From: an uncultured virus (IMG/VR IMGVR_UViG_2049941000_000062)
Taxonomy: Duplodnaviria; Heunggongvirae; Uroviricota; Caudoviricetes
IMG/VR virus record: IMGVR_UViG_2049941000_000062
Reading direction: 5' to 3' (one strand)
DNA: 61,425 nucleotides
The notes beneath the pieces are model-generated. The model saw only the letters and a program-made list of their open reading frames with translations, was not told the origin of the DNA and ran no database searches. This document shows, one piece after another, positions 1-61,425 of this stretch. Numbering within the stretch: the first letter of the stretch is position 1; each line of letters starts with the position of its first letter. The position numbers were made by a program, and so were the translations under genes.

Positions 1-1
1 T

Positions 2-219
2 AACGCCGAAGACACTATCGAAATGGCTCTAGAATCTATCCCAGACCGTGAGGACGTAGAAATTATCGTTATAGACGACGGCTCTACGGACAAGACCGCA
101 CAAATGGTACGAGAGTTTGGTAGAGCAAGGCTAATTCAGCATAAAAAGAACTACGGACTCGGCAAGGCTCTTAACACAGGCCTTAAAGAATCAACCGGCG
201 AGTATGTAGTTATGCTAGA
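2..219 (+). CDS. GT2 glycosyltransferase fragment (allele of 4989..5723)
   Basis: IVIDDGSTD motif; near-identical to 4989..5723; cut by window edge and N gap. Confidence 0.8.
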
Positions 220-229
220 NNNNNNNNNN

Positions 230-470
230 AGCTGGCTCTTGTGCCGTCTTTCGTGATTATAAGAGCGTCTAAGCGGTCTTTACGGCTAGATAGATACTTT
301 TCCATATAAACTCTAGAACGTGCGTCTAAAAAGCAAATACGAGGCTTTCTGCCCTTTCCTATAACCGTGAATACACCGTCTTTTATCGTATCCCGGTTGA
401 GTTGCACTAACTCAGACACCCGGATACCTGAAGCATACAAAATAGAGATGATAAACTTAGTCCTTATAAT
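230..470 (-). CDS. Tyrosine integrase, central fragment
   Basis: LYASGIRVSEL (catalytic Arg) and VIGKGRKPR; overlaps in sequence with the end of 37070..37549. Confidence 0.85.
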
Positions 471-555
471 NNNNNNNNNNTGCCCCAATGAATATATTAT
501 AGGGTAGCCAAAAGGTTATAACAAGACTTCTTATCTAAGAAGCCTTTTTTAGTGT

Positions 556-606
556 GTTTCTTCGGAGTCTGAACTTGCACTTCAACTCTAGGAGTATAAG
601 AAACGG
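556..606 (+). promoter_or_regulatory. Early-leader hairpin exposing the 23-nt sRNA target (allele A, 563..585)
   Basis: Flanks GTTTCTTCGGAG...CTCTAGGAGTA are shared with allele B (35798..35845, minus); variable loop is complementary to 38047..38069 minus. Confidence 0.7.
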
Positions 607-659
607 AGCGGAAGCCACCACTCATACAACTTAACAACTCGGAATAACAAAATTAAGAT

Positions 660-813
660 TCGTGGAGTCCGTAGACTCGACATAGGAAATGCACTTGACC
701 TAAATATATTCAACCATATTCGTTAGACCTGCACGTTAGCAGAAGTAGAACATTCTTCGCAATAACAATGAGTTTTAAGCAATTGGTTTATGCCGGGTCT
801 TCAGACTTCACGA
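660..813 (+). promoter_or_regulatory. Long-range leader stem before first early gene
   Basis: TCGTGGAGTC..AGACTCGACATA pairs with TATGCCGGGTCT..GACTTCACGA; equivalent covarying stem at 35507..35740 minus. Confidence 0.6.
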
Positions 814-831
814 GTAAAAGGAAGGAAAAAT

Positions 832-996
832 ATGAAGACAATTAAATTAACTATTTTAGCTATCCTGATCGTTATGTATCAGATAGCTTTATCAGACAAC
901 GGAATAGTCAAGGTTATCAGCTGGCTACTATTCATAGGCTTATTTATGGTGCTTGTAGCTAAATTGGAGAAACGTTATGGAATGGATCAACAGTAG
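832..996 (+). CDS. Small membrane protein, first early gene
   Basis: SD AAGGAAGG, two hydrophobic segments; homolog at 35330..35491 minus. Confidence 0.7.
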   Translation: MKTIKLTILAILIVMYQIALSDNGIVKVISWLLFIGLFMVLVAKLEKRYGMDQQ

Positions 997-1219
997 CAAC
1001 AAGGAATACTACATCAAACTAATGGCTCGACACTACAAACACACTAAGACCGAAGAAGAAATCAGAAAGGAAGTCGAAGACGACCCTACGGTTCTAGAAG
1101 GTTTTATGGAGTTCTTAGCGGACGGCGGAAAGGTTGGCTTATGAGTAAACTAGGTAGACTAATTATCGAAAAAATGGAAGAAGAAGAATTAACAACTGAG
1201 GAAATCTTAGAGAAAGGAC

Positions 1220-1750
1220 TTGACTATGAAGACAGTAGATATTAAAGGCAAAGCCTATGTAGAGGTTAACGAGAGAGTTAAACACTTCAGGGCTAACTAC
1301 AAAGACTGGGCTATCGAAACAGAGCTTCTATCAAACGATAACGGAGTATGTGTTTTCAAGGCAACAGTTAAAGACCCAGAAGGAGTGGTAAAGGCTACCG
1401 GCCACGCTTACGAGAACGAAGGTAGCACGTTTATTAACAAGACTAGCTATATCGAGAACTGCGAAACATCAGCAGTCGGTAGAGCTTTAGGTATGCTCGG
1501 TATCGGTATAGATACATCTATCGCAAGCTCAGACGAAGTTCAGAACGCTATGCAGAACCAGGGAGGTAAACCTGGAACCGACAAAGGTATCAACTTTACA
1601 GAGCTTAGAGAGAAATACTCAAAGTTCACTATCGAAGAACTCCGCAAGGAATACAAAGAGGTTCAAGAGTATCCTGGCTGGAGCGACAAGCAACGTGAGG
1701 CAGTCTTGAATATCATCTCAAGAGCTGTGGAGGCTAAGAAAAATGGATAG
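1220..1750 (+). CDS. Putative ssDNA-annealing protein (Rad52/Sak-like)
   Basis: ENCETSAVGRALG motif; occupies the same slot as the ERF gene of the other allele. Confidence 0.6.
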   Translation: MTMKTVDIKGKAYVEVNERVKHFRANYKDWAIETELLSNDNGVCVFKATVKDPEGVVKATGHAYENEGSTFINKTSYIENCETSAVGRALGMLGIGIDTSIASSDEVQNAMQNQGGKPGTDKGINFTELREKYSKFTIEELRKEYKEVQEYPGWSDKQREAVLNIISRAVEAKKNG

Positions 1751-1902
1751 CTACAAAGAATATCAGAAGGAATTGCTCCAGATCGAGAGCAACCTTCTGG
1801 AACGNNNNNNNNNNTGGAACGCTATCCAGAGCAAGAAGAAGGAATACAGCTTGCTCTAGCCTACGCATTATACGAGGCTAAAAAGCATTTTAACAAGTAA
1901 TA

Positions 1903-2296
1903 TTCGGTGGTGCTGCTAATTCGTGCGGTGCAGCTAAGTGGAAGGCATATCGAAGCCACCAAATCTTCATAAATGGGGTTTCACGCACCCAGCTCACGCT
2001 GCGAAACCCCTACCTTCCAAGATAAGCGGATATAACAAACTACGAGGTTCGCTTATCCTAGCGAGTGTGTAAGCATAAGTTACTCCAAAATCACTTATCC
2101 AAAATCAGGCCACTTACACGCTCACTAGGTGCTAGGTTAGCAGTTTACCCTAGCACTTAACCCACACTCATTCGACTCTGATACGTTTGCTATTTATCAG
2201 AGCCGGACGGGNNNNNNNNNNAGAAATTATCCCGCCCACCCAAATTCTCGGTTCATCTGGACGCTCGAACACTTGTTGAGAGGTGTTCGAGGGTTC
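1903..2296 (+). ncRNA. ~400-nt multi-stem structured RNA, allele A
   Basis: Non-coding; at least 7 stems with compensatory changes versus 33950..34374; invariant 29-nt core at 1930..1958. Confidence 0.75.
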
Positions 2297-2317
2297 GAAA
2301 AGGAGGTAAAGAGAGGT

Positions 2318-2488
2318 ATGAAGACAAAAAAGAAGAAAAATATCAACCCTTACGACTACGAGTATGAGGACTTTACACCAGGGTTCTGGTTTGGAATCGT
2401 AGCCGTAGCTATACTCGGTGGCCTTGCAGTCGTAGCGTTAGGTGCTGCTATTGCTGTGGTTATTAAGTGTATCGGAGGTGCTTTATGA
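2318..2488 (+). CDS. Small membrane protein
   Basis: SD AAGGAGG/GAGG; homolog at 33760..33930 minus. Confidence 0.65.
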   Translation: MKTKKKKNINPYDYEYEDFTPGFWFGIVAVAILGGLAVVALGAAIAVVIKCIGGAL

Positions 2489-2554
2489 GCGATGTAGACG
2501 AAGCTGCACGCTGGTATTGCAACCACGAAATGACGGCAGTAGGAGGGGAAGAAG

Positions 2555-2830
2555 ATGAAAATTAACACTCAGAATATGCGAGACAAAATCGAGGCTCTAG
2601 TTAAGTCCGATCCAGAACTCGCAAACGATGATAAAAGACTTATCGCCACTATATGGTGGCAAGAAGGCTGGAGAGATCCAGAACTACTAGCGAATCTTAA
2701 AAAAGTGTCTAGCCCAGAAACTATCAGAAGAACTAGGGCAAAGCTCGTAGAAGAAGGAGTTATCACTCCGTCCGAGAAGACACAAGAGGCTCGCTACCAA
2801 GACTATAAACAAGCAAGAATGGCTATTTAG
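2555..2830 (+). CDS. Conserved phage hypothetical protein (PETIRRTRAKL)
   Basis: Homolog at 33455..33733. Confidence 0.75.
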   Translation: MKINTQNMRDKIEALVKSDPELANDDKRLIATIWWQEGWRDPELLANLKKVSSPETIRRTRAKLVEEGVITPSEKTQEARYQDYKQARMAI

Positions 2831-2947
2831 GAGGCAAGAAATGAGAACAACAAATAGGTGGGCTAGCAGGTATGGAGATGCGTTTATCTCACTACCAAGC
2901 ATTATAGAGCAGTCGGGGTTAACGTATGAAGAATTGGAGGTAAGATA

Positions 2948-3145
2948 ATGAGCGGAACAAAAGCAGGCGGTCTTAAAGCGGCCGCAACTAACAAGGCAAA
3001 ATATGGCGAGGACTTCTACCGTATTCAAGGAGCAAAAGGTGGACGCAACGGCCACACAGGAGGCTTCGCAGCTAACCCAGAGCTTGCAAGAATTGCAGGC
3101 AAGAAGGGTGGAGCTATCTCAAAGAGGAGAAGGGCTGAAAAATGA
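2948..3145 (+). CDS. KGG-repeat (stress-induced acidophilic repeat-like) protein
   Basis: GAKGG / AGKKGG repeats; homolog at 33020..33349. Confidence 0.75.
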   Translation: MSGTKAGGLKAAATNKAKYGEDFYRIQGAKGGRNGHTGGFAANPELARIAGKKGGAISKRRRAEK

Positions 3146-3300
3146 GTAGAGAAAAGTATTCGCTCTTAGAAATCGTTAAAAACCGTGGTATCTCGCAGAA
3201 GATGTATCGAAGCCTTAGCCGTGAGATTAACGATAAAAAAGAAGAAAAGCGCAGGCAGAAACTAATTGAAAGCTTGCAAGAGGTACAGGAGGATAAATAA

Positions 3301-3714
3301 ATGTTAGTGATTTTAAGTATTTTATTTGTAGCAGTTATAGCAGGAGCAATTATGTCCTGGAAAAATGACGAGAGCGAGTTGACCTTTTTGCTTGTAGTTG
3401 TGGGGGTAATTGTGGGTATGGCTACTATACCTGGCTTAGTAAATATCTCGTTTGGAGAAAGCACATATACAGGTTACATCTACTCTGCAGAGAACGTCTT
3501 AAATATGACAGTCGGGCGTATTCGTTTCTCAGAAAATGCAGGTGCAGACGAACAGCCTAGCTTCTGCACCGTAAAAGGTTCAGAGCAAGCTAAAAAACTT
3601 AAAGAGTTAGCTGGTAGCGGAAAGAAAGTTGTTGTTACAGTCCCAGAGGGGTTTGTGTTAAATAACTGGTACGGACAATGCGGTCTCCCAGCTGTTATCG
3701 AGGAGGCAGAATGA
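3301..3714 (+). CDS. Membrane protein, hypothetical
   Basis: SD GGAGG, two N-terminal hydrophobic segments. Confidence 0.65.
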   Translation: MLVILSILFVAVIAGAIMSWKNDESELTFLLVVVGVIVGMATIPGLVNISFGESTYTGYIYSAENVLNMTVGRIRFSENAGADEQPSFCTVKGSEQAKKLKELAGSGKKVVVTVPEGFVLNNWYGQCGLPAVIEEAE

Positions 3715-3944
3715 TATTCGGCAAAAGAAAACGCACCTATGTAGACCCAGTAGAGCAGACGTTCAACATTATGATTAAACTTATCAAAGACTTGCCTAAA
3801 GCAGACTATAACCGTCTTAAAAAGGCTATGGACGCTGGCTACCAGAGCTATCAAATCGTTCGCAACGTCAAGACGGACGATGAGCGAGAGAACGCAGATA
3901 TTGACGAATCAGACAGGATATTAACGAAAGAGAGTGGTAAATGA
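3711..3944 (+). CDS. Conserved hypothetical protein
   Basis: Homolog at 32710..32869 minus; ATGA overlap with upstream gene. Confidence 0.7.
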   Translation: MIFGKRKRTYVDPVEQTFNIMIKLIKDLPKADYNRLKKAMDAGYQSYQIVRNVKTDDERENADIDESDRILTKESGK

Positions 3945-5002
3945 TCCTAGTCCGTTCAGAAGTAGAGTTTATAGATATTCGAAATAACAACCAGCTCAGA
4001 AAAGAGGGGGAGGTCTTCGAAGTATCTTATGCACGCCTACTCGAACTAAAAAAGAATGGAGTCAAGGTAAAGGTTATCAGAGTTGATTATCTAGGACGCA
4101 AGAAAAAGACAGGCCCTAAGGTTATGTTCTTCCAGAAATTGCTTTATGTAATTGGAGGAATTGAAACCTGGGGCCTTACTCTCGCTAAACTATACGAAGA
4201 CAGGGATATAACCTTCGTATTCTCTGAGGCAGACGACATTCAACTTATGGAGTTCGCCAAGTATTGTAACGTAGTCGTAGACGACGGACAGAGCCACTAC
4301 AAGTGCGACGTTCTTATATCTTCAAACTACGACGGTGGAGCTATCATTCTAGACCGTGTAGAAGCGAAGAAAAGGTATCAGACTATCCACTCAGACTTCG
4401 AGGCTATCAAGAAGTGTTATGGCTGGCATAACTTCAAGCTTGATATAGNNNNNNNNNNTAAGAACGAGTTTGGCTACGATTCGACTATTATTACTAACCC
4501 CCTGCTACCACTCGGAGAAAAGCCTCTAATTCTTTTAACTCTCTCTAGAGCAAGCGAAGAAAAAGGCTTCTGGCGAATGGTATCTATGGCTAAAAGGTTG
4601 GAAGGTGCAGGCAAACCGTTTATCTGGCTCGTAGCTTCAACCTTATGTGTAGCACCAAAAGACTTGCAGAAGGCAATTAAGTCTATCCCTGAAATGATAG
4701 AAGTAGAGCCACAGTTTTACACTAAGCAGTTGCTACATATTGCAGACTACTGCGTCCAGTTATCTGATACTGAGGCTTATTGCTATTCCATACACGAAAG
4801 TCTTGCTACCGGCGTTCCGGTTATCGCTACCGAGTTCGACCAGGCTAAGAAGATTATCAAAGACGGAGAGAACGGTTATCTCTTAAAGTTCGACTTATCT
4901 AACCTTGACGTTAACAAGATATTTAACAAAAGGCCTACTGGTTTCAAGTACGAAGAAAAGCCAAGCCCACTATGGGAGAAGGTTCTAAATGGTACGCTAT
5001 AA
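3941..5002 (+). CDS. GT4-like (glycos_transf_1) glycosyltransferase
   Basis: GGIETW; EAYCYSIHESLATGVPVIAT (EX7E); DGENGYL; spans one gap. Confidence 0.85.
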   Translation: MILVRSEVEFIDIRNNNQLRKEGEVFEVSYARLLELKKNGVKVKVIRVDYLGRKKKTGPKVMFFQKLLYVIGGIETWGLTLAKLYEDRDITFVFSEADDIQLMEFAKYCNVVVDDGQSHYKCDVLISSNYDGGAIILDRVEAKKRYQTIHSDFEAIKKCYGWHNFKLDIXXXXKNEFGYDSTIITNPLLPLGEKPLILLTLSRASEEKGFWRMVSMAKRLEGAGKPFIWLVASTLCVAPKDLQKAIKSIPEMIEVEPQFYTKQLLHIADYCVQLSDTEAYCYSIHESLATGVPVIATEFDQAKKIIKDGENGYLLKFDLSNLDVNKIFNKRPTGFKYEEKPSPLWEKVLNGTL

Positions 5003-5723
5003 GGTTTCAGTTATTATGGCGGCTTATAACGCCGAAGACACTATCGAAATGGCTCTCAACTCTATCCCAGACCGTGATGACGTGGAGATCATCGTAGTAA
5101 ACGACGGCTCTACGGACAAGACGGCCCAGAAGGTCAGAGATTTCGGCCGTGCTAGGTTGATCCAGCACAAAAAGNNNNNNNNNNATGACGTAGAGATCAT
5201 CGTAGTAGACGACGGCTCTACGGACAAGACGGCCCAGAAGGTCAGAGAGTTCGGTAGAGCAAAACTAATTCAGCACAAAAAGAACTACGGACTCGGCAAA
5301 GCCCTTAACACAGGCCTTAAAGAATCAACCGGCGAGTATGTAGTTATGCTAGACGCTGATGACGACTTCTACCCTGTTATCTTCGAGGAAATTATGGAAG
5401 ATCTAGACGGCACAGATTTAGTTTATTTCAACCTTATCACAAACGACGGTACTATCTTCGATCTAACGCCAAACTCTAGAGATATTTACTGCGGACAAAC
5501 CAAGTTTATACGAAAAGAGTTTATCGGAGATGCCAAGTACGACGAATCAGCTCCGATAGCTGAAGACGTTTCATTCTGGAATGAGTTAAAAGAAAAGAAC
5601 CCGACTGAGAAATACACAGGTCTTGTCGTTAAGCACTACAACTCACCAAGAGAAGGTAGTTTAACTTGGAGAAGACAGCAAGGCGAGTTTAACGATTATT
5701 TAAGAGAGAAAGGCGAGTTATGA
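4989..5723 (+). CDS. GT2 glycosyltransferase
   Basis: VSVIMAAYN, DDGSTD, LDADD; internal duplication at a gap is an assembly artefact. Confidence 0.85.
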   Translation: MVRYKVSVIMAAYNAEDTIEMALNSIPDRDDVEIIVVNDGSTDKTAQKVRDFGRARLIQHKKXXXXDVEIIVVDDGSTDKTAQKVREFGRAKLIQHKKNYGLGKALNTGLKESTGEYVVMLDADDDFYPVIFEEIMEDLDGTDLVYFNLITNDGTIFDLTPNSRDIYCGQTKFIRKEFIGDAKYDESAPIAEDVSFWNELKEKNPTEKYTGLVVKHYNSPREGSLTWRRQQGEFNDYLREKGEL

Positions 5724-6370
5724 AAGTTAGCATCATTATTCCAATCTACAATAGGTTGCACTCTACAATTAAGCTCCTAAGCAAACTAGACGACCAACTA
5801 GACCTCTGGAGGGATAGCGTACAGGTTATCTGTATTAACGACGGTTCAAAAGAAGAACTAGAATGCGAGAAGGCTGTTGAAGGTTTATGCCAGGCGTTTG
5901 GTTTCGAATACTACAAACAGAAGAACATCGGTGGAGCTGCTACTTGTAACAAAGGTATCGAGAAGGTCAAAGGCGACTACTTTACCTTCATCGACTGCGA
6001 TGACGATATAACAGACGACTACATACAAAATATCTTCTCGGAGCTAGGCGATAACGAACATCTTATTGCTTATAAGTGGTACTTCAAAGAGCCTAGAGAA
6101 CTAGGAGAGTGGCACGATAAGCCGTATGTTAACTGGAATGTTTGGAGTTATCTATTTAGAACAGATTATTTTAGCGAGTTCAAGTTTGACGAAAATATTA
6201 ACGTCGGTTGGGACTATGACTTCGTGCATAGGTCGATAGGGTCTAAACCTGATATGTATATCAGATACGTTCCAACTAAGGCGCTAGTTATTTACGATAG
6301 CGAAAACCCACAGAGCATAACAAATATGTTCCACCGTGGAGAAATTAAAGCAAGAAAGGACGACAAATGA
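5720..6370 (+). CDS. GT2 glycosyltransferase
   Basis: VSIIIPIYN, NDGS, FIDCDD. Confidence 0.85.
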   Translation: MKVSIIIPIYNRLHSTIKLLSKLDDQLDLWRDSVQVICINDGSKEELECEKAVEGLCQAFGFEYYKQKNIGGAATCNKGIEKVKGDYFTFIDCDDDITDDYIQNIFSELGDNEHLIAYKWYFKEPRELGEWHDKPYVNWNVWSYLFRTDYFSEFKFDENINVGWDYDFVHRSIGSKPDMYIRYVPTKALVIYDSENPQSITNMFHRGEIKARKDDK

Positions 6371-6566
6371 AAGCAGACATACTTATCGGAAAAGAGTGGT
6401 CTATCAACACTAAGAGAGACTACAAGAAGTTCCCGTGGAGTGTCTACAAGAGCCTGCGTGTAAAGTGGCTCAAAAAGAACCTTCCAAAAATCACTAAGAA
6501 ACAGATGAAACTAGAGCGAGAGTTAGCAGACTGGTTTCAACTTGAGAACTACGAGGAGAGGCACAG

Positions 6567-6764
6567 ATGACAATTAGAATATCAGGTGGCGGTCTTATCA
6601 CAATTCAGATCGTGCTAATTATATTAAAGCTCACAAACGTTATTGACTGGAGCTGGTGGCTAGTATTATTGCCAGCGTTATTGCCGGTAGCGTTGGTGGT
6701 TCTAGCCTTTTTAACAGTTATAGTAGCTCTAGCCTGTGGGGTTAGCGTAGGAGAAGAAGAATGA
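6567..6764 (+). CDS. Small membrane protein
   Basis: LKLTNVIDWSWWLVLLP, typical phage transmembrane protein. Confidence 0.65.
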   Translation: MTIRISGGGLITIQIVLIILKLTNVIDWSWWLVLLPALLPVALVVLAFLTVIVALACGVSVGEEE

Positions 6765-7172
6765 AAGAATCAGACTTGCAAGTTCAAGTGGCAGACTATC
6801 TTAGACTGCGTTATCCAGACGTTCAATTCCACTCTGACTTCGGCTCTGGTATCAAGCTTACAAAAGGTCAGGCTATGAAACAGTATAGGCAGAATGGTGG
6901 CCGCAGAGGTTGGCCCGACCTATTTATAGCTGAGCCTAAAATCAGACCGGGCTTTGATGATACTTGGAAATATGAGAGCTTAGGTCTATTTATCGAGCTT
7001 AAAGCAAAAGGTGTCCGACTCAAGAAGAAAGACGGTACTTGGGCTTCTACACATCTTGAAGAACAGAACGAGGTGTTGAATAAGCTCCAGAGGAAGGGCT
7101 ATGCCGCCTATTTTGCAGTAGGGTTCGAGGAAGCTAAACAGATTATAGATGACTATCTAGGAAATAACGAGT
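6761..7172 (+). CDS. VRR-NUC family nuclease
   Basis: ESDLQ...GWPDLFI...FIELK; end lies in a gap; homolog at 30848..31195. Confidence 0.8.
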
Positions 7173-7182
7173 NNNNNNNNNN

Positions 7183-7638
7183 GCATTCCATACGAAATCG
7201 CAGACTATGTAGAAATCGACAAGTATGCAGTAAAGAGCTTCAATGCTATTCACGGAACGAACTTCGAGCCACAAGATATTAAAGAATGGGACAAGGATAT
7301 AGAAGCAGACCTTATTATGCACGGTTCGCCTTGTCAGGACTTCTCCGTAGCTGGTAAAGGTGCAGGCGGAGATAAAGATTCTGGCACACGTTCTAGCCTT
7401 ATGTATGAAACACTACGTATCGTAGAGAAAATCAAACCAAAGTATGTAATATGGGAGAACGTCAAAAACCTACTCTCGAAGAAACATATTCATAACTTCG
7501 AAGCCTATCAAGAAGCTATGAGAGAGCTAGGGTACACTAACTACTACCAAGTTCTGAATGCTAAAGACTACGGTATTCCACAGAACAGAGAGAGAGAGTC
7601 TTTACTGTGAGTATCAGAGACGACCATAAGCAGACAGT
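7183..7638 (+). CDS. C5 cytosine methyltransferase N-terminal part, frameshifted at (AG)6
   Basis: GSPCQ, WENV and PQNRER motifs; removing one AG restores RVFTVSIR. Confidence 0.85.
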
Positions 7639-7837
7639 NNNNNNNNNNATGCGAAAACTTAAGGAGGAATAATGAACCAAAAACATACGCTAGCAGCAAT
7701 TGCAATTCAATTAGAAAGAATTGGAAATTTAATGGCAGAAGATATGAAAAGCAGAGGGTTAGGAGTAGAAGTTGAAGCGGTAAACCAAAAAGCAGAAGAA
7801 ACAGCACACAGTTATCTAGTCAAGTGCNNNNNNNNNN

Positions 7838-7968
7838 CTAGGCGCTACATATTTAAGAGGCCATTTGAGCTTGTCTCTTTCTACCACTAAGCGAATCATA
7901 GTTTGGAAGTCTGCAGGGACTTGGAGTTCTCCAGAGTCGATAGTTTCGTAGTTGTATGTTTTCTCAAA
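7838..7968 (-). CDS. Fragment of head-tail adaptor gene
   Basis: Translates to FEKTYNYETIDSGELQVPADFQTM, matching 60311..60976. Confidence 0.7.
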
Positions 7969-8648
7969 NNNNNNNNNNCTATCTATCTGAAGATAGACTA
8001 GACGTTATTTATAAGTGGGAGCAAAGGCAGAAAGAAAATGGTCGAGGTTTCAGATTCGATGTTAAGAATGGAGATTCAGTAGGCCGAGCAGTTACCACAG
8101 GCAGCGATAGACCAGCAGAAACGAACTATGTAGCCGTTAGAACCGCTAACAAAAAAGGATACGATCTAGCACAAGACGGAGATTCTATCGACCTAGNNNN
8201 NNNNNNAAAATGAGATTAAAGAAAGAAGAAAAAGAGTTTATCAAGGCTTGGGCTGGCTTATACAAAGCTCCGTTAGATACTACGGTAGTTAAAGGAATGG
8301 ACGGTCATATTAACTTTGGCAACCACTCTTGGTTCTGGTTGGCTGGCAAGTTCAATGGCCTTAAAGAAGGTAAAACTTATACAATAGAGGAGCTAATAAA
8401 ATGAAATCGGAAATAGGTGTAAAGAAATTTCGTGGGGTTGAACCAATAAATGCGCTTATCGTAACGGTGTTGGAAGGCTGNNNNNNNNNNGCTATTATGA
8501 TTAACCAGTATAAGTTGGCTAAGAGTGATAAGCCTGGTAGCACTAAAGCAGCAGAGTTCGTGAGAGATACCAAAGGTGAAGCTCCAAACAAGAATGAGAT
8601 TAGTTTCAACGGTATCGAGAGTATAACTATCAACTTTGGGAAGGATAA

Positions 8649-8840
8649 ATGATGACCTGTATCTCTGGCAAGAAAGAATATCCTACATTCTGGGCGGCAA
8701 ACAGAGAGAACCAAAAGAAGGTGCGAGAACATTGTGTAGAAATGGACGTATACAAGTGCAAGTTCTGTAACCAGTGGCACTTAACCGGCCATAACCGCAC
8801 AAGAGAAAAACAATTAAGGAGGTTAAACAAATGGAAGTAG
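8649..8840 (+). CDS. Small Cys/His (zinc-binding-like) protein upstream of TerL
   Basis: YKCKFCNQWHLT; near-identical copy at 26924..27112. Confidence 0.75.
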   Translation: MMTCISGKKEYPTFWAANRENQKKVREHCVEMDVYKCKFCNQWHLTGHNRTREKQLRRLNKWK

Positions 8841-9150
8841 AGGTAAACTTCCCTGAGGCTTACGAAGAAGCGGTAAAGCATATCATCGCTAGGGATAGGC
8901 GCTATATTGTCGAGGAGTCAGGTCGTGCAGGTGGTAAGACTAAGAACATCGCACAGGCGCTTATTTTAGCGGCTATGCAAGATAGACTTCGTATCTGCCC
9001 TGCTCGTGAGTACGAGAACACTACAACAGAGTCAGTCAAGCAGGCTCTAGTATCGGTTATCCAAGAAAAAGAGCTACCAGGCTGGACTATCCAAGATAAG
9101 AAACTTAAGTTCGCTAACGGCTCGGAAATCTTCTTCAAAGGTCTTAGAAC
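8831..9150 (+). CDS. terL: Terminase large subunit N-terminal fragment
   Basis: ESGRAGGKT Walker A; matches 23781..25166. Confidence 0.85.
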
Positions 9151-9161
9151 NNNNNNNNNNT

Positions 9162-9335
9162 AAGCTCACTCCGAAAGAATGTTGGAGACTTATGGGCTTT
9201 GATGATTCGGACTTCGAGAAAGCCGAGAAGGTTAACAGCAGTAGCCAACTTTACAAGCAAGCTGGAAACTCTATCGTAGTGAATGTGCTTGAAGGTATCC
9301 TAAAGAATCTATTGGAGAACGAATATGGACGATAA
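9162..9335 (+). CDS. C5 methyltransferase C-terminal fragment
   Basis: KLTPKECWRLMGF and YKQAGNSIVV (motifs IX/X). Confidence 0.8.
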   Translation, partial: KLTPKECWRLMGFDDSDFEKAEKVNSSSQLYKQAGNSIVVNVLEGILKNLLENEYGR

Positions 9336-9514
9336 CATCGAAGTATTCAGAATGAGCGATATTATGGACGGGCAACCAACAGAGTTTGTTACACAAGCGA
9401 GATACGAAGAAATAATAAGGCTAAACAAGAAAGGTGGAAAGAATGGCGAACGAACAAAATCTGATACCGTTTAACCAACTAACCGAGAGTGAACGCAGAG
9501 AGTTNNNNNNNNNN

Positions 9515-9752
9515 AGTTGCCATTAACGTCAATACCAACCGAGTTTCCGGCGAACTTGCCACTTGTTAGGCTAGAGGAAATGCTCACGTTCTCGAAGTAA
9601 GTTCCTTGTGGAACGTCAACCGTCGCCGTGTACCTGTATGCGGTAGAGCCGTCAGGGATAGACTTAGACGGTACAGAGAGCGATATGGTATATCTCCCCT
9701 TCATCTTGGCTGCTGTATAGTCTGAATTTACGATAAATCTATTGAGTTTCAT
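9515..9752 (-). CDS. Minor tail protein fragment
   Basis: Homolog at 56792..57178. Confidence 0.6.
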
Positions 9753-10459
9753 ACCTCATCTCCGAAAATCATATACTTATATGTGATGCTATCGCCGTAT
9801 TGGTTGCAAGCTCCGAACTTCACGTTCGTAGTATCGGCGGTCACTCCAAGCAATCCACCAGGGTATTGGGCATTGGATGTAGGGGCAAGGATATTCCAGT
9901 CAATAGAATAATCGTCGAATGGCGAAGTTTGCCTTTGCCACCAAGCTCTGGCCTGTGGCACATAACCGAGGTTGTGAGCAACATTTTTAGTGCTATTGTC
10001 AGGAACTGATATAGTGCCACTCTGGAAAAGCTTAGGGTAGTTAAACTCTGAGTTAAGCGTAAAGTGAGTGGTATCGCCGAGAGTATTGTTATAGTCACCT
10101 GTGTAATCTGGTGGTAAAAAGGCAAAGATTCTAAAATAGAATGTCTTTGTGCTTTCAGCGGTATGCTCGGCTGATAGCCTAATATGGGTGGAGTCAGCGC
10201 CAGCAATGATAGTTAAATCAGGTCTAGTGCCAGTAAATATCGGCATATCGTTCGCAAGGTCGTACGCAGGTTGGAAGTTAGCATTTGTAGACCATTGACC
10301 GATAATACACGGTGTAAATGGTAGACCGTGAGCAACGGACTTATGCGCAGCACTAAAATACTGCCCAACAGGTACGGTCAGGCTAGTTTCCATTTTCCAC
10401 ACCAAGATAGGAATAGGGTAGTCTGATGTAAGCATAAACTTGCGAGCGTCTTGAGCCAT
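9749..10459 (-). CDS. Putative tail protein (HGLPFTP/HNLGYVP repeats)
   Basis: Homolog at 57181..57846; tail module position. Confidence 0.65.
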   Translation of the reverse strand: MAQDARKFMLTSDYPIPILVWKMETSLTVPVGQYFSAAHKSVAHGLPFTPCIIGQWSTNANFQPAYDLANDMPIFTGTRPDLTIIAGADSTHIRLSAEHTAESTKTFYFRIFAFLPPDYTGDYNNTLGDTTHFTLNSEFNYPKLFQSGTISVPDNSTKNVAHNLGYVPQARAWWQRQTSPFDDYSIDWNILAPTSNAQYPGGLLGVTADTTNVKFGACNQYGDSITYKYMIFGDEV

Positions 10460-10749
10460 TACTGAACCTCGTCTAGCACGTTATATCCAGCCTTTGTGAT
10501 CCAGATGCCAGGTCTACCGTCTTTAGGGGCTTGGCCGATAAGGATACGAGGAGTGCCGGTAGCATCGTAGAATACTTCTCCATAGCGTCCATTCGGCAAG
10601 CGCCCAGACTGCATAGCTGTTTTGCCACCACCTTGCTGGATAGTTTTAGAGTATGCCTCTGCATCGAGCTGGCGGAAGTTGTCGTTAACGCGCCTGATAA
10701 CACCAGGTAGCTTTGTTTTTGAGCTTAATGGGGTGAATCTGTTTGGCAT
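10459..10749 (-). CDS. Small virion protein
   Basis: Homolog at 57846..58136. Confidence 0.65.
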   Translation of the reverse strand: MPNRFTPLSSKTKLPGVIRRVNDNFRQLDAEAYSKTIQQGGGKTAMQSGRLPNGRYGEVFYDATGTPRILIGQAPKDGRPGIWITKAGYNVLDEVQ

Positions 10750-10757
10750 ATAACCTC

Positions 10758-12710
10758 CTATCTAATTCTTTGCGTTTGTACGGTCACCGTGTGGCTTCTG
10801 AACGTTACAGGCTCATATGCAGCGATATGTTGGTATCTAAGCTGGCAACGATAGAACTCGCCGTTAATCTGTGGAATCGTCGACAGTCTAGTCGGCATAG
10901 TCGGAACACCATAATTGCTTGGCTCATCCCATACATAGCTCTCTCCTACCGTTTCAAGGTTCTGCAAGTCAACAGAGAACGCATACTTTACGTTGTCGGT
11001 ATAATCTAGTGCATATCCACACTTTACAGAGTATGGCTTAACAGTTGTTGCAAACTCAGGCCTCCACTTAGGGATACGCTTGAGCTGAGAGGTCGTGCCG
11101 AAGTGTTCGTATGCTGTTTCAAGGTTAAATGCGACAGCCGAGTTAAGGTCTGAATAGTTGTTGGTTTCATCCTCGTTAATCATAATGAGGCCAATCTTCG
11201 AGTGTCCACAGAGGAAGCGGTTTGAGCTGTTCTGGCGAGCTGATGTAGCCGATACATAGCCATTCGTGTCGAATGATTCCCAACGTTGCAAGTTGATGTT
11301 ATAGACTAGACAATGGTCGTTAGGGCCGCTTACTGTGCTTGGGTAGTAAACATATAAGCGGTTGTTATAAAGGTCAAGAACAACCTTCTCTTTGTTTGGA
11401 ATAGCATCATAGACGTTCTGAATGGTGTTCTGAGTGATAGACTCCTCATCCATACCATTAAAACAGTAGATGCCTGTATCATTTGCGAAATATGCGTAGT
11501 TGAGGTCGCACACGAGCGATTCTTGGCTGAATGTGCCATTCTGAGCAGTACATTGGCTCTGATTCCATTGGTCTGCCGTCTGAGCGTACATCTGATACTT
11601 ATTTCTGCGAGTTAAGATGTAATATACACCGCCGAGGTTAAAGACTGCAGTTAGAGGGTCGCCAGTCTGAATAGCTGGGAAGTTCTGGTAGAAATCACGG
11701 TCAAACTTATCATAGCTGTTAATAGGGGTGTTGTTGTAGCTGAAGCCATATGGATAAGTCCAAACTGCTTGCGTATCTGTATCAGCATCGAAATAGAACA
11801 TATTATCAGCCGTACCGTCTAAGATGTTAGACACTTTAATGTTAAGGTCTGTGCCAGTCTTAAGGTCGGTAGTAGTGATTGCGGTATCTGCCCAAGAGTT
11901 TGCAGGGTTGAGCAAGCGAGGGCCTTCCTTCCCGTCCGCATAACGGATTTGGTTAAGGTCTTGGTTAAAGCGTACTTTCGTTACGCCTGCTGGAAGGTCA
12001 CGAATCTTAGTATTAGTATTATCTGCAGCCATACGGTAAAGAGAACCGTTGTGGACGAATAAGATTGTCTTAGTGCCATTTATGTTCGCCTCGAACACGT
12101 TTGATACGCCACCAGCGGTACAGCTTGAAACCGTACAGCCAAGCACACCAGATACGGTCTGGACTACATATGTAGACTCTCTGCTCTCTTGTGTTCCTAG
12201 CTTAATGGTGTATGTGTTGCCACTCGATAAGGTTGGTGCGTCCATAAACACGGCTTCAATGGTCTGGTAGTTGGTCGTGATTGTGCTAGGGTCGATAAAC
12301 GCTTCAGAGATTAAGTCATCGCCACGATAAAGGCCAATGCTAGGTACTGCATAAACATCGAGAGGAGATTTCTTGATGTTGATTTTAGCCGAGAAAAGAG
12401 TCGCATTTGAGCCGGCAAAAGTATAAGGCTGGACATCTGCAATAGGAGTGTCGGTAGATGCGCTAGAAAGGTTGGTAGATAGGTTCGCATAACCAATAGG
12501 GTTGCCTAGCCTCTTATATCCTCTGCGTGTCTTATATTCACCGATACGGTCAAAGCGTGCATCCTGAGCAAGTCTAAGCTCGGAGTTCTTCATAGTGTCG
12601 TTTGGCTTATAGGTAGAGATACCGTCTGCGAAGTTCGTTGTGGATGGCGAAGATTTACCGGTAGAGATATTTGGAATAGTTTTGATTCTTGTAAACCTTG
12701 ACTGTACCAT
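10758..12710 (-). CDS. Putative tail nozzle/stabilisation protein (podovirus tubular protein B-like)
   Basis: 650 aa, beta-rich, follows the adaptor; homolog at 58145..60307. Confidence 0.65.
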   Translation of the reverse strand: MVQSRFTRIKTIPNISTGKSSPSTTNFADGISTYKPNDTMKNSELRLAQDARFDRIGEYKTRRGYKRLGNPIGYANLSTNLSSASTDTPIADVQPYTFAGSNATLFSAKINIKKSPLDVYAVPSIGLYRGDDLISEAFIDPSTITTNYQTIEAVFMDAPTLSSGNTYTIKLGTQESRESTYVVQTVSGVLGCTVSSCTAGGVSNVFEANINGTKTILFVHNGSLYRMAADNTNTKIRDLPAGVTKVRFNQDLNQIRYADGKEGPRLLNPANSWADTAITTTDLKTGTDLNIKVSNILDGTADNMFYFDADTDTQAVWTYPYGFSYNNTPINSYDKFDRDFYQNFPAIQTGDPLTAVFNLGGVYYILTRRNKYQMYAQTADQWNQSQCTAQNGTFSQESLVCDLNYAYFANDTGIYCFNGMDEESITQNTIQNVYDAIPNKEKVVLDLYNNRLYVYYPSTVSGPNDHCLVYNINLQRWESFDTNGYVSATSARQNSSNRFLCGHSKIGLIMINEDETNNYSDLNSAVAFNLETAYEHFGTTSQLKRIPKWRPEFATTVKPYSVKCGYALDYTDNVKYAFSVDLQNLETVGESYVWDEPSNYGVPTMPTRLSTIPQINGEFYRCQLRYQHIAAYEPVTFRSHTVTVQTQRIR

Positions 12711-12713
12711 AGT

Positions 12714-13066
12714 TTATACCTCGTTAATTCTAATATTGAATGGTGCTTTCATACGGTTGCCACCGTCAAACTGTCGTGGGCCATAACGCATAGCCATATT
12801 CGTGATAAGTTCTGCCTTCTGGTTGTCGTAGATTTGTGCGAAGTCGTAGTTGCCACGGCGACGTTCTGCACGTGCAAGAGCGCCGTAGATAAGAATCTCG
12901 CCATACTCGCTAGGGATAAGTGGTACGTCTGTTGGGTTAGACAACTTCATAGGTTTAGCAAGATAATAGATCTTCATAGTGTAGTAGTTGTCTGGAACGT
13001 CGTCGTTCTGGTCGCAGTTGAACTCGTCTGGTAAGTGGAAGTGGATAGTATTCCCGATGATTGTAT
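12714..13066 (-). CDS. Head-tail adaptor C-terminal fragment
   Basis: Matches C-terminus of 60311..60976. Confidence 0.7.
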
Positions 13067-13101
13067 ATTAGATGCGACACCTGAGCCGATANNNNNNNNN
13101 N

Positions 13102-14146
13102 GAGTGTGTATGGGGTTACAACGTCTTGAATTTCGTTGTTACCACCGAAACGGTCGCCAGTTTCTGAGCGGTTGTAGTTGTGAGTTGCAACAGTTGTTAC
13201 TGTGTAAACGTTAATGGTCTTTCATTTAATTGTGTTAGCTATATGTTGCCATATAGATCAGACTATATCTTCACCTGTCTAGTACAGGGTTCGCCATTTC
13301 GAGCTATTTAAGCCCTACCTTCTCTGAAGTAGTCGTTGAGCCTTCTACATAAGTCCAATGGTATCCGTAAGCTCTGCAGCCTTTGTAGCAAGACTGTCTG
13401 ATACCTTTTGATACTGTCCTATAATTGGTCGTCTTCTTGGTTAATCTTTTCTCGATTATCCAAGCGGCCACGTTATAAGACGAATCGAACACCCTTCCAG
13501 TTTCTTTGCAGAGTATCTTGTATCTGCAACGGTCGCCTTCGGTATGGTGTGCCTCTCTCCAGTCTGTATTTTGCTGTTGAGTACACCACCTAAGATTTTC
13601 CGGTCTATTATCATATCGTATGCAATTTATATGGTCTATCTGTGGTAGGTTGTCTGGGTTTGGTAGGAACGCTTTTGCAACTAGCCTGTGGACTTTATAA
13701 GTCCTAGTCTTGTTGTCTTTGCTTAGCGTTACTACTGGATAGCCTGACTTGTCTAACTCAGATTTTAATATCTTGCCAGTTCTTATGAGCTTGTATGTTG
13801 TGTTTCTAGGGTGTGGGATATATCGTGTTACCGACCTTATCCTTCCCATAGAGCTTGCCTCATAATAACCTTGATAATCTGGAATAGGTTTCCATAGTTC
13901 CATTTACATATTCTCCATTTAAGTGAATAACTGATTTATGTAGCTTGGTTGCTGATTGTCCCTGAGGGAGTTTCCAGCAGTTAAGCGAATTTTAACGAGC
14001 ATATTTCTATACAGGGGCGCTCAGAACTTGCGTTTAACGCCGTCAAAGTCGTAGTTTTGGTTAACTGCACGATCGGTGTAAGAACCTTTTGCGAAAAGCT
14101 GATCCAACTTATCAGCATATTTTGAAGCAAGGTTAATTCCTGCCAT
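13102..14146 (-). CDS. Major capsid protein 5' part, split by a group I intron (exons 14146..14037 and 13222..13102)
   Basis: Splicing gives YDFDGVKTINVYTVTT, matching the intronless allele at 16555..16785. Confidence 0.85.
13223..14036 (-). mobile_element. Group I intron in the major capsid gene
   Basis: 5' exon ends in U (GGCGU pairs with IGS GCGCC); terminal G; P AACTGCTGGAAA, Q AATCAGCA, R TCAACGACTA, S AAGATATAGTCT. Confidence 0.9.
13304..13903 (-). CDS. NUMOD4-HNH homing endonuclease (intron-encoded)
   Basis: WKPIPDYQGYYEASSMGRIRS (NUMOD4); VHRLVAKAF...IDHIN...DNRPENL (HNH). Confidence 0.9.
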   Translation of the reverse strand: MELWKPIPDYQGYYEASSMGRIRSVTRYIPHPRNTTYKLIRTGKILKSELDKSGYPVVTLSKDNKTRTYKVHRLVAKAFLPNPDNLPQIDHINCIRYDNRPENLRWCTQQQNTDWREAHHTEGDRCRYKILCKETGRVFDSSYNVAAWIIEKRLTKKTTNYRTVSKGIRQSCYKGCRAYGYHWTYVEGSTTTSEKVGLK

Positions 14147-14322
14147 AAAGGTTTGTACTCCTNNNNNNNNNNGCGAGTCTTGATGATTTGCTTTGCACCG
14201 AGAAGTGCATCTTTGTGCCAGATAACACACTTGGTGTTTGCTGGGAAGTAAGATGCAGGAACAACGATGATGTTGACACCGTCGAGTTCGCCTACGAAAC
14301 CACGTGGGAGAANNNNNNNNNN

Positions 14323-14832
14323 GTCAACGAGTTCTGAGTCGGTGATGATACGAGTCTTCATAATTTGCTTTGCACCTAAGAGAGCGTCTTTGTGCCAGAG
14401 AACACACTTAGTGTTTGCTGGGAAGTAGCTCTGTGGGGTAACGATGATGTTGACACCGTCAAGTTCGCCAACGAAGCCACGAGGGAGAAGCTTGTCGTTG
14501 TAAGCGTTTGCGTTTACAGTTGAAACGATTTTGCTCTTGATAGCAACATACATTTGTGGGGTAACGAATGCGAAACGGTTGCTTGTTGGAGCTTTAGCTT
14601 CATCAAGGTAAGCGTTTGCTTTCATAAAGTCTTCGTAGACGTTTGAACCTGCAGAAACAGCTTGTGAAACTGCGGTAGCACCAGCAGCACCAGCTGCGAT
14701 ACGGTTAGCGTCGATTTCTGGGATAACTTGTTCGTCCATTTCAGCACGGAGAACTTCACCAGCTTTCTTAGCGAGAGCCTGTTGTTCGTAGTTGCCACGG
14801 TCGATAGTAAGTTTGAAACACTTATCGTTGTT
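14323..14832 (-). CDS. Major capsid protein central fragment
   Basis: Near-identical to 15357..15872; position downstream of scaffold gene. Confidence 0.75.
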
Positions 14833-14845
14833 NNNNNNNNNNTAC

Positions 14846-14971
14846 TTCTCCGAATGTTTCAAAATAAGTTTCGTTGATATAGCGAATGATACGGTTGTCG
14901 TCGTAAGACTGGTCTTGAAGCTCGTCCTTAACGTCAGCTACAAGAGTTGATAAGTTATAATCAGCGTCCAT
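14846..14971 (-). CDS. Head-tail adaptor N-terminal fragment
   Basis: MDADYNLSTLV, as in 60311..60976. Confidence 0.7.
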
Positions 14972-14982
14972 TTATTACCAGA

Positions 14983-15011
14983 CGCATCGCCATTACTTAT
15001 ATTATAACACA
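14983..15011 (-). promoter_or_regulatory. Extended -10 promoter plus UGGCGAUGCG leader motif (adaptor operon)
   Basis: TGTGTTATAAT-8nt-TGGCGATGCG-11nt-ATG. Confidence 0.75.
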
Positions 15012-15066
15012 AAAAAGAGGAGCTGGTTAACCACGCCAGCTCCGAGGAGTATATTTGAGATATACA
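15010..15066 (-). ncRNA. Candidate ~55-nt sRNA
   Basis: Own TGTGGTATAAT promoter (15072..15082); terminator GGAGCTGG/CCAGCTCC + U-tract; no ORF. Confidence 0.5.
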
Positions 15067-15081
15067 TCTATATTATACCAC

Positions 15082-15276
15082 AAAAAACCACCATTTAAGG
15101 TGGCTTCTTCGTTATCAAACACTTCGTCTCGCAATAGGTGCATATCTGCACCACTTAGACCTTAAATCGCAGGCTGCTTGACAACTATGGTGTGGAGTCG
15201 AACCACTTAGACTCTATTTTGTCTAGCCCGATTAGTTGCTAGTATAGAGCTAACGCCCAGCCTTACGGCCAACCAT
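15082..15276 (-). ncRNA. Candidate ~190-nt ncRNA with T-arm-like GTGGTTCGACTCCAC
   Basis: Own promoter (15283..15293) and terminator; 3' part conserved at 61332..61425. Confidence 0.6.
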
Positions 15277-15292
15277 TACTTATATTATAACA

Positions 15293-15326
15293 CAAAAAAG
15301 GCTCTCAGGTTAGAGCCGAGAGCCTT
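15293..15326 (-). terminator. Intrinsic terminator of capsid operon
   Basis: AAGGCTCTC...GAGAGCCTT followed by U-tract on the minus strand. Confidence 0.75.
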
Positions 15327-15356
15327 AATTGTTCTAGGTGGTTGTCCTATCTATAA

Positions 15357-15872
15357 TTAGCCCGAAATGGTGCTTGAAGTGATAGAAGCAACAGCTTTCT
15401 TCTTGCCGTTAAGAACGAATGAATCGTAGATAAAGCGGCCTGTGAGGACTGAACCATCGACCAATTCAGAATCGGTAATGATACGAGTCTTCATAATTTG
15501 CTTTGCACCGAGAAGTGCATCTTTGTGCCACATAACACACTTAGTGTTTGCTGGGAAGTAAGATGCTGGGGTAACGATGATGTTGACACCGTCGAGTTCG
15601 CCTACGAAACCACGTGGGAGAAGTTTGTCGTTGTAAGCATTTGCGTTTACAGTTGAAACGATTTTGCTCTTGATAGCGACATACATTTGTGGGGTAACGA
15701 ATGCGAAGCGGTTAGCAACTGGAGCTTTAGCTTCATCGAGGTAAGCAACAGCTTTCATAAAGTCTTCGTAGACGTTAGAACCAGCAGCAACAGCTTGTGA
15801 AACTGCGGTAGCACCAGCAGCGCCAGCTGCGATACGGTTAGCGTCGATTTCTGGGATAACTTGTTCGTCCAT
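15357..15872 (-). CDS. Major capsid protein C-terminal fragment
   Basis: RGFVGELDGVNII..., YDSFVL, typical of the P22-coat/N4-gp56-like group; capsid position. Confidence 0.75.
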   Translation of the reverse strand: MDEQVIPEIDANRIAAGAAGATAVSQAVAAGSNVYEDFMKAVAYLDEAKAPVANRFAFVTPQMYVAIKSKIVSTVNANAYNDKLLPRGFVGELDGVNIIVTPASYFPANTKCVMWHKDALLGAKQIMKTRIITDSELVDGSVLTGRFIYDSFVLNGKKKAVASITSSTISG

Positions 15873-15894
15873 NNNNNNNNNNATGGTTAAACAG

Positions 15895-16544
15895 CTAAAG
15901 TCCGAGTCCACTCAAGAATGGGTCGTCTTCTGCTGGTTTGTCGAACTGCGTAGAATCGGTAGAACCTTGTTTGGTTGATTTTGCAGCTTGACGTGCAGAC
16001 ATCTCTTTGCGAACTTCATTACGGAGTTCGTCTGTAAGGATTTGGCGCTTTTCCTCTACTTCTGGTTTGGTATTGCCGCCTACGATAGAGAGTACGTCGT
16101 TAAGGGTCAAAAGACCATTTGCGACTTGGAGTCCTCTAACCAATGGCCTTCCGTCAACCATCATAGGTTTTCCGTCTTGCCCGATAATTGGTTGGTTCAT
16201 CCACTCAATCATTTTCTGCTCAGTTTCAGGAGTGATTTGCTTCTCGTTCTTCCATCTCTCGGTTTCCATTTGCACCTTATAAGCGTGAAACTCTTGCAAT
16301 GCCTGTTGGCCTGCATCGGTTGCCATCAGAGGTTGAGCCGAGTTAGCTAATTCTCTCTCCAACTTTGCTTTCTCTTGCGACTTTTGGTAAAAGCCCTTTT
16401 CAGCGTTCTGATACATATCAGCAAGTTTTCTGACATCTTCAGGCTTGCTTATATCTATTCCTTTTTTCGCCAAGAACTCATCTATTGCATCGCCAGTTTG
16501 TGCTTCTTCTTGATTTTCTTCAGTAGAAACCTCTGTCGATTCAC
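15895..16544 (-). CDS. Scaffold protein allele 2 (partial)
   Basis: Homologous to 16837..17625; ORF track falsely fuses it with MCP across a gap. Confidence 0.7.
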
Positions 16545-16554
16545 NNNNNNNNNN

Positions 16555-16785
16555 AAGTGTGTATGGGGTAACGACATCTTGAATTTCGTTGTTACCACCG
16601 AAACGGTCGCCAGTTTCTGTGCGATCGTAGTTATGAGTTGCAACAGTTGTTACTGTGTAAACGTTAACGGTCTTAACGCCATCGAAGTCATAGTTTTGGT
16701 TGACTGCACGATCGGTGTAAGAACCTTTTGCGAAAAGCTGGTCTAACTTGCCAGCATATTTTGAAGCAAGGTTAATTCCTGCCAT
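16555..16785 (-). CDS. Major capsid protein N-terminus, intronless allele
   Basis: MAGINLASKY...; SD AAGGAG. Confidence 0.8.
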
Positions 16786-16836
16786 AAAGGTTTGTACTCC
16801 TTATAGAATTGTTAAAGTTGTCTAGTAGTTAAACAG

Positions 16837-17625
16837 CTAGAAACCGAGTCCTTCTAGGAAAGAGTCGTTATCAGCTGGTTTGTCGAACTGCGTAGAATCG
16901 GTAGAACCTTGTTTGGTTGATTTAGCAGCTTGACGTGCAGACATTTCTTTACGAACTTCTGAACGGAGTTCTTCTGTAAGGTTTTGCTTCTTATCAGCTA
17001 ACTCTGTGTTGACGTTGCCGCCGACAATGTTATAGACCTCATCAAGAGAGATTTGGCCGTTAGCGTACATATAACCCTTAACGATAGGGTTGCCGTTTGC
17101 GTCCCTAGCTACTTGACCGTTAATAACGATAGGCTGACTAAACCAGTCCATCATTTTTTGTTCGGTTTCTGGAGATAGCTTCTTCTCTAGCTTCCATTTC
17201 TCTACGTCCATTTGGGTTTTCAATGCTCTGACTTCTGATAAAGCCTGCATATCTGGCGTACTCTGTGCTGGCTGAGCGTTTGCTAACTCACGTTCGAGCT
17301 TTGCCTTCTCTTGTGATTTCTGATAGAAACCTTTTTCAGCATTTTGATACATATCAGCAAGTTTTCTGACATCTTCAGGCTTGCTGGGATCTATCCCTTT
17401 TTTCGCCAAGAACTCGTCTATTGCATCGCCAGTTTGTGTTTCTTCTTGTTTTTCTTCTTCAGTAGAAACCTCTGTCGATTCGCTAGGTTGTTCTTCGCTA
17501 GCTGTTTGTTCTTCGTTGGTTACCTCTACTGCTGGGCTGCCACTATCTTCACTTTGCTCTGCTTCTTGATCGGCGAAGTCAGAGGGATCGAATAGGACTT
17601 CCTCATTTACAGTTTGTTCGTCCAT
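16837..17625 (-). CDS. Putative capsid scaffold protein
   Basis: Acidic N-terminus, coiled coil, lies between portal and MCP. Confidence 0.7.
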   Translation of the reverse strand: MDEQTVNEEVLFDPSDFADQEAEQSEDSGSPAVEVTNEEQTASEEQPSESTEVSTEEEKQEETQTGDAIDEFLAKKGIDPSKPEDVRKLADMYQNAEKGFYQKSQEKAKLERELANAQPAQSTPDMQALSEVRALKTQMDVEKWKLEKKLSPETEQKMMDWFSQPIVINGQVARDANGNPIVKGYMYANGQISLDEVYNIVGGNVNTELADKKQNLTEELRSEVRKEMSARQAAKSTKQGSTDSTQFDKPADNDSFLEGLGF

Positions 17626-17644
17626 AGAACTCTCCTTATTGTTA

Positions 17645-17775
17645 ATATCTGCATACGGAACCTCTCGATTCCGTCAGCCCAGCTTATCTCACATTTGGCG
17701 ATGCGTGCGGGCCTTCCCGCATTTAGTTATTATTAGCTTTTTAATAATTCAACTTGATAAGCTGGCTTGACGGTT
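17645..17775 (-). ncRNA. Structured RNA upstream of scaffold with unpaired CGCAUCGCCA (anti-leader)
   Basis: Stem 17671..17688/17756..17773 encloses two hairpins and single-stranded 17689..17705. Confidence 0.7.
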
Positions 17776-17801
17776 GCTATTAGAGGACTATTTCGGACGG
17801 A

Positions 17802-18074
17802 CTACTGCTCTCCTTTCTTCTTGTGCGCTTTAACTTCAACGTTGATACTGTCAATAAAGTCGATAACACTCTTGATACCGCTTGCACGGCCTACATTAGC
17901 TGCGATTTGCTCGTTAGGGCATTGGAGCTTGAGATATACGCTCTCGGCCGTTTCAAGGGCTTCTAAGCGCATATCTTTGATAAGCTTCAAGAATAACTCG
18001 CCACCTTCGGACTCGAAGAAGAAGCTATACATTTTCTTCTTATCTTCGTATGATAGTGGTTCGTTAAGCTCCAT
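17802..18074 (-). CDS. Small protein downstream of portal
   Basis: FFESEGGELFL; homolog fragment at 21812..21956. Confidence 0.7.
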   Translation of the reverse strand: MELNEPLSYEDKKKMYSFFFESEGGELFLKLIKDMRLEALETAESVYLKLQCPNEQIAANVGRASGIKSVIDFIDSINVEVKAHKKKGEQ

Positions 18075-19884
18075 AAGCCTCCTCTAAGCTTGGCTGTTCT
18101 TCTACCATAGGTTGTTCTGGCATAGTCATTTCAGTCTTTACTTCTTCGGTCTGAGCTGGGAGCATTTGTTGAGTTGGAGCGATAATCTCTTGTAGTTCTT
18201 CGTGGTTAATGTCAGGGAGAACCTTAGGTAAGATATACTCTTTAATCTTCGTGAGGTCGTTTGTAGGGTCTGCGATAAGCATTTGATAAGCTTGCATATA
18301 CATCTCACGTTTCTCTGCGTCTTCGAGCTTCTTCATAACGTCAAGCGTTACCATAGGTGTATATTCGCCGAGGAAGCGATCCATATCAACTTGCTCGAAC
18401 TTAACACCTGCGTCTGTGATATTGCGGACATAAAGGTCTTTTCCACCGTAAAGTTGCAAGAGCTTGAATACGATGTTAGCTTCTTGGAAGAAGAAACCGT
18501 TTGCGAGGTTCTGTGCTATATCTTCGATTCTAAGGTCGCTCTGACCGAGCATAGCCTTGATTTCGGTAGCAGTTGTAGTATCTGTAGCAGTAACACCCTT
18601 AGAGATCTGTGAAACAGATGAAACCTCACGGATCTCGTCTTTGATATTCATACGCTCGGTAAAGAGTGCTGTTGGAATTGCTGGAGGTGTGTTCCAGGTC
18701 ATAGCACCAGCAGGGAGAGGGTAGACTTTGCCCGGAGCTTGGCCGAGTTGGTCGATATAGGTAGCATACTTTGGATCTACGGTCTTTTCTGGATAAACGG
18801 CGATGAGTTGAGCTTCTACATATATCTCCGTGATAGTGTTTAGGAGTTCCTGCTGGTCTGCAATAATATCTACATCGCCTGTGCCATACGGGAGCGAGAT
18901 GTCTTTATATTCGCAGTCGTGTGCGAATGGGAATAGTCCGGCGCTTAATGGGTCGAACTCCTCAGGGAACTCGCCTATATCTTCGCCAGTAAGCTCAAAT
19001 TGGTTGATACGGTTGATTTCCCACTCTCTCTTGCGAATCTCGAACTTCGATTTCTCCATAGCATAGTGTGGGTTCTCTTTTTCTTCGATAATCTGTGAGC
19101 GGTTAGCGATAACGACTACTTTCTTACGAGTCCAGATTTCGATAAGCTCTACTGAGTTCTTATCTTTCTTAGCGATAGAGCCGATAACTTCTTCTTTCTT
19201 CGCCTTGTCTGTTTCGTTGTCGTCTGTCTGTGAACCGATTTTGTCTAGGTTCTTGTAGCGTGGAACATAACGCTCTTTTTCGAAGTCGTAGATTTTTTCT
19301 TCTTTAAGGTCTTTAAGGTTAGCGAAGATTCTACGGCCGACATAGTGCCAGCTCTCTGGATCACGAGCGTTAGGGTCGATAATCATATCACGGATAGGAA
19401 CTATCTCTTTGTGGACGTATCCACCGTTCTTATCTTGTATCCAAGTATAATAAGCACAGAAGTTGCCTGTGATAAGCCCTTGACGGCCCATATCCTTGTT
19501 TTTGCCTACCCAGTTGTCTTTACGAGCGAAGTCTTGATAGACCTCGTTTAAGACTGCCGTGTCTGCGTCCTGGTCTTTGTTGTTTGGGATATAGTTTACT
19601 TCTGGTGGACGGTTAAAAAGAGCCGCAACTTTGGTGTTAACCATAGAGTTAGTCATAGGCACAAAAGCCTCAACCTTCCCAGGGTGGTCTACCTTAGTTC
19701 TGCGGTTGTTGTATAATTTCCAGTTTCTTTCCCACCTTTGGTGGTAGTTTTCTTTAGCGTAGTCCCACGAGTTGTTGAACCACTTAAGATATTTCTGAAG
19801 TTTATTTGCTTCAGCCTGCGATTTCTTTGATGTATAATTTGCGTCTGCCAAGTTGTTGCCAAACGCATCGCCAACTACCACCAT
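18064..19884 (-). CDS. Portal protein allele 1 (probable start TTG at 19851)
   Basis: ~600 aa after TerL; TATEI motif of podovirus portals. Confidence 0.85.
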   Translation of the reverse strand: MVVVGDAFGNNLADANYTSKKSQAEANKLQKYLKWFNNSWDYAKENYHQRWERNWKLYNNRRTKVDHPGKVEAFVPMTNSMVNTKVAALFNRPPEVNYIPNNKDQDADTAVLNEVYQDFARKDNWVGKNKDMGRQGLITGNFCAYYTWIQDKNGGYVHKEIVPIRDMIIDPNARDPESWHYVGRRIFANLKDLKEEKIYDFEKERYVPRYKNLDKIGSQTDDNETDKAKKEEVIGSIAKKDKNSVELIEIWTRKKVVVIANRSQIIEEKENPHYAMEKSKFEIRKREWEINRINQFELTGEDIGEFPEEFDPLSAGLFPFAHDCEYKDISLPYGTGDVDIIADQQELLNTITEIYVEAQLIAVYPEKTVDPKYATYIDQLGQAPGKVYPLPAGAMTWNTPPAIPTALFTERMNIKDEIREVSSVSQISKGVTATDTTTATEIKAMLGQSDLRIEDIAQNLANGFFFQEANIVFKLLQLYGGKDLYVRNITDAGVKFEQVDMDRFLGEYTPMVTLDVMKKLEDAEKREMYMQAYQMLIADPTNDLTKIKEYILPKVLPDINHEELQEIIAPTQQMLPAQTEEVKTEMTMPEQPMVEEQPSLEEAYGA

Positions 19885-19898
19885 TATAACATATTTTC

Positions 19899-20968
19899 CT
19901 AATTTTGATAATTACTAAACTCTTTTGGTACAAAAGTTCTAAACTTGAAACCACCCTCTGGGTTGTTTGCCTGGTTCTTAATATCCTCGATACTCATACA
20001 GGCATACTGGAAAGCGTCTGCACCGTGTGAGTTTTCATCGTGGCTAGGGTGCTGGCTCCATATACCGTTCTTGGCCGAGTAGTCGTAGTGATAACCGCCT
20101 AAACGTTGTAAACCTAGCTCACAGCCCTTCTGGTCGAAGTAGAACGTGCTAAACAGTCCACGGGCTAGGTCTATACCACGATAGCCCTTGTTTGGTGGCA
20201 ATACCTTAAACCTAAACTCTGGGTGTAGTTTCTCTAGGTCTTCGCGGAGTGTTGTAGCCTCTACTTGATCTAGGCTCGCTGCACGGTTAGAGCGTTGCTC
20301 GGCATCGTGTGGGAGATATATCTCGCCATAACGGTAGTTAAGGTCTTTAAGGTCTAAGAAGTAGCTTGATATAGTGCGGCCGAAGTCCTCGATATACTTG
20401 ATAAAGTGAACCGAACCCTCGATAACCTGATAAAGCCAGATAGCTGTGGAGTCTGAAACACCGAGGTCGAACGCTGCGTAGACTTCTTTGTCTGCTCGAT
20501 ACGGATAGTCCCCAACTCTGCTCTGGTTGCGAGCTTCAGAGAGTTGCCTTGTAAAGATACCACCTGCACGCTCGGTTAGAGGTTCGCCGAGCCAAACGTG
20601 GCGATACATTTCAGGGTCTAACACCTTGAAGCGTTCCCGTTCTTCTATAACCTCTTTTGGTAGATAGTCCTCAATATCGGTAGAGTTGATATGTTGAATA
20701 AACGTGCGGCCGTCATCAAACGGCTTAGAGTCCGGCAAGTTATTCTCGCCGATAAGTGGCTCTACAATACGTTTTCTGTATGGATCGTGAACGGATAAAC
20801 GGTTAGCCGATAAGATAATCATCGACTTTTCTTTACGAATGGTAGGGATAAGAACGTCTAACATTTCAGCAGAAACGGTCTGAGCCTCCTCGATCCATAC
20901 TATATCTACGTCTTCAAGACCTTTAATACGTTGAGCGTCAATAGCTCCCTTATTCTCGCTCGTTCTAA
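19899..20968 (-). CDS. terL: Terminase large subunit allele (C-terminal part)
   Basis: VWIEEAQ, FDLGVSD, SHGADAF. Confidence 0.9.
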
Positions 20969-21440
20969 NNNNNNNNNNGTAGTCTTCAATATCCGTAGAG
21001 TTGATATGCTGAATAAACGTGCGACCGTCATCAAACGGCTTAGAGTCTGGTAAGTTATTCTCGCCGATAAGTGGCTCTACAATACGCTTTCTGTATGGAT
21101 CGTGAACGGATAAACGGTTAGCCGATAAGATAATCATNNNNNNNNNNTTCCTCGCTAGCTGTTTGTTCTTCGTTGGTTGCCTCTACTGCTGGGCTGCCAC
21201 TATCTTCACTTTGCTCGGCTTCTTGTACATCGAAGTCTGAGGGATCGAATAGGTCTTCCCCAGTTCCAGTTTGTTCGTCCATAGAACTCTCCTTATTGTT
21301 AATATCTGCTTGCGGTATCTCTCNNNNNNNNNNNNNNNNNNNNNNNNNNNNNNNNNNNNNNNNNNNNNNNNNNNNNNNNNNNNNNNNNNNNNNNNNNNNN
21401 NNNNNNNNNNNNNNNNNNNNNNNNNNNNNNNNNNNNNNNN

Positions 21441-21567
21441 CACGGAAGGTCTTTTTTGCTCTTTTTGCAACTCCACTAGCTATACCACCTTTTCGGCCAT
21501 TTTCAACGGCTTTCTCACGGCTTTGGTCGCTTGTAAAGGGAGTCAGATTATTTACATTTCCTGCCAT
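21441..21567 (-). CDS. Terminase small subunit N-terminal fragment
   Basis: NLTPF...GRKGGIASG, homologous to 27112..27486. Confidence 0.6.
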
Positions 21568-21945
21568 TTTTTCCACCTTTCTTTAGTTTTATTATTTCGA
21601 CACCTTCTCCCATTAGTGCCTTTCTATGTATAAGTCTTCGTCCATATCTAGGTTGATAGTTGATTTGCTACATTTACCGAGAGTAACGCAGCTTGTCTTA
21701 TTTACTTGAACGATATACCTTTCTTCCCTATATGGGTCTTCTGGTTCGCCACAGCCTTCCAACACCGTTACGATAAGCGCATTTATTGGTTCAACCCCAC
21801 GNNNNNNNNNNTAAGGTATGCAGTTTGAGCAACATCTAGTCGCTCTGCCTGCATATCCTTCAAAATCTGTCTAAATAACTCACCTTGCTCAGACTCGAAG
21901 AAAAAGCTGTGCATTGCCTTTTTCTGCTCGTAAGTGATAGGTTCG

Positions 21946-23766
21946 TTAAGCTCCATAAGCCTCCTCTAAGCTAGGTTGTTCATCTACTGGTAATTGTTCT
22001 GGAATGGTAATATCTGTGCGCACTTCTTCTGCTACTGGCTCGATTGCTTGAGCTTGCTGACCTTCGGTAATTTCCTTAAGCTCCTCGTGGTTGATGTCAG
22101 GGAGTGCCTTAGGCAAGATATATTCCTTAATCTTTGCTAGGTTGTTTGTAGGGTCTGCAATAAGCATCTGGTATGCGCTCATATATGCTTCACGTTTCTC
22201 AGCGTCTTCGAGCTTCTTCATAACATCGAGCGTGACCATTGGAGTGTATTCACCTAAGAACTGCTCCATATTGACTTGGTCGAACTGGACACCTGATTCT
22301 GAGATGTTGCGGACATATAACTCATTGCCACCGTAAAGCTGCAAGAGTTTGAATACAATTTTTGCCTCTTGGAAGAAGAAGCCATTTGCAAGGTTTTGTG
22401 CAATATCTTCGATACGAAGGTCGCTCTGTCCGAGCATAGCCTTGATTTCGGTTGCGGTGGTGTTGTCTGTTGCAGTAACACCCTTAGAGATTTGAGAAAC
22501 TGAAGAAGCCTCACGAATCTCGTCCTTGATGTTCATACGCTCAGTAAAGAGAGCCGTAGGGATTGCTGGTGGTTCGTTCCAAGTGACCGCGCCTTGTGGT
22601 AATGGGTAAACCTTGCCTGGAGCTTGTCCGAGTTGGTCGATATAAGAAGCGTACTTAGGGTCAACGGTCTTCTCTGGATAAACAGCCATAAGTTGTGCTT
22701 CAACATAAATCTCTGTAATGGTGTTCAAAAGCTCTTGCTGGTCTGCGATAATATCGACATCACCTGTGCCATAAGGGAGCGAGATGTCTTTGTATTCACA
22801 ATCGTGTGCAAATGGAAGAAGTCCGGCAGATAATGGGTCAAACTCCTCTGTAAACTCGCCGATGTCCTCGCCAGTTTGTTCATATCTGTTGATACGCTCA
22901 AGTTCCCACTCTTTCTTGCGAATCTCGAACTTTGTCTTCTCCATTGCATAGTGTGGGTTCTCTTTTTCTTCGATGATAGCCTTACGGTTAGCGATAGTGA
23001 CTACTTCTTTGCGTGTCCAGATTTCGATGATTTCTACTGAGTCCTTATCCTTTGGCGCAATAGAGCCGATAACTTCCTCTTTCTTAGCCTTGTCTGACTC
23101 GTTGTCGTCGGTTTCAGTACCAACAGCATCAAGGTTCTTATAACGAGGAACATACTTGCCCTTCTCGAAGTCATAAGTCTTCTCATCCTTGAGGTCGTTG
23201 ATGTTAGCGAAGAATCTGCGTCCAACATAGTGCCAAGACTCTGGATCGCGTGCATTTGGGTCGATAATCATATCACGAACAGGAACAATCTCTTTGTGGA
23301 CATATCCACCTGCTTTGTCGTTCACCCAAGTGTAGTATGCACAGAAGTTGCCGGTGATAAGACCTTGACGGCCCATATCCTTATTCTTGCCTACCCAGTT
23401 GTCTTTGCGAGCGAAGTCTTGATAAACCTCATTAAGAATAGCTGTATCAGCTTCCTGACCATCATAATTTGGAATGTATCTAACTTCTGGCGCACGGTTA
23501 AAAAGAGCCGCAACTTTCGTATTCACCATAGAATTAGTCATAGGCACAAAAGCCTCGACCTGACCTGGGTGAGTACGCTTAGTCTTGCGGTTGTTGTAGA
23601 GTTTCCAGTTTCTTTCCCACCTTAAGTGGTAGTTTTCTTTAGCGTAATTCCAAGAGTTTTCAAAGTATTTAAGATATTTCTGAAGTTTTCCTCCAGATTG
23701 CGATTTCTTAGATGTAATATTTGCGTCTGCCAATGTTTTGCCAAACGCATCGCCAATTACTACCAT
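21946..23766 (-). CDS. Portal protein allele 2 (probable start TTG at 23733)
   Basis: Highly similar to 18064..19884. Confidence 0.85.
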   Translation of the reverse strand: MVVIGDAFGKTLADANITSKKSQSGGKLQKYLKYFENSWNYAKENYHLRWERNWKLYNNRKTKRTHPGQVEAFVPMTNSMVNTKVAALFNRAPEVRYIPNYDGQEADTAILNEVYQDFARKDNWVGKNKDMGRQGLITGNFCAYYTWVNDKAGGYVHKEIVPVRDMIIDPNARDPESWHYVGRRFFANINDLKDEKTYDFEKGKYVPRYKNLDAVGTETDDNESDKAKKEEVIGSIAPKDKDSVEIIEIWTRKEVVTIANRKAIIEEKENPHYAMEKTKFEIRKKEWELERINRYEQTGEDIGEFTEEFDPLSAGLLPFAHDCEYKDISLPYGTGDVDIIADQQELLNTITEIYVEAQLMAVYPEKTVDPKYASYIDQLGQAPGKVYPLPQGAVTWNEPPAIPTALFTERMNIKDEIREASSVSQISKGVTATDNTTATEIKAMLGQSDLRIEDIAQNLANGFFFQEAKIVFKLLQLYGGNELYVRNISESGVQFDQVNMEQFLGEYTPMVTLDVMKKLEDAEKREAYMSAYQMLIADPTNNLAKIKEYILPKALPDINHEELKEITEGQQAQAIEPVAEEVRTDITIPEQLPVDEQPSLEEAYGA

Positions 23767-23780
23767 TATAACACATTTCT

Positions 23781-25166
23781 TTAATTTTGGTAATTGCTAA
23801 ACTCTTTTGGTACAAAAGTCTTAAACTTGAAGCCTTGTGGCATAGAATCTGTGGCCTGCGCTCTAATATCTGCAAGTGACATAATTGCATACTGGAAAGC
23901 ATCTGCACCGTGTGAGCTTTCGTCGTGCTTTGGTTTCTGACTCCATATCTTGTTCTTTACTGAATACTCGTAGTGGTAGCCACTAAGACGTTGCAAGCCG
24001 AGTTCGCAACCCTTAGCATCGAACTTAAATGTAGTGAACTCGCCACGAGCGATGTCGATAGCCTTGTAGCCTTTGTTTGGCGGTAGCACCCTAAACCTAA
24101 ACTCTGGATACATTCTCTCTAGGTCTTCCTTGAGCGTGGTTGCCTCGATTTGGTCTGGGCTTGTAGCACGGTTCGAGCGTTGTTCTGCATCGTGTGGCAG
24201 ATAGATTTCGCCATAACGATAGCCTAGGTCTTTCAAGTCCATAAAGTAGCTTGAGATAGTACGGCCGAAGTCCTCAATATACTTGATGAAGTGGACTGAG
24301 CCTTCGATAATCTGATAAAGCCAAACTGCTGTGGAGTCTGACACACCTAAGTCGAACGCTGCATAGACGACCTTGTCTGAGCGGTATGGATAGTCGCCAA
24401 TTCTGGACTGATTGCGAGCTTCCGAGAGTTGTCTTGAGAAGATACCGCCTGTTTGTTCTGATAATGGTTCACCGAGCCAAACGTGGCGGAACATCTCAGG
24501 GTCTAGCACCTTAAAGCGTTCACGTTCTTCGATAACCTCTTTTGGCAAGTATTCTTCAATATCGGTTGAGTTGATATGTTGGATAAAGGTTCTACCATCG
24601 TCAAACGGTTTAGAATCTGGCAAGTTATCCTCGCCGATAAGTGGCTCGACAATTCTCTTTCTGTATGGATCGTGTACAGATAAACGGTTAGCCGATAAGA
24701 TAATCATCGACTTCTCTTTCCTAATAGTAGGGATAAGAACGTCTAGCATCTCAGCCGATACGGTCTGGGCCTCCTCGATCCAGACAATATCCACGTCTTC
24801 AAGACCTTTGATACGTTGAGCGTCAATAGCACCTTTGTTCTCGCTCGTTCTAAGACCCTTGAAGAAGATTTCAGAGCCATTAGCGAACTTGAGCTTCTTA
24901 TCTTGAATAGTCCAGCCTGGAAGTTCTTTTTCCTTAATGATAGACACTAGCGCCTGCTTGACCGATTCTGTGGTGGTGTTCTCGTATTCACGAGCAGGAC
25001 AGATACGAAGAACGTCTTGCATAGCCACTAAAATAAGCGCCTGTGCGATGTTCTTAGTCTTGCCACCTGCACGACCAGACTCCTCGACAATATAGCGCCT
25101 ATCCCTAGCGATGATATGTTTTACTGCTTCTTCATAAGCCTCAGGGAAGTTTACCTCTACTTCCAT
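23781..25166 (-). CDS. terL: Terminase large subunit (PBSX-like)
   Basis: GRAGGKT, WIEEAQ, nuclease DLG and DAF motifs. Confidence 0.92.
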   Translation of the reverse strand: MEVEVNFPEAYEEAVKHIIARDRRYIVEESGRAGGKTKNIAQALILVAMQDVLRICPAREYENTTTESVKQALVSIIKEKELPGWTIQDKKLKFANGSEIFFKGLRTSENKGAIDAQRIKGLEDVDIVWIEEAQTVSAEMLDVLIPTIRKEKSMIILSANRLSVHDPYRKRIVEPLIGEDNLPDSKPFDDGRTFIQHINSTDIEEYLPKEVIEERERFKVLDPEMFRHVWLGEPLSEQTGGIFSRQLSEARNQSRIGDYPYRSDKVVYAAFDLGVSDSTAVWLYQIIEGSVHFIKYIEDFGRTISSYFMDLKDLGYRYGEIYLPHDAEQRSNRATSPDQIEATTLKEDLERMYPEFRFRVLPPNKGYKAIDIARGEFTTFKFDAKGCELGLQRLSGYHYEYSVKNKIWSQKPKHDESSHGADAFQYAIMSLADIRAQATDSMPQGFKFKTFVPKEFSNYQN

Positions 25167-25831
25167 TATTTCTCCTCTCTGTTAGCCTGAACCTCGCCTC
25201 GGCTAAACCTATTTGTTAAGTTGTTAGGGTTATTAGAGTTGTAAATAATCGTTTTTCTATCGTCTGCGTAGCATATCTTGAGATTTGGTCTATCTTTGAA
25301 AGCGTCTTCAAGCCAGAAGTAGTCTGAAGCGATAATGCGCTTAATATCGAAGTCGTAGTGCTTAAACTCTGCTGTCTTATAGATCCAAGACCAAACGTTC
25401 CAGTTTACGAGTGGCCTATCGTGCCAGTCGCACTCAACGCCAGTATCTTTGTATATCCATTTATAAGCAACTGCATCCCAGTCGTAATTAGCACCTTCTA
25501 GCACGTTTGCTAAGTATTCTGGAGTAATATCGTCATCGCAGTCAACATAGGTAAAATAAAGCCCTTTTGAGAGGTTTTTGCCGGCATTTCGAGCAGCAGC
25601 TTCACCAGCGTTCTTTTGGTAGTGATACTCAAAACCGAACTCATCACATAGGCCCTTAATAGGTTTGAGCCACTCCTGTTCTTCCGTTGATCCGTCGTTG
25701 ACTACTATAACTTGAACTAGGTCTTTGGCGTTGTTCTTCTCAATTTGCTCTTGTAGCTTGAATAATAGCCTTGTACACATTTCAAGCCTGTTATAGAGCG
25801 TGATAATGATAGATAATCTACAATTCTCCAT
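25166..25831 (-). CDS. GT2 glycosyltransferase
   Basis: NDGS, YVDCDD; homolog of 5720..6370. Confidence 0.85.
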   Translation of the reverse strand: MENCRLSIIITLYNRLEMCTRLLFKLQEQIEKNNAKDLVQVIVVNDGSTEEQEWLKPIKGLCDEFGFEYHYQKNAGEAAARNAGKNLSKGLYFTYVDCDDDITPEYLANVLEGANYDWDAVAYKWIYKDTGVECDWHDRPLVNWNVWSWIYKTAEFKHYDFDIKRIIASDYFWLEDAFKDRPNLKICYADDRKTIIYNSNNPNNLTNRFSRGEVQANREEK

Positions 25832-26933
25832 TTAGCACCTTCTCCCAGATAGGGTTTATTTTTTCTTCATAGCCTTTAACCTTTGGAACTTGGTTGAATA
25901 TCTTGTCCACGTCTAGGTTCTTAAGGCCGAAGTCTAAAAGATAGCCATTTTCACCGTCCTTGATAATCTTCGTAGCTTCGGTGAACTTTGTAGCGATAAC
26001 AGGTACTTTCTGTTGTAATGCCTCACGGATCGAGTAGCAATAAGCCTCTGTATCACTACATTGGACTAGGTAATCAGAGAACTTCAAAAGCTCTCTAGTG
26101 TAGAGCTGAGGTTGAACGTTGATAAACTCAGGAATGCCTTTGATAGCCTCGATATAGCGCCTATTTGCTTCACTATCTGCACCATTTAATGTAGAGCATA
26201 AGAGCCAGATAAACTTATAGCCTTTTCGCTTGAACTCTCGTGCCATTTGGATAACTCGACCAATACCTTTTTCTTCACTAGCTCTAGTTAGACTAATAAN
26301 NNNNNNNNNNNNNNNNNNNNNNNNNNNNNNNNNNNNNATAGGACGCTCTGTGTCAGCTTTTGCGAGGATATTTGGCACAACTACTGAATCATAACCGAAA
26401 CCCTCTTTTAAGCCTTTCTGTGCAGTTTTAGAGGCACTAAATATAGCATCCGTGCGAGGGTTGATTTTGAGTTCAAAATTGCGCCAAGAATTATCGTGTG
26501 GCAAGTTGACTTCTTTCAGAGCCTTAAAATCGCTATGGATCGCTTGATATATTTTTTTGGCCTCGGTTCGCGGAATCAAAATATCGCTACCATCATAGTT
26601 AGCGTTGATAAATACGTCGCAAGAATAGTGCCTATTAGAATCGTCTAGTATTACATCTGCATACTTGCTAAGTTCCACCATTTGGGTTTTGTCTGCCTGA
26701 GAGAATACAAAAGTGATGTTTCTATCTTCAAACGTCCTTGCGAGGTTCATATCCCAAGTTTCAANNNNNNNNNNTTTCTTCTTGCCACGATAGTCTATAC
26801 GTACTGGCTCGACCTTGATGCCATTACAGAGCATCTCGTTATATCTATCAAAAGAGCAAGCGAAAATATCGCCTGCCTTACGCATACCATTCGTCTTTAT
26901 GTCTAGGAAGTCCATCTGTGCTTTTACTTCCAT
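25818..26933 (-). CDS. GT4-like glycosyltransferase
   Basis: EAYCYSIRE...PVIAT; homolog of 3941..5002; two gaps. Confidence 0.85.
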   Translation of the reverse strand: MEVKAQMDFLDIKTNGMRKAGDIFACSFDRYNEMLCNGIKVEPVRIDYRGKKKXXXXETWDMNLARTFEDRNITFVFSQADKTQMVELSKYADVILDDSNRHYSCDVFINANYDGSDILIPRTEAKKIYQAIHSDFKALKEVNLPHDNSWRNFELKINPRTDAIFSASKTAQKGLKEGFGYDSVVVPNILAKADTERPXXXXXXXXXXXXXXISLTRASEEKGIGRVIQMAREFKRKGYKFIWLLCSTLNGADSEANRRYIEAIKGIPEFINVQPQLYTRELLKFSDYLVQCSDTEAYCYSIREALQQKVPVIATKFTEATKIIKDGENGYLLDFGLKNLDVDKIFNQVPKVKGYEEKINPIWEKVLNGEL

Positions 26934-27112
26934 TTGTTTAACCTCCTTAGTTCTTTTTCTCTCTTGCGATTATGGCCTGTTAAGTGCCAACTATTGCAGA
27001 ACTTACACTTGTACACGTCCATTTCTACACAATGCTCTCGCACCTTCTTTTGGTTCTCTCTGTTCGCCGCCCAGAATGTAGGATATTCTTTCTTGCCAGA
27101 GACACAGGTCAT
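26924..27112 (-). CDS. Small Cys/His protein
   Basis: Copy of 8649..8840. Confidence 0.75.
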   Translation of the reverse strand: MTCVSGKKEYPTFWAANRENQKKVREHCVEMDVYKCKFCNSWHLTGHNRKREKELRRLNKWK

Positions 27113-27486
27113 TATTTATCCTTCCCAAAGTTGATAGTTACTGATTCTATACTTACACCAGCGAACGGGTTGTCTGAGCCAAGCTCCCCCCTGAGCTTAG
27201 CCAGTAGCTCAATAGCTCTTGTGTCACCACTAGCAGCCTTAATACTAAGCCTAAACATAGCTTCTGTATCACGAATCATATCTTCGTCTTTGATACCAGC
27301 CTCTCTCATAATTTTCCTGTTGTTTTCGGAGTTTACTCGTAAGCTACCAATCATTTCCCCCAGCTCTCGAAGTGTTTTCTTTTGTCTGCGAGCCTCACCT
27401 GAAGCAATACCGCCTTGCCGAGCAATCGCTCTTTGTTCGGTCTTTGTTCGGGTATTCAGAGGCCTAAGATTCTGTTCGTTTGCCAT
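27112..27486 (-). CDS. Putative terminase small subunit
   Basis: MANEQNLRP...GGIASG; SD AAGGAGG; upstream of TerL. Confidence 0.65.
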   Translation of the reverse strand: MANEQNLRPLNTRTKTEQRAIARQGGIASGEARRQKKTLRELGEMIGSLRVNSENNRKIMREAGIKDEDMIRDTEAMFRLSIKAASGDTRAIELLAKLRGELGSDNPFAGVSIESVTINFGKDK

Positions 27487-27553
27487 ATCCACCTCCTTCT
27501 CTGAGTTAGAACAGTCCCCACTCTGCAAGTTTTTCAAAGCCACNNNNNNNNNN

Positions 27554-28344
27554 TACTCTCTAGCTTTCTTAACGATTTCGCTATACAAGTAGTGAACCGT
27601 ATTGTACGAGCCAATACCAAATGCGACACTAGTATCGCCTATGGCGCATCGTGCTGTAACTTCTGTGTGATGTTCCTGTGCCAACATATAACATACGATA
27701 TTTACAGCTACATCTGCCTTGCTAAGGTCTTTACCGTGCAAACCACCTCCAGTAACAGCTCTGCCCATATCTGAACCGAGCTTTCTGTTGGTAGCGCCTG
27801 TGTCAACATCTGTGCCACCAGACCAGTCGCCAAGTGGGTTGACAATAACTGTTCGAGTGGTTTCTCTACCCAACCCTCTAATAAAGCTCTCGACTTCCTC
27901 TGCCTTTGCATTACTCTGGCAAGCGATAAATGTTCTGTCCTTTGCATCGAAGATGAACTTGCCATCGGTTAGATATTTCCCGTAAAGAGCGCGCACAATA
28001 AGACTAAGTTCCATCTCCTCTCCGTTGGTAGGAATGCCCTTGGAAATACCGTTGTCGCCACACTTAAGCCGCTCTGACTGGTTATCCGCTAAATGCACGT
28101 CCTGTGGCACTTCCGTATAACATAGCTTTATCTTCTCACCAGCGATACGACTTACGATGGCACGAACTGCTTTCTTGGCAATTCTTACACTTGTCTCACA
28201 AATAATCGTACACTTGCCGTGTCCAATAAGAACCTCAACGGCAATCTTTGGGTCTTCTTGAAGTCTATATGCTTCGTCTACAATAGCACCGGCAATGCGG
28301 TCTGCTACCTTATCTGGGTGGTTTGGGTTTACTTTTTCGATCAT
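27554..28344 (-). CDS. metK: S-adenosylmethionine synthetase (phage MetK-like, compact)
   Basis: HPDKVADRI, GDNG, DTGATNRKL, GGGLHGKDLSKAD. Confidence 0.88.
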
Positions 28345-29608
28345 TAGTTGTTCTCCTTTACTGCTTTTGTTCCTTCTTGCCAGCCTTCCTCGCTGCCAGT
28401 CTTTAGCTTCCAGTAACGTTTTCTAATTACATCTACATACTTTGGGTCAATCTCGCAGCCGAAACACCTGCGTCCAGTCTGTTCGCAAGCGATAAGGGTT
28501 GAACCTGAGCCGCTGAATGGGTCGAATACGACGTCACCAGGTCTAGACATAGCTAAGACACCCTTTGCGCATAAACCGATAGGCTTCATAGTTGGGTGGT
28601 CTTTTGAGCTAAGTGGTTTGTCGAAGAACCATACATTCGAGAGCTTACGGCTGTCTGTAAACTGCCCTTTCTTTCCACGTGCGTAGCAAGCGTACTGTGA
28701 ATCGTCTGTGTCGTCTTTCATCTCATCTCTAGTGAACTTGCCTTCGCCGATACCATAGATCGCAAGCTCCTTTGCCGATTGGAAGTCATTCCCACCTAAG
28801 GTAAAGTGGTCTTTCACCCAGCAGATAACTGTCTTGAAGTTCATACCTGCGTTATCCATAGCGTTCTTCAATGTTAAGATTTCAACATCGCTCATCCAGC
28901 TAATGCACCCCCCCCGTCTACCATATTCGCTGCCACCACTTCAAATGCACGGTTCAAGAAGTCTTGGAAGTCTGCGTGAGCCATATTGTCGTTCTGGATA
29001 GTCTTGCCAGTCGTGCGGTTCTTAACTGCTACGTTGTATGGTGGGTCTGTGAATGTACACACAGCCTTCTTATCCCCAAATAGCTCACGAACACCAGTAT
29101 CGTCCTCAAACGAACCACAGAAGATACGATGGTCGCCGAGCTGGTAAATATCGCCTACGATAGAATAAGTGTTCTCGTCGTCTACTGGAGCTGGCTCGTC
29201 CTCGATAATTTCTTTGTATGGTTTGAAGTCGTCTACACCCCACTTATGAAGCTCATCATCATCAAACTCAGAGCGCAAGTTGTCTTCGTCCCATTCCAAG
29301 TCGGCCTTTGCTGTTGCGTTGTCAGCCAAAGCCATCTCACGGCCCTTGTGTGAGTTAAGGCTGATGTCTGTGCGCTTTACTGCGATAATTTCATCTCCAG
29401 TAGCTTCTACGATCTTGACGTTCTCCATACCGATAGCGCCAGCAGCCTCTACAATACCATTACCAGCGATAATGTTGTTATCTTTATCGAGAAGGATAGA
29501 GCGTCCAGCGCCATTCTCTCTCAAGCTCTTTTCGAGCAAGCTCATACCGAACTCGGTGTGTTTGTTGAAGTTCTTATCATCGAACTTCAGATCTTTAATT
29601 GTTGCCAT
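28344..29608 (-). CDS. N6/N4 DNA methyltransferase with ParB-like N-terminus, split by a frameshift at a G8 tract
   Basis: TDPPY in the upstream ORF; HPTMKP and DPFSGSG in the downstream ORF; G8 at 28908..28915. Confidence 0.85.
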
Positions 29609-29800
29609 TTATGCTCCTTTCAATTATTTTTTGATATTCCTTATGAAGTAGTCCTTGTACCCATTCAAAGTCGTGATAATGCTTCTTTAAGTCGTGCGGT
29701 GTGATACCCTCAGCCATAAGCATACGCGCGAAGTCTAAGTATCTCATCTCGTATCCGTAGGCTGTATCACTTGCTAGTGGCGGACTGCTGACATATATTC

Positions 29801-30019
29801 TCATTCTTCACTCCTATATAATTCCTCATCTAAATCAAGGTTTATAACGCTATAATCACACTTCCCTAAAACAACAGCACTCTTTTCTCCCATTTGGACA
29901 ATATATGTTTCTTCTCTGTATGGGTCATCTTCTTCACCACACCCCTCCAATACTGTTATTAGAACTGCTTTAATAGGTCGGCAACCTCTAAACTTTTTAA
30001 TACCTATTTCGCTTTTCAT
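29801..30019 (-). CDS. Conserved hypothetical protein
   Basis: Homologous fragments at 8401..8480 and 21624..21801. Confidence 0.65.
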   Translation of the reverse strand: MKSEIGIKKFRGCRPIKAVLITVLEGCGEEDDPYREETYIVQMGEKSAVVLGKCDYSVINLDLDEELYRSEE

Positions 30020-30847
30020 TTCGTTTCCTCCAGTTCTCTCTTTCTCGTTTCATCTCTCTTACTTCTTCAGCGGCAGCNNNNNNNNNNNNNNNNNNNNNNN
30101 NNNNNNNNNNNNNNNNNNNNNNNNNNNNNNNNNNNNNNNNNNNNNNNNNNNNNNNNNNNNNNNNNNNNNNNNNNNNNNNNNNNNNNNNNNNNNNNNNNNN
30201 NNNNNNNNNNNNNNNNNNNNNNNNNNNNNNNNNNNNNNNNNNNNNNNNNNNNNNNNNNNNNNNNNNNNNNNNNNNNNNNNNNNNNNNNNNNNNNNNNNNN
30301 NNNNNNNNNAGCCAGGTGCGACATCAGATAACATCACCCAAAATGCTAGAATCACACTAGAAGCGAATGATAATGTGCCAATAATTCCACTCACAATTTC
30401 CCTCATTTCTTGCCTCCCTTTTTGAAAATCGGGCATTGCTCCTTATATTCCTTTTGATATTGCTCCCACCACAAATCTAGGAGCTTCCCCCTCATAGCGT
30501 CATATGGTTCGTTATATGGGTCGTCTTCAACCTTTTTATCAAAATACTCAAACTTTTCCCATATCTGTTCAGACAGACTTGGTAAAATTATTGGTTGAGT
30601 ATTTTCTTCTGGATAAGTTCCCATCATTTCTCCCCATCCTCTCTGATAGCTATACTTTTCTCCATAGCTTCGGCAAGTCTTTTTGTCCTACTAGCTAGAG
30701 GCTTCAACATATCTGCTGGTATATCTTCAAAAGATGATACCAAATCTTCGTCTGTTATTTTGTCTAGCTCTATAAGGTCATTCATTAGTCCCATTTTTTC
30801 TCCTTTCATTGCGCATTGGTGATGCGTTTTCCTTTACTCGTTATTTC

Positions 30848-31195
30848 CTAAATAATCATCAATAATCTGTTTAGCTTCCTCGAACCNNNNNNNNNNGAGT
30901 TGCCTTCAGCCTTAAGCTCTAAATAAAGACCAGCGAAGTGGTATAAATGCCAACCGTTGTCTGACCTGCCCAGCTCTACACCACCACATTTCTTGTCGGT
31001 TGCTACTTGTCTTGGCTCTGCGATGAATAGGTCAGGATAACCCCTGCGAGGATGCAACCTTTTGTGTTTCGCAGCTTGACCCATAGTGAGCTTGAGGTCT
31101 GCTGCAATATCGAAGCGATAGATTACGCTAGGATATTGCAGTTGTAAATATCGTGCGATTTTCCCGTAGAGTTGATGTTCACGATCTACCCTCAT
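30848..31195 (-). CDS. VRR-NUC family nuclease
   Basis: GYPDLFIAEP...YLELK. Confidence 0.75.
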   Translation of the reverse strand: MRVDREHQLYGKIARYLQLQYPSVIYRFDIAADLKLTMGQAAKHKRLHPRRGYPDLFIAEPRQVATDKKCGGVELGRSDNGWHLYHFAGLYLELKAEGNXXXXGSRKLNRLLMII

Positions 31196-31623
31196 CTAGC
31201 CTCCTTATTCTTTATTGAAGCGAACATAGCCCACTTTTCGTTGAACTCTTTGATTACACCTTTGATGTCTAGCTTGTCGCTCTTGATGTGCGAGTGGTTA
31301 GACTTACCCATAAGGTAATCATTCAAGGCTCTGAGTTGTTGCTTATTGAACATCTAACAACTCCTCTTTGTCGAAATCTCTCAATTTGTTTGTATAGTTG
31401 TCCTCTATAAGACTGCTGAACTCGTCATTAGTTAGACCGAAAATTTCTAAATAATCCCAATATGGACAATATTCGGCTACAATATCTTCTTCATTGTCGT
31501 CTGAACTTTCATCGACATATACTACCTCCATATAATCCCCAGCAATATTTCTACAATCAAATGCTTGGATGCCTGGGTGATTATTTTGTAGAAATGTTTT
31601 TAGTTTTCTTATACGTTCTTCTC

Positions 31624-32079
31624 TCATTCTTCACCTCCAAATAAAAGGTCTAGGTCTTTTGCAATATCTTCATCTATCTCTGTATCAATCCAAAACGATA
31701 TATCTTTAGACCACCCAAACCAGCTTTCAAACTGGAACCCTTTGTCTTTCAACCTTTTCCAAGCCTTTAATTTTTCAACTGCTTTCTCGGCTTCTTCTTC
31801 GGTCTCGAAATAGTTGCCAATAGACTTTCTAAACTCTTCATATTTGCCGCCAGAGCCAATTTTGGCACATTGAATAGTCGAAGTTATACTGTCTATCCAA
31901 TAGTATTCTTTCGGTTCTTCGTAATCTTCCCACTCCTCGTTGAGTTCGGCGAGAGAGTTGTATTCCCAATAATGGCCTCTAATGTCAGTATCTTCAAACA
32001 CGCCGTATTTAGCAGGGCTAACATTCATATCACAATGTAATTTGCCTATTTCCCCTGTTTTCTTATTTCGTAGTCTCAT
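31624..32079 (-). CDS. Phage hypothetical protein (GNYFETEEEAEKA)
   Basis: SD GAGG before MRLRNKK; coding-like composition. Confidence 0.65.
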   Translation of the reverse strand: MRLRNKKTGEIGKLHCDMNVSPAKYGVFEDTDIRGHYWEYNSLAELNEEWEDYEEPKEYYWIDSITSTIQCAKIGSGGKYEEFRKSIGNYFETEEEAEKAVEKLKAWKRLKDKGFQFESWFGWSKDISFWIDTEIDEDIAKDLDLLFGGEE

Positions 32080-32366
32080 TTCTTCCTCACAATCTTTATT
32101 ATACATATTATAAGCAACCCAAATAAGATAAGTGCAATCGTATCCACAATTTCCTTGCCGAAGATGCTAACCAATTCATCGTGCATTATTCACCTCCATA
32201 TCCATCATAGTATTTTACTTCATTCAGTAATTCAGGTCTTACCTGCTTTATCATACCTTCGTGGNNNNNNNNNNCCAGCCTAGGTCATACTTTATCTCTC
32301 CACATTCACAAATACCTGCATAATAAATATGTGTAGCTTTCTCGATTATCTCTCTATTAGTCATCT

Positions 32367-32570
32367 TCACCTCCCAGTATATAATTGACCACCAAGACTT
32401 TCACATCCGCATTTCGGGCATTTCATATTGGCAATCTTCGTGCCTTTTGGAATGTCTAGTGCCAAATATGTTTGTCTGTTGCAATACTTTACAAACAGTT
32501 CTTCCTCATCAAATGCAAGGAACTTAGAGCCACAATTATAACAGGTGCATTGTGCTTTGTAAGTGTTCAT
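32367..32570 (-). CDS. Zn-ribbon-like small protein
   Basis: CYNC...CPKC. Confidence 0.6.
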   Translation of the reverse strand: MNTYKAQCTCYNCGSKFLAFDEEELFVKYCNRQTYLALDIPKGTKIANMKCPKCGCESLGGQLYTGR

Positions 32571-33019
32571 TTCTCGCTCTCCTTTCTTAAAGAAGCATTA
32601 GGGCAAATGATATGCCAATTGGAAGCCATAATATCGACAGAACAATCGCAAGCCATAATGGCTGGACGAGCATTAGTATCAACACTATCGGAATGACAAN
32701 NNNNNNNNNCGTTGCGTACAATCTGATAACTCTGATAACCTGCGTCCATAGCCTTTTTCAGACGGTTATAATCAGCCTTTGGCAAGTCCTTGATGAGCTT
32801 AATCATAATGTTGAATGTTTGCTCTACTTGATCTACATAGACCGGCTTCTTTCTTGCTAACTTAAACATTCTGTTCCTTCCTTAACTTTCTAAGGTAGTC
32901 TTGTTCCTCTCTATACCTAATCTCTCGCACCATTTCACGATATTTGCGGTCTGAGAGGCCATTAGACCTCATTATTTCTAAAAGTGTGTACTTCTTAGGT
33001 TTATATGGTTGGTACATCT

Positions 33020-33349
33020 CTACCCCCTGATAAACTTCTTAGTAAAGTCTGCGAAGCGTGTCTTTGTATAGACCTTCTTTACAGAGTCTTCTTTAGCTGT
33101 ATCTGTTGGCTTGAGCTTTGGTGTTCGGGGTTTGTTCGGTTTTGTTGCTGAGCCTCTCTTGCTAATCTTTCCACCTTTAGCGCCTGCAAGTTTAGCCAAG
33201 ACGTGTTCGCCGTTCTTGTTAACAGTTGCGAATCCGCCTGTATGCCCTAGTTTTCCGCCTCTTGCACCGATAAGAGCGTAGAAGTCCTCTCCGTGCTTCT
33301 TCTTGTTAGTTGCGGCAGCCTTTAGGCCACCTGCTTTAGTTCCCGCCAT
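33020..33349 (-). CDS. KGG-repeat protein
   Basis: Homolog of 2948..3145. Confidence 0.75.
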   Translation of the reverse strand: MAGTKAGGLKAAATNKKKHGEDFYALIGARGGKLGHTGGFATVNKNGEHVLAKLAGAKGGKISKRGSATKPNKPRTPKLKPTDTAKEDSVKKVYTKTRFADFTKKFIRG

Positions 33350-33454
33350 TTTACATTTCCTCCATATATTCGTAATCTAAACCTGATTGTTTAATAATTG
33401 ATGGTAGTGAGATGAAACGGTCACCGTATCTGCTCCACCATCTGTTAGTTGTTC

Positions 33455-33733
33455 TCATAATGCCATCCTTGCTTGCTTATAATCTTCATAGCGAGCCTCT
33501 GTCACCGCCTCAGACACTTTCATTAGTCCTTCTTGCACGAGTTTTGCTCTCGTTCGGCGGATAGATTCTGGGTTTGTGACGTTCATAAGGTTTCGGTAGA
33601 TCCCTGCTGAGCAATCCCAGCCGTCTTCTTCCCAAATCTTAGTGATGAGATATTTGTCGTCCTCTGCTACACGCTTATCGAGCTTGTATAGGTTTAAGAT
33701 TCGTGTTCTGAGTTGTGTTGTGTTAATCTTCAT
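33455..33733 (-). CDS. Conserved hypothetical protein
   Basis: Homolog of 2555..2830. Confidence 0.75.
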   Translation of the reverse strand: MKINTTQLRTRILNLYKLDKRVAEDDKYLITKIWEEDGWDCSAGIYRNLMNVTNPESIRRTRAKLVQEGLMKVSEAVTEARYEDYKQARMAL

Positions 33734-33949
33734 TTTGCACCTCCTATAAGTCTTGGTCGTTATTTTGCTACGCTACTTGCGAATACAATCCCACTCGCTA
33801 CGACCATTGCGAATAGTACAATTACTGCGATCATACCTACGATGGTTAAGACCGAAGCGAATACGAAGCCTGGAGTGAACTCCTCTTTCTCGTATTCAAA
33901 TGGTTTTATTTGCTTAGTTTTTTTATTCATACCGTTTACCTCCTTTTAT

Positions 33950-34374
33950 GAACCCTTGAAGCTGACTCAACCTAGCTTCAAGCGTCCTGATGAACTGAGA
34001 TTTGAGAAGGGTGGGCAATATTCTTAATCTCAGCTCGTCAGGCTCTGGTGAATAGCAAACGCACCAGAGTCACCGTAGAGTGTGGTTTAGTGGTTGGATG
34101 GGGTTATTGCATCCAGCCACCTAGTGAGCAGTCGAACCTACTACAGCGGCTATCAAGAGTGGGGAGTTTTATGATCGCCTTCGACTACTCGCNNNNNNNN
34201 NNTAGGATTGCCAGCCTACGCAGTTTGTTTCGGCTTTCGCCTGCCGGCAATCTAGTAGAAACTTGGAGGGGGTTTCGCAATTTGGTGTATGAAACCCCTT
34301 TATGAAGATTAGTTGGCTTCGATATGCCTTCCACTTAGCTGCTCCGCACCTATTGAGCCAGCACCAACTAATCT
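33950..34374 (-). ncRNA. ~400-nt multi-stem structured RNA, allele B
   Basis: Covaries with 1903..2296. Confidence 0.75.
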
Positions 34375-34500
34375 AAATATCTCCGTTGATAGCATCTTCT
34401 AAAATGAGCATTCCAGAGAGCATCGCTTTTTCTTCAGCCTTAGACCTTGCGAGTTCCTTAATCTCGGCTCTCGCTCGGTCTTTTGCTTCTTCTAGGTTCA

Positions 34501-35088
34501 TTAAGCCTCCTTGCGAGAGTCCATCTCGTTTTGGATAATCTTGCAGATAGCTTCCTTTTGCTTGTCCGTGTATTTGCCATACCCCTTGACTGCTGAGAAC
34601 TTCTTGACGAGTTCTGGTGTGTCTAGGCCTTTAACTTCTTCACGGATTTTGTCGAAGTCTATTCCGTTCTTAGCTTGTTCTGGTTGAGCAGGCTTCTTGC
34701 TGACTTGTTTCTGATATTCATCAGTATCAGCATCTTTCGTATCGTCGATAAGGAATAGGCCGTTAAGCGCGTACTTGCGAGCGTAACTCGAAGCTGTGCC
34801 TGTGATTTGGCTTTCGTCCATATCTTTCTTACTATCGGCCTCTCTAGCGTATGCCGTCACCACTTTGTCGGTTTGTCCGTCATTAAATGTGGCGGTTGCT
34901 TTTACATATATCCTTCCGCCGATTTCTACGACCTCGTCCGATAATGTGAGCGTACAATCGTTGCTGGCTAAGAGCGGCTTTACTGCCTCTAAAATATCCT
35001 CAGCTGAGCGATAATTGTAGTTTCCAAAGTTGTTCCTCTGGTTCTTTGGAGCTTTAAGCTCCGATTGAATCTGCATTAACTTCTTCAT
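34501..35088 (-). CDS. ERF family ssDNA-annealing protein
   Basis: YNYRSAEDI and QITGTASSYARKYAL motifs. Confidence 0.85.
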   Translation of the reverse strand: MKKLMQIQSELKAPKNQRNNFGNYNYRSAEDILEAVKPLLASNDCTLTLSDEVVEIGGRIYVKATATFNDGQTDKVVTAYAREADSKKDMDESQITGTASSYARKYALNGLFLIDDTKDADTDEYQKQVSKKPAQPEQAKNGIDFDKIREEVKGLDTPELVKKFSAVKGYGKYTDKQKEAICKIIQNEMDSRKEA

Positions 35089-35591
35089 AGTTCTTTTTCC
35101 CTTCTATTATTTCTTCTATCGTTTCGCCTTGTTCTAGGCGGTATATTACATATTCACCTATCTTACTCATAGTATTTTGCTCCGTAGTTTCTGTGGCTTG
35201 ACCAGTAATCAAAGCAGTCGTTTGCGAGATACTCTGCGANNNNNNNNNNCGTCAACTCGTTTTTCTATCTCGGCGGTTGTTTTGTTGTAGTGTCTTGCCA
35301 TTCGCTTAATGTAGTAATCTCGATTGTCTTTAGTTATCAACCCCATAACGTTTCTCCAATCTTGCGAAAATAGCCATAAATAATAGTAGGAATACGATCC
35401 AGCTAATGAGCTTAACGATTCCGTTGTCTGATAAAGCGATTTGATACATACATATCATCTCGATAAATAGTTCTAATTTAATAATCTTCATATTGTTTCT
35501 CCTTTTCTTCGTGAAGCTGTATGGCTAGAGCAGATAGTGTGAGAGATGATAATTTGGAAGGTTTGACTAACGATAGTCATTTATTATTGGG

Positions 35592-35641
35592 TCTCTCATA
35601 ATCTAAAAATTGCGAATCTCTCATAATCTAAAAATTGCGAA
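35592..35641 (+). repeat. Perfect 25-bp tandem duplication
   Basis: TCTCTCATAATCTAAAAATTGCGAA x2. Confidence 0.85.
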
Positions 35642-35848
35642 GTGCTAGAACCTATAACCGAAGGCCTCTACGAATGAACATAAACCTACAAAAAATGNNN
35701 NNNNNNNTACCTTCTGATCTAGCCGTATAGCCTCACGAATCTTAATTTTTCTTAGTGGCTAAATTGTTAAAGAGTTTGAGTTCTGCCTTCCGGCGAGTTT
35801 CTGTTACTCCTAGAGCTAAATCGACTGTTCAAGCTCCGAAGAAACCGT

Positions 35849-35876
35849 AAAAAAAGACTTCTTGATAAGAAGTCTT
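35849..35876 (-). terminator. Terminator-like hairpin at the entry to the early leader
   Basis: AAGACTTCTT-ATC-AAGAAGTCTT + U-tract; imperfect equivalent at 523..550 plus. Confidence 0.6.
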
Positions 35877-35912
35877 GTTATAACCTTTCGGCTAGTCTAT
35901 AATAATTTCATT

Positions 35913-35959
35913 GGGGACGTAGCTCATCTGGTAGAGCGCAGCATTCGCATTGCGAAGGT
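35913..35959 (+). tRNA. 5' half of tRNA-Ala(CGC) within attP (incomplete tRNA)
   Basis: GGGGACG TA GCTC ATCTGGTA GAGC G CAGCA TTCGCAT; no T-arm or acceptor 3' strand follows; TTGTTA-17-TATAAT promoter upstream. Confidence 0.8.
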
Positions 35960-36209
35960 TCTCTACCTAGTTATGTTTGATTTCTTATCGTANNNNNNNN
36001 NNNNNNNNNNNNNNNNNNNNNNNNNNNNNNNNNNNNNNNNNNNNNNNNNNNNNNNNNNNNNNNNNNNNNNNNNNNNNNNNNNNNNNNNNNNNNNNNNNNN
36101 NNNNNNNNNNNNNNNNNNNNNNNNNNNNNNNNNNNNNNNNNNNNNNNNNNNNNNNNNNNNNNNNNNNNNNNNNNNNNNNNNNNNNNNNNNNNNNNNNNNN
36201 NNNNNNNNC

Positions 36210-36317
36210 ACAGGGTTCGGTTCTACCGTTTGCTCCCCTGTGGTTTTTTTGTGTTAACAGGTATGGTATAGTCAGATATTCGTCGATATACCTCCTAACA
36301 GCTTCTGATATCTTCAT
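36210..36317 (-). pseudogene. Internally deleted integrase allele
   Basis: MKISEAVRRY (integrase N-terminus) joined without a gap to the integrase 3' end TACCATACCTGTTAA and its downstream hairpin. Confidence 0.7.
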
Positions 36318-36401
36318 ATAAAAAACTCCCCCANNNNNNNNNNCCGCATTAGTTAATATACGTTAGGGGAATGAACTTTGGTAGTGTTTAAGCCGATTTC
36401 G

Positions 36402-36615
36402 CTATTGACACTCTCTGCCGATACAAGCCACGAAGTAGTGAGCTGGCGATTTCTTAGTTGAGGCGATATCTACGAGTTCCCAGAATCTAGTACCATCTAA
36501 GTAGCAAGCACCCTTAGCTACAGCATCGTGCCACCTAGCTTCTACTCTTAAACGTTGCATAGCGGCTGAGATCATATAGTCTCGCTCTTTAGTATCCAAG
36601 TTGTTAGTCCTACCT
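36402..36615 (-). CDS. Allele of the 96-aa gene upstream of integrase
   Basis: Homologous to 37598..37888. Confidence 0.7.
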
Positions 36616-36625
36616 NNNNNNNNNN

Positions 36626-36859
36626 GCCTCTACTATCCAGCTAGTTATCCGTAATGCTACCGAAAAGGCTGGACTACAAAAGAAGGTAAGTCCACACACG
36701 CTGCGCCATAGTTTCGCCACTAACTATATCGGGAACGGTGGAAACATCAGACACCTTGCCGATCTGCTAGGCCACGCAAGCCTTAACACTACCGCCCACT
36801 ACACACACATAGTGAATAACGATCTAAGGAGGGAATATAGCCTGTACCACACCTGTTAA
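36626..36859 (+). CDS. Tyrosine integrase C-terminal fragment
   Basis: PHTLRHSFAT, LLGHASLNTTAHY (HxxR, H, Y); not in ORF track. Confidence 0.9.
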   Translation, partial: ASTIQLVIRNATEKAGLQKKVSPHTLRHSFATNYIGNGGNIRHLADLLGHASLNTTAHYTHIVNNDLRREYSLYHTC

Positions 36860-36945
36860 CATCAAAAAACCACAGGGGGACACACGCTAGAAGCGAACCC
36901 TGTGGATAACTCATTATACCATACAAAAAATCTTTTGTAAAACTA

Positions 36946-36974
36946 TTGACTATAATGCTTATGAGTGCTATACT
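36946..36974 (+). promoter_or_regulatory. Strong sigma70 promoter facing attP
   Basis: TTGACT-17-TATACT with TGn extension. Confidence 0.7.
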
Positions 36975-37069
36975 AAAGTTAAGAAATCGCAAATTAAAAG
37001 GACATATAGATTTACGATAAGAAATCGAACATAGCTGGGTAGCGCACCTTCGCAATGCGNNNNNNNNNN

Positions 37070-37549
37070 TGTATCTCGGTTGAGTTGCACTAGCTCGGAC
37101 ACTCGGATACCTGAAGCATACAAAATAGAGATGATAAACTTAGTCCTTATAATATCCGTTGACGCTATCATTTTGTCTACTTCTTCGGCTGTTAGGAACG
37201 CTGGCAAAACAGGGTCTTTTCTCGGTGTTGGTATAAGTGTGTAGTCTATACATTCTTCGCCTCTGAGTTTCCAGTATTTAAGCACCATTCTAAGGTTGCA
37301 TAGGTAGTTATGAATCGTATTATTACACCTATGCCGGCCATAAGTAGCTAGCTCAGTCTTAAACTTAGATATAATAGCTAGGTCTATATCTTTTAACTCT
37401 GTATCTCCAACAATATCGCACCAGTACCTAGCCAAAGCTCGGTAGTGGAATATCAGAGCCTTATTCACACCTTTAATAGATAAATATTCCTCCTCATATC
37501 TCCGCACCGCCGTAGATAGTTTCATATAAAAAATACTCCCCCACCTCAT
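37070..37549 (-). CDS. Tyrosine integrase N-terminal part (probable start 37525)
   Basis: SAM-like N-terminus then LPAFLTAEEV...SGIRVSEL. Confidence 0.88.
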
Positions 37550-37597
37550 TAGTTGATATTGTGGGGAAGCTATAACCGTTATGAACTTTGGTAGTGT

Positions 37598-37888
37598 TTA
37601 AGCGTATTTCTTAATCTCTTTACCGATACAGGCTACGAAGTAGTGAGCTGGAGAGTTCTTAGAAGAAGCAATATCTACTAGCTCCCAAAACTTAGCACCT
37701 TCTAAATAACAAGCTCCTCTAGCTACTGCGTTATGCCATTGTTCCGATATACCTAGTCTTCTCATAGCCGTTGAGATCATATAATCTCTTTCTTTTACTG
37801 CTAAACCGTTAGTCCTATTCATTGAATCATTGAAGTTTCTTTTAAGAAACTTATCACTGATATTCATTGAAGTAGCTTTGTTCCCCAT
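37598..37888 (-). CDS. 96-aa hypothetical protein co-oriented with integrase
   Basis: SD AAGGAGG; other alleles at 36402..36615 and 38731..38794. Confidence 0.75.
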   Translation of the reverse strand: MGNKATSMNISDKFLKRNFNDSMNRTNGLAVKERDYMISTAMRRLGISEQWHNAVARGACYLEGAKFWELVDIASSKNSPAHYFVACIGKEIKKYA

Positions 37889-38013
37889 AAATCCTCCTTT
37901 TTATAAGCACCCAAAATAAGTAGCCGTATGTAGGCACAGCCTTGAGTATTGTTGTTATGTAGAGTTTTCCACAATCGTACGAAACTTGCTTGAACTCATT
38001 GTTTGTCTTCTGT

Positions 38014-38072
38014 AAACAAAAGACTCCTGCCACACTTAGTGGCTAACGGAGTCTGAATTTGCACTTCAATAC
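38014..38072 (-). ncRNA. Candidate immunity sRNA/attenuator, allele A
   Basis: TTGACA-17-TAATAT promoter (38105..38077); AGACTCC/GGAGTCT terminator; 22/23 complementary to 563..585. Confidence 0.75.
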
Positions 38073-38110
38073 CTTTATATTACACCAGATCGACTAAAAT
38101 GTCAATAGCC

Positions 38111-38720
38111 TTAGCTGGAAGTGGTGTAGTCTATGATAATGTATCCTGAGTTAGTTTCACTCATAGCTGTTCCAAGAACAGAAGCCCAAGTATTCTTGTT
38201 TATATCACGAATTGAAATACCATAAGGTACTACGTTATCTGGTGGAGCAGAGTTAATATCGACATAGTTGTTTGATCCGTCATACCACATACCGTCTAAA
38301 CGGATAAACACCTGGAAGTTATTAGGGAATGCCCTATCCCAGTTATGAGCCGTGTATCCTCTTGTAAGATTTGAAAATGGTTGAACCCTACGATATAAAG
38401 GCTTACCCATAAACGTCCCCAACCTAACGTCCGTAGTAGCGTTGCCACAGTCTATCAGGCTAGGGTCTATTTTTGCAGCTGTGATCGCATTATCTGCGAC
38501 CTTAGCCGTAGTTACTGCGTCATTTGCAAGTTTAGCCGTAGTGATAACACCGTCTGGAATATCCTTATAGTCTATGTCTACCGACTGCGTGCCGGTCTTG
38601 TCCGTGATGTTGATCCTGATACCGTCTGCAATAGTCTGTGTGGTTATAATAGGGCTAAAACCGTCTGTGCCTGGAGTTCCTGGGTCTCCCTTCTCTCCTG
38701 GCTCTCCTGGCTCGCCAGGA
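38111..38720 (-). CDS. Tail fibre C-terminal part (collagen-like repeat)
   Basis: PGE repeats, DGVITTAKLA repeats; probably continues 43790..44104. Confidence 0.7.
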
Positions 38721-38917
38721 NNNNNNNNNNATCCATTGAAGTTTCTTTTAAGAAACTTTTCATTGATATTCATTGAGTATCTGTTGTTCCCCATAAAATA
38801 CCTCCAATTTTTAACACCCAAAATGTAGTCCTGTTTAGTCGTACACACCAGGTTAATTATATTATGTAGAGTTTTCCACAGTTCTAGAATAGTAGATCAC
38901 TCGCTCGTTGAGCTTCT

Positions 38918-38975
38918 AAAAAAGCTCCGTCCCTACTAGAGGGGATAGACGGAGCTTGAATAGTCGATTTAGTAT
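38918..38975 (-). ncRNA. Candidate immunity sRNA/attenuator, allele B
   Basis: TTGACA-17-TACAAT promoter (39008..38980); AGCTCCGTC/GACGGAGCT + U6 terminator; 22/23 complementary to 35816..35838. Confidence 0.78.
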
Positions 38976-39004
38976 CTTTATTGTAGCAAAGATTGGCTAA
39001 AATG

Positions 39005-39853
39005 TCAAGCCGTACGCTTCCACATATAGACCGTTAAGTACGGTGGCATATTGTTGTGTGGTTGTCCACCACCAGCAGGTATGATAGCGTTGCTTGTATC
39101 GACAGGATCGCTCGTCAACTGTTGTCGTGACATAGCGTCCTTGTCATTACCGTTGCCTACACGTCTAAAACCTTGCGAGCTGTGGGTGTGGCTTGGCATC
39201 TCTTCAATAGTAAGAGTATGCGTTGCTTCACCACCTGTCGCACCAGCCGTATATGTATCGCCTGCCGAGAGTAGGAACGTATCTTCTATCTGTTCCCAAA
39301 TACCCCCCATAAATGTTTCTGGGCTTACATTGTTTACCGACATATAGATCGAGCCAACTGGGTAGATGATGCTAAGAGCTACGTCCTTGAACGCTTGCTC
39401 GGTTGGTATGTAAGCATCTTCCCCCGGATCGCCTTTAGGTAACGTGAGGTTAAGTGTTTGATCCGGTGGAGTTCCAGTTATAGTAGCGCCAGCCGTAGCA
39501 CCACCTTGTACAACCCCAATAGACAGGGAATTGGCTGGGCCTGGCTCTCCATTTGCCCCTGGAGGCCCTTGAATACCTCTAGGCCCTTGAAACTGTGCGC
39601 CTTGACCTTCTTCCGGCCACCTCTCCCCAGTCCATATATAGAGTAAGCCGTCTGCTTGGACGAAATATGCTACTCCAGCGTCTGACGGTGTTAAGTGGTG
39701 TGGCAGATCGGAATATGTGTCTACTGAGCCGTCTATCTCAAGACCTGCCCCAGCAGGGCCTGGAAGCCCTTGCAAGCCTCCAGCACCCTTTACTATCACG
39801 TGTGTATGTTCTTGTGATACTTTGACTAGGTTGTTTACTACGTTTGGTTGCAT
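39005..39853 (-). CDS. Short tail fibre/collar-domain protein
   Basis: Gly-X-Y repeats; YPVGSIY...HNNMPPYLTVYMWKRTA. Confidence 0.8.
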   Translation of the reverse strand: MQPNVVNNLVKVSQEHTHVIVKGAGGLQGLPGPAGAGLEIDGSVDTYSDLPHHLTPSDAGVAYFVQADGLLYIWTGERWPEEGQGAQFQGPRGIQGPPGANGEPGPANSLSIGVVQGGATAGATITGTPPDQTLNLTLPKGDPGEDAYIPTEQAFKDVALSIIYPVGSIYMSVNNVSPETFMGGIWEQIEDTFLLSAGDTYTAGATGGEATHTLTIEEMPSHTHSSQGFRRVGNGNDKDAMSRQQLTSDPVDTSNAIIPAGGGQPHNNMPPYLTVYMWKRTA

Positions 39854-39854
39854 A

Positions 39855-42128
39855 TTACCTCACTTTCACAAAGTTTGTACCGTCGTAGATATAGTCTATA
39901 TAGCCTGAGTTTGAGTTGAATGCTGTTGCTAGTGTTGCAGGTAGATACTGCGAGGTTACTGTTGCCGTGCCACCGTCTACCATAATCTTCGCTCCTGCCA
40001 ATGCTTCGAGTTGTGTAATAAGTGTAGCATCTGTAATCTGTGTGTCCGTTGCGTTCTTTAGTGCGAAGTAGCACAAAACGATGTTATTAGTGATATATGT
40101 CTTAAAGGTTGCTGCGTCCCAACCATTATTTGAGAAGTAGATACCGTCATCGCCGACAGCACAGCCAACATTTGTCAAGCCGTTAACGAGAGCGTTCGCA
40201 TAAGTGTTCGTGAAGTGGTCACTCATCATAACCCCTGCTACTGATTTACTTGCGGCAGGCTGAATATCGTCCATTCCTAAGAGCGTCCAGTTAATCTTTA
40301 CCGTAGAAACAGATTTCCACCAAGGCAGGTCTTTTGTGTCGTAGAGATTGACCTTCTTTGTTTCTTTGTGAACATACCAGTCGTCGCCACTCTTGTAAAT
40401 ATAGTCTTGGTAAGTGCCGATTTTGCAGAGTTCGATAGGAGTGAAGTATGGTGCATAGGTAGTCTTAACGCTGCCGAACTCTAACTGAATCTTCAACGAA
40501 TCGACAATCTCTTGCGTTTGAACTGGTGTGTTGTTGCTTGAATCACGAGGCTGAATAATAACACCTAGATAATTCGTATTATTACCAGTTGTAATCGTGC
40601 TTGTTCCAGATAGCCAGTCAAACGATTCTCCACTCTCTGTTGTAGTGTTGCGAAGTCCTACGACATATAACCTAGTGTTCGGGTATGTGCTAGTATCGTT
40701 AATCGAGAACGTTAATTTGGTATTTGGTTGAACTTTTACAATGGCTAAATCACGATAATCACTACTAGAAGTAGTGAATACGTTGCCATCAGTACCTGTG
40801 AATGTAGCGTTAGTCTTAATCTGAACGGCTGAATTGTCGAACAGATTCTTACCCAAGTTCACTTCATACTCTCGGCTTTGGCTGTTTCCATCAGAAATAG
40901 TGATGGTTTGCTCGCCACTCACGGTGTGAATTGTTTGTGGGTAATCTGGGTTAGGGCTTGCAATTCCACCGACATAAGGTTCGAATGAACTTGCTTGGTT
41001 GCCAGCCTCAAGTTGAGCCTTGAATGTTTTGCCAGTATAGTTTGTGCCATTAGTCGTCGTCAACCAAAGCCTTACGCTTGTCGCATTTTGGGGAACGACA
41101 CATTCTACTGATGTATCATTATCGCCGAGTGTTTTTTGCAATATATTTGTAGTGCCATTGAAGAAAATGATATTTCTCCCTAGGCCTGCTTCGGTTGTTG
41201 CACTAAAAGTGTATGTACCAGCTGGTAAGTTTACGGAAACATCGTTAAAAGCATTCGACCAGTTATTATTTGCTGTGCCTGAAAGCGTTATCACGCCTGT
41301 TGCAGCATCATAGGAAGCAGTAAGGCCGCTACTTACTGAGCTTCTTGGGCTTGGTAATAAGAGGTTCTTTCCGCTATACGTTGTCTGCTCTGTATCGCCT
41401 TTAAGCTCGGTAACCGTGTTGTATCTGTCGTCTACGAAGTATTCCTGACCTGCAGTTCCTGTTGATGGTAATGAACTTACAAAGATAGGTTTGTCTGCCT
41501 TGCCTGCGAGTGCGTTCGTAACTACCTTATTCTGTACAGGGTTCTCGGAAGTTGGAGACAATGCTGGATCTATTGTTGGAGTTACACCGTCCGAGATTTG
41601 AGCGGTGGTTGTACCGTCTTTGTCTGTAATCGTGATCGTTGCGGTATCGCCAGTCTTTGTAACCGTAGCAGTAGGGCTGAAACCGTCTGCGCCGTCCTGG
41701 CCTGCAGGGCCTTGACTACCTGTATCGCCTTTTGCACCTTTAGGAATGCCGAAGTCGAAAACTGCAGCCGAACTTGTGCCGGTGTTTGTTACTGTTGCAT
41801 CTTCGCCTGGTTCGAGTGTGGTAGTTGTACCNNNNNNNNNNGAAATGGTAGCCGCAGCACCTGTTTCGCCTGTATCGCCTTTGTCGCCTTTAGGGATACC
41901 AAAGTTGAAGATAGCTGCAGAAGTAGAGCCTACATTCTGTACGGTTGCGTTTGAGCCTGCTGGTAATGTGGTAGTAGTGCCAGCGGTTACGGTTGCTGCC
42001 TCGCCTGGAACTCCTTGAGGGCCTTGAGGGCCTGTCTCTCCGGTTAAACCACGAAGACCACCAGCATTCTTAACTACTACGTGTGAGTTTGGCTGTGATA
42101 CTGTTACTTTATTCTGAATAAGTCCCAT
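39855..42128 (-). CDS. Long tail fibre allele 1
   Basis: Collagen repeats, FNFGIPKG repeats, GKNL domains. Confidence 0.75.
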   Translation of the reverse strand: MGLIQNKVTVSQPNSHVVVKNAGGLRGLTGETGPQGPQGVPGEAATVTAGTTTTLPAGSNATVQNVGSTSAAIFNFGIPKGDKGDTGETGAAATIXXXXGTTTTLEPGEDATVTNTGTSSAAVFDFGIPKGAKGDTGSQGPAGQDGADGFSPTATVTKTGDTATITITDKDGTTTAQISDGVTPTIDPALSPTSENPVQNKVVTNALAGKADKPIFVSSLPSTGTAGQEYFVDDRYNTVTELKGDTEQTTYSGKNLLLPSPRSSVSSGLTASYDAATGVITLSGTANNNWSNAFNDVSVNLPAGTYTFSATTEAGLGRNIIFFNGTTNILQKTLGDNDTSVECVVPQNATSVRLWLTTTNGTNYTGKTFKAQLEAGNQASSFEPYVGGIASPNPDYPQTIHTVSGEQTITISDGNSQSREYEVNLGKNLFDNSAVQIKTNATFTGTDGNVFTTSSSDYRDLAIVKVQPNTKLTFSINDTSTYPNTRLYVVGLRNTTTESGESFDWLSGTSTITTGNNTNYLGVIIQPRDSSNNTPVQTQEIVDSLKIQLEFGSVKTTYAPYFTPIELCKIGTYQDYIYKSGDDWYVHKETKKVNLYDTKDLPWWKSVSTVKINWTLLGMDDIQPAASKSVAGVMMSDHFTNTYANALVNGLTNVGCAVGDDGIYFSNNGWDAATFKTYITNNIVLCYFALKNATDTQITDATLITQLEALAGAKIMVDGGTATVTSQYLPATLATAFNSNSGYIDYIYDGTNFVKVR

Positions 42129-42131
42129 GGG

Positions 42132-42524
42132 CTATACCCTCAATGTCGCAACGTCCATAATAGTAAACTCTCCAGTTGCGAGAGTATTTTCTGCTGCTGG
42201 ACTCTGCGAATCTGTTACAAGTTTAATATCGTAGAAATAAGTTCCGTATGCGATGTCTGTCTTGTTTGCTGCAATAACGAGGTTAAGAGAGCCGTCTTCG
42301 TTAGGTTCTACGTCTGTACCATATACCCAGTTCTCTTTGATAAGAGCATCTGAGTCGTCTTGGTCTGAATCAGGTTTAACCTTTACTGTGAAGTAGATAG
42401 TATCGCCGTCGTGGAACTNNNNNNNNNNNNNNNNNNNNNNNNNNNNNNNNNNNNNNNNNNNNNNNNNNNNATCAAGAATGATTGTGCAAGTGTTCTTTCT
42501 GTAAAACTTTAATGGGTTAGCCAT
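42132..42524 (-). CDS. BppU-like small tail protein
   Basis: GTYFYDI; homolog at 47000..47353. Confidence 0.6.
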   Translation of the reverse strand: MANPLKFYRKNTCTIILDXXXXXXXXXXXXXXXXXXFHDGDTIYFTVKVKPDSDQDDSDALIKENWVYGTDVEPNEDGSLNLVIAANKTDIAYGTYFYDIKLVTDSQSPAAENTLATGEFTIMDVATLRV

Positions 42525-42856
42525 TAGTCCTCCTTAGCTTTATCTTCTTTGCCGATAAGTCCTGCTAGGAAGTTGTCTGCCTTCTTGTCGATTTTCTTTC
42601 TTGTTTCTTCTGGAACGTCAGACTTTTCTGCGAGCATTTCGCCAAGAATCTTACCAGCGCCTTTAGCTGAAGCCATAATGTCGATAAGTTGGTTCTTCTC
42701 TTTTTCTGACAAATCTTCCGAAGCTAAGAGCTTGTATCCATCTTCAAGAAACTCACCAAGATAGTGCTTGAGGCTCTTGAGAGTGTAAACACACTCCATT
42801 TTCTTTGCTTCTTTTCCGTCCTTTTTGCCTTCCCCCTTTAAGATTTCGATTTCCAC
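42524..42856 (-). CDS. Hypothetical late protein (GTG start)
   Basis: Homolog at 47353..47682; preceded by the leader motif. Confidence 0.7.
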   Translation of the reverse strand: MEIEILKGEGKKDGKEAKKMECVYTLKSLKHYLGEFLEDGYKLLASEDLSEKEKNQLIDIMASAKGAGKILGEMLAEKSDVPEETRKKIDKKADNFLAGLIGKEDKAKED

Positions 42857-42944
42857 GATAGAACACCTATCGCACCGCCAACTGTCTATATTATAACACA
42901 AAAGAATAGAGCCGACTATATGTGCCGGCTCTTTTGGTGGGTGG

Positions 42945-43368
42945 TTAATGTAGAACGGTCATCTTATAGCCGAGTTTGCCAAGCTGAAAAAGTAATGCTT
43001 CACCAGTTGTGTCATCTCCGCTAAAGAAAAGACCATTTGAGTGCTTGAACATATAGATGCCTGAAAACTGCTTTGTGACTTCTTCGATACGACCTCTGTC
43101 GGCCTCGTCATCAAAGTTGATGGTTAAGAATACCTGCTTCATAGTATCACCCCCTGTCTATGTAGTATTCATACCCCTCGTCCGTGATAATGTCCTCGAT
43201 GCGTGTAATAGTTCCAGACTCAAGCTCGCCGTAGATGAATGCGTTTGTGCCTGTATAGAGCATATTTACCGCTCCGAAGACCCTTATCTTCTCGTAGAAT
43301 GCCTTAGACTTTGCTTCAGTAGGAATGCTCTTGATTTCAATCAAAAACTTCTCCATACATATCACCAC
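42945..43368 (-). CDS. Two small divergent proteins (65 and ~69 aa)
   Basis: SDs present; same slot as 47774..48177. Confidence 0.55.
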
Positions 43369-43401
43369 CTTTCTTAATGTGCGAAACCCACCATCACTAC
43401 A

Positions 43402-43761
43402 CTAAAGTTTGCCTTCTTTTTCTAATCTTTCCACCTCTTTGTGAACCCAAGAGTTAAGGTGAAGGTCGTTAGTGTAGTGATCGTAGTTCTCGTAGAACCT
43501 CTCCCTCGCAGCCATATCTAACTTAGCGCCATCGTTGACAGCCGAGATTGTCTGCTGGAGATAGTTCTTAGTGTTGTCAATATCAACTCGGTTAAGATGC
43601 CCCTCAATCGAATCGAGGCGCTTGTTGGTGTTCTCGAGCGCCCCACTTACTACTTTTCCGAGATGCTTAACAACAAAGCGAGCAATAACAGCACCACTAC
43701 CAAGTATGCCAGCAATATAAGCCAAAACATTACTAATATCTCCTAGTGTTATATTCTCCAT
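43402..43761 (-). CDS. Single-TM coiled-coil protein (lysis accessory/holin-like)
   Basis: Homolog of 48218..48577. Confidence 0.6.
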   Translation of the reverse strand: MENITLGDISNVLAYIAGILGSGAVIARFVVKHLGKVVSGALENTNKRLDSIEGHLNRVDIDNTKNYLQQTISAVNDGAKLDMAARERFYENYDHYTNDLHLNSWVHKEVERLEKEGKL

Positions 43762-43789
43762 ACGTTTCCCCCCGTGCCNNNNNNNNNNC

Positions 43790-44104
43790 TCCTGGCTCGC
43801 CTGGAACGCCTGGAGGCCCTTGAATACCTCTAGGGCCTTGAAACTGTGCGCCTTCTCCTTCTTCCGGCCATTTTGTTCCCGACCAGACATAGAGTAAGCC
43901 GTCTGACTGCACGAAGTATGCTACACCAGCGTCCGACTCCGTGAGCTGGTATGGTAGGTCTGCGTATGTATTGACCGAGCCGTCTATCTGAAGCCCAGCA
44001 CCGGCAGGCCCAGGTAGTCCCTGAAGCCCACCAGCGTTCTTTACTACAACGTGATTATGTTCCTGTGATACTTTCACAAAGTTGTTAACTACATTTGGTT
44101 GCAT
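43790..44104 (-). CDS. Second tail fibre gene N-terminus
   Basis: Near-identical N-terminus to 39005..39853. Confidence 0.7.
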
Positions 44105-44112
44105 AAGCCTCC

Positions 44113-46996
44113 TTAGCTGTTAGCTATTCTTATAAGGGCAGCATAGAACTGTGTTGTAGAGAATGCGCCACCAGCGTTCTGTGCGCCGTATGTATAGTTC
44201 ACGGTTATAGTCTGGTCGCTAGGGACGATAAGAATACCAGAGCGAGCGGTAAAGCTATATCCTGAGATAGCAGGGACTCTACCACCTAAGTTGCTTGCAT
44301 AAAGGCCTGTCCCAGTAAACGTGATGTTGAGGGCAAGCTCAGTAGATGTTCCAGCGGTTCTGTTTACTGAGAACGGGACGAAGATAAAGTATCTACCAGC
44401 CTTGAATGTGATTTGCTTAGAATCTATCGTGGTCTGAGTGTAACCGCCAACTGTGTTGGAGACTGTAGCTTCGTTAAACCAGATAGTTTTGTTGTCAAAC
44501 TCTGAATAGTCCATTTTTGCTGGAGTTATAGCACCGTCTGCGACCTTAGGAGTGGTTATAGCACCGTCTTCAATATCGTTAGTGCGGATAATTCGATAGA
44601 ACCAGGTGTAGTAGTCCAAGTCTAGCTCGCCTGGCAAGTCTGTTGACGTAACCTGAATGTATGTATTTCCGTTGTAGAGCGTAGCGCNNNNNNNNNNTTG
44701 CGACCTTAGGAGTGGTTACTGCACCGTCTTCAATATCTACGGTTTCTACGTTCCTATGGAAGTAAGTCCAGTAGTCTAGGTCTAGCTCGCCTGGAAGGTC
44801 TGTTGACGTAACCTGAATGTATGTATTTCCGTTGTAGAGCGTAGCGCTGTCAAGAGCGTTAAGCTGTGAGATGAGCGTTGCGTCTGTGATTTGTGTCTCA
44901 GTTGCGGTTGCAAGAGGAGCGTAGATCTTTGGCTGGTATGTGTCAAGCCAGGTCTTAAAGTCTGCAAGGCTCAAGTCTGAGGTGTGTGTTAACCATAAGA
45001 CACCCGTTGAAGTGATACCGAACGCACCGTTTCCACCAGTCCAAGCTTCTTCTTCGTAGTGGTAGTAGTTCGACATCTTGAGGACGCTTGCCGTTAAGTT
45101 GACCGTTCCACCAGCCCAAACGTTTGCGAATGTAGCAGTAAAGCCGTTAGGGTGTGCTGAACCTTGACGATACCAGCTTGCGTCTGAAGAAGTGATAGGA
45201 GCTACACCGACTTCTTTATGAATATACCAGTCGCTACCACTCTTGTAGATATAGTCTTGATACGTTCCGATTTTACAGAGTTCGATAGGAGTGAAGTAAG
45301 CAGCATAAGTAGTAGCAGACGAACCTTTCTCGATTTGTAGAGCGTTTAGGGTGTCGTCAAGAGCCGTCATATCAGTTCCGAAGTAAACGTATGCTGAAAG
45401 GTAGTGGTCTTGTGGCCCTGAAGTGATAGTGAGAACGTTCTGGCTATTCGTAGTCTGCCTTGACGTTGCCGTAGTTGATGTTGACGGATAAGCTGTTGAC
45501 GTTGCGATAGTAAAGTCGTTGATAGCGTGATAGCCACGAGATACTGTATAGGTAGTGTTAGGCTCAATAGGAATAACTACCGTGTTTGCGTTTGTAGAGG
45601 CAACAAACTGTAAGCTACTGTTAATAAGCAAAGCTTCAATAACAGGGTGTTCTGCGTCAAAGAGGTTCTTACCGAGGTTGAGATTGAGCGTATGTGTTTG
45701 GCTACTACCGTCTGAGATAGTGATAGTCTGCTCGCCGGTTACGGTTTGAACGATCTGTGGATAACTTGGGTTAGGGCTTACAGTTCCGCCACAATATGGC
45801 TCAAACTGGCTTTCTTCAGAGCCTTCTTCGAGCATTATATTAGCCACACCTGCACTTGAGCCAGCGCCCCAAGCGTTGTAATACAATATAGCAGACGTTG
45901 TAGCCGTGAATGTATATTTCCTATGACCGGCTATTGGTTGCCACCAAGTGTAGATACTCGTTCCGCTACTGCCATATTTTATTGCTACCCCACCGTCTCC
46001 AGTTATGCTCCCTAGCAAATTGAACGATATTGTATACGTCTTACCAGCCTCTATATCCCCGATATTGAAGTTATTTGTGCCAGATGTATTATAGTTTGCA
46101 AGGTTCTTGCCACTAAGCTTTTCTTGTTCCGTATCGCCATAGATATAGTTTAATGATTCGATACTACTACCAGCGTCCGTAAGCTCGATGTTAGTACCTG
46201 TAACGTTCCTAAATAGCTCTGGTTCTGGGCCTGGGTCGCCCTGGTCGCCCTTAGGTAGCGTAAGGTTAAGGGTTTGGTTTGGAGCTGTACCTGTGATAGT
46301 AGCAGCTGCGGTGTCGCCACTTTCTACCGTTCCGATAGAGAGCGTGTTAGCTGGGCCTGTTGCACCTGTATCGCCTTTAGCACCTTCTGGGATACCAAAG
46401 TTAAAGACTGCTGCTGAAGTAGTGCCAGAGTTCGTAACCGTAGCCGATGAGCCAGCTGGTAAGGTCGTAGTAGTTCCAGCTGTGATAGTAGCTGCCTGAC
46501 CGTCTGCACCGTCCTGACCTGCTGGGCCTTGTGGGCCTTCGAACTGTGAACCTTCGCCCTCTGCTGGGAACTGAGTGCCAGACCAAACGTAAAGCTTACC
46601 GTCTGCCTGCACGAAGTAAGCCTTACCTGCGTCTGCTGGAGTAAGGTTGGTTGGAAGGTCTTGGTAAGTAGCTACTGAGCCTGTGATAACTAGACCTGCA
46701 CCAGCGTCCCCTTTGTCGCCCTTATCGCCTTTAGGGATACCAAAGTTAAACACAGCCTCAGAGCTTGTGCCTGAGTTGGTAACGGTTGCGTCTGAGCCTG
46801 CTGGTAAAGTGGTAGTAGAGCCAACGGCAATAGTTGCAGCGGTTCCGTCTTTACCGTCTTTGCCTGGAACACCTGGCTCGCCTTGTGGCCCTGGCTGACC
46901 TGGAGCGCCTGCTGGACCCTGCAAGCCACCAGCGTTCTCAATAATGATGTGTGATACTGGCTGTGATACTTTGACTTTGTTCTGAATTAGTCCCAT
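44113..46996 (-). CDS. Long tail fibre allele 2 (C-terminus 44113..44687 from a sister allele across a gap)
   Basis: Collagen repeats; PGELDLDY segment duplicated on both sides of the gap. Confidence 0.7.
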
Positions 46997-46999
46997 ACT

Positions 47000-47353
47000 T
47001 TATGCCCTCAATGTCGCAACGTCCATAATAGTAAACGTGCCGACAGCAAGGGTGTTCTCGGCAGCTGGGCTTTGCGAGTCTGTTACAAGTTTGATATCGT
47101 AGAAGTAGTCGCCATAGGCGATGTCTGTCTTGTTTGCCGGGATAATAAGGTTAAGCGAGCCATTCTCGTTAGCTTCAACGTCCGTTCCGTATACCCATTC
47201 CTCTTTGATAAGAGCGTCTGAGTCCGTTTCGTCTGAGTCTGGTTTGGTCTTTACAGTAAAGTAGATAGTATCGCCTTCGTGGAACTGATAGTCGCACACC
47301 TCAAGTATAACCGTGCAAGTGTTCTTTCTATAAAACTTTAGTGGGTTAGCCAT
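47000..47353 (-). CDS. BppU-like small tail protein
   Basis: GDYFYDI; precedes tail fibre. Confidence 0.6.
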   Translation of the reverse strand: MANPLKFYRKNTCTVILEVCDYQFHEGDTIYFTVKTKPDSDETDSDALIKEEWVYGTDVEANENGSLNLIIPANKTDIAYGDYFYDIKLVTDSQSPAAENTLAVGTFTIMDVATLRA

Positions 47354-47682
47354 TATTCCTCCTTAGCTTTGTCTTCTTTGCCTTCGAGTCCAGCTAAGAA
47401 ACTGTCTGCCTTCTTGTCGATTTTCTTTCTAGTTTCTTCTGGAACGTCAGACTTCTCAGCGAGCATTTCGCCTAAGATTTTGCCAGCGCCTTTAGCTGAA
47501 GCCATAATGTCGATAAGTTGGTTCTTCTCTTTAGCTGATAAGTCCTCGTTAGTTAAGAGCTTATAACCGTCTTCAAGAAACTCGCCGAGGTTATGTTTAA
47601 GGCCTTTGATGCCATAAACACACTCACGCTTTTTATCTTCGCCTTTTTCTTTGCCTTCCCCCTTTAAGATTTCGATTTCCAC
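47353..47682 (-). CDS. Hypothetical late protein
   Basis: Homolog of 42524..42856. Confidence 0.7.
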   Translation of the reverse strand: MEIEILKGEGKEKGEDKKRECVYGIKGLKHNLGEFLEDGYKLLTNEDLSAKEKNQLIDIMASAKGAGKILGEMLAEKSDVPEETRKKIDKKADSFLAGLEGKEDKAKEE

Positions 47683-47773
47683 GATAGTCTCCTATCGCAT
47701 CGCCAATTATCTATATTATAACACAAAAGAATAGAGCCGACCATATAGCGCCGGCTCTATTGGTGGGGTGGGG

Positions 47774-48177
47774 TTATTTATAATTTACTTCGGGTTCTAC
47801 TGCTTTTAATGCTCTGATAAACTCCTGCAAACGTTCTGGAGTTCCCACGAATCTAACTACTTTATCGTCATATATCTGGTCTGATTCGTGAAACTTGTCG
47901 CATACTTCGTCTACTCCGTCTACATCGTAGTTCTCTCTGAATCTGATCCAATATACTCTCTTTGTCATAGCTACTACCCCCTTTCTATAAACAGAACACG
48001 GTGCGTCTTAACGGCTTCATCGCTTATTTTCTGTATTATATCGTCAGAGCTGTTGCCGTAAAGATAAGCCACGTCATCTAAGAGTGTGAGGTTTACCTTA
48101 TACTGCTCTATCTTGCTCCAAAGTTCTCTGCCTTCATTTTCTGTAAGGCCTTCACATATTGTTATGCAGAACTTCAT
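47774..48177 (-). CDS. Two small divergent proteins (64 and 67 aa)
   Basis: Strong SD AAGGAGG; terminator AGAGCCG/CGGCTCT downstream. Confidence 0.55.
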
Positions 48178-48217
48178 AACACCACCTCCTTAATGTGCTA
48201 CCCCCACCACCACTACA

Positions 48218-48577
48218 CTAAAGTTTGCCTTCTTTTTCTAGTCTTTCGACTTCCTTGTGAACCCAGGAATTGAGGTTAAGGTCATTAGTGTAGTGGTCGT
48301 AGTTTTCATAGAAGCGCTCTCTAGCTGCGGTGTCGAGCTTAGCGCCTTCTGAAACAGCCGATATAGTCTGTTGCAGGTAGTTCTTGGTATTATCTATATC
48401 GACCTGGTTAACTTGAGAAGCTAAGCCGTCTATCTTTTCATTCAACGGCTTAAGCTGCTCTTTCATTACTTTTCCGAAACGTCTAGACATAAAGCCAGCA
48501 ATACTACCACCAGCAGTAAGTATCCCAGCAATAAAAATAAGAACATTTGAGATATCTCCTAAAGTTATATGTTCCAT
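48218..48577 (-). CDS. Single-TM coiled-coil protein (lysis accessory/holin-like)
   Basis: N-terminal TM segment, downstream of lysin. Confidence 0.6.
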   Translation of the reverse strand: MEHITLGDISNVLIFIAGILTAGGSIAGFMSRRFGKVMKEQLKPLNEKIDGLASQVNQVDIDNTKNYLQQTISAVSEGAKLDTAARERFYENYDHYTNDLNLNSWVHKEVERLEKEGKL

Positions 48578-48767
48578 AACAACCCCCCTAGACTAACCGA
48601 ACCTCGCTCTGAACGGTTAGCCCTGTGTTTGTAGCCTTTTTGTCTTGTCATCGGCCAAAAAATGCCGGAGCGGAGGCGGAATTGAGAAAAAGCCTCCGGT
48701 TCACAAGTAACAGAAGATAAACGGCGTGCTAGCGAGCTATATTCAATGTTATGCAACGATACGGACA

Positions 48768-49661
48768 TTATTTTTTCTTCTTAATAAGCTTAAAGATCAG
48801 AAGTATACAGGTTCCAGCTTCGAGAAGAACCTTTGATAGATACTCAGCCCAAACCGACATATTTGGTGCTTGAATAGTGTTTACAATATCAGGAATGAGG
48901 ATAGCTCCCATAAGTAGAGCGTCCCCTACTAGATAAGCGATAAGTTTAGCAGTCTTAGACGGGTTGAAAGCGTCTGAAGCTTCTTCGATAAGACCGCCGA
49001 TAAGTTGCTGGTCTGGGCCTTTTGCTGGCTCAATAGGTTCTGTTGGTGCTGCCATTTGTTCGTCCTCCTTTGGATCGTTAGTTGTTGGCTCGGTTTCAAT
49101 AGGCTCTGTCGGCTCATCAGACGGCTCTGGGAGCGGTTCTGGAGCTGGAGTCGGTTCTGGTTGCGGTTCTGGTGTTTCAGGCTCAGGTAGAGGCTCTGGT
49201 TCGCTTACTTGGTCTGGTACCCATTCAATAACACGAGAGTCTAAGACACTCTCGCTCCAGCCAGTAAAGCTACCAACACCATATACTTGGCCGATGTAGT
49301 CAAGAAGCCAGTTAATTTCTCCGTCAAAGCGTTGGAATGTTGGTTGATGTGTATAAGGGCTAGAATAGACGGTAAGTCCGTTGCCTTGTCTAAAGCCCAT
49401 TACAACGTGTCCGTAGTCTCCACCTTCATACCAAAGCGGAACCCAGACATATTCAGGGATATTTCGGTCATAGTGTTTGCTCCAGCAACTCTGCCAAGCA
49501 GTTTTTGCTGAGTAAGAAGAACCGGCCGCACCATACGAGCCGGCTACGACTGCGAGGCACCAGCCATACCAGTCTGTTAAGATTTGTCCCCCTATCCAGA
49601 TATAAAGAGGGTTATTTGGATCATTATCCAAGTTAGGCGATAAAACTTGACGAAAAGCCAT
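48768..49661 (-). CDS. Putative CHAP/NlpC-like endolysin with PE linker and C-terminal TM domain
   Basis: GWCLAVV...YGHVV Cys/His pair; two C-terminal hydrophobic helices. Confidence 0.65.
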   Translation of the reverse strand: MAFRQVLSPNLDNDPNNPLYIWIGGQILTDWYGWCLAVVAGSYGAAGSSYSAKTAWQSCWSKHYDRNIPEYVWVPLWYEGGDYGHVVMGFRQGNGLTVYSSPYTHQPTFQRFDGEINWLLDYIGQVYGVGSFTGWSESVLDSRVIEWVPDQVSEPEPLPEPETPEPQPEPTPAPEPLPEPSDEPTEPIETEPTTNDPKEDEQMAAPTEPIEPAKGPDQQLIGGLIEEASDAFNPSKTAKLIAYLVGDALLMGAILIPDIVNTIQAPNMSVWAEYLSKVLLEAGTCILLIFKLIKKKK

Positions 49662-49854
49662 TATTTACACCCCCTACGGCCTTTGCGTCCTCCCCCTAAA
49701 GAAATATGGCGACTGNNNNNNNNNNTGGCTTTTTGAGTTGTTGTCTGTGTTGTGTACTGAGGGATAAAGAGAGTCAATCTCCCTGCAATTTCGCAAGTAT
49801 TAGAAAAAATATGTGCTAGCGAGCTAATTCCAATTTTTTGCGACGATACGGTCA

Positions 49855-50850
49855 TTATTTCTTCTTCTTGATTAACTTAACTACGAGAAGCACCCAGATG
49901 CCACCGGCCATAAATGCTTTCGAAGCATATTCAGCCCATACTGACATATTTGGTGCTTGGATTGCGTTTACAATCATCGGGATTTCAATTGCTACTAAGA
50001 ATAAGACATCGCCGAGAATATACCCTGCTACCTTTAACCAAGTAGGGATAGTAATACCCTTTGACGCTTCTTCGATAAGTCCACCGATTTGTTCGATGTC
50101 TGGGCCTTGTGCTGGCTCGACAGGTTCTTTTTGTGCCATATTTTCCTCCTTTGGCTCATTATTATTTGTTAGTTCTGTTTCAATAGGCTCTGCTGGCTCA
50201 TTAGAAGGCTCTGGGAGTGGTTCTGGTTCTGGAGTTGGTACAATTACTGTTTCAGGTTCTTTCGGTTCTTCTATGGGCTTCTGTGGCTCAGGCTTCTTTT
50301 CTTCTGGTTTGCCAACACCGTCCTTTACCATCTTTTGAATTGTTGAGTAGTCATANNNNNNNNNNTCTTTAACCTGCTCAATAACTCTCTTTTCGCAGAT
50401 GGTTTCAGTCCAGCCTAAGTATTGGTTGAGTTTGTAAGTCTTCGTGATTTTAGCGATAGTATCCTTGATAGAACCCTCGAAGATAGCGAAAGTATAGCTC
50501 TTTTTGTAAGGGCTAGACCAAATCTTAATCTTGTCGCCTGTGCGCTTAGCGATTGCGACGTGGCCGAGATATTCGCCGTCGTACCAATAGCCGTCCCACC
50601 AGATAAGACAATAAACACCTTCTGGAAGGTCATAATTGGTGTGCTTAGTTGTATTAGCGTTCCAAGCGTTAAGAGCCGAGTGCAGAGATTTAGTTGCACC
50701 GAATGCAGCCTTGCAGACAGCAAGACACCAACCGACCCAGTTTGTGCATAACACGGTTTTCTTCTTCTTTTCATCATAGACATAGACGTAGAGAGGATGC
50801 TTTGGGTCGTCATCAAGATTTGGGTAGATAAGTTGCTTATATGCTACCAT
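49855..50850 (-). CDS. Endolysin allele 2
   Basis: GWCLAVC...LGHVA; same architecture; one gap. Confidence 0.65.
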   Translation of the reverse strand: MVAYKQLIYPNLDDDPKHPLYVYVYDEKKKKTVLCTNWVGWCLAVCKAAFGATKSLHSALNAWNANTTKHTNYDLPEGVYCLIWWDGYWYDGEYLGHVAIAKRTGDKIKIWSSPYKKSYTFAIFEGSIKDTIAKITKTYKLNQYLGWTETICEKRVIEQVKXXXXYDYSTIQKMVKDGVGKPEEKKPEPQKPIEEPKEPETVIVPTPEPEPLPEPSNEPAEPIETELTNNNEPKEENMAQKEPVEPAQGPDIEQIGGLIEEASKGITIPTWLKVAGYILGDVLFLVAIEIPMIVNAIQAPNMSVWAEYASKAFMAGGIWVLLVVKLIKKKK

Positions 50851-50915
50851 CTTGCCCCCTGTAAAGACTTGCGATTATAAGACATATTATGTCCTACGCA
50901 TCGCCACTATACTTA

Positions 50916-50942
50916 CATTATATCACATTTTGTGATATAATG
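50916..50942. promoter_or_regulatory. Palindromic back-to-back extended -10 promoters
   Basis: CATTATATCACA-TTT-TGTGATATAATG; similar copy at 52290..52315. Confidence 0.7.
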
Positions 50943-50969
50943 TGGTTAATTCCAAACGAAAGGGCATAT

Positions 50970-51407
50970 ATGTATATAGATACTTGGGTTATAGGGGCGG
51001 CAATAGTAATCCTCCTATACCTTGTCTTTAGACTTGAAAAAAGAGCCATACTTATTAAAGACTTACTCGCAATATCGGACTCAATAGATAAGAATCAGCT
51101 TTATCTCAACAGGCAACTTACAGACGTGATTCTGTACGAAGATTCAAGAGTATTCTCCAAAATGAGCCAAAAGCAACGCGATAAGATTTTATTAGATCAA
51201 GCAAACGATATTAGGATCGCGTTCGCATCAAGTTACAAAGGAACTTACTACGTTAATGGTCGAATCGTAAACGACAGGTCAATAGAGTTCTATTTATCAA
51301 GCGCTCTCGGCAATCCTGTCGAGTATATCGAGAAAGACCCGTCGACCACGAACTTCTCTATTGTAGAAGCGATGAGAGCTAGAATCGAAGAACTCACGAG
51401 AAAATAA
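50970..51407 (+). CDS. Counter-oriented membrane-anchored moron protein
   Basis: N-terminal TM, own promoter, bidirectional terminator 51407..51434; divergent allele from 52342. Confidence 0.65.
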   Translation: MYIDTWVIGAAIVILLYLVFRLEKRAILIKDLLAISDSIDKNQLYLNRQLTDVILYEDSRVFSKMSQKQRDKILLDQANDIRIAFASSYKGTYYVNGRIVNDRSIEFYLSSALGNPVEYIEKDPSTTNFSIVEAMRARIEELTRK

Positions 51408-51435
51408 AAAAGACCCCCGATGAGGGGTCTTTTCT

Positions 51436-54400
51436 TTAGGCTTCTTCGTAGCCTTGTTGGTATCTAGCGATAACGTTGCGAGCTTGTTGGAGCTTATATC
51501 TGCGCTGTTCTTCGCTATCCCACGGCTGTGGTACATATTGTTGCTTAATGCGTTCGTACTCTGCTGGAGTGACCGTAGCACCAGACATCATATAACCGAG
51601 CTGTGTTGCGAGCGAGTCTGCGGTTGATGAGTAAGCATTTCCACCAGCGTTCACGAGGTTGAGAACAGGGATGTCGCGTACTGTGTAGCCATAATCTGGG
51701 NNNNNNNNNNGGTTGAGGATTTCCTCTGCAGCGTTCGCCTTCTGTTGCTTTTCAGAGAGCTTGTTTTGCTTTTCTTCTGGGTTTTGTGCTTCATACATCT
51801 TGTATGCGGTCTGGTAAAGGTCTGCAAGCTGGTTGTAGGCCTTAATATCGCCTGCAGCGAGAGCAAGATTCATACCGTTTGCAATATCTGCGAGTTGTGC
51901 TTGGGCTTGTGCCTGTTGTGCGGTTTGCATTCCTGCGACACCAGTAGCACCACCGGCCATATTGTTATTAGCGATACCACCGAGCATTTGTTCTAGGGTC
52001 TGATAGTCTTGCGCCTTCCTTGCGTCCTGTACTGCATTATTAGCTTGGATATTGCCTGAAGTGCGGCCGATGTAGTTGGTAAGGATTCTGAGTGTTTCTG
52101 GAGAGATTGGTGTAGTATTGCCACCGATGTTATTTAGGGTTTCTCCAGCCTTTGAAAGAGCGTTTCCAGCGGTTCTTGACACAGAACCTATAATCTTTCC
52201 AGCTGGACGGGTGGCAACGGATAAAAGCTCGCCTGCACCTGAATCTTGTAAGAGCCTATTTACTNNNNNNNNNNTCGCCAATTATTTATATTATACCACA
52301 TTTTGTGATATAATGTAGGCAACTAAACAAAGGGACACATAATGTATATTGAATCTTGGATCGTGGTGGTAGTAGTTATCGTTATTGTGTGTTTGTTAGT
52401 GACAATAACCACTCAACACAATAAGTTCCAGTCAGCAGCTAAATTATTAGCCGAACAAGACAAAAAGGAGCTGCAACTTAGGCGACAGTTAGTNNNNNNN
52501 NNNNNNNNNNNNNNNNNNNNNNNNNNNNNNNNNNNNNNNNNNNNNNNNNNNNNNNNNNNNNNNNNNNNNNNNNNNNNNNNNNNNNNNNNNNNNNNNNNNN
52601 NNNNNNNNNNNNNNNNNNNNNNNNNNNNTTGTAGTGGTCTTGCTACCAGAGATTGCGTTTCTTCGATAGTCGTTCGTTCGCATCTCATAATCCATTTGGC
52701 GAGCGTCTTCATATTTTGCGGTCTTGCTGATAAACTCACCAATGTTCTTAGCCTCCATCATATCCTTGATAGCTGCATCGGTTGCGCCGAGGTTTTTCAA
52801 CCTCTCTGAGAGTTGAGCCTTAGTGTACTTATCGCCGAAGCCATCAACAGAGGTAGTAGCGAGGTCGCGGAGTTCACGTTTTACATCAAAGAGTGCATCT
52901 GCAAGAGCGCCTGCATCGGTTGCTAGATCGCCACCATTTACAGAGGTTGCCTTCTTGAGATACTTGTTAGCAATCTTGTTTACATCTCTTGATGCCTTGA
53001 GTAAATCTGCTGCGTTGTATCTGCCTGGAATATCGCCATTTTCGATAGTATCAAAGACGTTCTTGACTACATCATCATAAACCTTCTGGTATGTTCTAGT
53101 GTTGATTGCGTTTTCTGATGATGGTTTAGCGATTCTATCGACTAAGCCATTATCAACGATAGATGCGCCACTATTCTTTACGATGTCATCAACGAACTTG
53201 CTTTANNNNNNNNNNAAGAGCTGCTGCGTTTGCTTGTTGTTGAGTCTTCGAGAGTTTTACGTCTTTAGTAGTAGTCTGTGGGTTCTGAAGCTCATACATC
53301 TTGTAAGCTGTCTGGTAGAGGCTTGCGAGTTGGTTGTAGGCTTGAATATCGCCAGCTGCGAGAGCAAGATTCATACCGTTTGCAATATCTGCTAACTGTG
53401 CCTCAGCCTGGCTTGTTCTGTTGTTCTGTGCGATAGAGTTAGCTGTGATTANNNNNNNNNNGATTTTCTCTACGTTCTGTCTGGTCTGTTTTGTAGCGTT
53501 CTGGAGCTTTTCCCACATCTCGTCTGGGCCGTCACCTCTGTCGTAAGCTTCATCTACGCCACTATATCCGTATTCTCTTGCGATACGGTCTTGTTCTTCT
53601 TTGCCTTTTGTTGTAGCGTCCTTCATAGCTGCATTGTTTGCATCTTGAACGCCTTTTGTCATATAGGCAGCTGCAGTAGTAGCTAGAGTGTCTTTAGCAG
53701 ATTTCAAGTCCCTAGTTAAGTTTGATAAGAAGCCGCCGAGTCCACCGTTATTGTTATTATACTTACGATCTACGGACTCTTTTTGAGCTTCATAAAGTGC
53801 AAGTTGTTTGCGTTTGCGGTCTTCCTCGCCTGCAGCGAGAATATTGTTTAGCCAGTCTGCTGATTGTTCTTTGAATAGTGCCATATTTTGTTCGCCTCCT
53901 AGTAGATGTTTCCGAGGTATGTATAATCTCGACTACCGAGGTTAGCNNNNNNNNNNTGTCTGGAGTGTATCCGAGATTGCGGAGCTTGTTAACTGTATCG
54001 TTTTTAACAATATCTGCTGCGGTCTTCGAGTATAGTGAGTTGTAAAGGTCTGCGTTCTCGATACGTTCACCAGTCTTAGAGAGGTTGTCGCCGAGCTTCT
54101 GGATGACATTACGCTTGTTGATCTTGAGTTCGTTGCCTTGATAATCGAGAGGCTTTGTATAGTCTGGAAGGTCTAACTCTGAGCCAGTTGTGGTAGTTGG
54201 TTCGGTAGTAGTATTTGCACCCGCTCTACCTCTTACGCCTTGTGTAATTCTGTTAGCACCAGCCATAATGCCACCTTGTGCTGCACCTGCGCCAGCTCCC
54301 TGAAGTGCGCCCTGAAGTGCTGCCTGTGCGATGTTCCCACCGCCAAGAGCGGCTGAAGTACCAGCGCCTGCTGCGCCACCTGCAGCGCCAGCAATTGCAC

Positions 54401-55025
54401 CACGTCCGATAGCTGAAGTAGCAAGGTTGTTGTTTAAGAGCGTGCCACCAATCTTTGAGCCTGCATTTCCGACCTTACCAGCAACTTTGCCACCGATAAG
54501 GCCACCTGCTGCACCAGAGATAGCACGGTTAGCAGCCGATTCGAGAGAAGCATTTGCGCCTTGCTGTTGGAGTTCATCTGCGACACCTCCGATAGAACCT
54601 GCTGCGGTGTTTGCAGCAACCCCACCGAGTTTGCCTACACCAGCCATAGGGAGAGCGGTTGTAGCAAGAGTTGTAGCAGCGTTTAGGGCTGTACCAGCAG
54701 ACTTCGCATAAGCGTCCTTAATATCATCGGTTTTGTAGAGGTCTTTTTTGAACGCTTGCAAGTTCTCTTGAGTTCCTGCTTTGCCTTCGATTAAGTCCTT
54801 AGTAGATGCGACACCTGAGCCGATAAGGTCATAAACACCACGTCCTACATCGCCGATACCCTTGCCGATACCGCCAATAATACTGCCTAAGAAGCCGCCT
54901 AAGCCCCCATTATTGTATTTAGCGTCTAATTGTGCCTTTTCTGCGTTGTAAGCATTGAGCGCCTTCTGTTTCTCTTGAGCGTCAATGATTGCTCTTGCTT
55001 TTGAGATTTCGTTATTATTCCACAT
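51436..55025 (-). CDS. Fragments of large Gly/Ala-rich ejection (DNA transfer)-like protein alleles
   Basis: ORFs 53957..55025, 53462..53884, 52629..53205, 51436..52264; helical low-complexity; interleaved alleles. Confidence 0.55.
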
Positions 55026-55035
55026 ACACTATCTC

Positions 55036-55842
55036 CTATCCTAACCTCAATCCAAGTCTGTTAAGCAAGTCTGAGTCGGTCTGTGAGAGGTAATTGTAGT
55101 TATAAGTTTTGCCAGAAGCGTTTGAAAGGTTCTTCTTGCCGTTGTATTTAAGGATTTCAGACAAGCGGTTGTATTCATTACTATTCGTGCCGAATAATTG
55201 GCCGACGTTCGAGAGAATAGCGTTATTATTCTGTTTACCGCCGTTGCCAAAGTATGCAGTACCATATTTGACGGTGTTGCCGTTTCCGTTGTTGGTAAAG
55301 AAGAAGCCACCTGCTGCGTCTGCATTTGCGTTGTACTTCTGCGTTTGTGGAGTTTGGTTGAGATATTTATGAGCTGCGAGCTGTTGCTTTGCCAATCTCT
55401 CTTGCCTCTCGCGGTCTAACTCATCGTAATAACGTTGAGTGCCGAGTCTTGAGATTTCATCCATCATAGATGCGAGCTGGGTTTCAAGAGTAAGTCTGTT
55501 GTTATTAGCCTGAGATTGTGCATTTTCTAGGGCTTGGCTTTGGTTGGTGTTAAGCTGAGTCTGGGCTGGAACGAATGATTGTTCATAGTATTTTCGGTTT
55601 GCGATATTAGCTGCACCACCGAAAGAACCACCCGACCCTGCTGCACGAAGCGAAGCTGCTTCGGCTGCTTGATCACGTTGAGCGTTTAACTGATTCTGTT
55701 GGTTCGCATAATTTTCGTTTATCTGCTTCTGAGTTTGAGCAAGGTTGCCAGAGATAGCGTCGATTTGTTTCTGCAACGCTTGTCTGGAGTTATCATAACT
55801 CTTACTCACCTCCGCAGTATATTCTGCAATAGATTTCGCCAC
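55036..55842 (-). CDS. Gln-rich putative ejection protein allele 1
   Basis: Coiled coil; GTG start after leader motif. Confidence 0.6.
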   Translation of the reverse strand: MAKSIAEYTAEVSKSYDNSRQALQKQIDAISGNLAQTQKQINENYANQQNQLNAQRDQAAEAASLRAAGSGGSFGGAANIANRKYYEQSFVPAQTQLNTNQSQALENAQSQANNNRLTLETQLASMMDEISRLGTQRYYDELDRERQERLAKQQLAAHKYLNQTPQTQKYNANADAAGGFFFTNNGNGNTVKYGTAYFGNGGKQNNNAILSNVGQLFGTNSNEYNRLSEILKYNGKKNLSNASGKTYNYNYLSQTDSDLLNRLGLRLG

Positions 55843-55997
55843 GGTATTCCTACCGCATCGCCATTACCTTTATTATAACACATTTTAGAACGGAGATATA
55901 GCAAGATCTATAATAGCATTTGCAGTAAAGGCCGTCGTAGTGGCCTGATAACCGTTAAGCGTGCAAGCTAGGGTATATCTTGTCGGAGAGGACTGAT

Positions 55998-56749
55998 NNN
56001 NNNNNNNGTCCTCTCAAGCTACCCCTGTTTGCAAATGCGTTAACAGTATCCCAACCGACACCTTCGGTGCTTACACCGTTATTCCACATATCACTCCAGT
56101 TATTTTTTCCACGATTTCCGATACCAAGCAAGAACTCTGCAGCAGATACCTGATTACCATTCTTAATATAGGTAGCACGTCCGTTATTGTTTGCGACAAG
56201 GTAGCCATTACCGAAGTCCCAAGTTTGGACTGTGCGTCCAGGTGTGGTAGTTCCGCCCTGACCGAGATAGCGGCTAGCTGCAGCCATTTGTTCTCTTGCG
56301 AGTCTTTCTTGTCGTTCTCTTTCAAGTTCGTCATAGTATCTCTGAAGTCCGAGCCTTGCGTCTTGGTCGTTAAGAGCTGCGAGTTGGCTTTCAAGAGAGA
56401 GCCTGTTAGAGTTTGCCTGAGCCTGTGCGTTTTCGAGTGCTTGGCTCTGGTTTGTGTTGAGCTGAGTCTGGGCTGGAACGAAGGCTTGTTCGTAGTATTT
56501 GCGGTTTGCAATTTCTGCAGCACCGCCAAAGCTACCACCCGAACCTGCAGCTTGGATAGAAGCTGCCCTAGCTGCTTGATTTCTCTGAGTGTTTAGAGTG
56601 TTTTGCTGGTTTGCGTAGTTTTCGTTTATCTGCTTGTTAGTCTGTTCGAGATTTCCAGCAATAGCGTTGATTTGGTTCTGCAACGCATTACGAGAGCCTT
56701 CAGAAGATCTCCTTACCTCAGCAGTATATTCTTCAATAGATTTCGCCAC
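55998..56749 (-). CDS. Gln-rich putative ejection protein allele 2
   Basis: Shares N-terminal ~160 aa with 55036..55842, unrelated C-terminus. Confidence 0.6.
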
Positions 56750-56791
56750 GGTATTCCTACCGCATCGCCATTACTTATATTATACCACATT

Positions 56792-57178
56792 CTAGTTAAA
56801 CGGAGAAACTGATAGATGTGCTTTTACGTTCGCCGTAAAGCCGTCTATAAACCTCCAGTTGGTATCCATATTATACACCCTAGCTCTGAGTTCATATCTT
56901 GTATTACTGACCTGGGTTAGAACAAACGTTATGTCGTACATATAGTCTGCTGGTTGGTAGTCCAATAAGCTCGCACTTACCCTAGTGTCACCCGTTAAAG
57001 ATGTCTTCCAGCTTACATTTTCAAAGTATACCCCTGGTGGAACATCTTGTCCTACTGAATATGTCTGCTCGCTATTTGGTGCAAACCAAGCTCCGCCAAA
57101 AGTAAGGTCAAGATCTAAACTTGCCCGTTCTTTCTGGCTAGTGAAGTCTGAGTCTAGTTGATATACATTTAATTTCAT
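56792..57178 (-). CDS. Minor tail protein
   Basis: Homolog of 9515..9752. Confidence 0.6.
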   Translation of the reverse strand: MKLNVYQLDSDFTSQKERASLDLDLTFGGAWFAPNSEQTYSVGQDVPPGVYFENVSWKTSLTGDTRVSASLLDYQPADYMYDITFVLTQVSNTRYELRARVYNMDTNWRFIDGFTANVKAHLSVSPFN

Positions 57179-57180
57179 AC

Positions 57181-57846
57181 CTATACCTCGTCAGCGTAAA
57201 TATGGTACGTCATAGTGTTGCCTTGTGACGTTCCTCTCATAATAAGTTTCTCCTCGTCTACCCACACCCCTGAGGAGTTTGACCCGTCCGCATAGTATAC
57301 CGTAACAAACTGACCCTGTCTACCAAAATATGGATCATATTGCCAGACTTTAACCTGGGGTACATATCCGAGATTATGATAAACAATGACCTCTCTGTTT
57401 GCGTCTGTTACACCAGATCCAGTCATAAATAATTTTGGGTATACATAGTCAGAATTGAACTTAAAGTTAGTGGAGTCTTCTATATTCGGAACATCTGCAC
57501 CGTAGTAGTCATCAGGAGCGAAACCGAATATCCTATAATACAGTGTCACCTGCCTGTCTTCATTGTTAACCATTGTGACGAGTATGTCTGTAGAGTTCGA
57601 CTCAAATGCCACATACGCTGAATTTCCTGCAATATAACCGCTTGTGATCGCAATATCAAAAGAAGGCTCAAAGTTAGGGTTCAAAGACCATTGTCCGACA
57701 ATAAGCGGCATAAACGGCAGGTTATGCGGGATCTGCTGAGTTTCATAGCCGTAGTTACCGACAACTAAGGAACCTTCCAGCTCATACACAAAAGCTGGGG
57801 TTTGGTAGTCTGAACTATATTGAAAGTTCCTTGCGTCTTGAGCCAT
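57181..57846 (-). CDS. Putative tail protein
   Basis: Homolog of 9749..10459. Confidence 0.65.
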   Translation of the reverse strand: MAQDARNFQYSSDYQTPAFVYELEGSLVVGNYGYETQQIPHNLPFMPLIVGQWSLNPNFEPSFDIAITSGYIAGNSAYVAFESNSTDILVTMVNNEDRQVTLYYRIFGFAPDDYYGADVPNIEDSTNFKFNSDYVYPKLFMTGSGVTDANREVIVYHNLGYVPQVKVWQYDPYFGRQGQFVTVYYADGSNSSGVWVDEEKLIMRGTSQGNTMTYHIYADEV

Positions 57847-58136
57847 CAGTCAACCTCTTTTAGGACATCGAAGCCTGGCTTAGTGATCCAGATACCAGGT
57901 CGACCGTCTTTTGGAGCTTGACCGATAAGGATACGGGCTGTTCCGGTCGAATCATAAAAGACCTCACCGTACTTGCCATTCGGAAGGCGGCCGCTCTGCA
58001 TAGCATTCTTACCACCACCAGCGATGATGGTTTTAGAGTTTGTTTCTGCGTCCAGCTGACGGAAGTTATCGTTAGTCTGGCGAATGACAGCCGACAAGCT
58101 AGCCTTAGAGCTAAGTGGACTAAATCTATTAGGCAT
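57846..58136 (-). CDS. Small virion protein
   Basis: Homolog of 10459..10749. Confidence 0.65.
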   Translation of the reverse strand: MPNRFSPLSSKASLSAVIRQTNDNFRQLDAETNSKTIIAGGGKNAMQSGRLPNGKYGEVFYDSTGTARILIGQAPKDGRPGIWITKPGFDVLKEVD

Positions 58137-58144
58137 ACACCTCC

Positions 58145-60307
58145 TTATCTTATTCTTTGCGTTTGAACGGTTACCGTATGGCTTCTAAAGACCACAGGCT
58201 CGAATGCTGCAATATGTTGATAGCGAAGCTGGCAACGGTAGAACTCGCCGTTTACTTGAGGGATAGTGGATAGAACGGTAGGCATAGTAGGGACACCGTA
58301 GTTAGACGGCTCGTCCCAGACATAGCTTTCAGATACGACTTCATTATTCAAGAGGTCGACAGAGAATGCGTACTTAACGTCATTCGTATAATCGAGAGCG
58401 TAGCCACATTGTACTGAGTATGGCTTGTCTGTGGTTGCGAACTCTGGCCTCCACTTTGGGATACGTTTGAGCTGAGAAGTAGAACCGAAGTGTTCGTATG
58501 CTGTTTCAAGGTTAAAGGCGATAGCTTGGCCGAGATCTGAGTATTTAGCCTCCTTAGCTTCGTTAACCATAATCAAACCGATACGGCTGTGGCCGCATAG
58601 GAAGCGTCCAGAAACGTTCTGGCGAGCTGATGTAGCAGATACATAGGTATTCGAGTCAAAGCTCTCCCACTTGCCGAGGTTGATGTTATACACCAAACAG
58701 TGATCGTTGACACCGCCAGTAGTTGAAGTGTAGTAGACATAAAGTCTGTTTTGGTAGAGATCTAGAACGATGTTCTCTTTGTCCGGGATAGCGTCATAGG
58801 CGTTCTGAATAGAACTCTGTGTGAGTGAGTCCTCGTCCATACCATTGAAACGATAGATACCAGTATCGTTTGCGAAGTAAGCGTAGTTAAGGTCGCATAC
58901 TACAGACTCTTGGCTAAACGTTCCGTTCTGTGCCGTACATTGGCTCGGCGACCACTGGTCGGCGGTTTGTGCGTATATCTGGTATTTATTGCGTCTGGTT
59001 AGAATATAGTAGACACCACCGAGGTTAAACATAGCCGTAAGTGGATCGCCTGTCTGGATAGCTGGGATAGGTTGGCGGAATAGCGTGCTGAACGCATCGT
59101 AACTGTTAATTGCGGTACCATTATTGTCTACAGTCTTCACTGTGAAGTTTGTTCCATTTTTAGCTGTGATTTCGCCAACTGTTGATAAGTACCACATAAG
59201 GTCACCAACTTCAGCATTGGCCGGAGCTTTGGAGGTAAGAGCGGACATTGTAGACTGTGCCACGGTCGTAGTCTGGCCGTATTCAGAAGGTAGGGCTGTT
59301 GTTGTTCTGAATATGACTGTTTTAGCATAGTTTGTACCATACGGCCAAGTCCAAACGACCTGAGTATCTACGTCTGCGTCCATATACATAATGTTATCGG
59401 CTGTACCGTCCATAATGTTAGACACTTTAAGATTCATAGTTTCTTCAGTATCAAGGTCTTTTGTAGGGATAGCAGTATCAGACCAGGAGTTAGCTGGATC
59501 GAGTAAGCGTGGGCCTTCTAGACCGTCTGCATAGCGGATCTTGTTTAAGTCCTGGTTAAAGCGAACTTTCTTAACACCAACAGGGAGGTCACGAATCTTC
59601 GTTATTACTCCAGCTGAGTTCATACGGTATAGCTTCTCATTCTGCACGAACAGGATAGTTTTAGTACCATCTATATTAGCTTCAAAGATGTTAGTGATAG
59701 CACCTTCGGTGCAGGTTTTAACTGCAACAGCTAGAACGCCAGCAGAAGTGACTTGTACTTCGTATCCTGAAGGAAGGTTGCCTTGCGTACCGATACGAAC
59801 CTCTACCGTGTCTGTGGTATAGACGTTTGGGGTATTCATAAAGATGAACTCCAAAGCTTGCGATGTATCTGTGATAGTTTCAGGATCTAGGAAGGTTTCA
59901 GCTATCTTCTCGTCACCAGACCATAAAGAGATACACGGTATAGCATAAGTGTCGCTCGTGTTTTTGATTCTGATTTGTGCGGAATAAACCAAAGCGTTAG
60001 CCGATGGCGTGAAGGTATATGGCTTAGCTTCAGCGATAGGAACTTCCGTAGAACCGCTTGAGATGTTTGTAGAGAGGTCTGCATAGCCGATAGGGCTAGC
60101 CATTAGCTTAGAATAGCCTAAGCGTGTCTTATACTCGCCGATACGGTCGAATCTAGCGTCCTGTGCGAGTCTAAGCTCTGAGTTCTTCATAGTATCATTT
60201 GGCTTATATGTAGAGATACCGTCTGCGAAGTTGTTGGTAGACGGCGAAGATTTACCAGTCGATACATTTGGGATAGTTTTGATTTTAGTAAACCTTGACT
60301 GCACCAT
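58145..60307 (-). CDS. Putative tail nozzle allele 2
   Basis: Homolog of 10758..12710 with a ~70-aa insertion. Confidence 0.65.
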   Translation of the reverse strand: MVQSRFTKIKTIPNVSTGKSSPSTNNFADGISTYKPNDTMKNSELRLAQDARFDRIGEYKTRLGYSKLMASPIGYADLSTNISSGSTEVPIAEAKPYTFTPSANALVYSAQIRIKNTSDTYAIPCISLWSGDEKIAETFLDPETITDTSQALEFIFMNTPNVYTTDTVEVRIGTQGNLPSGYEVQVTSAGVLAVAVKTCTEGAITNIFEANIDGTKTILFVQNEKLYRMNSAGVITKIRDLPVGVKKVRFNQDLNKIRYADGLEGPRLLDPANSWSDTAIPTKDLDTEETMNLKVSNIMDGTADNIMYMDADVDTQVVWTWPYGTNYAKTVIFRTTTALPSEYGQTTTVAQSTMSALTSKAPANAEVGDLMWYLSTVGEITAKNGTNFTVKTVDNNGTAINSYDAFSTLFRQPIPAIQTGDPLTAMFNLGGVYYILTRRNKYQIYAQTADQWSPSQCTAQNGTFSQESVVCDLNYAYFANDTGIYRFNGMDEDSLTQSSIQNAYDAIPDKENIVLDLYQNRLYVYYTSTTGGVNDHCLVYNINLGKWESFDSNTYVSATSARQNVSGRFLCGHSRIGLIMVNEAKEAKYSDLGQAIAFNLETAYEHFGSTSQLKRIPKWRPEFATTDKPYSVQCGYALDYTNDVKYAFSVDLLNNEVVSESYVWDEPSNYGVPTMPTVLSTIPQVNGEFYRCQLRYQHIAAFEPVVFRSHTVTVQTQRIR

Positions 60308-60310
60308 AAC

Positions 60311-60976
60311 TTATACCTCGTTAATTCTGATATTGAATGGAGTTTGCACTCTGTTGCCACCGTCAAACTGACGAGGGCCGTATCTCATAGCCATATTAGT
60401 TATAAGCTCTGCCTTTTGGTTGTCGTAGATTTGTGCGAAGTCATAGTTTCCACGTCTGCGTTCTGCTCTAGCTACTGCTCCTAAGACAAGAATCTCTCTG
60501 TATTCGCTAGGGATAAGAGGAACGTCAGTTGCGTTCTCTAGCTTTGTTGGCTTTGCAAGATAGAGCATCTTCAAAGTGTAGTAGTTGTCTGGATCGTTAT
60601 CGTCAATAGTCTCGCAGTCGATTTTTGGTAGGTAGTAGTGCAACTTATTACCGATAACAGTATACTGATACACCTTTAGACCTTTGTAAGCTGCGTAGTA
60701 TTCTCTGGGTGCGACATATTTAAGCGGCCATTTCATACCGCCCTTTTCTACTACTAAGCGTTCCATAGTTTGGAAGTCGCTTGGAACTTCAAGCTCTCCA
60801 GAGTCAAGAGTTTGATAGTCATAAGTTTTCTCGAAAAAGCTATACGGAACTTCCCCGAAGATTTCGTTATAAGCTTGGTTGATATAGCGAATTATTCTGT
60901 TGTCGTCATACGACTCATCTTGTAGCTCGTCTTTCACGTCTTCTACAAGCGTTGATAAGTTATAATCAGCGTCCAT
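60311..60976 (-). CDS. Head-tail adaptor (tubular protein A-like)
   Basis: 221 aa, first gene after capsid region, DVPLIPSEY. Confidence 0.65.
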   Translation of the reverse strand: MDADYNLSTLVEDVKDELQDESYDDNRIIRYINQAYNEIFGEVPYSFFEKTYDYQTLDSGELEVPSDFQTMERLVVEKGGMKWPLKYVAPREYYAAYKGLKVYQYTVIGNKLHYYLPKIDCETIDDNDPDNYYTLKMLYLAKPTKLENATDVPLIPSEYREILVLGAVARAERRRGNYDFAQIYDNQKAELITNMAMRYGPRQFDGGNRVQTPFNIRINEV

Positions 60977-61331
60977 TTATTACCAGACGCATCGCCATTA
61001 NNNNNNNNNNNNNNNNNNNNNNNNNNNNNNNNNNNNNNNNNNNNNNNNNNNNNNNNNNNNNNNNNNNNNNNNNNNNNNNNNNNNNNNNNNNNNNNNNNNN
61101 NNNNNNNNNNNNNNNNNNNNNNNNNNNNNNNNNNNNNNNNNNNNNNNNNNNNNNNNNNNNNNNNNNNNNNNNNNNNNNNNNNNNNNNNNNNNNNNNNNNN
61201 NNNNNNNNNNNNNNNNNNNNNNNNNNNNNNNNNNNNNNNNNNNNNNNNNNNNNNNNNNNNNNNNNNNNNNNNNNNNNNNNNNNNNNNNNNNNNNNNNNNN
61301 NNNNNNTATTTTATCCATTTATATTATACCA

Positions 61332-61425
61332 CAAAAAACCACCATTTCAGGTGGCTTCTTCGTTATCAAACACTTCGTCTCGCAATAGGTGTATATCTGC
61401 ACCACTTAGACCTTAAATCGCAGGC
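61332..61425 (-). ncRNA. 3' part of second allele of the ~190-nt ncRNA
   Basis: Two substitutions versus 15082..15175. Confidence 0.6.

What the first reader, a model, noticed from the sequence alone, without database searches (positions are those of the whole stretch)
1903..2296. ~400-nt multi-stem ncRNA with extensive covariation in the early operon
Seen by comparing with 33950..34374 (minus), stems swap sequence but keep pairing: GGUGG/CCACC versus AGUUGG/CCAACU around an invariant 29-mer GCAGCUAAGUGGAAGGCAUAUCGAAGCCA; GGGGUUUC/GAAACCCC in both; GAUAAGCGGA/UUCGCUUAUC versus GAUUGCCGGC/GCUGGCAAUC; GAGUGUGUAAG/CUUACACGCUC versus GAGUAGUCGAA/UUCGACUGCUC; GUGCUAGG/CCUAGCAC versus GUGGCUGGAUG/CAUCCAACCAC; CUCUGAUA/UAUCAGAG versus CUCUGGUG/CACCAGAG around invariant loop CGUUUGCUAUU; CUCGAACAC/GUGUUCGAG versus CUUGAAGCU/AGCUUCAAG around GUUGAG. 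There is no conserved ORF and I recognise no known family. Inference: a large phage ncRNA, a put-like antiterminator, or a decoy/processed sRNA array.
Basis: partly seen in the sequence, partly recalled or inferred. Interest (0 to 1): 0.85.

Follow-up and report, generated by a model that had tools for sequence, protein, structure and literature searches.

The report
New structured RNA in gut phages
A previously undescribed, roughly 400-base folded RNA sits in the early genes of a small group of gut phages, directly in front of a tiny membrane-protein gene whose ribosome-binding site it appears to hide.

Summary
I found 11 more full-length variants in IMG/VR and metagenome contigs, giving 13 in all (314-456 nt).

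- **Covariation is strong.** In the 3' domain, 98.9% of cells pair and 25 of 37 pairs change on both sides (0 of 500 shuffles reach this). In the 5' domain, 89.2% of cells pair and 22 of 39 pairs change on both sides (0 of 500).
- **The RNA is read from the gene-sense strand.** G-U outnumbers A-C 46 to 2 in the 3' domain.
- **It is neither coding nor known.** Every frame has stops in every variant, and Rfam 15 gives no match.
- **The "invariant 29-mer" is not a family feature.** It is invariant only between the two window copies.
- **Synteny is fixed in 13 of 13.** The order is recombinase gene, short ORF whose stop codon touches the first helix, the RNA, an invariant Shine-Dalgarno (SD) sequence, then a 54-65 aa membrane protein.
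- **The SD is predicted to be buried.** Median P(unpaired) is 0.07, against 0.35 for 50 control SDs. Its usual partner is a CU-rich linker about 290 nt upstream.

My best reading (about 0.45) is a cis-acting intercistronic leader that controls translation of the small membrane protein. A free-standing ornate phage ncRNA is the main rival. A put-like antiterminator, an sRNA array and a replication origin are not supported.

The parts
1898..1900 (+). Copy A: stop codon of the upstream short ORF, touching the foot of helix P1
   Evidence: The stop lies 10-16 nt before the inner end of the P1 5' strand in 13 of 13 variants.
1900..1966 (+). Copy A, 5' domain. P1 is 1900-1910 paired with 1956-1966. 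It encloses hairpin P2 (1912-1934) and a 21-nt conserved single strand (1935-1955) that holds the invariant GGAAGGC.
   Evidence: Coordinates read by hand. P1 is 95.5% paired, with 8 of 11 pairs changed on both sides; P2 is 82.9% paired.
1975..2010 (+). Copy A, hairpin HP2, with an optional distal mini-stem
   Evidence: the inner 4 pairs are 100% paired and 3 of them change on both sides. Sequences.
2011..2020 (+). Copy A: CU-rich linker, the candidate anti-Shine-Dalgarno (core 2013-2018)
   Evidence: It is the predicted partner of the SD in 10 of 12 folded variants. The linker:SD duplex is -6.8 to -9.5 kcal/mol in 13 of 13.
2021..2057 (+). Copy A, hairpin HP3. Its 3' loop side is conserved. 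In most relatives it carries an inner hairpin capped by a GNRA tetraloop.
   Evidence: helix 6 is 97.4% paired, with 5 of 8 pairs changed on both sides. Tetraloops GAAA, GAGA and GCAA are seen.
2058..2128 (+). Copy A, long hairpin HP4. It is dispensable, being absent in L009.
   Evidence: 16 pairs, 7 changed on both sides. L009 lacks it.
2129..2156 (+). Copy A, hairpin HP5 (variable; absent in L009)
   Evidence: folds as a hairpin in 12 of 12 variants that have it, with different stem sequences.
2173..2297 (+). Copy A, 3' domain. A short closing helix (2173-2175 with 2295-2297) surrounds HP6 (2176-2202), HP7 (2203-2260, with mask 2212-2221) and HP8 (2261-2294).
   Evidence: 37 pairs, 98.9% paired, 25 changed on both sides. 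The outer closing pair is canonical in 12 of 13 (9 C-G, 3 U-A).
2302..2306 (+). Copy A: Shine-Dalgarno GGAGG of the downstream gene. It is invariant in the family and predicted to be paired.
   Evidence: invariant columns. P(unpaired) is 0.03 here; the median is 0.07 for 11 element SDs against 0.35 for 50 controls.
2318..2488 (+). Copy A: 56-aa single-pass membrane protein gene, the candidate regulated gene
   Evidence: No Pfam, PHROG or Atlas lead.
33936..34374 (-). Copy B, whole element.
- P1: 34374-34364 with 34316-34306
- P2: 34362-34338
- HP2: 34298-34269
- Linker: 34268-34253
- HP3: 34252-34206
- Mask: 34202-34193
- HP4: about 34205-34121
- HP5: 34120-34090
- HP6: 34069-34043
- HP7: 34042-33986
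- HP8: 33985-33952
- SD: 33943-33939
   Evidence: Coordinates read by hand. The same models match it.
33760..33930 (-). Copy B: 56-aa membrane protein gene downstream of the element

Best explanation
The element is a real, previously uncatalogued structured RNA of 314-456 nt. It is transcribed on the gene-sense strand as part of the early (recombination) operon of a small clade of roughly 27-31 kb integrase-bearing phages from gut and rumen-type metagenomes.

Its layout is:
- a 5' domain (helix P1 enclosing hairpin P2 and a highly conserved single strand);
- hairpin HP2;
- a CU-rich linker;
- hairpins HP3 to HP5, of which HP4 and HP5 are dispensable;
- a 3' four-way junction (HP6, HP7 and HP8 closed by a 3-bp helix);
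- then, 4-9 nt later, an invariant GGAGG and the start codon of a 54-65 aa single-pass membrane protein.

I infer that it works in cis as an intercistronic leader. The CU-rich linker pairs with the SD about 290 nt downstream, and in some variants the segment just after P1 also pairs with the AUG. The membrane protein's initiation region is then locked inside the fold and its translation is held low.

Release is the least certain step. The upstream ORF's stop codon always sits at the foot of P1. A terminating ribosome would therefore melt P1, next to where the AUG is clamped, so translation of the two ORFs may be coupled through the structure. A protein, a ligand or RNase processing are equally open triggers.

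Shown: the fold, the strand, the synteny, and the absence of a coding frame or an Rfam match. Predicted in silico: SD occlusion. Inferred: regulation and its trigger.
For: **Fold**
- 3' domain: 98.9% paired, 25 of 37 pairs changed on both sides, 0 of 500 shuffles reach this.
- 5' domain: 89.2% paired, 22 of 39 pairs, 0 of 500 shuffles.
- HP4: 7 of 16 pairs changed on both sides.
- HP5 folds as a hairpin in 12 of 12 variants that have it.

**Strand**
- G-U against A-C in helices is 46:2 in the 3' domain and 32:18 in the 5' domain.

**Not coding, not known**
- Every frame has at least 2 stops in 13 of 13 variants.
- Rfam gives 0 hits at gathering threshold on the window.
- Rfam gives 0 hits at E<=1 on 9 homolog loci.
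- At E<=10 on 1700-2500 there are only two chance-level hits.

**Link to the downstream gene**
- The SD and its flanks are invariant columns of the RNA alignment.
- A small membrane protein follows in 13 of 13 variants, including a non-homologous one in L003.
- The two relatives whose gene order I read that have the neighbouring 92-aa protein but no RNA (L010, L011) also lack the small membrane gene.

**SD occlusion**
- Mean P(unpaired) of GGAGG has a median of 0.07 for 11 element SDs, against 0.35 for 50 other GGAGG-type SDs in the same loci (Mann-Whitney p = 1.6e-6).
- The most probable partner is the HP2-HP3 linker in 10 of 12 folds.
- The linker:SD duplex is -6.8 to -9.5 kcal/mol in 13 of 13. 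The linker sequence drifts (CCUCC, CUUCC, UUUCCUU) but stays complementary.

**Position and presence in RNA**
- The upstream stop codon lies 10-16 nt before the inner end of P1 in 13 of 13.
- One 163-nt contig of a bovine-gut metatranscriptome library lies on 1960-2122 with 2 differences.
Against: - No experiment or read-level RNA data shows transcript ends, processing or regulation. The single RNA-library contig could come from DNA carry-over.
- SD occlusion rests on thermodynamic prediction. The SD never varies, so there is no two-sided covariation for the SD:linker helix. The 11-13 sequences are relatives, not independent trials.
- Single-sequence shuffle tests of the linker:SD duplex are only modest. 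The fraction of shuffles at least as good is 0.017-0.18.
- In 2 of 12 folds the SD pairs elsewhere, with a C-rich stretch before HP6.
- The AUG clamp is clearly better than shuffles in only 2-3 of 13 and is absent in 4 of 13.
- About 300 nt of conserved hairpins, conserved loops and GNRA tetraloops is far more than SD masking needs. That favours an additional or different function.
- The proposed switch partner (the invariant GGAAGG strand pairing with the linker) fits only 8 of 14 rows.
Confidence: 0.45

Rival explanations
1. It is a free-standing, stable, ornate phage ncRNA that acts in trans or as an RNA-only assembly, in the manner of ROOL or GOLLD. Possible roles are a decoy or sponge for a host or defence factor, or a scaffold. 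On this reading its 3' end merely abuts the next gene's ribosome-binding site.
For: - It has many conserved loops, GNRA-capped hairpins, a four-way junction and a 21-nt near-invariant single strand, more than a masking leader needs.
- It is at least as conserved as the flanking genes. The two copies are 78% identical in the element, against 69-70% in the neighbouring coding DNA.
- An RNA-library contig lies wholly inside it.
Against: - No terminator or promoter of its own was found. The last hairpin has no U-run, and promoter-like hits are at the chance level.
- The invariant SD is continuous with the conserved block.
- Co-occurrence with the small membrane gene is strict: 13 of 13 with the RNA have it, and both relatives read without the RNA lack it.
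- There is no match to any Rfam model, including the large phage RNAs.
Confidence: 0.25
2. It is an mRNA processing or stability element. On this reading, a block of stable structure between two parts of the operon acts as an exonuclease barrier or an endonuclease entry site, setting different levels for the recombination genes and the downstream genes.
For: - It has an intercistronic position with no promoter or terminator of its own.
- Its stems are very stable (MFE -136 and -158 kcal/mol).
- An RNA-library contig lies inside the structured part.
Against: - Barrier elements need stable stems, not conserved loops, junctions and single strands.
- This reading does not explain the invariant SD or the complementary linker.
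Confidence: 0.1
3. It is a put-like, cis-acting processive antiterminator that modifies RNA polymerase as it transcribes the early operon.
For: - It is a sense-strand structured RNA in the early operon of an integrase-bearing phage.
- Its helices carry conserved bulges and loops.
Against: - By recall, put RNAs are about 70 nt, have two stem-loops and sit just after the early promoters. This element has eight or more helices and is 314-456 nt.
- It sits after the recombinase genes, more than 1 kb from the integrase-proximal intergenic region.
- No sense-strand terminator-like site lies downstream in 2300-9800. All 8 sites found are on the other strand.
- The one strong terminator-like hairpin of copy B lies upstream of the element, at 35876-35854.
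Confidence: 0.06
4. It is a DNA-level or primer element: a replication origin, a single-strand origin, or an RNA pre-primer. The appeal is that these phages show no recognisable replication initiator.
For: - No replication initiator, helicase or primase was recognised among the ORFs scanned.
- The element lies in the recombination/replication part of the genome.
Against: - There are no iterons.
- It is not AT-rich: 43-47% GC, like the flanks.
- The strong G-U over A-C asymmetry and the conserved loops argue for a folded RNA of one strand rather than duplex protein-binding sites.
- The tie to the SD is unexplained on this reading.
Confidence: 0.05

Closest known systems
ROOL, GOLLD and OLE (large ornate bacterial and phage RNAs)
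   Same: It is a large, multi-helix RNA of unknown biochemical function with GNRA-type loops. It is phage- or prophage-borne, and its relatives come from ruminant or gut-type metagenomes. ROOL is named 'rumen-originating' in PMC12286853, of which I saw only the search listing and the start of the abstract.
   Different: - There is no match to any Rfam model at E<=10 on the element or at E<=1 on 9 homolog loci.
- It is shorter (314-456 nt).
- It is fused to the SD of a downstream gene.
- There are no tRNA genes nearby.
- Oligomerisation was not tested.
5' leaders of type I toxin mRNAs (hok, tisB, zorO, fst; prophage-borne yonT/SR6 and bsrG/SR4 in Bacillus)
   Same: A small hydrophobic protein of about 55-65 aa, carried on a phage, has an SD that is predicted to be sequestered by upstream RNA. 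This includes long-range pairing.
   Different: - The leader is several times larger and much more ornate.
- No antisense antitoxin RNA was identified.
- The protein matches no family in the libraries searched (Pfam, PHROGs, ESM Atlas), and its toxicity is unknown.
- The mechanisms of hok, tisB and zorO are recalled, not taken from a call. For yonT/SR6 I saw only the listing and abstract of PMC5848175.
Translational riboswitches and translational T-boxes (SD sequestered by an anti-SD in the expression platform)
   Same: A conserved multi-helix domain lies upstream of an SD that pairs with a complementary pyrimidine stretch. The anti-SD drifts but stays complementary.
   Different: - No known aptamer matches.
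- The anti-SD lies about 290 nt from the SD, with six hairpins between them.
- There is no ligand candidate.
- It is intercistronic rather than at a transcript's 5' end.
HK022 put RNA (processive antitermination)
   Same: It is a cis-encoded structured RNA in the early operon of a temperate phage.
   Different: Size, number of helices and position relative to promoters all differ, and there is no terminator evidence. The features of put are recalled.
Structure-mediated translational coupling and ribosome shunting (MS2 long-distance interactions; CaMV 35S leader shunt)
   Same: A short upstream ORF ends at the foot of a large stable structure in 13 of 13 variants. In some variants the downstream start is predicted to pair next to that foot.
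   Different: This is a bacterial DNA-phage operon. The AUG clamp is not consistent across the family. No evidence for reinitiation exists. Both comparators are recalled, not tested.

Membership tests
Any Rfam 15 family (4227 models) | A covariance-model score at or above the family's gathering threshold | tested here: not met
   - 0 hits on the whole window.
- At E<=10 on 1700-2500 there are only two chance-level antisense hits, to a lncRNA and a microRNA model.
- 0 hits at E<=1 on 9 homolog loci.
ROOL / GOLLD | Match to the family model; free-standing intergenic RNA, often beside tRNA genes (the last point is recalled) | tested here: not met
   No Rfam hit. No tRNA in the window. The element is continuous with the SD of the next gene.
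HK022-type put antiterminator | Two stem-loops of about 70 nt just downstream of an early promoter (recalled) | tested here: not met
   It has eight or more helices and is 314-456 nt. It lies after the recombinase genes.
HK022-type put antiterminator | Downstream terminators that are read through; direct action on RNA polymerase | tested here: inconclusive
   The consensus scan finds no sense-strand terminator-like site in 2300-9800. The scan is crude, and action on polymerase is not testable here.
Type I toxin-antitoxin (toxin mRNA) | Small hydrophobic protein of under about 60-65 aa | tested here: met
   A 54-65 aa protein with one hydrophobic stretch follows the element in 13 of 13 variants.
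Type I toxin-antitoxin (toxin mRNA) | SD sequestered by the mRNA's own structure | tested here: met
   Met in silico only. Median P(unpaired) is 0.07 against 0.35 for controls. Partners are given.
Type I toxin-antitoxin (toxin mRNA) | A cognate antisense or trans antitoxin RNA; toxicity of the peptide | not testable with these tools
   Promoter-like hits are at the chance level (20 found against 14.2 +/- 4.0 expected). No stranded read data were available (one search used contigs only).
Riboswitch / T-box | A recognised aptamer or T-box core | tested here: not met
   No Rfam hit.
Riboswitch / T-box | Alternative pairing that frees the SD on binding a signal | tested here: inconclusive
   The invariant GGAAGG strand is complementary to the anti-SD linker in 8 of 14 rows and poorly so in 5 of 14.
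Phage replication origin | Iterons, an AT-rich unwinding region | tested here: not met
   At most two 10-11 nt two-copy repeats per copy. GC is 43-47%, like the flanks.

The most novel reading that the evidence does not exclude
The fold may act as a bridge for long-range translational coupling. It brings the stop codon of the upstream ORF (at the foot of P1) next to the start codon of the membrane-protein gene about 420 nt away, which is clamped just 3' of P1. The SD is locked by the linker. A ribosome that terminates upstream would melt P1 and open the downstream start, or be handed over to it. This would be a bacterial counterpart of ribosome shunting across a large structured leader. The conserved 5' domain and its invariant single strand would serve as the sensor or ribosome-contact surface.
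Probability: 0.12. Interest if true: 0.85.

Novelty: new variant of a known kind. Interest (0 to 1): 0.62.

Why it matters
- **Such RNAs are rare.** Large, intricately folded RNAs with strong covariation are few, and past examples turned out to be ribozymes, riboswitches or RNA-only assemblies. This family is absent from Rfam 15 and confined to a small clade of gut phages.
- **It offers clear, testable handles.** Most orphan RNA motifs lack these. This one has an invariant SD, a drifting but always complementary anti-SD about 290 nt away, an upstream stop codon placed at the first helix, and a natural minimal version (L009, 314 nt) that lacks two hairpins.
- **If the cis-leader reading is right,** it shows how a temperate phage keeps a small membrane protein tightly controlled inside an early operon. 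That protein could be a toxin, an exclusion factor or a lysis modulator.
- **If the structure-bridged coupling reading is right,** it would be a new mode of translational control in bacteria.

Tried and rejected
**Searches that found no new relatives**
- A 20-mer from the '29-mer' gave 0 hits in viral contigs. In genome contigs it gave one hit, in a Sinorhizobium contig, which is chance: 54-61% GC and no similarity beyond the 20 bases. That scan used the only genome contigs slot with a word that is not conserved in the family, so absence from sequenced genomes is not shown.
- blastn ('distant') of 1700-2500 against 50,697 phage records found no match.
- A 3'-domain pattern scan of viral contigs returned 10 loci: 9 already known and 1 chance hit in a high-GC coding region (L038).
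- Metagenome loci L032 and L037 are chance matches.
- No whole genome is held for the window.
- The scan's earlier findings held nothing.

**Function of the neighbouring proteins**
- Pfam, PHROGs and the ESM Atlas gave nothing for the small membrane protein, the 92-aa neighbour or most other neighbours.

**RNA-library run X1**
- No contig lay on the flanks (1200-1959, 2123-3200). This shows nothing either way, because only contigs were available.

**Pairings tested and found weak**
- Start-codon clamp by the segment after P1: present at <= -4.3 kcal/mol in 9 of 13, no better than shuffles in 4 of 13. It is kept only as a tentative feature.
- Linker pairing with the invariant GGAAGG strand as a switch: fits 8 of 14 rows, so it is not adopted.
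- My first automatic parsing of linkers mis-assigned several hairpins. It was replaced by the model-based alignment.
- RNAalifold on the raw MAFFT alignment of the 5' domain gave a poor structure. I supplied the structure by hand for model R2, so the pair counts lean towards it.

**Other**
- Literature searches listed no description of this RNA. I read no paper beyond listings and abstract starts.
- A script meant to locate sub-features was not run (see steps_to_tell). Part coordinates were read by hand.

Full report
**What is in the window**

The stretch 1900-2309 (+) and its counterpart 34374-33936 (-) align over their whole length at 78% mean column identity. Each copy holds one masked 10-N run (2212-2221; 34193-34202).

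The window itself carries two related phage genomes. There are two terminase and portal sets, an Erf recombinase, an integrase and glycosyltransferases. The two 'alleles' are therefore the same locus in two related phages.

**Relatives**

- A pattern built on the conserved hairpin loop found two IMG/VR contigs.
- A protein-based scan with the neighbouring 92-aa protein added more loci.
- A degenerate 5'-domain pattern that matches all known copies found 9 loci on 8 IMG/VR contigs. It also found 16 metagenome loci, 2 of which are chance matches.
- After removing duplicates there are 13 distinct full-length variants of 314-456 nt, including the two in the window, plus four truncated ones.
- A second scan, with a 3'-domain pattern, added only a chance hit.
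- The family is therefore small. It sits on contigs of about 27-31 kb, and on one of 56.9 kb that carries two copies.

**It is a structured RNA of the sense strand**

| Region | Alignment | Pairs | Cells paired | Pairs changed on both sides | Shuffles reaching this | Slid controls |
|---|---|---|---|---|---|---|
| 3' domain | 13 sequences, plain MAFFT, RNAalifold structure | 37 | 98.9% | 25 | 0 of 500 | 33-45% |
| 5' domain | 14 rows, fitted to a model whose structure I supplied | 39 | 89.2% | 22 | 0 of 500 | 32-51% |
| Long middle stem | 13 sequences | 16 | not given | 7 | not run | not run |

- The 5'-domain counts lean towards the structure I supplied.
- The next hairpin (HP5) folds in 12 of 12 variants that have it, with different stem sequences.
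- G-U pairs outnumber A-C 46:2 in the 3' domain and 32:18 in the 5' domain. The folded strand is therefore the one read in the direction of the flanking genes.
- All six frames carry at least 2 stops in all 13 variants.
- Rfam 15 gives no hit at gathering threshold on the window. At E<=10 on the element it gives only two chance-level hits. It gives none at E<=1 on nine homolog loci.
- The region is not AT-rich and has no iterons.

**Anatomy**

1. Helix P1 (9-11 bp) encloses hairpin P2, whose loop is conserved, and a 21-nt nearly invariant single strand that contains GGAAGGC.
2. Hairpin HP2 follows, with an optional distal mini-stem.
3. A CU-rich linker comes next.
4. Hairpin HP3 has a conserved 3' loop strand. 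In most variants it carries an inner hairpin capped by GAAA, GAGA or GCAA, with covarying stems.
5. HP4 is a long stem, and HP5 follows it. Both are missing in the 314-nt variant L009, so they are dispensable.
6. A C-rich stretch precedes the 3' domain.
7. The 3' domain is a four-way junction. HP6, HP7 and HP8 have conserved loops. A 3-bp helix closes them, and its outer pair is C-G in 9 variants, U-A in 3 and unpaired in 1 of the 13.
8. Four to nine bases later comes an invariant GGAGG, and then the start codon.

**Context**

In 13 of 13 variants the order is the same:
- a single-strand-annealing or recombination gene, which is Erf in most and a different family in copy A;
- a short ORF of about 42-60 codons, not always homologous;
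- the RNA;
- a 54-65 aa protein with one hydrophobic helix, replaced by a non-homologous small membrane protein in L003.

The stop codon of the short ORF lies 10-16 nt before the inner end of the P1 5' strand in all 13, which places it at the foot of P1.

Four relatives have the 92-aa neighbour gene but give no match to the RNA models. In the two whose gene order I read (L010, L011), the small membrane gene is also absent. The RNA and the small gene therefore travel together.

**How it most likely works**

- Folding each element with 30 nt of the downstream gene puts the SD in a helix.
- Mean P(unpaired) of GGAGG has a median of 0.07 for 11 element SDs. For 50 other GGAGG-type SDs from the same loci, folded with the same length of context, the median is 0.35 (p = 1.6e-6). 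The element sequences are related to one another, so this p-value overstates independence.
- The partner is the HP2-HP3 linker in 10 of 12 folds. In the other 2 it is the C-rich stretch before HP6.
- The linker differs between variants but forms a duplex of -6.8 to -9.5 kcal/mol with the SD region in 13 of 13. Composition-matched shuffles average -5.2, and the fraction of shuffles at least as good is 0.017-0.18.
- The SD never varies, so this helix cannot show two-sided covariation.
- A second long-range contact, between the segment just after P1 and the start codon, is strong in a few variants and absent in others. I treat it as tentative.

From this I infer a cis-acting intercistronic leader that keeps the initiation region of the small membrane protein closed. 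What opens it is unknown. The fixed position of the upstream stop codon suggests that a terminating ribosome melts P1. A protein, a ligand or nuclease processing are equally possible. An anti-anti-SD role for the invariant GGAAGG strand fits only 8 of 14 rows.

**Expression**

One bovine-gut metatranscriptome library holds a 163-nt contig that lies on 1960-2122 with two differences. This shows that near-identical sequence is present in an RNA library. It shows nothing about ends, strand or level.

**Rivals**

- The size and ornateness of the fold are more than SD masking needs: GNRA loops, a four-way junction, and conserved loops and strands. A free-standing ornate phage RNA therefore remains a serious alternative (0.25).
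- A processing or stability element is possible (0.1).
- A put-like antiterminator is unlikely (0.06) and a replication origin or primer is unlikely (0.05), for the reasons listed under each.

**Comparison with known systems**

- It works most like the SD-sequestering leaders of type I toxin mRNAs and like the expression platforms of translational riboswitches.
- It looks most like the large ornate phage-borne RNAs.
- It is a member of none of these families by the tests I could run.
- Statements about put, hok, tisB, MS2 and CaMV shunting are from recall.
- For ROOL/GOLLD (PMC12286853), the 224-motif survey (PMC5737381) and yonT/SR6 (PMC5848175), I saw only search listings and abstract starts.

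**Verdict**

The best-supported mechanism is cis translational control of a small membrane protein, held at moderate confidence.

Noticed in passing
window 1-61425; e.g. 17969-20968 vs 21851-24853: The window holds two related phage genomes, with many internally similar segments. The portal and terminase block is duplicated back to back at 80% identity, and the tail-region blocks are repeated (10417-13006 vs 57804-60603). There are 53 runs of N, most of them exactly 10 long. It may be two adjacent prophages or a mixed-strain assembly.
   Followed up: partly
L014 and L019 (IMGVR_UViG_3300031998_000109, 56,946 bp): One IMG/VR contig also carries two copies of the RNA locus. They are 26.3 kb apart, in the same orientation, and differ by a few bases. 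Paired related genomes therefore recur in this phage group.
   Followed up: no
window 34193-34202: The 10-N run in copy B sits where its close relative L002 has no bases at all; the flanking letters are contiguous in L002. At least this N run may be an insertion or gap rather than an in-place mask.
   Followed up: no
window 1220-1750 (+) vs 34501-35088 (-): The recombination gene upstream of the RNA is not the same in the two copies. Copy B has Erf (Pfam PF04404, E = 8e-39). Copy A has a protein of PHROG 11717, of unknown function. The RNA module is kept while its upstream neighbour is swapped.
   Followed up: partly
L026:580-993 (-): In this variant the conserved 'GUUGAG'-type loop is missing from the last hairpin (HP8). 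A near-identical loop appears instead on HP5. The loop may matter more than the hairpin that carries it.
   Followed up: no
window 27112-29608 (-): There is a 410-aa protein with an S-adenosylmethionine synthetase N-terminal domain. Next to it lie a DNA methyltransferase split into two ORFs and a ParB-like N-terminal part.
   Followed up: no
window 35876-35854 (-): A strong terminator-like hairpin (10 pairs followed by a T-run) lies on the sense strand of copy B's early region. It is upstream of the recombinase genes and downstream of a good promoter-like site at 36941-36913. It may be an early attenuation point.
   Followed up: no
window 1900-2300: GC skew turns negative and AT skew falls to about zero inside the element. 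The flanking coding DNA is purine-rich on the sense strand. This compositional footprint marks the non-coding block.
   Followed up: no

Follow-up and report, generated by a model that had tools for sequence, protein, structure and literature searches.

In an uncultured phage of the Caudoviricetes, the 5′ leaders of the late mRNAs probably pair as RNA with the 5′ untranslated region (UTR) of the scaffold/capsid transcript, a reading to which we assign a probability of roughly 55 %. The evidence comprises the layout of the window (the whole analysed stretch of 61,425 nucleotides, IMG/VR record IMGVR_UViG_2049941000_000062), covariation within the UTR, co-variation of the two pairing partners between relatives, and folding predictions. 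In the following, the short motif at the head of the late operons is called the leader and its complement in the scaffold UTR the anti-leader.

An exhaustive motif search on both strands of the whole window, as proposed in the preliminary description, returned eight exact copies of TGGCGATGCG on the minus strand, which are the leader rows of Table 1 other than those at 42871 and 52275. The single exact plus-strand copy is the anti-leader, so that the claim of a sole copy in opposite orientation at this site stands. At up to one mismatch the window holds 16 matches against 1.80 expected, a number reached in 0 of 100 shuffles. The minus-strand copy at 42871 is the variant TGGCGGTGCG, and the partial copy at about 52275 is real. 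The promoter pattern TGNTATAAT occurs 16 times in the window against 2.66 expected, with the full motif following next in eight cases and the N-cut copy in one, while the promoter belonging to the copy at 60988 is masked by N 61001–61306. Each late operon has its own promoter and its own terminator. The distance from the −10 element (TGnTATAAT) to the start of the motif is 7–12 nt over the 66 distinct leader contexts and exactly 8 nt in 41 of them, a promoter spacing that would place the motif at the 5′ end of the transcript. Among the 54 contexts analysed with an ORF of at least 60 codons, the start codon follows the motif at 10–15 nt throughout (54/54), and a Shine-Dalgarno (SD)-like 4-mer precedes 9/54 of these leader-bearing first cistrons against 52/71 other ORFs of at least 100 aa; the contexts share descent, so such counts cannot be taken as independent events. 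Counts, promoter matches and spacing thereby bear out the initial observation of a motif placed behind TGnTATAAT and ahead of starts with a weak SD. The hairpins 3′ of the leaders are stabler than shuffles (mean z = −1.94; z < −2 in 35/66 contexts), their stems and loops differ between operons, and the loops show no conservation. A leaderless upstream ORF reading NTG GCG AUG was considered and rejected, since neither its frame nor its length (from 3 to over 200 codons) nor the place of its stop relative to the main start is consistent; the base preceding the motif is A or T, and once G.

The features are collected in Table 1. Paired copies of the late units are indeed present, as had been described under the term of two alleles; their origin lies in strain variants interleaved in the window, which is a scaffold of many pieces with 10-N joins. 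The second allele of the scaffold UTR is masked by N 21324–21440. Of the functional labels proposed for the late genes, that of the adaptor was corroborated through its G002 homologue (SU10_adaptor), while the label of an ejection protein for the 268-aa product was not confirmed, as no family matches were found. In the operon at 55854..55880, the GUG of this protein follows the motif by 11 nt and sits at the base of a hairpin with a GNRA loop, and the lysis-side leader at 50897 is predicted to sit within a longer local hairpin.

Table 1. Coordinates of late leaders and of the elements of the scaffold/capsid 5′UTR in the window.
Feature	Position	Strand	Basis
Portal operon, allele 1: promoter TGTTATAAT and leader UGGCGAUGCG	19864..19891	−	motif and promoter search
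Portal operon, allele 2: promoter and leader	23746..23773	−	motif and promoter search
Adaptor operon: promoter and leader; ATG 11 nt past motif	14983..15009	−	motif and promoter search
Adaptor operon, allele 2: leader, promoter masked by N	60988..60997	−	
268-aa-protein operon: promoter and leader	55854..55880	−	motif and promoter search
268-aa-protein operon, second allele	56761..56787	−	motif and promoter search
Tail-fibre operon: promoter and leader	47696..47723	−	motif and promoter search
Tail-fibre operon, allele 2: promoter and leader variant UGGCGGUGCG	42871..42898	−	motif and promoter search
Lysis-side operon: promoter and leader	50897..50925	−	motif and promoter search
Lysis-side operon, allele 2: promoter and leader interrupted by 10-N gap	52275..52298	−	
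Leader-like copy UGGCGAUGCA in scaffold ORF (codons ACU GGC GAU GCA)	17422..17431	−	
Anti-leader CGCAUCGCCA, complementary to late leader	17696..17705	− (late-sense)	exact plus-strand TGGCGATGCG
Hairpin P4: stem CGCAU/AUGUG, loop CGCCAA	17690..17705	−	MFE and alifold
Hairpin P3: UGCGGG-AAGG-CCCGCA, directly 5′ of anti-leader	17706..17721	−	covariation
Hairpin P2: AU-rich, length and sequence variable among relatives	17727..17751	−	folding predictions
Closing stem P1, 3′ strand GAUAAGCUGGGCUGACGG; last four bases ACGG common to P5	17671..17688	−	
Closing stem P1, 5′ strand CCGUCAAGCCAGCUUAUC	17756..17773	−	
Hairpin P5: ACGGAAUC-GAGA-GGUUCCGU; excludes outer end of P1	17655..17674	−	covariation
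Conserved CUCU, predicted partner of scaffold SD	17782..17785	−	alifold columns 39–42 with 216–219
Scaffold SD AAGGAGAG (17630–17637) and start codon (17623–17625)	17623..17637	−	

The scaffold/capsid 5′UTR (17626–17801, minus strand) folds in prediction into a four-way junction with two alternative helices, and its late-sense strand reaches an MFE of −52.1 kcal/mol (z = −4.0 versus shuffles). The closing stem, the UGCGGG/CCCGCA hairpin and the AU-rich hairpin of the preliminary description were all recovered among the predicted helices. For P1, 100 % of cells are paired in the alignment and two-sided changes occur in three pairs (columns 67/156, 54/169 and 52/171). P3 is likewise paired in 100 % of cells over 20 sequences, with two-sided changes in 5/5 pairs; while its stem varies, its loop is AAGG in 20/23 listed sequences and AANGG in the other 3/23. 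P4, predicted in every clade, has 87.6 % of cells paired in the 20 sequences and shows one compensatory A-U to G-C change (in L085) besides G-U/G-C alternation. As P4 pairs CGCAU (17701–17705) with AUGUG (17690–17694) and leaves CGCCAA (17695–17700) as its loop, the anti-leader, earlier thought to be single-stranded in a multibranch loop, is looped out in one half and paired in the other.

The competing hairpin near the scaffold SD, P5, proved real and is backed by three-way covariation, whereby column 169 covaries with column 54 in P1 and column 188 in P5, and column 171 with column 52 in P1 and column 186 in P5. Its pair 175/182 allows a U-G wobble on the late-sense strand only, and the same alternative layout of P1 and P5 was recognised by eye in clade 3. 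On the covariation of both helices, the UTR is bistable between outer P1 and P5. The pairing of CUCU with the SD is kept in 8/8 sequences, one of its pairs being UA in six and UG in two; as no compensatory change was seen, this helix is weakly supported.

Portal searches gave 1055 relatives at E ≤ 1e-10, while blastn against GenBank phages found no match to the window. The anti-leader is exact in 11/11 clade-1 relatives, in 12/12 clade-2 loci covering the UTR and in 5/8 clade-3 loci, the other three of which carry co-varying variants. It stays constant while the helices on its flanks change, every P3 stem pair differing, and is fixed in 20 scaffold-UTR contexts, the leaders varying mostly at positions that face its U or G. 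The common variable leader positions are 6 and 9, which face U and G, and the common variants there are compatible with G-U pairing. The same applies to the tail-fibre variant at 42871, which was found to turn an A-U into a G-U pair opposite the anti-leader as originally described. When each leader was compared with its own anti-leader in 51 contexts, 24 were perfectly complementary, 18 differed by G-U pairs only and nine were mismatched. Misfit leaders include those of the clade-2 268-aa-protein operon (UGGCGACGCG, UGGCGCUGCG or UGGCGUAUGCG), that of L045 (CGGCGAUGCG) and those of L079/L080 (AGGCGAUGCG, with the anti-leader unchanged).

Where the anti-leader differs, the leaders differ with it. 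In L085 both leaders (2/2) read AGGCGGCGCG and face the anti-leader CGCGCCG(A)CCU, which amounts to three compensatory changes, with an extra base inside the inverted copy and a P4 3′ strand that has changed as well. Three leaders of L082 read UGGCGGUGCG with the anti-leader CGCACUGCCA, and two of L084 read UGGCGGUGCG with CGCACCACCA, where one A-C mismatch remains. More distant relatives hold other sequence pairs in equivalent places, each judged case by case and by eye: L088/L090 carry CGGGCGAGG behind three promoters and CUCGCCCG in the scaffold UTR, and L111 carries GGGUAGGUG behind three promoters and, immediately 3′ of a P3 hairpin that once more has the loop AAGG, CACCUACCC; this pair recurs in L126. 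In the same manner, the leaders CGGGCAGGG and CGGGCAGGU of L096 go with the anti-leader CCCUGCCCG, and the leader UGGGCGGU of L097 with ACCGCCCA. Further anti-leader copies lie between helix strands in other 5′UTRs (L054:6284, L055:6094, L056:113 and L127:5950), and L088:7436 is a further complementary copy. Relatives that keep the leaders and lack the antisense copy, which would have spoken against RNA pairing, were not seen, and every relative whose sequence includes the UTR carries a complement. The match to the proposed targets is thus conserved and kept by compensatory change, as is typical of base-pairing RNAs. A family-wide scan for at least 8 nt of complementarity between portal 5′ and post-portal regions was positive in 49/68 true against 218/401 mismatched pairs, a background too high for the scan to be informative, and a wider 8-mer complementarity scan was equally noisy.

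In the UTR of the G002 homologue, opening the P4 loop CGCCA is predicted to cost 0.02 kcal/mol and opening the whole 10-mer 4.3 kcal/mol. The seed would hence be accessible in a loop, as it is in base-pairing regulatory RNAs, and pairing with the 5′ UGGCG of the leader would probably nucleate at the P4 loop. The leaders themselves are partly paired locally, with predicted opening costs of 3.6–12.3 kcal/mol, and the predicted net hybridisation of the five G002 leaders ranges from −1.4 to −10.1 kcal/mol. Pairing of the last motif bases beside the start codon, found in 28/54 contexts against 0.50 in a shuffled-spacer control, received no support.

On the proposed RNA pairing, the P4 loop would contact the 5′-proximal UGGCG of a late transcript, and the duplex would lengthen to 10 bp as P4 and the bottom pairs of the hairpin formed by the leader itself come apart. 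The SD-poor first cistron would have its start codon at the 3′ foot of this leader hairpin, so that binding would refold the initiation region at the head of each late operon, those of portal, adaptor, the 268-aa protein and the tail-fibre and lysis units, and late-operon output would thereby be coupled to the abundance of scaffold-capsid mRNA. In the case of portal, leader and anti-leader may also meet within one molecule, and the bistability of the UTR (P1 versus P5, CUCU-SD) probably tunes scaffold translation. That the RNAs meet in the cell, in which direction and to what effect the pairing would regulate, and that leader binding would be linked to the P1/P5 switch, we infer. When the anti-leader was held unpaired in folding predictions of 18 UTRs, the predicted accessibility of SD and AUG was unchanged, so the link to the switch is without computational support. 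That the AAGG loop of P3 supplies an SD in trans was considered and set aside on inferred geometric grounds. The preliminary description had envisaged a hub RNA or a switch sensing all late mRNA 5′ ends, an idea that gains from the co-variation, the conserved complement and the competing hairpin and that has to accommodate an anti-leader half in a stem and half in a loop. We hold it only tentatively in its full form, in which leader and anti-leader constitute a lineage-private code and the UTR acts as a hub that may pair with all late 5′ ends, set their translation or stability in proportion to capsid mRNA and extend to the other UTRs with anti-leaders.

The same layout could arise from an asymmetric DNA operator, a 10-bp site for a phage repressor or late regulator just past the late promoters, with the inverted scaffold copy being one more such site. 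The phage encodes both an integrase and an ERF recombinase, and as a temperate phage it would need to silence its late promoters, which follow an extended −10 consensus with no conserved −35 element; some promoters are also free of the motif. Moreover, genome-wide co-variation of the sites would be expected just as well from a co-evolving protein of changed specificity. The sites are non-palindromic and keep one orientation relative to transcription, in which they resemble the stoperators of Cluster A mycobacteriophages (L5 gp71 type), likewise numerous asymmetric sites oriented with transcription at promoters or between genes of temperate phages. According to the passages on stoperators in PMC9283540, these are bound as DNA by a monomeric repressor and become inactive when reversed, whereas the reversed copy of the present motif, one per genome, is the best conserved of all and lies inside RNA helices, which sets it apart from stoperators as characterised there. 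It is always found between covarying helices, with the P4 3′ strand changing along, and its constancy in the face of direct copies that vary mostly opposite U or G fits RNA better than DNA. The extra base in L085 would be tolerable as an RNA bulge and poorly so in a DNA site, and a fixed distance of 10–15 nt to an SD-poor start is unnecessary for an operator. Among the Pfam matches of 30 G002 proteins there was no repressor family, many small ORFs being without a match. The behaviour of the reversed copy and the spacing to the start weaken the operator reading, and we regard it as unlikely, if far from negligible.

A purely intramolecular switch, in which the anti-leader pairs only within its own transcript and sets scaffold/capsid translation, could draw on the portal leader 2.2 kb upstream, on the leader-like copy about 275 nt downstream in the scaffold ORF or, in some lineages, on a local mimic. 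Simple scans detected no minus-strand promoter-like or terminator-like site between the portal leader of allele 1 and the terminator at 15326–15298, and they predict leader and anti-leader to lie on one primary transcript, whose UTR is bistable beside its own SD. The copy in the scaffold ORF (second allele at 16486–16495) is a possible partner too: its codons GGC GAU are invariant in 23/23 distinct contexts while neighbouring codons vary synonymously, and yet it does not co-vary with the anti-leader in L082 or L085. The UTRs of L088, L097 and L096 hold, besides the anti-leader, a local leader copy 25–30 nt downstream just before the SD. Against such a switch stands that all leaders change with the anti-leader and not that of portal alone (L085 2/2, L088 3/3, L111 3/3), and that anti-leaders also occur in other 5′UTRs; the motif shared by the other operons would then have a different reason, e.g. 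a protein or ribosomal contact. We consider this explanation quite improbable. Very improbable indeed is an antisense-strand module, in which motif, GC hairpin and T-rich tract of the plus strand would act as a terminator or close off a short antisense RNA at its 3′ end. The elements do follow one another on the plus strand as they do in the leaders, the hairpin at 17705–17722 scores as terminator-like on that strand, and just ahead of P3 on the late-sense strand all three clades have a run of A. A terminator, however, gives no reason for the AAGG loop conserved on the sense strand, the wobble pairs fit the late-sense strand, and L088, L097 and L096 carry the anti-leader without a P3-type hairpin; upstream on the plus strand there is no promoter-like site, the aligned −10 being without its key A.

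Searches for a known element gave little to set beside the proposed leader pairing. No Rfam family reached its gathering score anywhere in the window, and at E ≤ 1 the region 14950–17850 gave three matches only, all within 15012–15193, outside the UTR and far below gathering scores; by Rfam, the scaffold UTR matches no described riboswitch aptamer class. ARAGORN detected no tRNA in the window, and the literature searches yielded no precedent for a leader/anti-leader circuit. The suggestion that host 16S rRNA might contain the anti-leader sequence found no backing, CGCAUCGCCA being absent at up to two mismatches from five 16S genes with the usual CCUCC at their 3′ ends. These genes come from relatives of the MAG holding a related contig, a putative host, so that their lack of a match carries little weight. 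A role of the motif as a signal of the host was also rejected, its copies in host contigs of that MAG lying without promoter context.

Base-pairing activators and stabilisers that act on mRNA 5′ leaders are represented by DsrA and RprA on rpoS (anti-antisense) and by FasX, which pairs with the 5′ end of ska, and Listeria hly-prsA2 is a case of pairing between two mRNAs. The present system would resemble them in that a seed displayed in a loop or as a single strand pairs with the 5′ leader of another RNA and alters an initiation hairpin or protects the 5′ end. It would differ from them in that the regulator is the 5′UTR of a structural-gene mRNA, that the targets are all late operons and that the sequence pair differs between phage lineages. 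A lambda-type nut site combines boxA with a boxB hairpin, whose conserved loop is recognised by an N-like protein. The late leaders likewise place a conserved linear box before a hairpin near the start of the operon, but their hairpin loops are not conserved and every operon has a promoter and a terminator, so they do not qualify as nut sites; no N-like protein was identified.

Similar in appearance are the start-associated sequences (SAS/ESAS) of Cluster K mycobacteriophages, described in the sections of PMC3203893 devoted to them as a short asymmetric repeat placed shortly ahead of the start codon in some of the phage genes, nearly always in one orientation, with a single opposite-orientation copy in each of four genomes. 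The present motif shares the short asymmetric repeat ahead of starts and the lone opposite copy. Measuring 13 bp and lying 3–7 bp from the start codon, the SAS includes the SD core AGGAG and occurs in the non-structural genome half (PMC3203893), whereas our motif lies 10–15 nt from the start without AGGAG, stands directly past the promoter ahead of the first gene in late operons and has its opposite copy in covarying RNA, so that it is not an SAS as defined in those sections. Co-variation of sense and antisense copies, as found here, is not shown for the SAS in these sections of PMC3203893, whose authors state its function and the type of its partner (RNA or protein) to be undetermined. By analogy, the single SAS of reversed orientation in Cluster K phages might be accounted for by the same leader/anti-leader logic, which might also offer a candidate mechanism for repeats without assigned function such as the SAS.

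The family consists of small uncultured phages in which every late operon opens with the same short leader; one relative was found in a bin of Candidatus Saccharibacteria, which suggests that the host group may have received little study. If leader pairing takes place as proposed, late gene expression in these phages would be under post-transcriptional control, whereby the mRNA of the structural genes controls all other late operons or is controlled by them. Its specificity would reside in a short sequence pair that drifts and is then repaired between lineages, and naturally swapped pairs, namely the UGGCGAUGCG, AGGCGGCGCG, CGGGCGAGG and GGGUAGGUG systems, would make it easy to test. Such control would bear on stoichiometry, as portal, adaptor, fibres and lysis proteins have to be matched with hundreds of capsid and scaffold copies.

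The sequence TGGCGATGCG occurs exactly at eight minus-strand sites of the window and at a single plus-strand site (17696–17705), a count that agrees with the preliminary description of a repeated late leader with one exact copy in opposite orientation. At up to one mismatch, 16 matches were found against 1.8 expected, a number reached in 0 of 100 shuffles. For the promoter sequence TGNTATAAT, 16 occurrences compare with 2.7 expected by chance, and the full motif lies downstream of eight of these promoters, while a ninth has a copy cut by N. As some TGNTATAAT promoters do without the motif (see table), it represents an addition to one promoter class. Pooling the window with relatives and three complete genomes gave 66 distinct leader contexts, in which the motif starts 7–12 nt downstream of the −10 hexamer, 41 times at 8 nt. 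All 54 contexts whose ORF reaches at least 60 codons have the start codon 10–15 nt after the motif (31 ATG, 14 GTG, 9 TTG). By a crude test, the presence of any of four SD-like 4-mers at the usual place, 9 of these 54 contexts score positive, compared to 52 of 71 among the remaining ORFs (at least 100 aa) of three genomes. The usual distance between −10 element and transcription start, on which the placing of the transcript 5′ end is based, would put the motif at about +1 to +5 of late transcripts. Predicted hairpins after the motif surpass those of shuffled sequences in stability (mean z=−1.94; z<−2 in 35 of 66 contexts), and their stems vary by operon and relative (CGGUA/UACCG, CGAUAG/CUAUCG, CGUAG/CUACG).

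The 61,425 bases form a scaffold of about 50 pieces with 10-N gaps between them and some longer stretches of N, including 21324–21440 and 61001–61306. Direct repeats at 72–96 % identity show that the scaffold interleaves at least two strain variants of a single phage, which explains the late units previously described as occurring in two alleles. Gene order is partly scrambled, as at the adaptor start at 14962, where the sequence beyond a gap is capsid-like, and the second allele of the scaffold untranslated region (UTR) is hidden by N. PHROGs assignments comprise large terminase, portal, major head protein, tail proteins and an HNH endonuclease.

The inverted copy, or anti-leader, is located in the 176 nt between a 90-aa ORF after the portal gene and the scaffold start, for which a fold of −52.1 kcal/mol (z=−4.0) is predicted on the late-sense strand. 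A consensus structure from eight distinct clade-1 sequences (clades 1–3 are groups of relatives) comprises helices P1–P5 and makes the anti-leader half stem, half loop of P4, rather than single-stranded as initially proposed. The proposed competition of a hairpin with the closing stem is backed by shared covarying columns: column 169 covaries with column 54 in P1 and with column 188 in P5, and column 171 likewise with 52 and 186. In each alternative structure more than 99 % of cells are paired, and 0 of 500 shuffles match the observed covariation score. A U-G pair in P5 is compatible with the late-sense strand only. Upstream, a conserved CUCU is able to pair with the SD in eight of eight sequences, showing no compensatory change. 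Among 20 sequences from all clades, P3 has 100 % of cells paired with five of five pairs changed on both sides, and P4 has 87.6 % paired with one compensatory change. Of 23 listed sequences, 20 have AAGG as the P3 loop and three have AANGG; the AAGG loop is SD-like and is kept also in L111 and L126, two loci with a different anti-leader, while the P3 stem changes completely. An Rfam search returned no match to the UTR.

Features of the scaffold UTR (P1–P5 from the clade-1 consensus) and further elements of the window
Feature	Position	Strand	Description
P1			long closing stem
P2			variable AU hairpin
P3			GC hairpin directly 5′ of anti-leader
P3 loop	17712–17715	−	
P4			small hairpin CGCAU/AUGUG, loop CGCCAA
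P5			3′ hairpin
TGNTATAAT promoters without motif	15284, 15072, 36913		
TGNTATAAT promoters without motif	50933, 52306	+	
Lysis-side late promoter	50917–50941		back to back and palindromic with next entry
Opposing promoter	50933–50941	+	drives SD-bearing gene on other strand
Tiny transcription units	15072–15080, 36913–36921	−	consensus extended −10 promoters, intrinsic terminators within ~25–60 nt
Non-coding unit	15090–15292	−	TGTTATAAT promoter, ~190 nt, clear terminator at end
P4-like hairpin	30812–30826	−	CGCATCACCAATGCG in 5′UTR just upstream of SD and ATG, one change from anti-leader
Leader-like copies in scaffold ORF	17422–17431, 16486–16495	−	ACT GGC GAT GCR, peptide TGDA

Several tiny promoter-terminator units were also seen between the capsid and adaptor genes of clade-3 relatives. 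The non-coding unit at 15090–15292 carries a T-arm-like GGTTCGACTCCAC followed by ACCAT, able to pair with a 5′ ATGGT (tRNA-like or tmRNA-like). ARAGORN and Rfam find no match to it; a similar start lies downstream of a promoter in the clade-3 locus L084 (at 8100).

The preliminary description had proposed searching relatives for a retained antisense copy that covaries with the leaders, and both were found: retention in clades 1 and 2, covarying changes in clade 3. One antisense copy is present at the same place in 11 of 11 clade-1 loci (portal 76–95 % identical). Clade 2 (portal ~60 % identical to that of the window) has exact CGCATCGCCA in 12 of 12 loci reaching the UTR, three further loci ending upstream of it, while the sequences of P1, P2, P3 and P5 differ. 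The nine clade-3 loci (L078–L086) have the exact anti-leader in five cases and a changed one in three, L086 ending at the portal. Both leaders of L085 read AGGCGGCGCG and its UTR CGCGCCG(A)CCU, amounting to three compensatory changes and one extra base, and the P4 3′ strand changes along with the anti-leader. L082 combines three UGGCGGUGCG leaders with CGCACUGCCA, and L084 two UGGCGGUGCG leaders with CGCACCACCA, so that a single compensatory change stands beside an A-C mismatch.

Distant relatives, whose portals are 33–42 % identical to the query of the clade-3 portal search, carry different words, again both after promoters and in the scaffold UTR. In L088/L090, CGGGCGAGG follows three promoters and the UTR carries CUCGCCCG; in L111, GGGUAGGUG follows three promoters and CACCUACCC lies directly 3′ of the P3 hairpin (loop AAGG), an identical pair being found in L126. 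L096 combines CGGGCAGGG and CGGGCAGGU with CCCUGCCCG, and L097 combines UGGGCGGU with ACCGCCCA. Simple arithmetic gives an expected count of ~0.0015 for a given 9-mer in 400 nt of one strand. A 13-nt match in L127, the sense copy of which is not promoter-proximal, was counted as weak. Local leader copies occur in the UTRs of L088, L097 and L096, 25–30 nt after the anti-leader. Extra anti-leaders were detected in other 5′UTRs (L054:6284, L055:6094, L056:113, L127:5950), and L088:7436 is a further complementary copy; the P4-like hairpin element of the window resembles those of clade 2 (L054, L055, L056). In the leader-like stretch of the scaffold ORF, synonymous changes are absent from GGC GAT throughout 23 distinct contexts (23 of 23) from three clades, whereas neighbouring codons vary; this copy does not covary in L082 and L085, where the anti-leader changed.

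Complementary conserved words imply either that the strands pair or that one duplex is recognised in either direction. An asymmetric DNA operator resembling the Cluster A stoperators is a fair rival, because this is a temperate phage whose late promoters match the consensus, but reversed sites are inactive in that system (PMC9283540). Comparing leaders with their own anti-leader in 51 contexts, with L085 and loci without own UTR left out, yielded 24 perfect matches, 18 G-U-only differences and nine with a mismatch. Two commonly variable leader positions face a U and a G of the anti-leader, both able to wobble, and the inverted copy is unchanged in 20 scaffold-UTR contexts. These wobble-compatible variants opposite a fixed inverted copy favour RNA, as do the bulge-like extra base of L085, the covarying helices that always frame the inverted copy with the P4 partner strand changing along, and the fixed distance to an SD-poor start codon. 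Counted against RNA pairing or as neutral were leaders that do not fit their anti-leader (those of clade 2 upstream of the 268-aa gene, the first gene of one late operon, as well as L045 and L079/L080) and the shared ancestry of the leader contexts, by which the counts are not independent. A leaderless uORF at the motif was tried and rejected, and a search for RNA sequencing runs containing this stretch listed none. The suggested partner in host 16S rRNA was not found in the 16S genes searched, a pairing test between motif end and start region did not beat its control, and in two family-wide complementarity scans the signal was swamped by background.

RNA pairing between the late 5′ leaders and the P4 loop and anti-leader is our preferred reading, at somewhat better than even odds (about 0.55). 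In the UTR of the G002 homologue, predicted opening costs are ~0 kcal/mol for the loop and 4.3 kcal/mol for the whole 10-mer; for five G002 leaders, opening is predicted at 3.6–12.3, the duplex at −16 to −18 and net hybridisation at −1.4 to −10.1 kcal/mol. Pairing would require the basal pairs of the leader hairpin to open, and because the start codon sits at the foot of that hairpin, the most direct consequence would be a change in translation initiation at the first cistron, by activation or by repression. Lysis-side leaders lie inside long local hairpins with their own partial anti-leader (predicted −19.5 kcal/mol in G004), which would suit a timing role. The portal-operon leader and the anti-leader share one predicted transcript and may therefore also meet in cis. 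That P1 and P5 form a bistable pair beside the SD suggests a switch acting on scaffold translation itself; simple constraint folding gave no coupling of the anti-leader to P1/P5 or the SD.

Complete relatives measure 28–31 kb, one having direct terminal repeats, with nearly all genes on one strand, and encode integrase, ERF recombinase, Dp-1 type holin, glycosyltransferases and an SU10-type adaptor; blastn of the window against GenBank phages gave no match. The related 18-kb contig L012 and a second phage contig were binned with a Candidatus Saccharibacteria MAG, which is only a hint at the host. In one complete relative a tRNA-Pro(CGG) adjoins the integrase (L018:2710–2792), and many relatives of this MAG have tRNA genes that match its 5′ half at 91–96 % identity over ~47 nt. 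Motif copies in host contigs of the MAG have no promoter context.

In its mode of action the leader/anti-leader system would resemble DsrA-rpoS, FasX-ska and hly-prsA2, cases of 5′-leader control by base pairing. Among the published patterns compared, the closest is the SAS repeat found in Cluster K mycobacteriophages (PMC3203893), which is asymmetric, adjoins start codons, has no known function and has a single opposite-orientation copy in each of four genomes, but differs from the leader motif in length, its SD core, position and gene class. Full-text literature searches on Saccharibacteria phage late genes, phage mRNA-mRNA pairing and stoperator or start-associated sequences listed no precedent, which does not prove absence. 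If true, a hub in a structural-gene UTR, its reach over the whole late regulon and its lineage-specific words would be new.

Follow-up and report, generated by a model that had tools for sequence, protein, structure and literature searches.

Integration at a tRNA gene appears to part an early phage promoter and a putative RNA antiterminator strand from the early genes

The switches of temperate phages are normally built on a DNA-binding repressor. The locus downstream of the integrase gene of an uncultured tailed virus (IMG/VR record IMGVR_UViG_2049941000_000062, Caudoviricetes; the whole stretch of 61,425 nucleotides that was analysed is referred to as the window) raises the question of whether recombination itself can act as the on/off switch, as proposed in a first-pass annotation, according to which a promoter next to the integrase is connected to the early operon only through the intact attP. 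The window is a scaffold of 54 pieces, which are linked by N runs and include many duplicates that are 70-95% identical, and at least two related tailed phages are mixed in it, with genes for terminase, portal, ERF-like protein and tyrosine integrase. The two copies of the att arm derive from two co-assembled phage variants, A and B, with the following pieces and joints.

36626-37059, 37070-38720 and the leader at 481-1804: pieces of variant B
35250-35992, 36209-36615 and 38731 onward: pieces of variant A
35993..36208: scaffold gap of 216 N, really about 100 nt in contigs, homologous to 37012..36913 (joints 35992>37012 and 36209>36913)
37013..37059, + strand: attP arm of variant B, up to the core
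35946..35992, - strand: attP arm of variant A, with the antiterminator strand (discussed below) at 35989..35982
33020..35491, - strand: early genes of variant A (membrane protein, ERF-like annealing protein, KGG-type protein and others)

Both variants can be followed across the scaffold breaks in contigs of public runs. For variant B, a contig of X3/X4 (these two are one sample, possibly the source of the window) runs from 36746-37037(+) through 35967-35864(-) into the leader at window 481 onward, and for variant A, another X3/X4 contig runs from 35992 through about 100 nt resembling 37012..36913 to 36209-36615 and then to 38731. The join of promoter, attP and terminator is also present in contigs of X5 and X6, which are from two other studies. 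The gap at 35993..36208, whose closure the first-pass annotation had named among the ways to check its proposal, is bridged by these contigs and contains the promoter region of variant A, the homologue of that of variant B. In both variants, the promoter lies upstream of an intact attP that is joined to the tRNA half and the leader, and the continuation of the att-arm copy through the tRNA half into the early leader, as claimed earlier, is seen as a physical join. The two arms, described earlier as the same sequence, do differ, as 42 of the 47 letters agree between 35992..35946(-) and 37013-37059(+), and the shared stretch (TACGAT...) begins at 37013 and not at 37010.

The promoter region contains the following elements.

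36870..36905, + strand: hairpin after the integrase stop codon
36913..36941, - strand: promoter-like site in back-to-back arrangement with P_att, reading into the 3' end of the integrase in antisense direction
36946..36974, + strand: P_att of variant B, a TG-extended TTGACT-17-TATACT between integrase and attP
36986..37018, + strand: inverted repeat P1 at the transcript 5' end, its 3' arm overlapping the antiterminator strand

The promoter that had been noticed downstream of the integrase is indeed present at these coordinates, the C-terminus of the integrase (+) ending at 36859. Matches of 10/12 to the promoter are about as frequent as expected by chance (12 sites, against 8.4±2.6 in shuffles), and P_att carries weight because a promoter recurs at this position in 35 of 43 loci, as found by a script; the consensus is that of sigma-70, which is assumed to hold in Saccharibacteria. 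The promoter-like site that faces the other way is strong, and a similar -10 box occurs in six of eight relatives.

The 43 loci are contiguous loci of relatives that were gathered by integrase searches, a set from which duplicated entries, contigs that stop too early and the weakest matches were removed. The rule of the script is TTG..-16 to 18-.A...T with at least 9/12 matches, plus a hairpin with a U-tract downstream. By this rule, promoter and terminator are found in 35 of the 43 integrase loci, or in 34 without L220, which was dropped before the duplex test described below and in which the 'terminator' of the script is a tRNA arm; no promoter is found by the rule in L004, L207, L229, L230, L234, L238 and L241, and no terminator in L215. 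The order integrase, sigma-70 promoter, attP, terminator and early leader is conserved in 34/43 relatives. When examined by eye, the tRNA piece between promoter and terminator is a 5' or a 3' half, sense or antisense (all four orientations occur), and derives from Ala, Thr or Val tRNAs, the order of parts being unchanged. Complete tRNA genes are also seen in some relatives, namely a tRNA-Ala antisense inside the attP leader (L214, L215, L222) and a tRNA-Ser elsewhere (L212, L213).

The geometry of the att site of the window is defined by a phage-borne tRNA piece and its promoter.

35941..35953, + strand: att common core, around the anticodon loop of tRNA-Ala(CGC)
35913..35953, + strand: phage-borne 5' half of tRNA-Ala(CGC), 41 nt
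35875..35903, + strand: phage promoter for the rebuilt tRNA, TTGTTA-17-TATAAT

Host tRNA and phage sequence diverge directly after the anticodon stem-loop core. The exact 41-nt match to 35913-35953 occurs in 8 of 120 genome loci among the matches listed for a degenerate tRNA pattern, and all eight loci are titled Saccharibacteria or Nanosyncoccus, and the phages target tRNA genes of Saccharibacteria, which are tiny bacteria of the gut; ARAGORN, and Rfam at gathering score, give no match anywhere in the window. The phage's own promoter and 5' half (window 35875-35953) and the intact tRNA at one lysogen junction (see below) are features of integration that replaces the tRNA 5' half, which we take to be class IA. 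A stem is formed across the core, in which GGTAGAG (variant A arm) pairs with CTCTACC. This att stem has 7 pairs, 4 of them changed on both sides, and P1 has 9 pairs, 2 of them changed on both sides, with one position unpaired in 8/11; these counts are inflated by the relatedness of the phages and are limited to P1 and the att stem, the terminator columns of alignment A3 being misaligned for L004, L011, L014 and L015. P1 could be either an RNA hairpin or a protein site. In L003 (7030-7110), the tRNA 5' half and its promoter are lost and the core is kept, so that integration at tRNA-Ala would leave no rebuilt tRNA and this phage may be non-integrating or use another site; the pairings are kept in it and the stem across the core is rebuilt.

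The separation of promoter and lytic genes by integration, claimed from the window, is seen at real lysogen junctions, as attL and attR, which were still to be located in host genomes, are found in two prophages and one further junction. In G001 (contig C3), a complete prophage of 28.1 kb lies between two cores. One end has the integrase, the promoter TTGACA-17-TATACT, the antiterminator strand CGTAAGGT and the core, followed by host DNA, and the other end has an intact tRNA and then, on the phage strand, the matching terminator, the leader and the early genes; the two junctions share a 67-bp block. The geometry is the same in G329 (contig C1), a more distant, likewise complete prophage of 31.9 kb in a tRNA, with the promoter of the host tRNA directed into the terminator. 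The 161 nt of locus L287 that lead to the core are alike to those of the free phage L235 and are followed by host tRNA sequence, from which L287 is identified as a lysogen junction of L235. Single junctions of like kind are seen in L134/L163 and in L075, in which the 5' half of a host tRNA runs into terminator and leader. Such prophages are scarce among the genomes searched (8/401 in the family of G001 at E<=1e-75, G001 counted); an integrase word search of the genome contigs did not find relatives, and the prophages were reached via the tRNA pattern. For G388, G295 and G270, which have a junction of integrase, promoter and tRNA 3' half, a matching second junction with the early leader was not found, and these are excluded from the evidence, together with G591 and G609, which carry such junctions as well.

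It was also considered whether the early genes are served by a second promoter on the far side of attP. The scan covered the same strand from +20 to 450 nt beyond the terminator for matches of at least 10/12 or an extended -10, which is slightly stricter than P_att itself requires, as P_att is a 9/12 match in six loci, all TG-extended. A same-strand promoter-like site is found in just two of 34 relatives, L019 and L227, that of L227 being located ahead of the tRNA half on the integrase side, and from attP to the first early gene the scan gives none for window variants A and B or for the G001 junction. A start at the TATAAC near 35880, which in the first-pass annotation would have spoken against control through attP, does not fit the comparison of nine close relatives, in which this element is not conserved on the minus strand (TTACTC, TATTAC, TTATCA and TTTAGC occur at its position); it coincides in part with the -35 box of the tRNA promoter on the other strand (35875..35903, +).

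Beyond attP, the transcript from P_att meets a predicted terminator.

35849..35876, - strand: intrinsic terminator of variant A, before the early leader
523..550, + strand: terminator of variant B
37016..37023, + strand: antiterminator strand of variant B, GATAAGAA, the complement of 528-535 in the 5' arm of the terminator

The hairpin at 35849..35876, which would argue against the earlier proposal if it fully blocked read-through, is a conserved terminator, yet a covarying complementary strand upstream of attP would offer a way through it. This strand of 8-11 nt is located at about +33 to +40 of the predicted transcript, on the promoter side of attP; it is complementary to the 5' arm and loop of the terminator beyond attP, and both change together. 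The strand/arm pairs are GATAAGAA/TTCTTATC in window variants A and B, CGATACAG/CTGTATCG in L011, CAACGGA/TCCGTTG in L014, CTAAGCTTGG/CCAAGCTTAG in L211, TTTCGATCT/AGATCGAAA in L236 and CGTAAGGT/ACCTTACG in G001. In the duplex test, 34 loci, G001 and the two window variants were grouped into 24 clusters by terminator arm. The mean cognate duplex is -10.25 kcal/mol when compared with -6.66±0.47 kcal/mol for permuted partners (best of 100,000 permutations -9.1); the cognate partner ranks first in 11/24 clusters, and the cognate duplex beats dinucleotide shuffles at p<0.05 in 15/24 and does not in 9/24. The signal is absent in the control test with the terminator 3' arm, and it is also absent in L216, L218, L219, L228 and L214. 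In the in-context folds of 31 loci, the 5' arm is better protected than in any of the 25 shuffles in 15 cases, the mean being -5.7 vs -2.6, and in 12/31 two or more of the 25 shuffles match the protection of the cognate. In G001, in which the match is kept across 28 kb, protection is -7.2 kcal/mol in the computed excised form and -2.9 kcal/mol at the natural lysogen junction, and the excised form has a further 16-bp helix between the two ends, spanning the joint. This control fails for G329 (excised form -1.2, lysogen -4.3, shuffles -3.1±1.5). The probability of the antiterminator when the loop has just been made (35/35) was discarded as a measure, the natural lysogen junction also giving 0.92, and protection energy was used instead.

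In equilibrium folds of 35 full leaders, the stem probability is at least 0.5 for the terminator in 29 and for the antiterminator in 9. The terminator thus usually wins at equilibrium, and read-through would need kinetic control or a helper. The other strand shows complementarity of equal strength (z -8.6 vs -7.6) and counts of G.U vs A.C do not fix the strand, so that the strand assignment rests on the direction of promoter and U-tract. A short RNA strand appears to unlock the early-gene terminator, and the duplex test points to base pairing that is specific for one terminator. The split antiterminator, missed in the first-pass annotation, is then the predicted second divided part of the switch.

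Immediately after the terminator, the leader contains the target of an antisense sRNA, followed by a conserved motif.

38018..38105, - strand: sRNA gene and promoter of variant B, 3' end approximate
38918..39008, - strand: sRNA gene and promoter of variant A, 3' end approximate
563..586, + strand: leader site complementary to the variant B sRNA
35816..35838, - strand: leader site complementary to the variant A sRNA
35762..35774, - strand, and 631, + strand: conserved leader motif TTAACAATT, about 85 nt after the terminator

The predicted promoter of the sRNA is about 520-630 nt upstream of the integrase, and the first 22-25 nt of the sRNA are complementary to the leader hairpin directly after the terminator. 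The best sRNA/leader duplex is -38 kcal/mol or stronger in 31/35 relatives, and for variants A and B the cognate pairs (-38.3, -43.6) are stronger than the crossed pairs (-20.9, -31.7), in a comparison of cognate with crossed pairs only. The target starts about 10 nt past the U-tract, and this position requires a start of the early transcript ahead of the target, again pointing to P_att. The pairing region of the sRNA also covers the 5' arm of its own terminator (window 38018-38071 and 38918-38974, -), and it is conceivable that leader RNA allows the sRNA transcript to continue past this terminator into the rep-like gene and the integrase gene. The TTAACAATT motif is present in 29/34 relatives vs 70/1150 background windows, and it resembles, in our view, a boxA antitermination site; NusB is present in five of five host genomes tested, and the motif may add Nus-dependent antitermination downstream.

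The integrase and its neighbours in the window are the following.

36626..36859, + strand: tyrosine integrase of variant B, C-terminal part
37070..37528, - strand: tyrosine integrase of variant B, N-terminal part
36254..36317, - strand: integrase remnant of variant A, start fused to end, about 790 bp deleted
37598..37888, - strand: 96-aa gene between sRNA and integrase, no family

The full-length integrase has 281 aa in relatives, its sole Pfam domain found being the catalytic PF00589, and these integrases end in a conserved HTC/HTI. In variant A, the first and last codons are joined, apparently at a 5-bp microhomology. The remnant contig has a depth of 52-67, the same as its flanks, from which it follows that the remnant is the main form in that sample; variant A keeps attP and the whole leader and cannot integrate by itself, and the loss may be recent. 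A second integrase allele is seen at window 230-470. Among 113 ORFs (57 of the complete relative G405, 50 of the G001 prophage and 6 of the window), Pfam recognises no HTH, repressor, excisionase/Xis or arm-binding domain, a result that stands for absence of recognition, as most small ORFs have no family. HTH_3 is found in none of five near-complete relative genomes. An unrecognised repressor, small xis or antiterminator protein is possible among the small ORFs. For the 96-aa protein, the leads in the ESM Atlas are only below 0.9 and are to Rep C-terminal. Short tandem repeats occur at the start of the gene (37598-37975, 38731-38880, -), the words upstream of it are presumably DnaA-box-like, and the protein may be a replication initiator with its origin.

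We consider it quite probable that this layout reflects an early operon whose expression is coupled to excision and whose antiterminator is split. As long as the phage is free and attP intact, P_att would fire across attP, and the strand at about +33 to +40 would capture the 5' arm and loop of the terminator as these emerge about 110 nt later, assisted by the nested stems across the core, so that the polymerase would go through the terminator into the leader and the early genes. Integration at the tRNA anticodon loop would leave promoter and antiterminator strand at one prophage end, facing host DNA, and terminator and early genes at the other, where the unopposed terminator would insulate against host read-through and the tRNA would be restored from the 5' half and promoter that the phage brings. 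Copies that superinfect or are re-excised would be silenced by the antisense sRNA, predicted to be constitutive, which would pair with the leader directly behind the terminator, and excision would restore the circuit. In the clade of the window, the tRNA promoter would fire head-on across attP and could bias the outcome to termination; the other orientations are without it. Integration thus seems to turn the virus off without a recognisable repressor protein, and integrase activity would decide between lysis and lysogeny. The earlier suggestion that recombination is the on/off switch gains support from the layout, the contiguity, the lysogen junctions and the near absence of recognised rival promoters, all as read from sequence.

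It is conceivable that P_att drives the early operon across attP but that the promoter is the only divided part, read-through being due to a protein or to leakiness, and that the complementarity is a minor tuner or a relic of a duplication of the terminator 3' arm. This is in agreement with the equilibrium folds, in which the terminator wins in 29/35, with the failed protection test of G329, with the conserved loop of P1, which could bind a protein, and with the NusB of all five host genomes. Nevertheless, the strand stays near +35 and covaries with the terminator across many unrelated sequence types, and the boxA-like motif sits after the terminator and so cannot aid passage, and this reading is considered unlikely. 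Less likely still is a discrete RNA of about 170 nt, made from P_att and ending at the terminator (e.g. antisense to the tRNA half), the early genes using an unrecognised internal promoter. The sRNA target about 10 nt past the U-tract leaves little space for an upstream start, no conserved promoter-like site is found, and the layout is the same whichever tRNA half or orientation is present, which a role antisense to the tRNA does not explain, even when considering that non-consensus or activator-dependent promoters would escape the scans and that the strong conserved terminator with its U-tract and the equilibrium folds are as expected for such an RNA.

The inverted complementarities could also be DNA features of recombination (integrase sites or a folded single-stranded attP) and not RNA features, to which we assign the smallest probability. 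The partner is specifically the 5' arm of the terminator, the sequences differ among phages whose integrases are about 80% identical (L003, L011, L014), the spacing around the core is asymmetric and the phage is a terminase-packaged tailed phage. These points are set against the strand symmetry of the complementarity, the integrase without recognised arm-binding domain and the operator-like appearance of P1.

The excision-coupled operon with its split antiterminator can be compared with several known systems. Immunity of phage P4 (CI RNA) and of P1/P7 (C4) is RNA-based, and integration is not known to sever the lytic promoter in these phages. Here, too, a small RNA with complementarity to the early leader is predicted and is the likely immunity factor; no match to RNA families of this type is found by Rfam in the window (gathering score) or in three relatives (E<=2). 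The split-operon control of int in phage P2 and the sib retroregulation of lambda are also cases in which integration rewires a transcript that crosses attP; unlike here, what they are known to control is the expression of integrase alone, and the switch itself is operated by a protein repressor.

The analogy with mycobacteriophage BPs drawn earlier is a loose one. In BPs, Brujita and Charlie, attP lies inside the repressor gene and integration removes a degradation tag, C-terminal tags of this kind being a feature of both Rep and Int, and the minimal switch of BPs requires Int, Rep and Cro, as described in PMC3694055 and PMC9934374 (the former for the minimal switch). What stands of the analogy is that recombination sets the lytic or lysogenic state, that no xis is seen (here, no excisionase family is recognised among the 113 ORFs) and that the integrase (here 281 aa with PF00589 only) has no recognised arm-binding domain. 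What does not hold is the splitting of a repressor gene: the core is located in leader sequence that is non-coding, with the promoter on one side and the terminator on the other, and in place of divergent rep/cro promoters with an operator, the integrase, P_att and early genes are co-oriented, with no HTH gene nearby and no repressor or cro recognised.

A closer match is the conjugative element Tn916, in which, according to PMC11658703, Porf7 and canT are at one end and terminator T1 and the transfer genes at the other, canT being a 452-nt processive element that works on heterologous terminators. In both systems, a promoter and a cis-acting RNA antiterminator (here a putative one) are parted from the operon while integrated and are joined by circularisation, and a terminator shields the operon from host read-through; here, promoter and operon are at opposite ends in G001, G329 and L287, and a predicted insulating terminator is present in 34/43 loci. 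Different here are what looks like a short base-pairing strand matched to one terminator in place of canT, the fixed tRNA site, the added antisense sRNA and the genes under control, which are those for lytic growth of a tailed phage; the element carries genes for terminase, portal and virion and is not conjugative. The system is apparently a variant of excision-coupled antitermination that serves as a repressor-free phage switch, the phage counterpart to that of Tn916.

In the literature searched, comprising main texts from outside most subscription journals, no phage with a base-pairing antiterminator split by attP and no lysogeny control of a Saccharibacteria phage was found; the patescibacterial phages of PMC13059738 are unrelated to these. 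With recombination and two RNA pairings in place of a repressor, this would, if true, be the simplest phage switch yet, and it would provide the first testable regulatory model for Saccharibacteria phages and a compact expression part of about 200 bp that is recombinase-gated and terminator-insulated. The chances are evenly balanced that these phages represent a widespread temperate family of Patescibacteria that switches without a protein repressor, recombination splitting promoter and base-pairing antiterminator, with superinfection immunity from a sequence-specific antisense sRNA, immunity groups that follow RNA complementarity and a leader RNA that may turn on the rep-like and integrase genes.

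At the G001 junction (L160 1500-1600), the outward phage promoter points into a host gene, which we take to resemble histidyl-tRNA synthetase, and the prophage could raise its expression. In Saccharibacteria chromosomes, junctions of integrase, promoter and tRNA 3' half are seen amid host-like genes (L165, L168, L169, L288, L289), several with a rep-like gene and an sRNA-like hairpin upstream; these are possibly satellites or remnants. Loci L013 and L020 are one contig of 56,946 bp, in which two related phages, one targeting tRNA-Ala and the other tRNA-Thr, are in tandem with both attP intact, either as a tandem form or by misassembly. Clusters of glycosyltransferase genes come after the early genes at window 1-219 and 3941-6370 and in L274 (188-2554).

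What the first reader, a model, noticed from the sequence alone, without database searches (positions are those of the whole stretch)
38918..39008. Allele-specific sRNA-leader pair: candidate RNA-only immunity / lysis-lysogeny switch
Seen: upstream of the 96-aa/integrase operon each allele has a consensus promoter driving a ~60-nt RNA that ends in an intrinsic terminator (A 38014..38072; B 38918..38975, minus). Its 5' 23 nt are complementary to the early-operon leader of the matching allele. Allele A: UUGAAGUGCAAAUUCAGACUCCG versus CGGAGUCUGAACUUGCACUUCAA at 563..585. Allele B: CUAAAUCGACUAUUCAAGCUCCG versus CGGAGCUUGAACAGUCGAUUUAG at 35838..35816. The specificity sequences differ strongly between alleles yet co-vary, and both duplexes keep a single A-C mismatch at the same central position 12. 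The target lies in the variable loop of a hairpin with conserved flanks, and pairing would also consume the 5' arm of the sRNA's terminator. Known analogy: P4 CI RNA and P1 c4 antisense immunity. Inference: a reciprocal switch in which the sRNA silences the early operon (heteroimmunity) and/or the early RNA antiterminates the integrase operon. No HTH repressor is recognisable in the window.
Basis: partly seen in the sequence, partly recalled or inferred. Interest (0 to 1): 0.92.

Follow-up and report, generated by a model that had tools for sequence, protein, structure and literature searches.

The report
Matched antisense RNA and phage leader
A family of small uncultured temperate phages carries a roughly 55-base RNA gene whose 5' end is complementary to a hairpin loop in the leader of the phage's early genes, and the two sequences change together from phage to phage, which suggests an RNA-based immunity determinant.

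Summary
The window is a scrambled scaffold of two related ~29-kb phages. Each has a consensus promoter, a 43-63-nt RNA (single-stranded 5' tail, two-tier terminator hairpin, U tract) and a 23-nt match to the early leader.

Seven more alleles came from public viral contigs. In all 9 alleles the RNA 5' end and the leader target are complementary over 22-28 nt, with 11 mismatches in 216 positions, all transitions. 18 of 24 pair columns show compensatory changes. The cognate pairing is the single best of 362,880 permutations.

The true layout is co-directional: sRNA, 96-aa gene, integrase, second consensus promoter (P2), attP (antisense tRNA 5' part), terminator T1, target hairpin, structured leader, early genes. 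RNA specificity is uncoupled from the 96-aa protein and the integrase. No repressor family was recognised in a 99%-complete relative. Rfam has no match.

Best reading (0.6): a trans-acting antisense RNA that sets allele-specific immunity by acting on the early leader, and that also serves as the attenuator of the integrase operon. The regulatory outcome is inferred; no expression data were found. It is a new variant of RNA-based phage immunity (P1 c4, P4 CI).

The parts
38980..39008 (-). Promoter of sRNA allele B (TTGACA, 17 nt, TACAAT)
   Evidence: Read. The -35 element and the -10 frame are invariant in the 9-allele alignment A6.
38918..38973 (-). sRNA allele B: 16-nt unpaired 5' tail, two-tier terminator hairpin, U tract. 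Bases 38950-38972 are complementary to leader B.
   Evidence: Fold -17.4 kcal/mol, z = -3.5. Local alignment 23 nt with 1 mismatch.
38077..38105 (-). Promoter of sRNA allele A (TTGACA, 17 nt, TAATAT, with TG before the -10)
38014..38070 (-). sRNA allele A. Bases 38047-38069 are complementary to leader A.
   Evidence: Fold -20.3 kcal/mol, z = -3.9. 23 nt with 1 mismatch.
563..585 (+). Target of sRNA A in the early-operon leader
556..604 (+). Target hairpin A: outer stem GUUUCU/AGAAAC, inner stem GGAGU/ACUCU, loop starting with CUGA
   Evidence: Inner stem paired in 94% of cells, with GC to AU and UA to CG exchanges.
523..550 (+). Intrinsic terminator T1 (allele A), directly upstream of the target hairpin
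   Evidence: Hairpin plus U tract predicted in 9 of 9 leaders. The stems differ between alleles and include G.U pairs that are valid only on this strand.
605..619 (+). Small hairpin with a GGAA (GNRA-type) loop after the target hairpin
   Evidence: 3 of 4 pairs show changes on both sides.
657..668 (+). 5' strand of an 11-bp long-range helix. Its 3' strand (about 804-817) ends a few bases before the ribosome site of the first early ORF (ATG about 832).
   Evidence: Found in 9 of 10 leaders at -16.6 to -19.0 kcal/mol, with sequence differences compensated on both strands. Allele G differs.
35816..35838 (-). Target of sRNA B in the early-operon leader
35797..35846 (-). Target hairpin B
35849..35876 (-). 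Intrinsic terminator T1 (allele B)
35913..35965 (+). 5' part of a tRNA-like sequence (attP core, allele B), on the strand opposite to phage transcription
   Evidence: The equivalent in relatives is seen. In L145 ARAGORN calls tRNA-Pro(CGG).
37598..37888 (-). 96-aa ORF (allele A), first gene downstream of the sRNA terminator
   Evidence: No Pfam or PHROG family. Predicted four-helix domain.
37070..37549 (-). N-terminal part of a tyrosine integrase (allele A), cut by an N run
   Evidence: phrog_1 and PF00589. Full-length 281-aa relatives.
36946..36974 (+). P2: second consensus promoter (TTGACT, 17 nt, TATACT). It lies after the integrase and reads across attP towards T1 and the leader. This piece is in inverted orientation in the scaffold.
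   Evidence: The same element was read in 7 related loci and scored 10 of 12 in L002.

Best explanation
The feature is a trans-acting antisense small RNA and its target.

Shown from sequence:
- A constitutive-looking sigma-70-type promoter drives an RNA of about 43-63 nt: a 14-17-nt unstructured 5' tail followed by an intrinsic terminator.
- The tail and the 5' arm of that terminator are complementary to the loop and 5' arm of a hairpin at the start of the early-operon leader of the same phage.

Inferred mechanism:
- The tail nucleates on the YUNR-containing target loop, and pairing spreads into both stems to give a duplex of about 23-28 bp.
- In cells that carry the phage, this duplex lowers expression of the early (lytic) operon of any phage with the matching leader. 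The route would be remodelling of the structured leader, leading to premature termination or RNA decay.
- The variable tail and loop would therefore set immunity specificity. Phages with other alleles would escape.

The same transcription unit is the leader and attenuator of the 96-aa/integrase operon. Pairing sequesters the terminator's 5' arm, so it may also raise integrase expression when early RNA is abundant. That is a weaker inference.

The only consensus promoter that can feed the early leader (P2) lies on the other side of attP. Integration would therefore also disconnect the early operon from its promoter. This too is inferred.
For: 1. Nine alleles were compared: 2 in the window and 7 from viral contigs. 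Each has a cognate complementarity of 22-28 nt, with 11 mismatches in 216 positions. All mismatches are transitions that give U.G (5) or A.C (6).
2. Anchored pair table: 195 Watson-Crick, 5 G.U and 7 other among 207 cells. 18 of 24 columns changed on both sides with pairing kept. This includes a 1-nt deletion present in both partners (C versus D) and a 2-nt double change (A versus I).
3. RNAduplex gives cognate pairs -35.6 to -41.5 kcal/mol against a non-cognate mean of -21.8. The cognate partner is best in 9 of 9 rows and columns. The observed assignment is the unique best of 362,880 permutations, and 1 of 720 for six specificity groups.
4. Both elements lie on one contig in 9 of 9 genome copies outside the window. 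Only two places per genome match.
5. Complementarity starts at or within 3 nt of the position 7 nt after the -10 hexamer and ends in the terminator's 5' arm. Where that arm differs (alleles B and G), the leader flank differs in step.
6. All 9 RNAs fold as tail, hairpin and U tract, z = -2.6 to -5.4.
7. The target hairpin's inner stem covaries. A leader A-to-G change is compensated inside the hairpin (AU to GC) and stays a G.U with the unchanged sRNA.
8. The loop starts with CUGA, UUGA or UUAG in 9 of 9. That is a YUNR motif as described for antisense recognition loops (PMC4485353, passages).
9. Specificity is uncoupled from the neighbouring proteins. C and C2 have identical RNAs, yet their 96-aa proteins are 42% and their integrases 62% identical. 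A and I differ by 2 nt in the RNA, yet their 96-aa proteins are 19% identical. A and C have 78% identical 96-aa proteins but unrelated tails.
10. In a 30,562-bp relative rated 99% complete, all 45 chosen ORFs lie on one strand. None matches a repressor, HTH or antirepressor family in Pfam (45 of 45) or PHROGs (45 of 45).
Against: - No transcript data. No RNA run was listed, so the RNA, its ends and any effect are predictions.
- An intrinsic terminator (T1) sits directly upstream of the target, and no consensus promoter lies between T1 and the first early ORF. How early transcripts arise is therefore unexplained.
- Folding the leader with the target blocked revealed no conserved new terminator and no consistent change in ribosome-site accessibility.
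- The consensus scan listed neither the sRNA terminator nor T1 among its 3 terminator-like sites in L002.
- The 9 alleles form about 6 independent groups within one phage lineage, so shared descent inflates some counts.
- Many early ORFs have no assigned function and could include an unrecognised repressor.
- Linkage of A with A and of B with B is not shown by the window itself.
Confidence: 0.6

Rival explanations
1. The direction of control is the reverse. The short RNA is only the terminated by-product of an attenuator in front of the 96-aa/integrase operon. The early-leader hairpin acts in trans as an antiterminator: by pairing with the nascent tail and terminator arm, it lets integrase be made only when early transcripts are present. 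There is no effect on the early operon.
For: No separate promoter was found between the sRNA terminator and the 96-aa gene in L002, so the operon depends on read-through. Complementarity always covers the terminator's 5' arm, even where that arm differs (alleles B and G).
Against: A trans RNA would have to bind within the roughly 40 nt between synthesis of the tail and of the terminator's 3' arm. Diversification of the tail and loop is easier to explain by immunity specificity than by integrase timing. A consensus promoter and a stable terminated product suggest that the RNA accumulates.
Confidence: 0.15
2. The pair controls replication or copy number, or incompatibility, in the manner of plasmid antisense systems, rather than lysogenic immunity. 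The leader RNA or the early operon would be needed for replication, and the sRNA would throttle it.
For: The sRNA architecture (about 17-nt 5' tail, terminator hairpin, U tract) equals that of pMV158 RNAII (PMC4485353, abstract and passages). No replication initiator was recognised in the phage. DnaA-box-like motifs lie near the integrase (motif recalled).
Against: The phages carry an integrase and a tRNA-type attP, which implies chromosomal lysogeny. The early operon encodes a recombinase, a nuclease, a methylase and glycosyltransferases rather than a recognisable Rep protein. No plasmid maintenance genes were seen apart from a ParB-like domain next to the methylase.
Confidence: 0.1
3. The two 23-mers are DNA sites: operators for an allele-specific DNA-binding protein, or recombination sites that flank the integrase module.
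For: They form an inverted DNA repeat of 22-28 bp that flanks the 96-aa gene, the integrase and attP. One copy lies at +1 to +24 of a promoter, a possible operator position.
Against: The sites have no internal dyad symmetry. The second copy has no promoter nearby and lies in an RNA hairpin that covaries on its own. The neighbouring proteins do not covary with the sites. An early 91-aa protein with a recalled HTH-like motif keeps that stretch invariant in all 8 alleles aligned and has no HTH fold match. The orientation is the same in 9 of 9 genomes, so no inversion was seen. No recognisable DNA-binding regulator was found.
Confidence: 0.05
4. The match has no function. It persists through co-inheritance or gene conversion between two copies of one sequence.
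For: The elements are only 1.6-2.2 kb apart on the circular map, and some alleles are close relatives.
Against: The segment between them is mosaic (C versus C2, A versus I, A versus C), so recombination separates them, yet every genome has a matched pair. The position-specific architecture (start site, terminator arm, hairpin loop) is kept in all 9.
Confidence: 0.05

Closest known systems
c4 antisense RNA of phages P1 and P7
   Same: A small phage RNA acts as an immunity factor by base pairing. Differences in the complementary sequences give heteroimmunity. Recognition sequences are presented in RNA loops (review PMC12197685, passages; the P1/P7 heteroimmunity detail is recalled).
   Different: c4 is described as acting on the ant mRNA together with protein repressors (C1) in a large phage. 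Here the RNA has its own promoter and terminator, 1.6-2.2 kb and two genes upstream of a single target. No protein repressor is recognisable. There is no Rfam match.
CI RNA of satellite phage P4
   Same: Immunity rests on an RNA that pairs with the untranslated leader of the operon it controls and causes premature termination (PMC4825925, passage).
   Different: P4 CI is processed out of the same leader transcript and has two targets, seqA and seqC, on either side of it. Here there is a separate transcription unit and one target per genome. No sRNA-dependent terminator was found by modelling.
pMV158 RNAII and hok/sok-type antisense RNAs
   Same: The RNA architecture is nearly identical: a single-stranded 5' tail of about 17 nt, one terminator hairpin and a 3' U stretch. 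In hok/sok and p42d the tail pairs with a target hairpin loop. YUNR recognition loops are used (PMC4485353, abstract and passages).
   Different: Those RNAs are cis-encoded on the opposite strand of their target and control plasmid replication or a toxin. This one is trans-encoded in a phage, so complementarity has to be maintained by co-evolution of two separate loci.
IsrK of the Gifsy-1 prophage
   Same: A prophage sRNA ends at a terminator, and read-through of that terminator yields a longer mRNA isoform. The short form acts in trans (PMC4825925, abstract in the search listing and passage).
   Different: IsrK acts on its own read-through isoform to activate translation. Here the target is the leader of another operon.
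Integration-dependent immunity of mycobacteriophage BPs; circularisation-dependent transcription of Tn916
   Same: attP lies inside a regulatory unit, so integration rewires expression (PMC4557955 and PMC3694055, abstract starts in the search listing only). In Tn916 a promoter reads across the joint of the circular form (recalled; no call).
   Different: In BPs, attP lies within the repressor gene and the circuit is protein-based. Here attP lies in non-coding DNA between a promoter and a terminator-guarded leader, and the effect is only inferred.

Membership tests
P1/P7 c4 and P4 CI antisense immunity RNAs (Rfam 'C4' family; name recalled) | Sequence and structure match to the curated RNA model | tested here: not met
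   cmscan of the window at gathering scores gave 0 matches. cmscan of L002 9700-11800 at E up to 10 gave 4 chance-level matches to unrelated families and none on the sRNA or the leader.
P1/P7 c4 and P4 CI antisense immunity RNAs | The RNA is cut out of the leader transcript of the operon that it controls | tested here: not met
   By sequence anatomy only. The RNA has its own consensus promoter, with complementarity starting at the predicted start site, and its own terminator. It is separated from the target by the 96-aa gene, the integrase, P2 and attP. No RNA data.
P1/P7 c4 and P4 CI antisense immunity RNAs | Complementarity to the controlled transcript that differs between related phages in step | tested here: met
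   9 alleles. 18 of 24 pair columns are compensated. The cognate assignment is the unique best of 362,880 permutations.
P1/P7 c4 and P4 CI antisense immunity RNAs | Two target sites in the controlled transcript | tested here: not met
   One target per genome: 2 places in G001 within 3 mismatches, the sRNA gene and the leader. The same holds in the window within 5 mismatches.
P1/P7 c4 and P4 CI antisense immunity RNAs | Confers superinfection immunity by blocking expression of lytic functions | not testable with these tools
   Needs lysogens or reporter assays.
Tail-plus-terminator antisense RNAs (pMV158 RNAII, Sok type) | Single-stranded 5' tail, terminator hairpin, 3' U stretch | tested here: met
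   9 of 9 alleles, z = -2.6 to -5.4.
Tail-plus-terminator antisense RNAs (pMV158 RNAII, Sok type) | Target presents a hairpin loop with a YUNR motif | tested here: met
   The loops start with CUGA, UUGA or UUAG in 9 of 9. Motif definition from PMC4485353.
Tail-plus-terminator antisense RNAs (pMV158 RNAII, Sok type) | Encoded in cis on the strand opposite to the target | tested here: not met
   Gene and target are 1.6-2.2 kb apart and transcribed in the same direction.
Integration-dependent immunity (BPs type) | attP lies inside the repressor gene, so integration shortens the repressor | tested here: not met
   The tRNA-like attP core lies in non-coding DNA between P2 and T1.
Tyrosine-integrase / tRNA attP module | Phage_integrase catalytic domain, with a partial tRNA copy next to the integrase | tested here: met
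   PF00589 at 1e-34 in the G001 integrase and phrog_1. The antisense tRNA 5' part lies after the integrase in all loci read. ARAGORN calls tRNA-Pro(CGG) in L145.

The most novel reading that the evidence does not exclude
A widespread group of about 29-kb one-directional temperate phages has no protein repressor. Lysogeny is held by two nucleic-acid devices. First, integration at attP cuts the only early promoter (P2) away from the early operon, which is further insulated by terminator T1. Second, a constitutive antisense RNA neutralises early leaders of the same allele, giving RNA-coded heteroimmunity. The same RNA-RNA duplex opens the terminator in front of the integrase. Together these form a reciprocal RNA toggle that decides between integration and lytic growth.
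Probability: 0.25. Interest if true: 0.9.

Novelty: new variant of a known kind. Interest (0 to 1): 0.74.

Why it matters
RNA-based immunity is known from only a few well-studied elements (P1/P7, P4 and relatives). It is usually layered on protein repressors and made by processing of the target's own transcript.

Here the determinant would be a free-standing gene of about 55 nt plus a target loop of about 23 nt. The two are kept matched by co-evolution across a mosaic region, in phages that show no recognisable repressor.

If confirmed, this would be a minimal, programmable immunity module. Specificity could be read, and predicted, directly from sequence, which would help sort uncultured temperate phages into immunity groups.

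It would also give a natural set of orthogonal sRNA/target pairs: at least 6 specificity groups here, and 140 or more related protein clusters in public data.

The layout also raises a testable idea: prophage silencing by physical separation of promoter and operon at attP.

Tried and rejected
- Expression: no RNA holder was listed for window 37070-38720.
- Whole genome and earlier findings: neither was available.
- Close cultured relatives: none. blastn of 36344-39900 against phages found 2 records covering 6%. tblastn of the 96-aa protein found no match. The portal protein found 1 record at 26.6%.
- More alleles. The 14-mer scan gave 118 stretches, almost all unrelated. The leader pattern gave 4 viral stretches and 18 metagenome stretches, of which 4 were related and only 1 short contig was new. 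Profile A4 and the arm-motif scan gave nothing new. One scan was wasted through my own spacing error.
- 96-aa protein: no Pfam family even at E up to 10. Foldseek against PDB gave none at E 0.001 or below. The VIA wide search gave a best Z of 7.2, within the range of unspecific helical bundles. Atlas leads to RepB_C and RepA_C scored below 0.8. Its function stays open: recombination directionality factor, RNA-binding helper or other.
- Early 91-aa protein that I suspected by eye to be a winged helix: AlphaFold pLDDT 72.6, all-helical; no Foldseek match; no named atlas family.
- sRNA-dependent terminator in the leader: not found in a conserved form.
- Effect of target blocking on accessibility of the first ORF's ribosome site: small and of mixed sign in 9 leaders, and the start codon was probably mis-picked in H.
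- A promoter between T1 and the first ORF, or an antisense promoter over the target: none conserved (and reading).
- Complex prediction was not used, because the question is RNA-RNA.
Full report
What the window is. The 61,425-base window holds 53 runs of N, mostly 10 long. A self-comparison shows that it consists of many short pieces of two or more related genomes, 70-95% identical, placed in mixed order and orientation. The window cannot show which sRNA is linked to which leader. No whole genome is held for the window.

Check of the observation. On the minus strand, allele B reads TTGACA, 17 nt, TACAAT (38980-39008). After 7 nt comes an RNA of about 56 nt (38973-38918). Allele A reads TTGACA, 17 nt, TAATAT (38077-38105) and an RNA of about 57 nt (38070-38014). 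Both fold into an unpaired 5' tail, a two-tier hairpin and a U tract, at -17.4 and -20.3 kcal/mol, with z = -3.5 and -3.9 against 200 shuffles. The first 23 nt after the start base are complementary to 35816-35838 (B) and 563-585 (A) with one mismatch each, at position 12, an A.C in the duplex. No other place in the window comes within 5 mismatches, and 100 shuffled windows gave 0 hits at 3 mismatches or fewer.

True layout, from relatives. The 96-aa protein found two IMG/VR contigs. Profile and DNA-pattern scans added more. In every contiguous copy the order on one strand is as follows:
- tail-fibre genes
- sRNA promoter, then the sRNA with its terminator
- the 96-aa ORF
- a tyrosine integrase of about 281 aa
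- a long hairpin
- a second consensus promoter, P2 (TTGACT, 17 nt, TACAAT or TATACT, with TG before the -10)
- short conserved repeats
- the reverse complement of the 5' part of a tRNA (the attP core)
- an intrinsic terminator, T1
- the target hairpin, then a leader of about 230-350 nt
- a small membrane ORF, a recombinase and the rest of the early genes

The consensus scan of L002 scores the sRNA promoter and P2 at 10 of 12 each. It also finds a minus-strand promoter (TTGAGT, 17 nt, TATACT) that points into the tRNA part. That scan did not list the sRNA terminator or T1 among its three terminator-like sites; these rest on RNAfold.

The sRNA 5' end and its target are thus an inverted DNA repeat 1.6-2.2 kb apart that brackets the 96-aa gene, the integrase and attP. 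Both are transcribed in the same direction, which is why the RNAs are complementary. The window pieces fit this map. Piece 36626-37059 (plus strand) carries the integrase 3' end, the hairpin, P2 (36946-36974), the repeats and the start of the tRNA part.

The genomes are about 28-31 kb. One of them (G001, 30,562 bp) is rated 99% complete. All 45 ORFs chosen by length lie on one strand.

Co-variation. Nine alleles were compared:
- A and B, from the window
- C (L002 and L001, and the second genome copy L148 on the same 56.9-kb contig)
- D (L147, the same contig as L070)
- E (L143), F (L144), G (L145)
- H (L146, with its leader at the other end of the same contig, L150)
- I (L153)

An ungapped local alignment of each sRNA region against the reverse complement of its own leader gives 22-28 complementary positions, with 11 mismatches in 216. 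All mismatches are transitions that give U.G (5) or A.C (6) in the duplex. Counted from the conserved 3' anchor, 207 cells hold 195 Watson-Crick pairs, 5 G.U and 7 others. 18 of 24 columns changed on both sides with pairing kept.

Close alleles show single events compensated on both sides. C and D differ by one base deleted in both partners. A and I differ by two adjacent bases changed in both. In B and G even the otherwise conserved part, the terminator's 5' arm, differs, and the leader flank differs in step.

RNAduplex energies are -35.6 to -41.5 kcal/mol for cognate pairs against a mean of -21.8 for the 72 non-cognate pairs. The cognate partner is the best in all 9 rows and columns. The observed assignment is the only one of 362,880 permutations with so low a sum, and 1 of 720 when one allele per specificity group is kept. 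C, D and F are close enough to cross-react (-33 to -37). A and B are far apart (-12.8 and -14.4).

I have no explanation for it.

RNA or DNA. Several features argue that the match is read as RNA.
- The complementarity begins at or within 3 nt of the base 7 nt after the -10 hexamer and runs into the terminator's 5' arm.
- The sRNA tails are predicted to be unpaired.
- The target lies in the 5' arm and loop of a hairpin whose inner stem is paired in 94% of cells, with GC to AU and UA to CG exchanges. The three leader helices together beat all 500 column shuffles on covariation score and all slid controls.
- In five alleles the leader has G where three have A. The change is compensated inside the hairpin (U to C) and remains a G.U with the unchanged sRNA.
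- All nine loops begin with a YUNR motif, which is described as a feature of antisense recognition loops. Tail-to-loop pairing is described for hok/sok and p42d (PMC4485353, passages).

The sites have no dyad symmetry, and the second copy has no promoter near it.

The proteins next to the sites do not follow the RNA alleles.
- C and C2: identical RNAs, but 96-aa proteins 42% and integrases 62% identical, and different tRNA cores.
- A and I: RNAs differ by 2 nt, but the small proteins are 19% identical.
- A and C: 96-aa proteins 78% identical, but unrelated tails.

This mosaicism also means that recombination does separate the two sites. Their matching in 9 of 9 genome copies outside the window therefore points to selection rather than linkage.

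The leader is a structured RNA. After T1 and the target hairpin comes a small hairpin with a GGAA loop; 3 of its 4 pairs changed on both sides. An 11-bp long-range helix follows. Its 5' strand is the conserved GAUUCGUG motif, and its 3' strand ends 1-6 nt before the ribosome site of the first ORF. It is present in 9 of 10 leaders, with compensated differences. Rfam has nothing for the sRNA or the leader.

What remains unexplained.
- T1 is a hairpin plus U tract in 9 of 9 leaders. Its stems differ between alleles and contain G.U pairs that are valid only on the phage sense strand.
- T1 stands directly upstream of the target, and I found no conserved promoter between T1 and the first ORF. Early transcripts must therefore come through T1, from P2 in the circular form.
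- After integration at the tRNA core, P2 would sit at the opposite prophage end, pointing outward. The early operon would be left behind T1 without a consensus promoter.
- The minus-strand promoter next to the core would drive the rebuilt tRNA.
- All of this is inference from the map. How T1 is passed is unknown.
- Folding the leaders with the target blocked showed no conserved new terminator and no consistent change at the first ribosome site.

Is there a protein repressor? Pfam (21 window proteins; 45 of 45 G001 ORFs) and PHROGs (15 window proteins; 45 of 45) recognise these functions:
- integrase
- Erf-type recombinase
- glycosyltransferases
- a nuclease of the Holliday-resolvase/endonuclease type
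- a ParB-like domain and a DNA methylase
- terminase, portal, capsid and tail proteins
- a holin

They recognise no repressor, Cro, antirepressor or HTH family. One G001 ORF that crosses the locus boundary, and ORFs under 40 aa, were not scanned.

The 96-aa protein has no family. Its model is a four-helix domain (pLDDT 76.7) without a specific structural match.

A conserved early 91-aa protein that looked HTH-like to me has no fold match. The suspected recognition stretch is invariant across all 8 alleles aligned, so it cannot read the variable 23-mers.

About half of the ORFs remain unassigned, so 'RNA-only' is possible but unproven.

Comparison with known systems.
- The closest in function are c4 of P1/P7 and CI of P4: RNAs that give immunity by pairing with the controlled transcript (PMC12197685, passages; PMC4825925, passage). 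This RNA is not a member of that family. It has no Rfam match, its own promoter and terminator instead of processing, a trans location and a single target.
- In shape it equals pMV158 RNAII, which has a 17-nt tail, one terminator hairpin and a U stretch (PMC4485353). That RNA is cis-encoded.
- The use of a terminated leader as a trans-acting RNA recalls IsrK (PMC4825925).
- The position of attP inside a regulatory unit recalls integration-dependent immunity (PMC4557955 and PMC3694055, listing only) and Tn916 (recalled).

My four literature searches listed no description of such a trans-encoded sRNA/leader pair in a temperate phage. The library lacks most subscription journals, so this is not proof of absence.

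Verdict. The most likely function is allele-specific antisense control of the early operon, that is immunity, with possible coupling to integrase expression. The mechanism after pairing is open.

The phage group is larger than the nine genomes used. The 96-aa family has at least 140 clusters at 90% identity, almost all from metagenomes, on contigs up to about 31 kb.

Noticed in passing
window 1-61425: The window is a scaffold of N-joined fragments (53 N runs) of two or more related ~29-kb phage genomes, in shuffled order and orientation. Gene order in the window is not the biological order.
   Followed up: yes
window 36209-36333 (minus strand): An integrase start (about 16 codons) is joined directly to the last codons of the integrase at a shared GAATAT, so almost the whole gene is missing. 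This is either an assembly collapse or a natural integrase-deleted variant.
   Followed up: no
window 36866-36912; L002 11176-11232: A conserved long hairpin right after the integrase ends in TGTGGATAA, which I recall as the DnaA-box consensus. TGTGGAAAAC occurs once or twice in the 5' UTR of the 96-aa gene in all alleles. It may be an origin or a DnaA-linked control.
   Followed up: no
L002 and L148 (one 56,946-bp contig): Two related genomes lie in tandem on one contig. They share an identical sRNA and target, but their 96-aa proteins are 42% and their integrases 62% identical, and their tRNA cores differ. This is either a tandem double prophage or concatemer, or an assembly chimera.
   Followed up: partly
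L002 11360-11415; L147, L143, L150; L145 2710-2792; window 35913-35965: The attP cores copy the 5' part of at least three different tRNAs. One is Ala(CGC)-like by my own reading. One is called tRNA-Pro(CGG) by ARAGORN. The phage also supplies a promoter for the rebuilt tRNA, so it replaces the 5' half rather than the usual 3' end.
   Followed up: partly
L070 4450-4974 (strand opposite to all other genes): Allele D has an extra 174-aa gene, with an N-terminal membrane anchor, inserted between the integrase and P2. It is the only reverse-strand gene seen and could be a moron or an exclusion protein.
   Followed up: no
L002 11305-11350 and equivalents; window 36981-37020: Between P2 and the tRNA core lie three copies of an ATCG(C/A/T)AAAT-like motif, two of them as an inverted pair with a compensated difference between alleles C and D. 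They are probably integrase arm sites, or an RNA hairpin.
   Followed up: no
window 1220-1750 versus 34501-35088: At the same map position, allele A has a protein of PHROG 11717 (unknown function), whereas allele B has an ERF-family recombinase. This is module exchange within the early operon.
   Followed up: no
window 3941-6370; G001 3341-5704: The early operon carries two or three glycosyltransferases (GT1, GT2, GtrB-like). They may modify the host surface (serotype conversion) or the phage DNA.
   Followed up: no
alleles A, B, E, H, I (window 574 and 35827 in the leaders): An A.C mismatch is kept near the middle of the duplex in five alleles whose surrounding sequences differ. It always has C in the leader and A in the sRNA. 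No explanation was found.
   Followed up: partly
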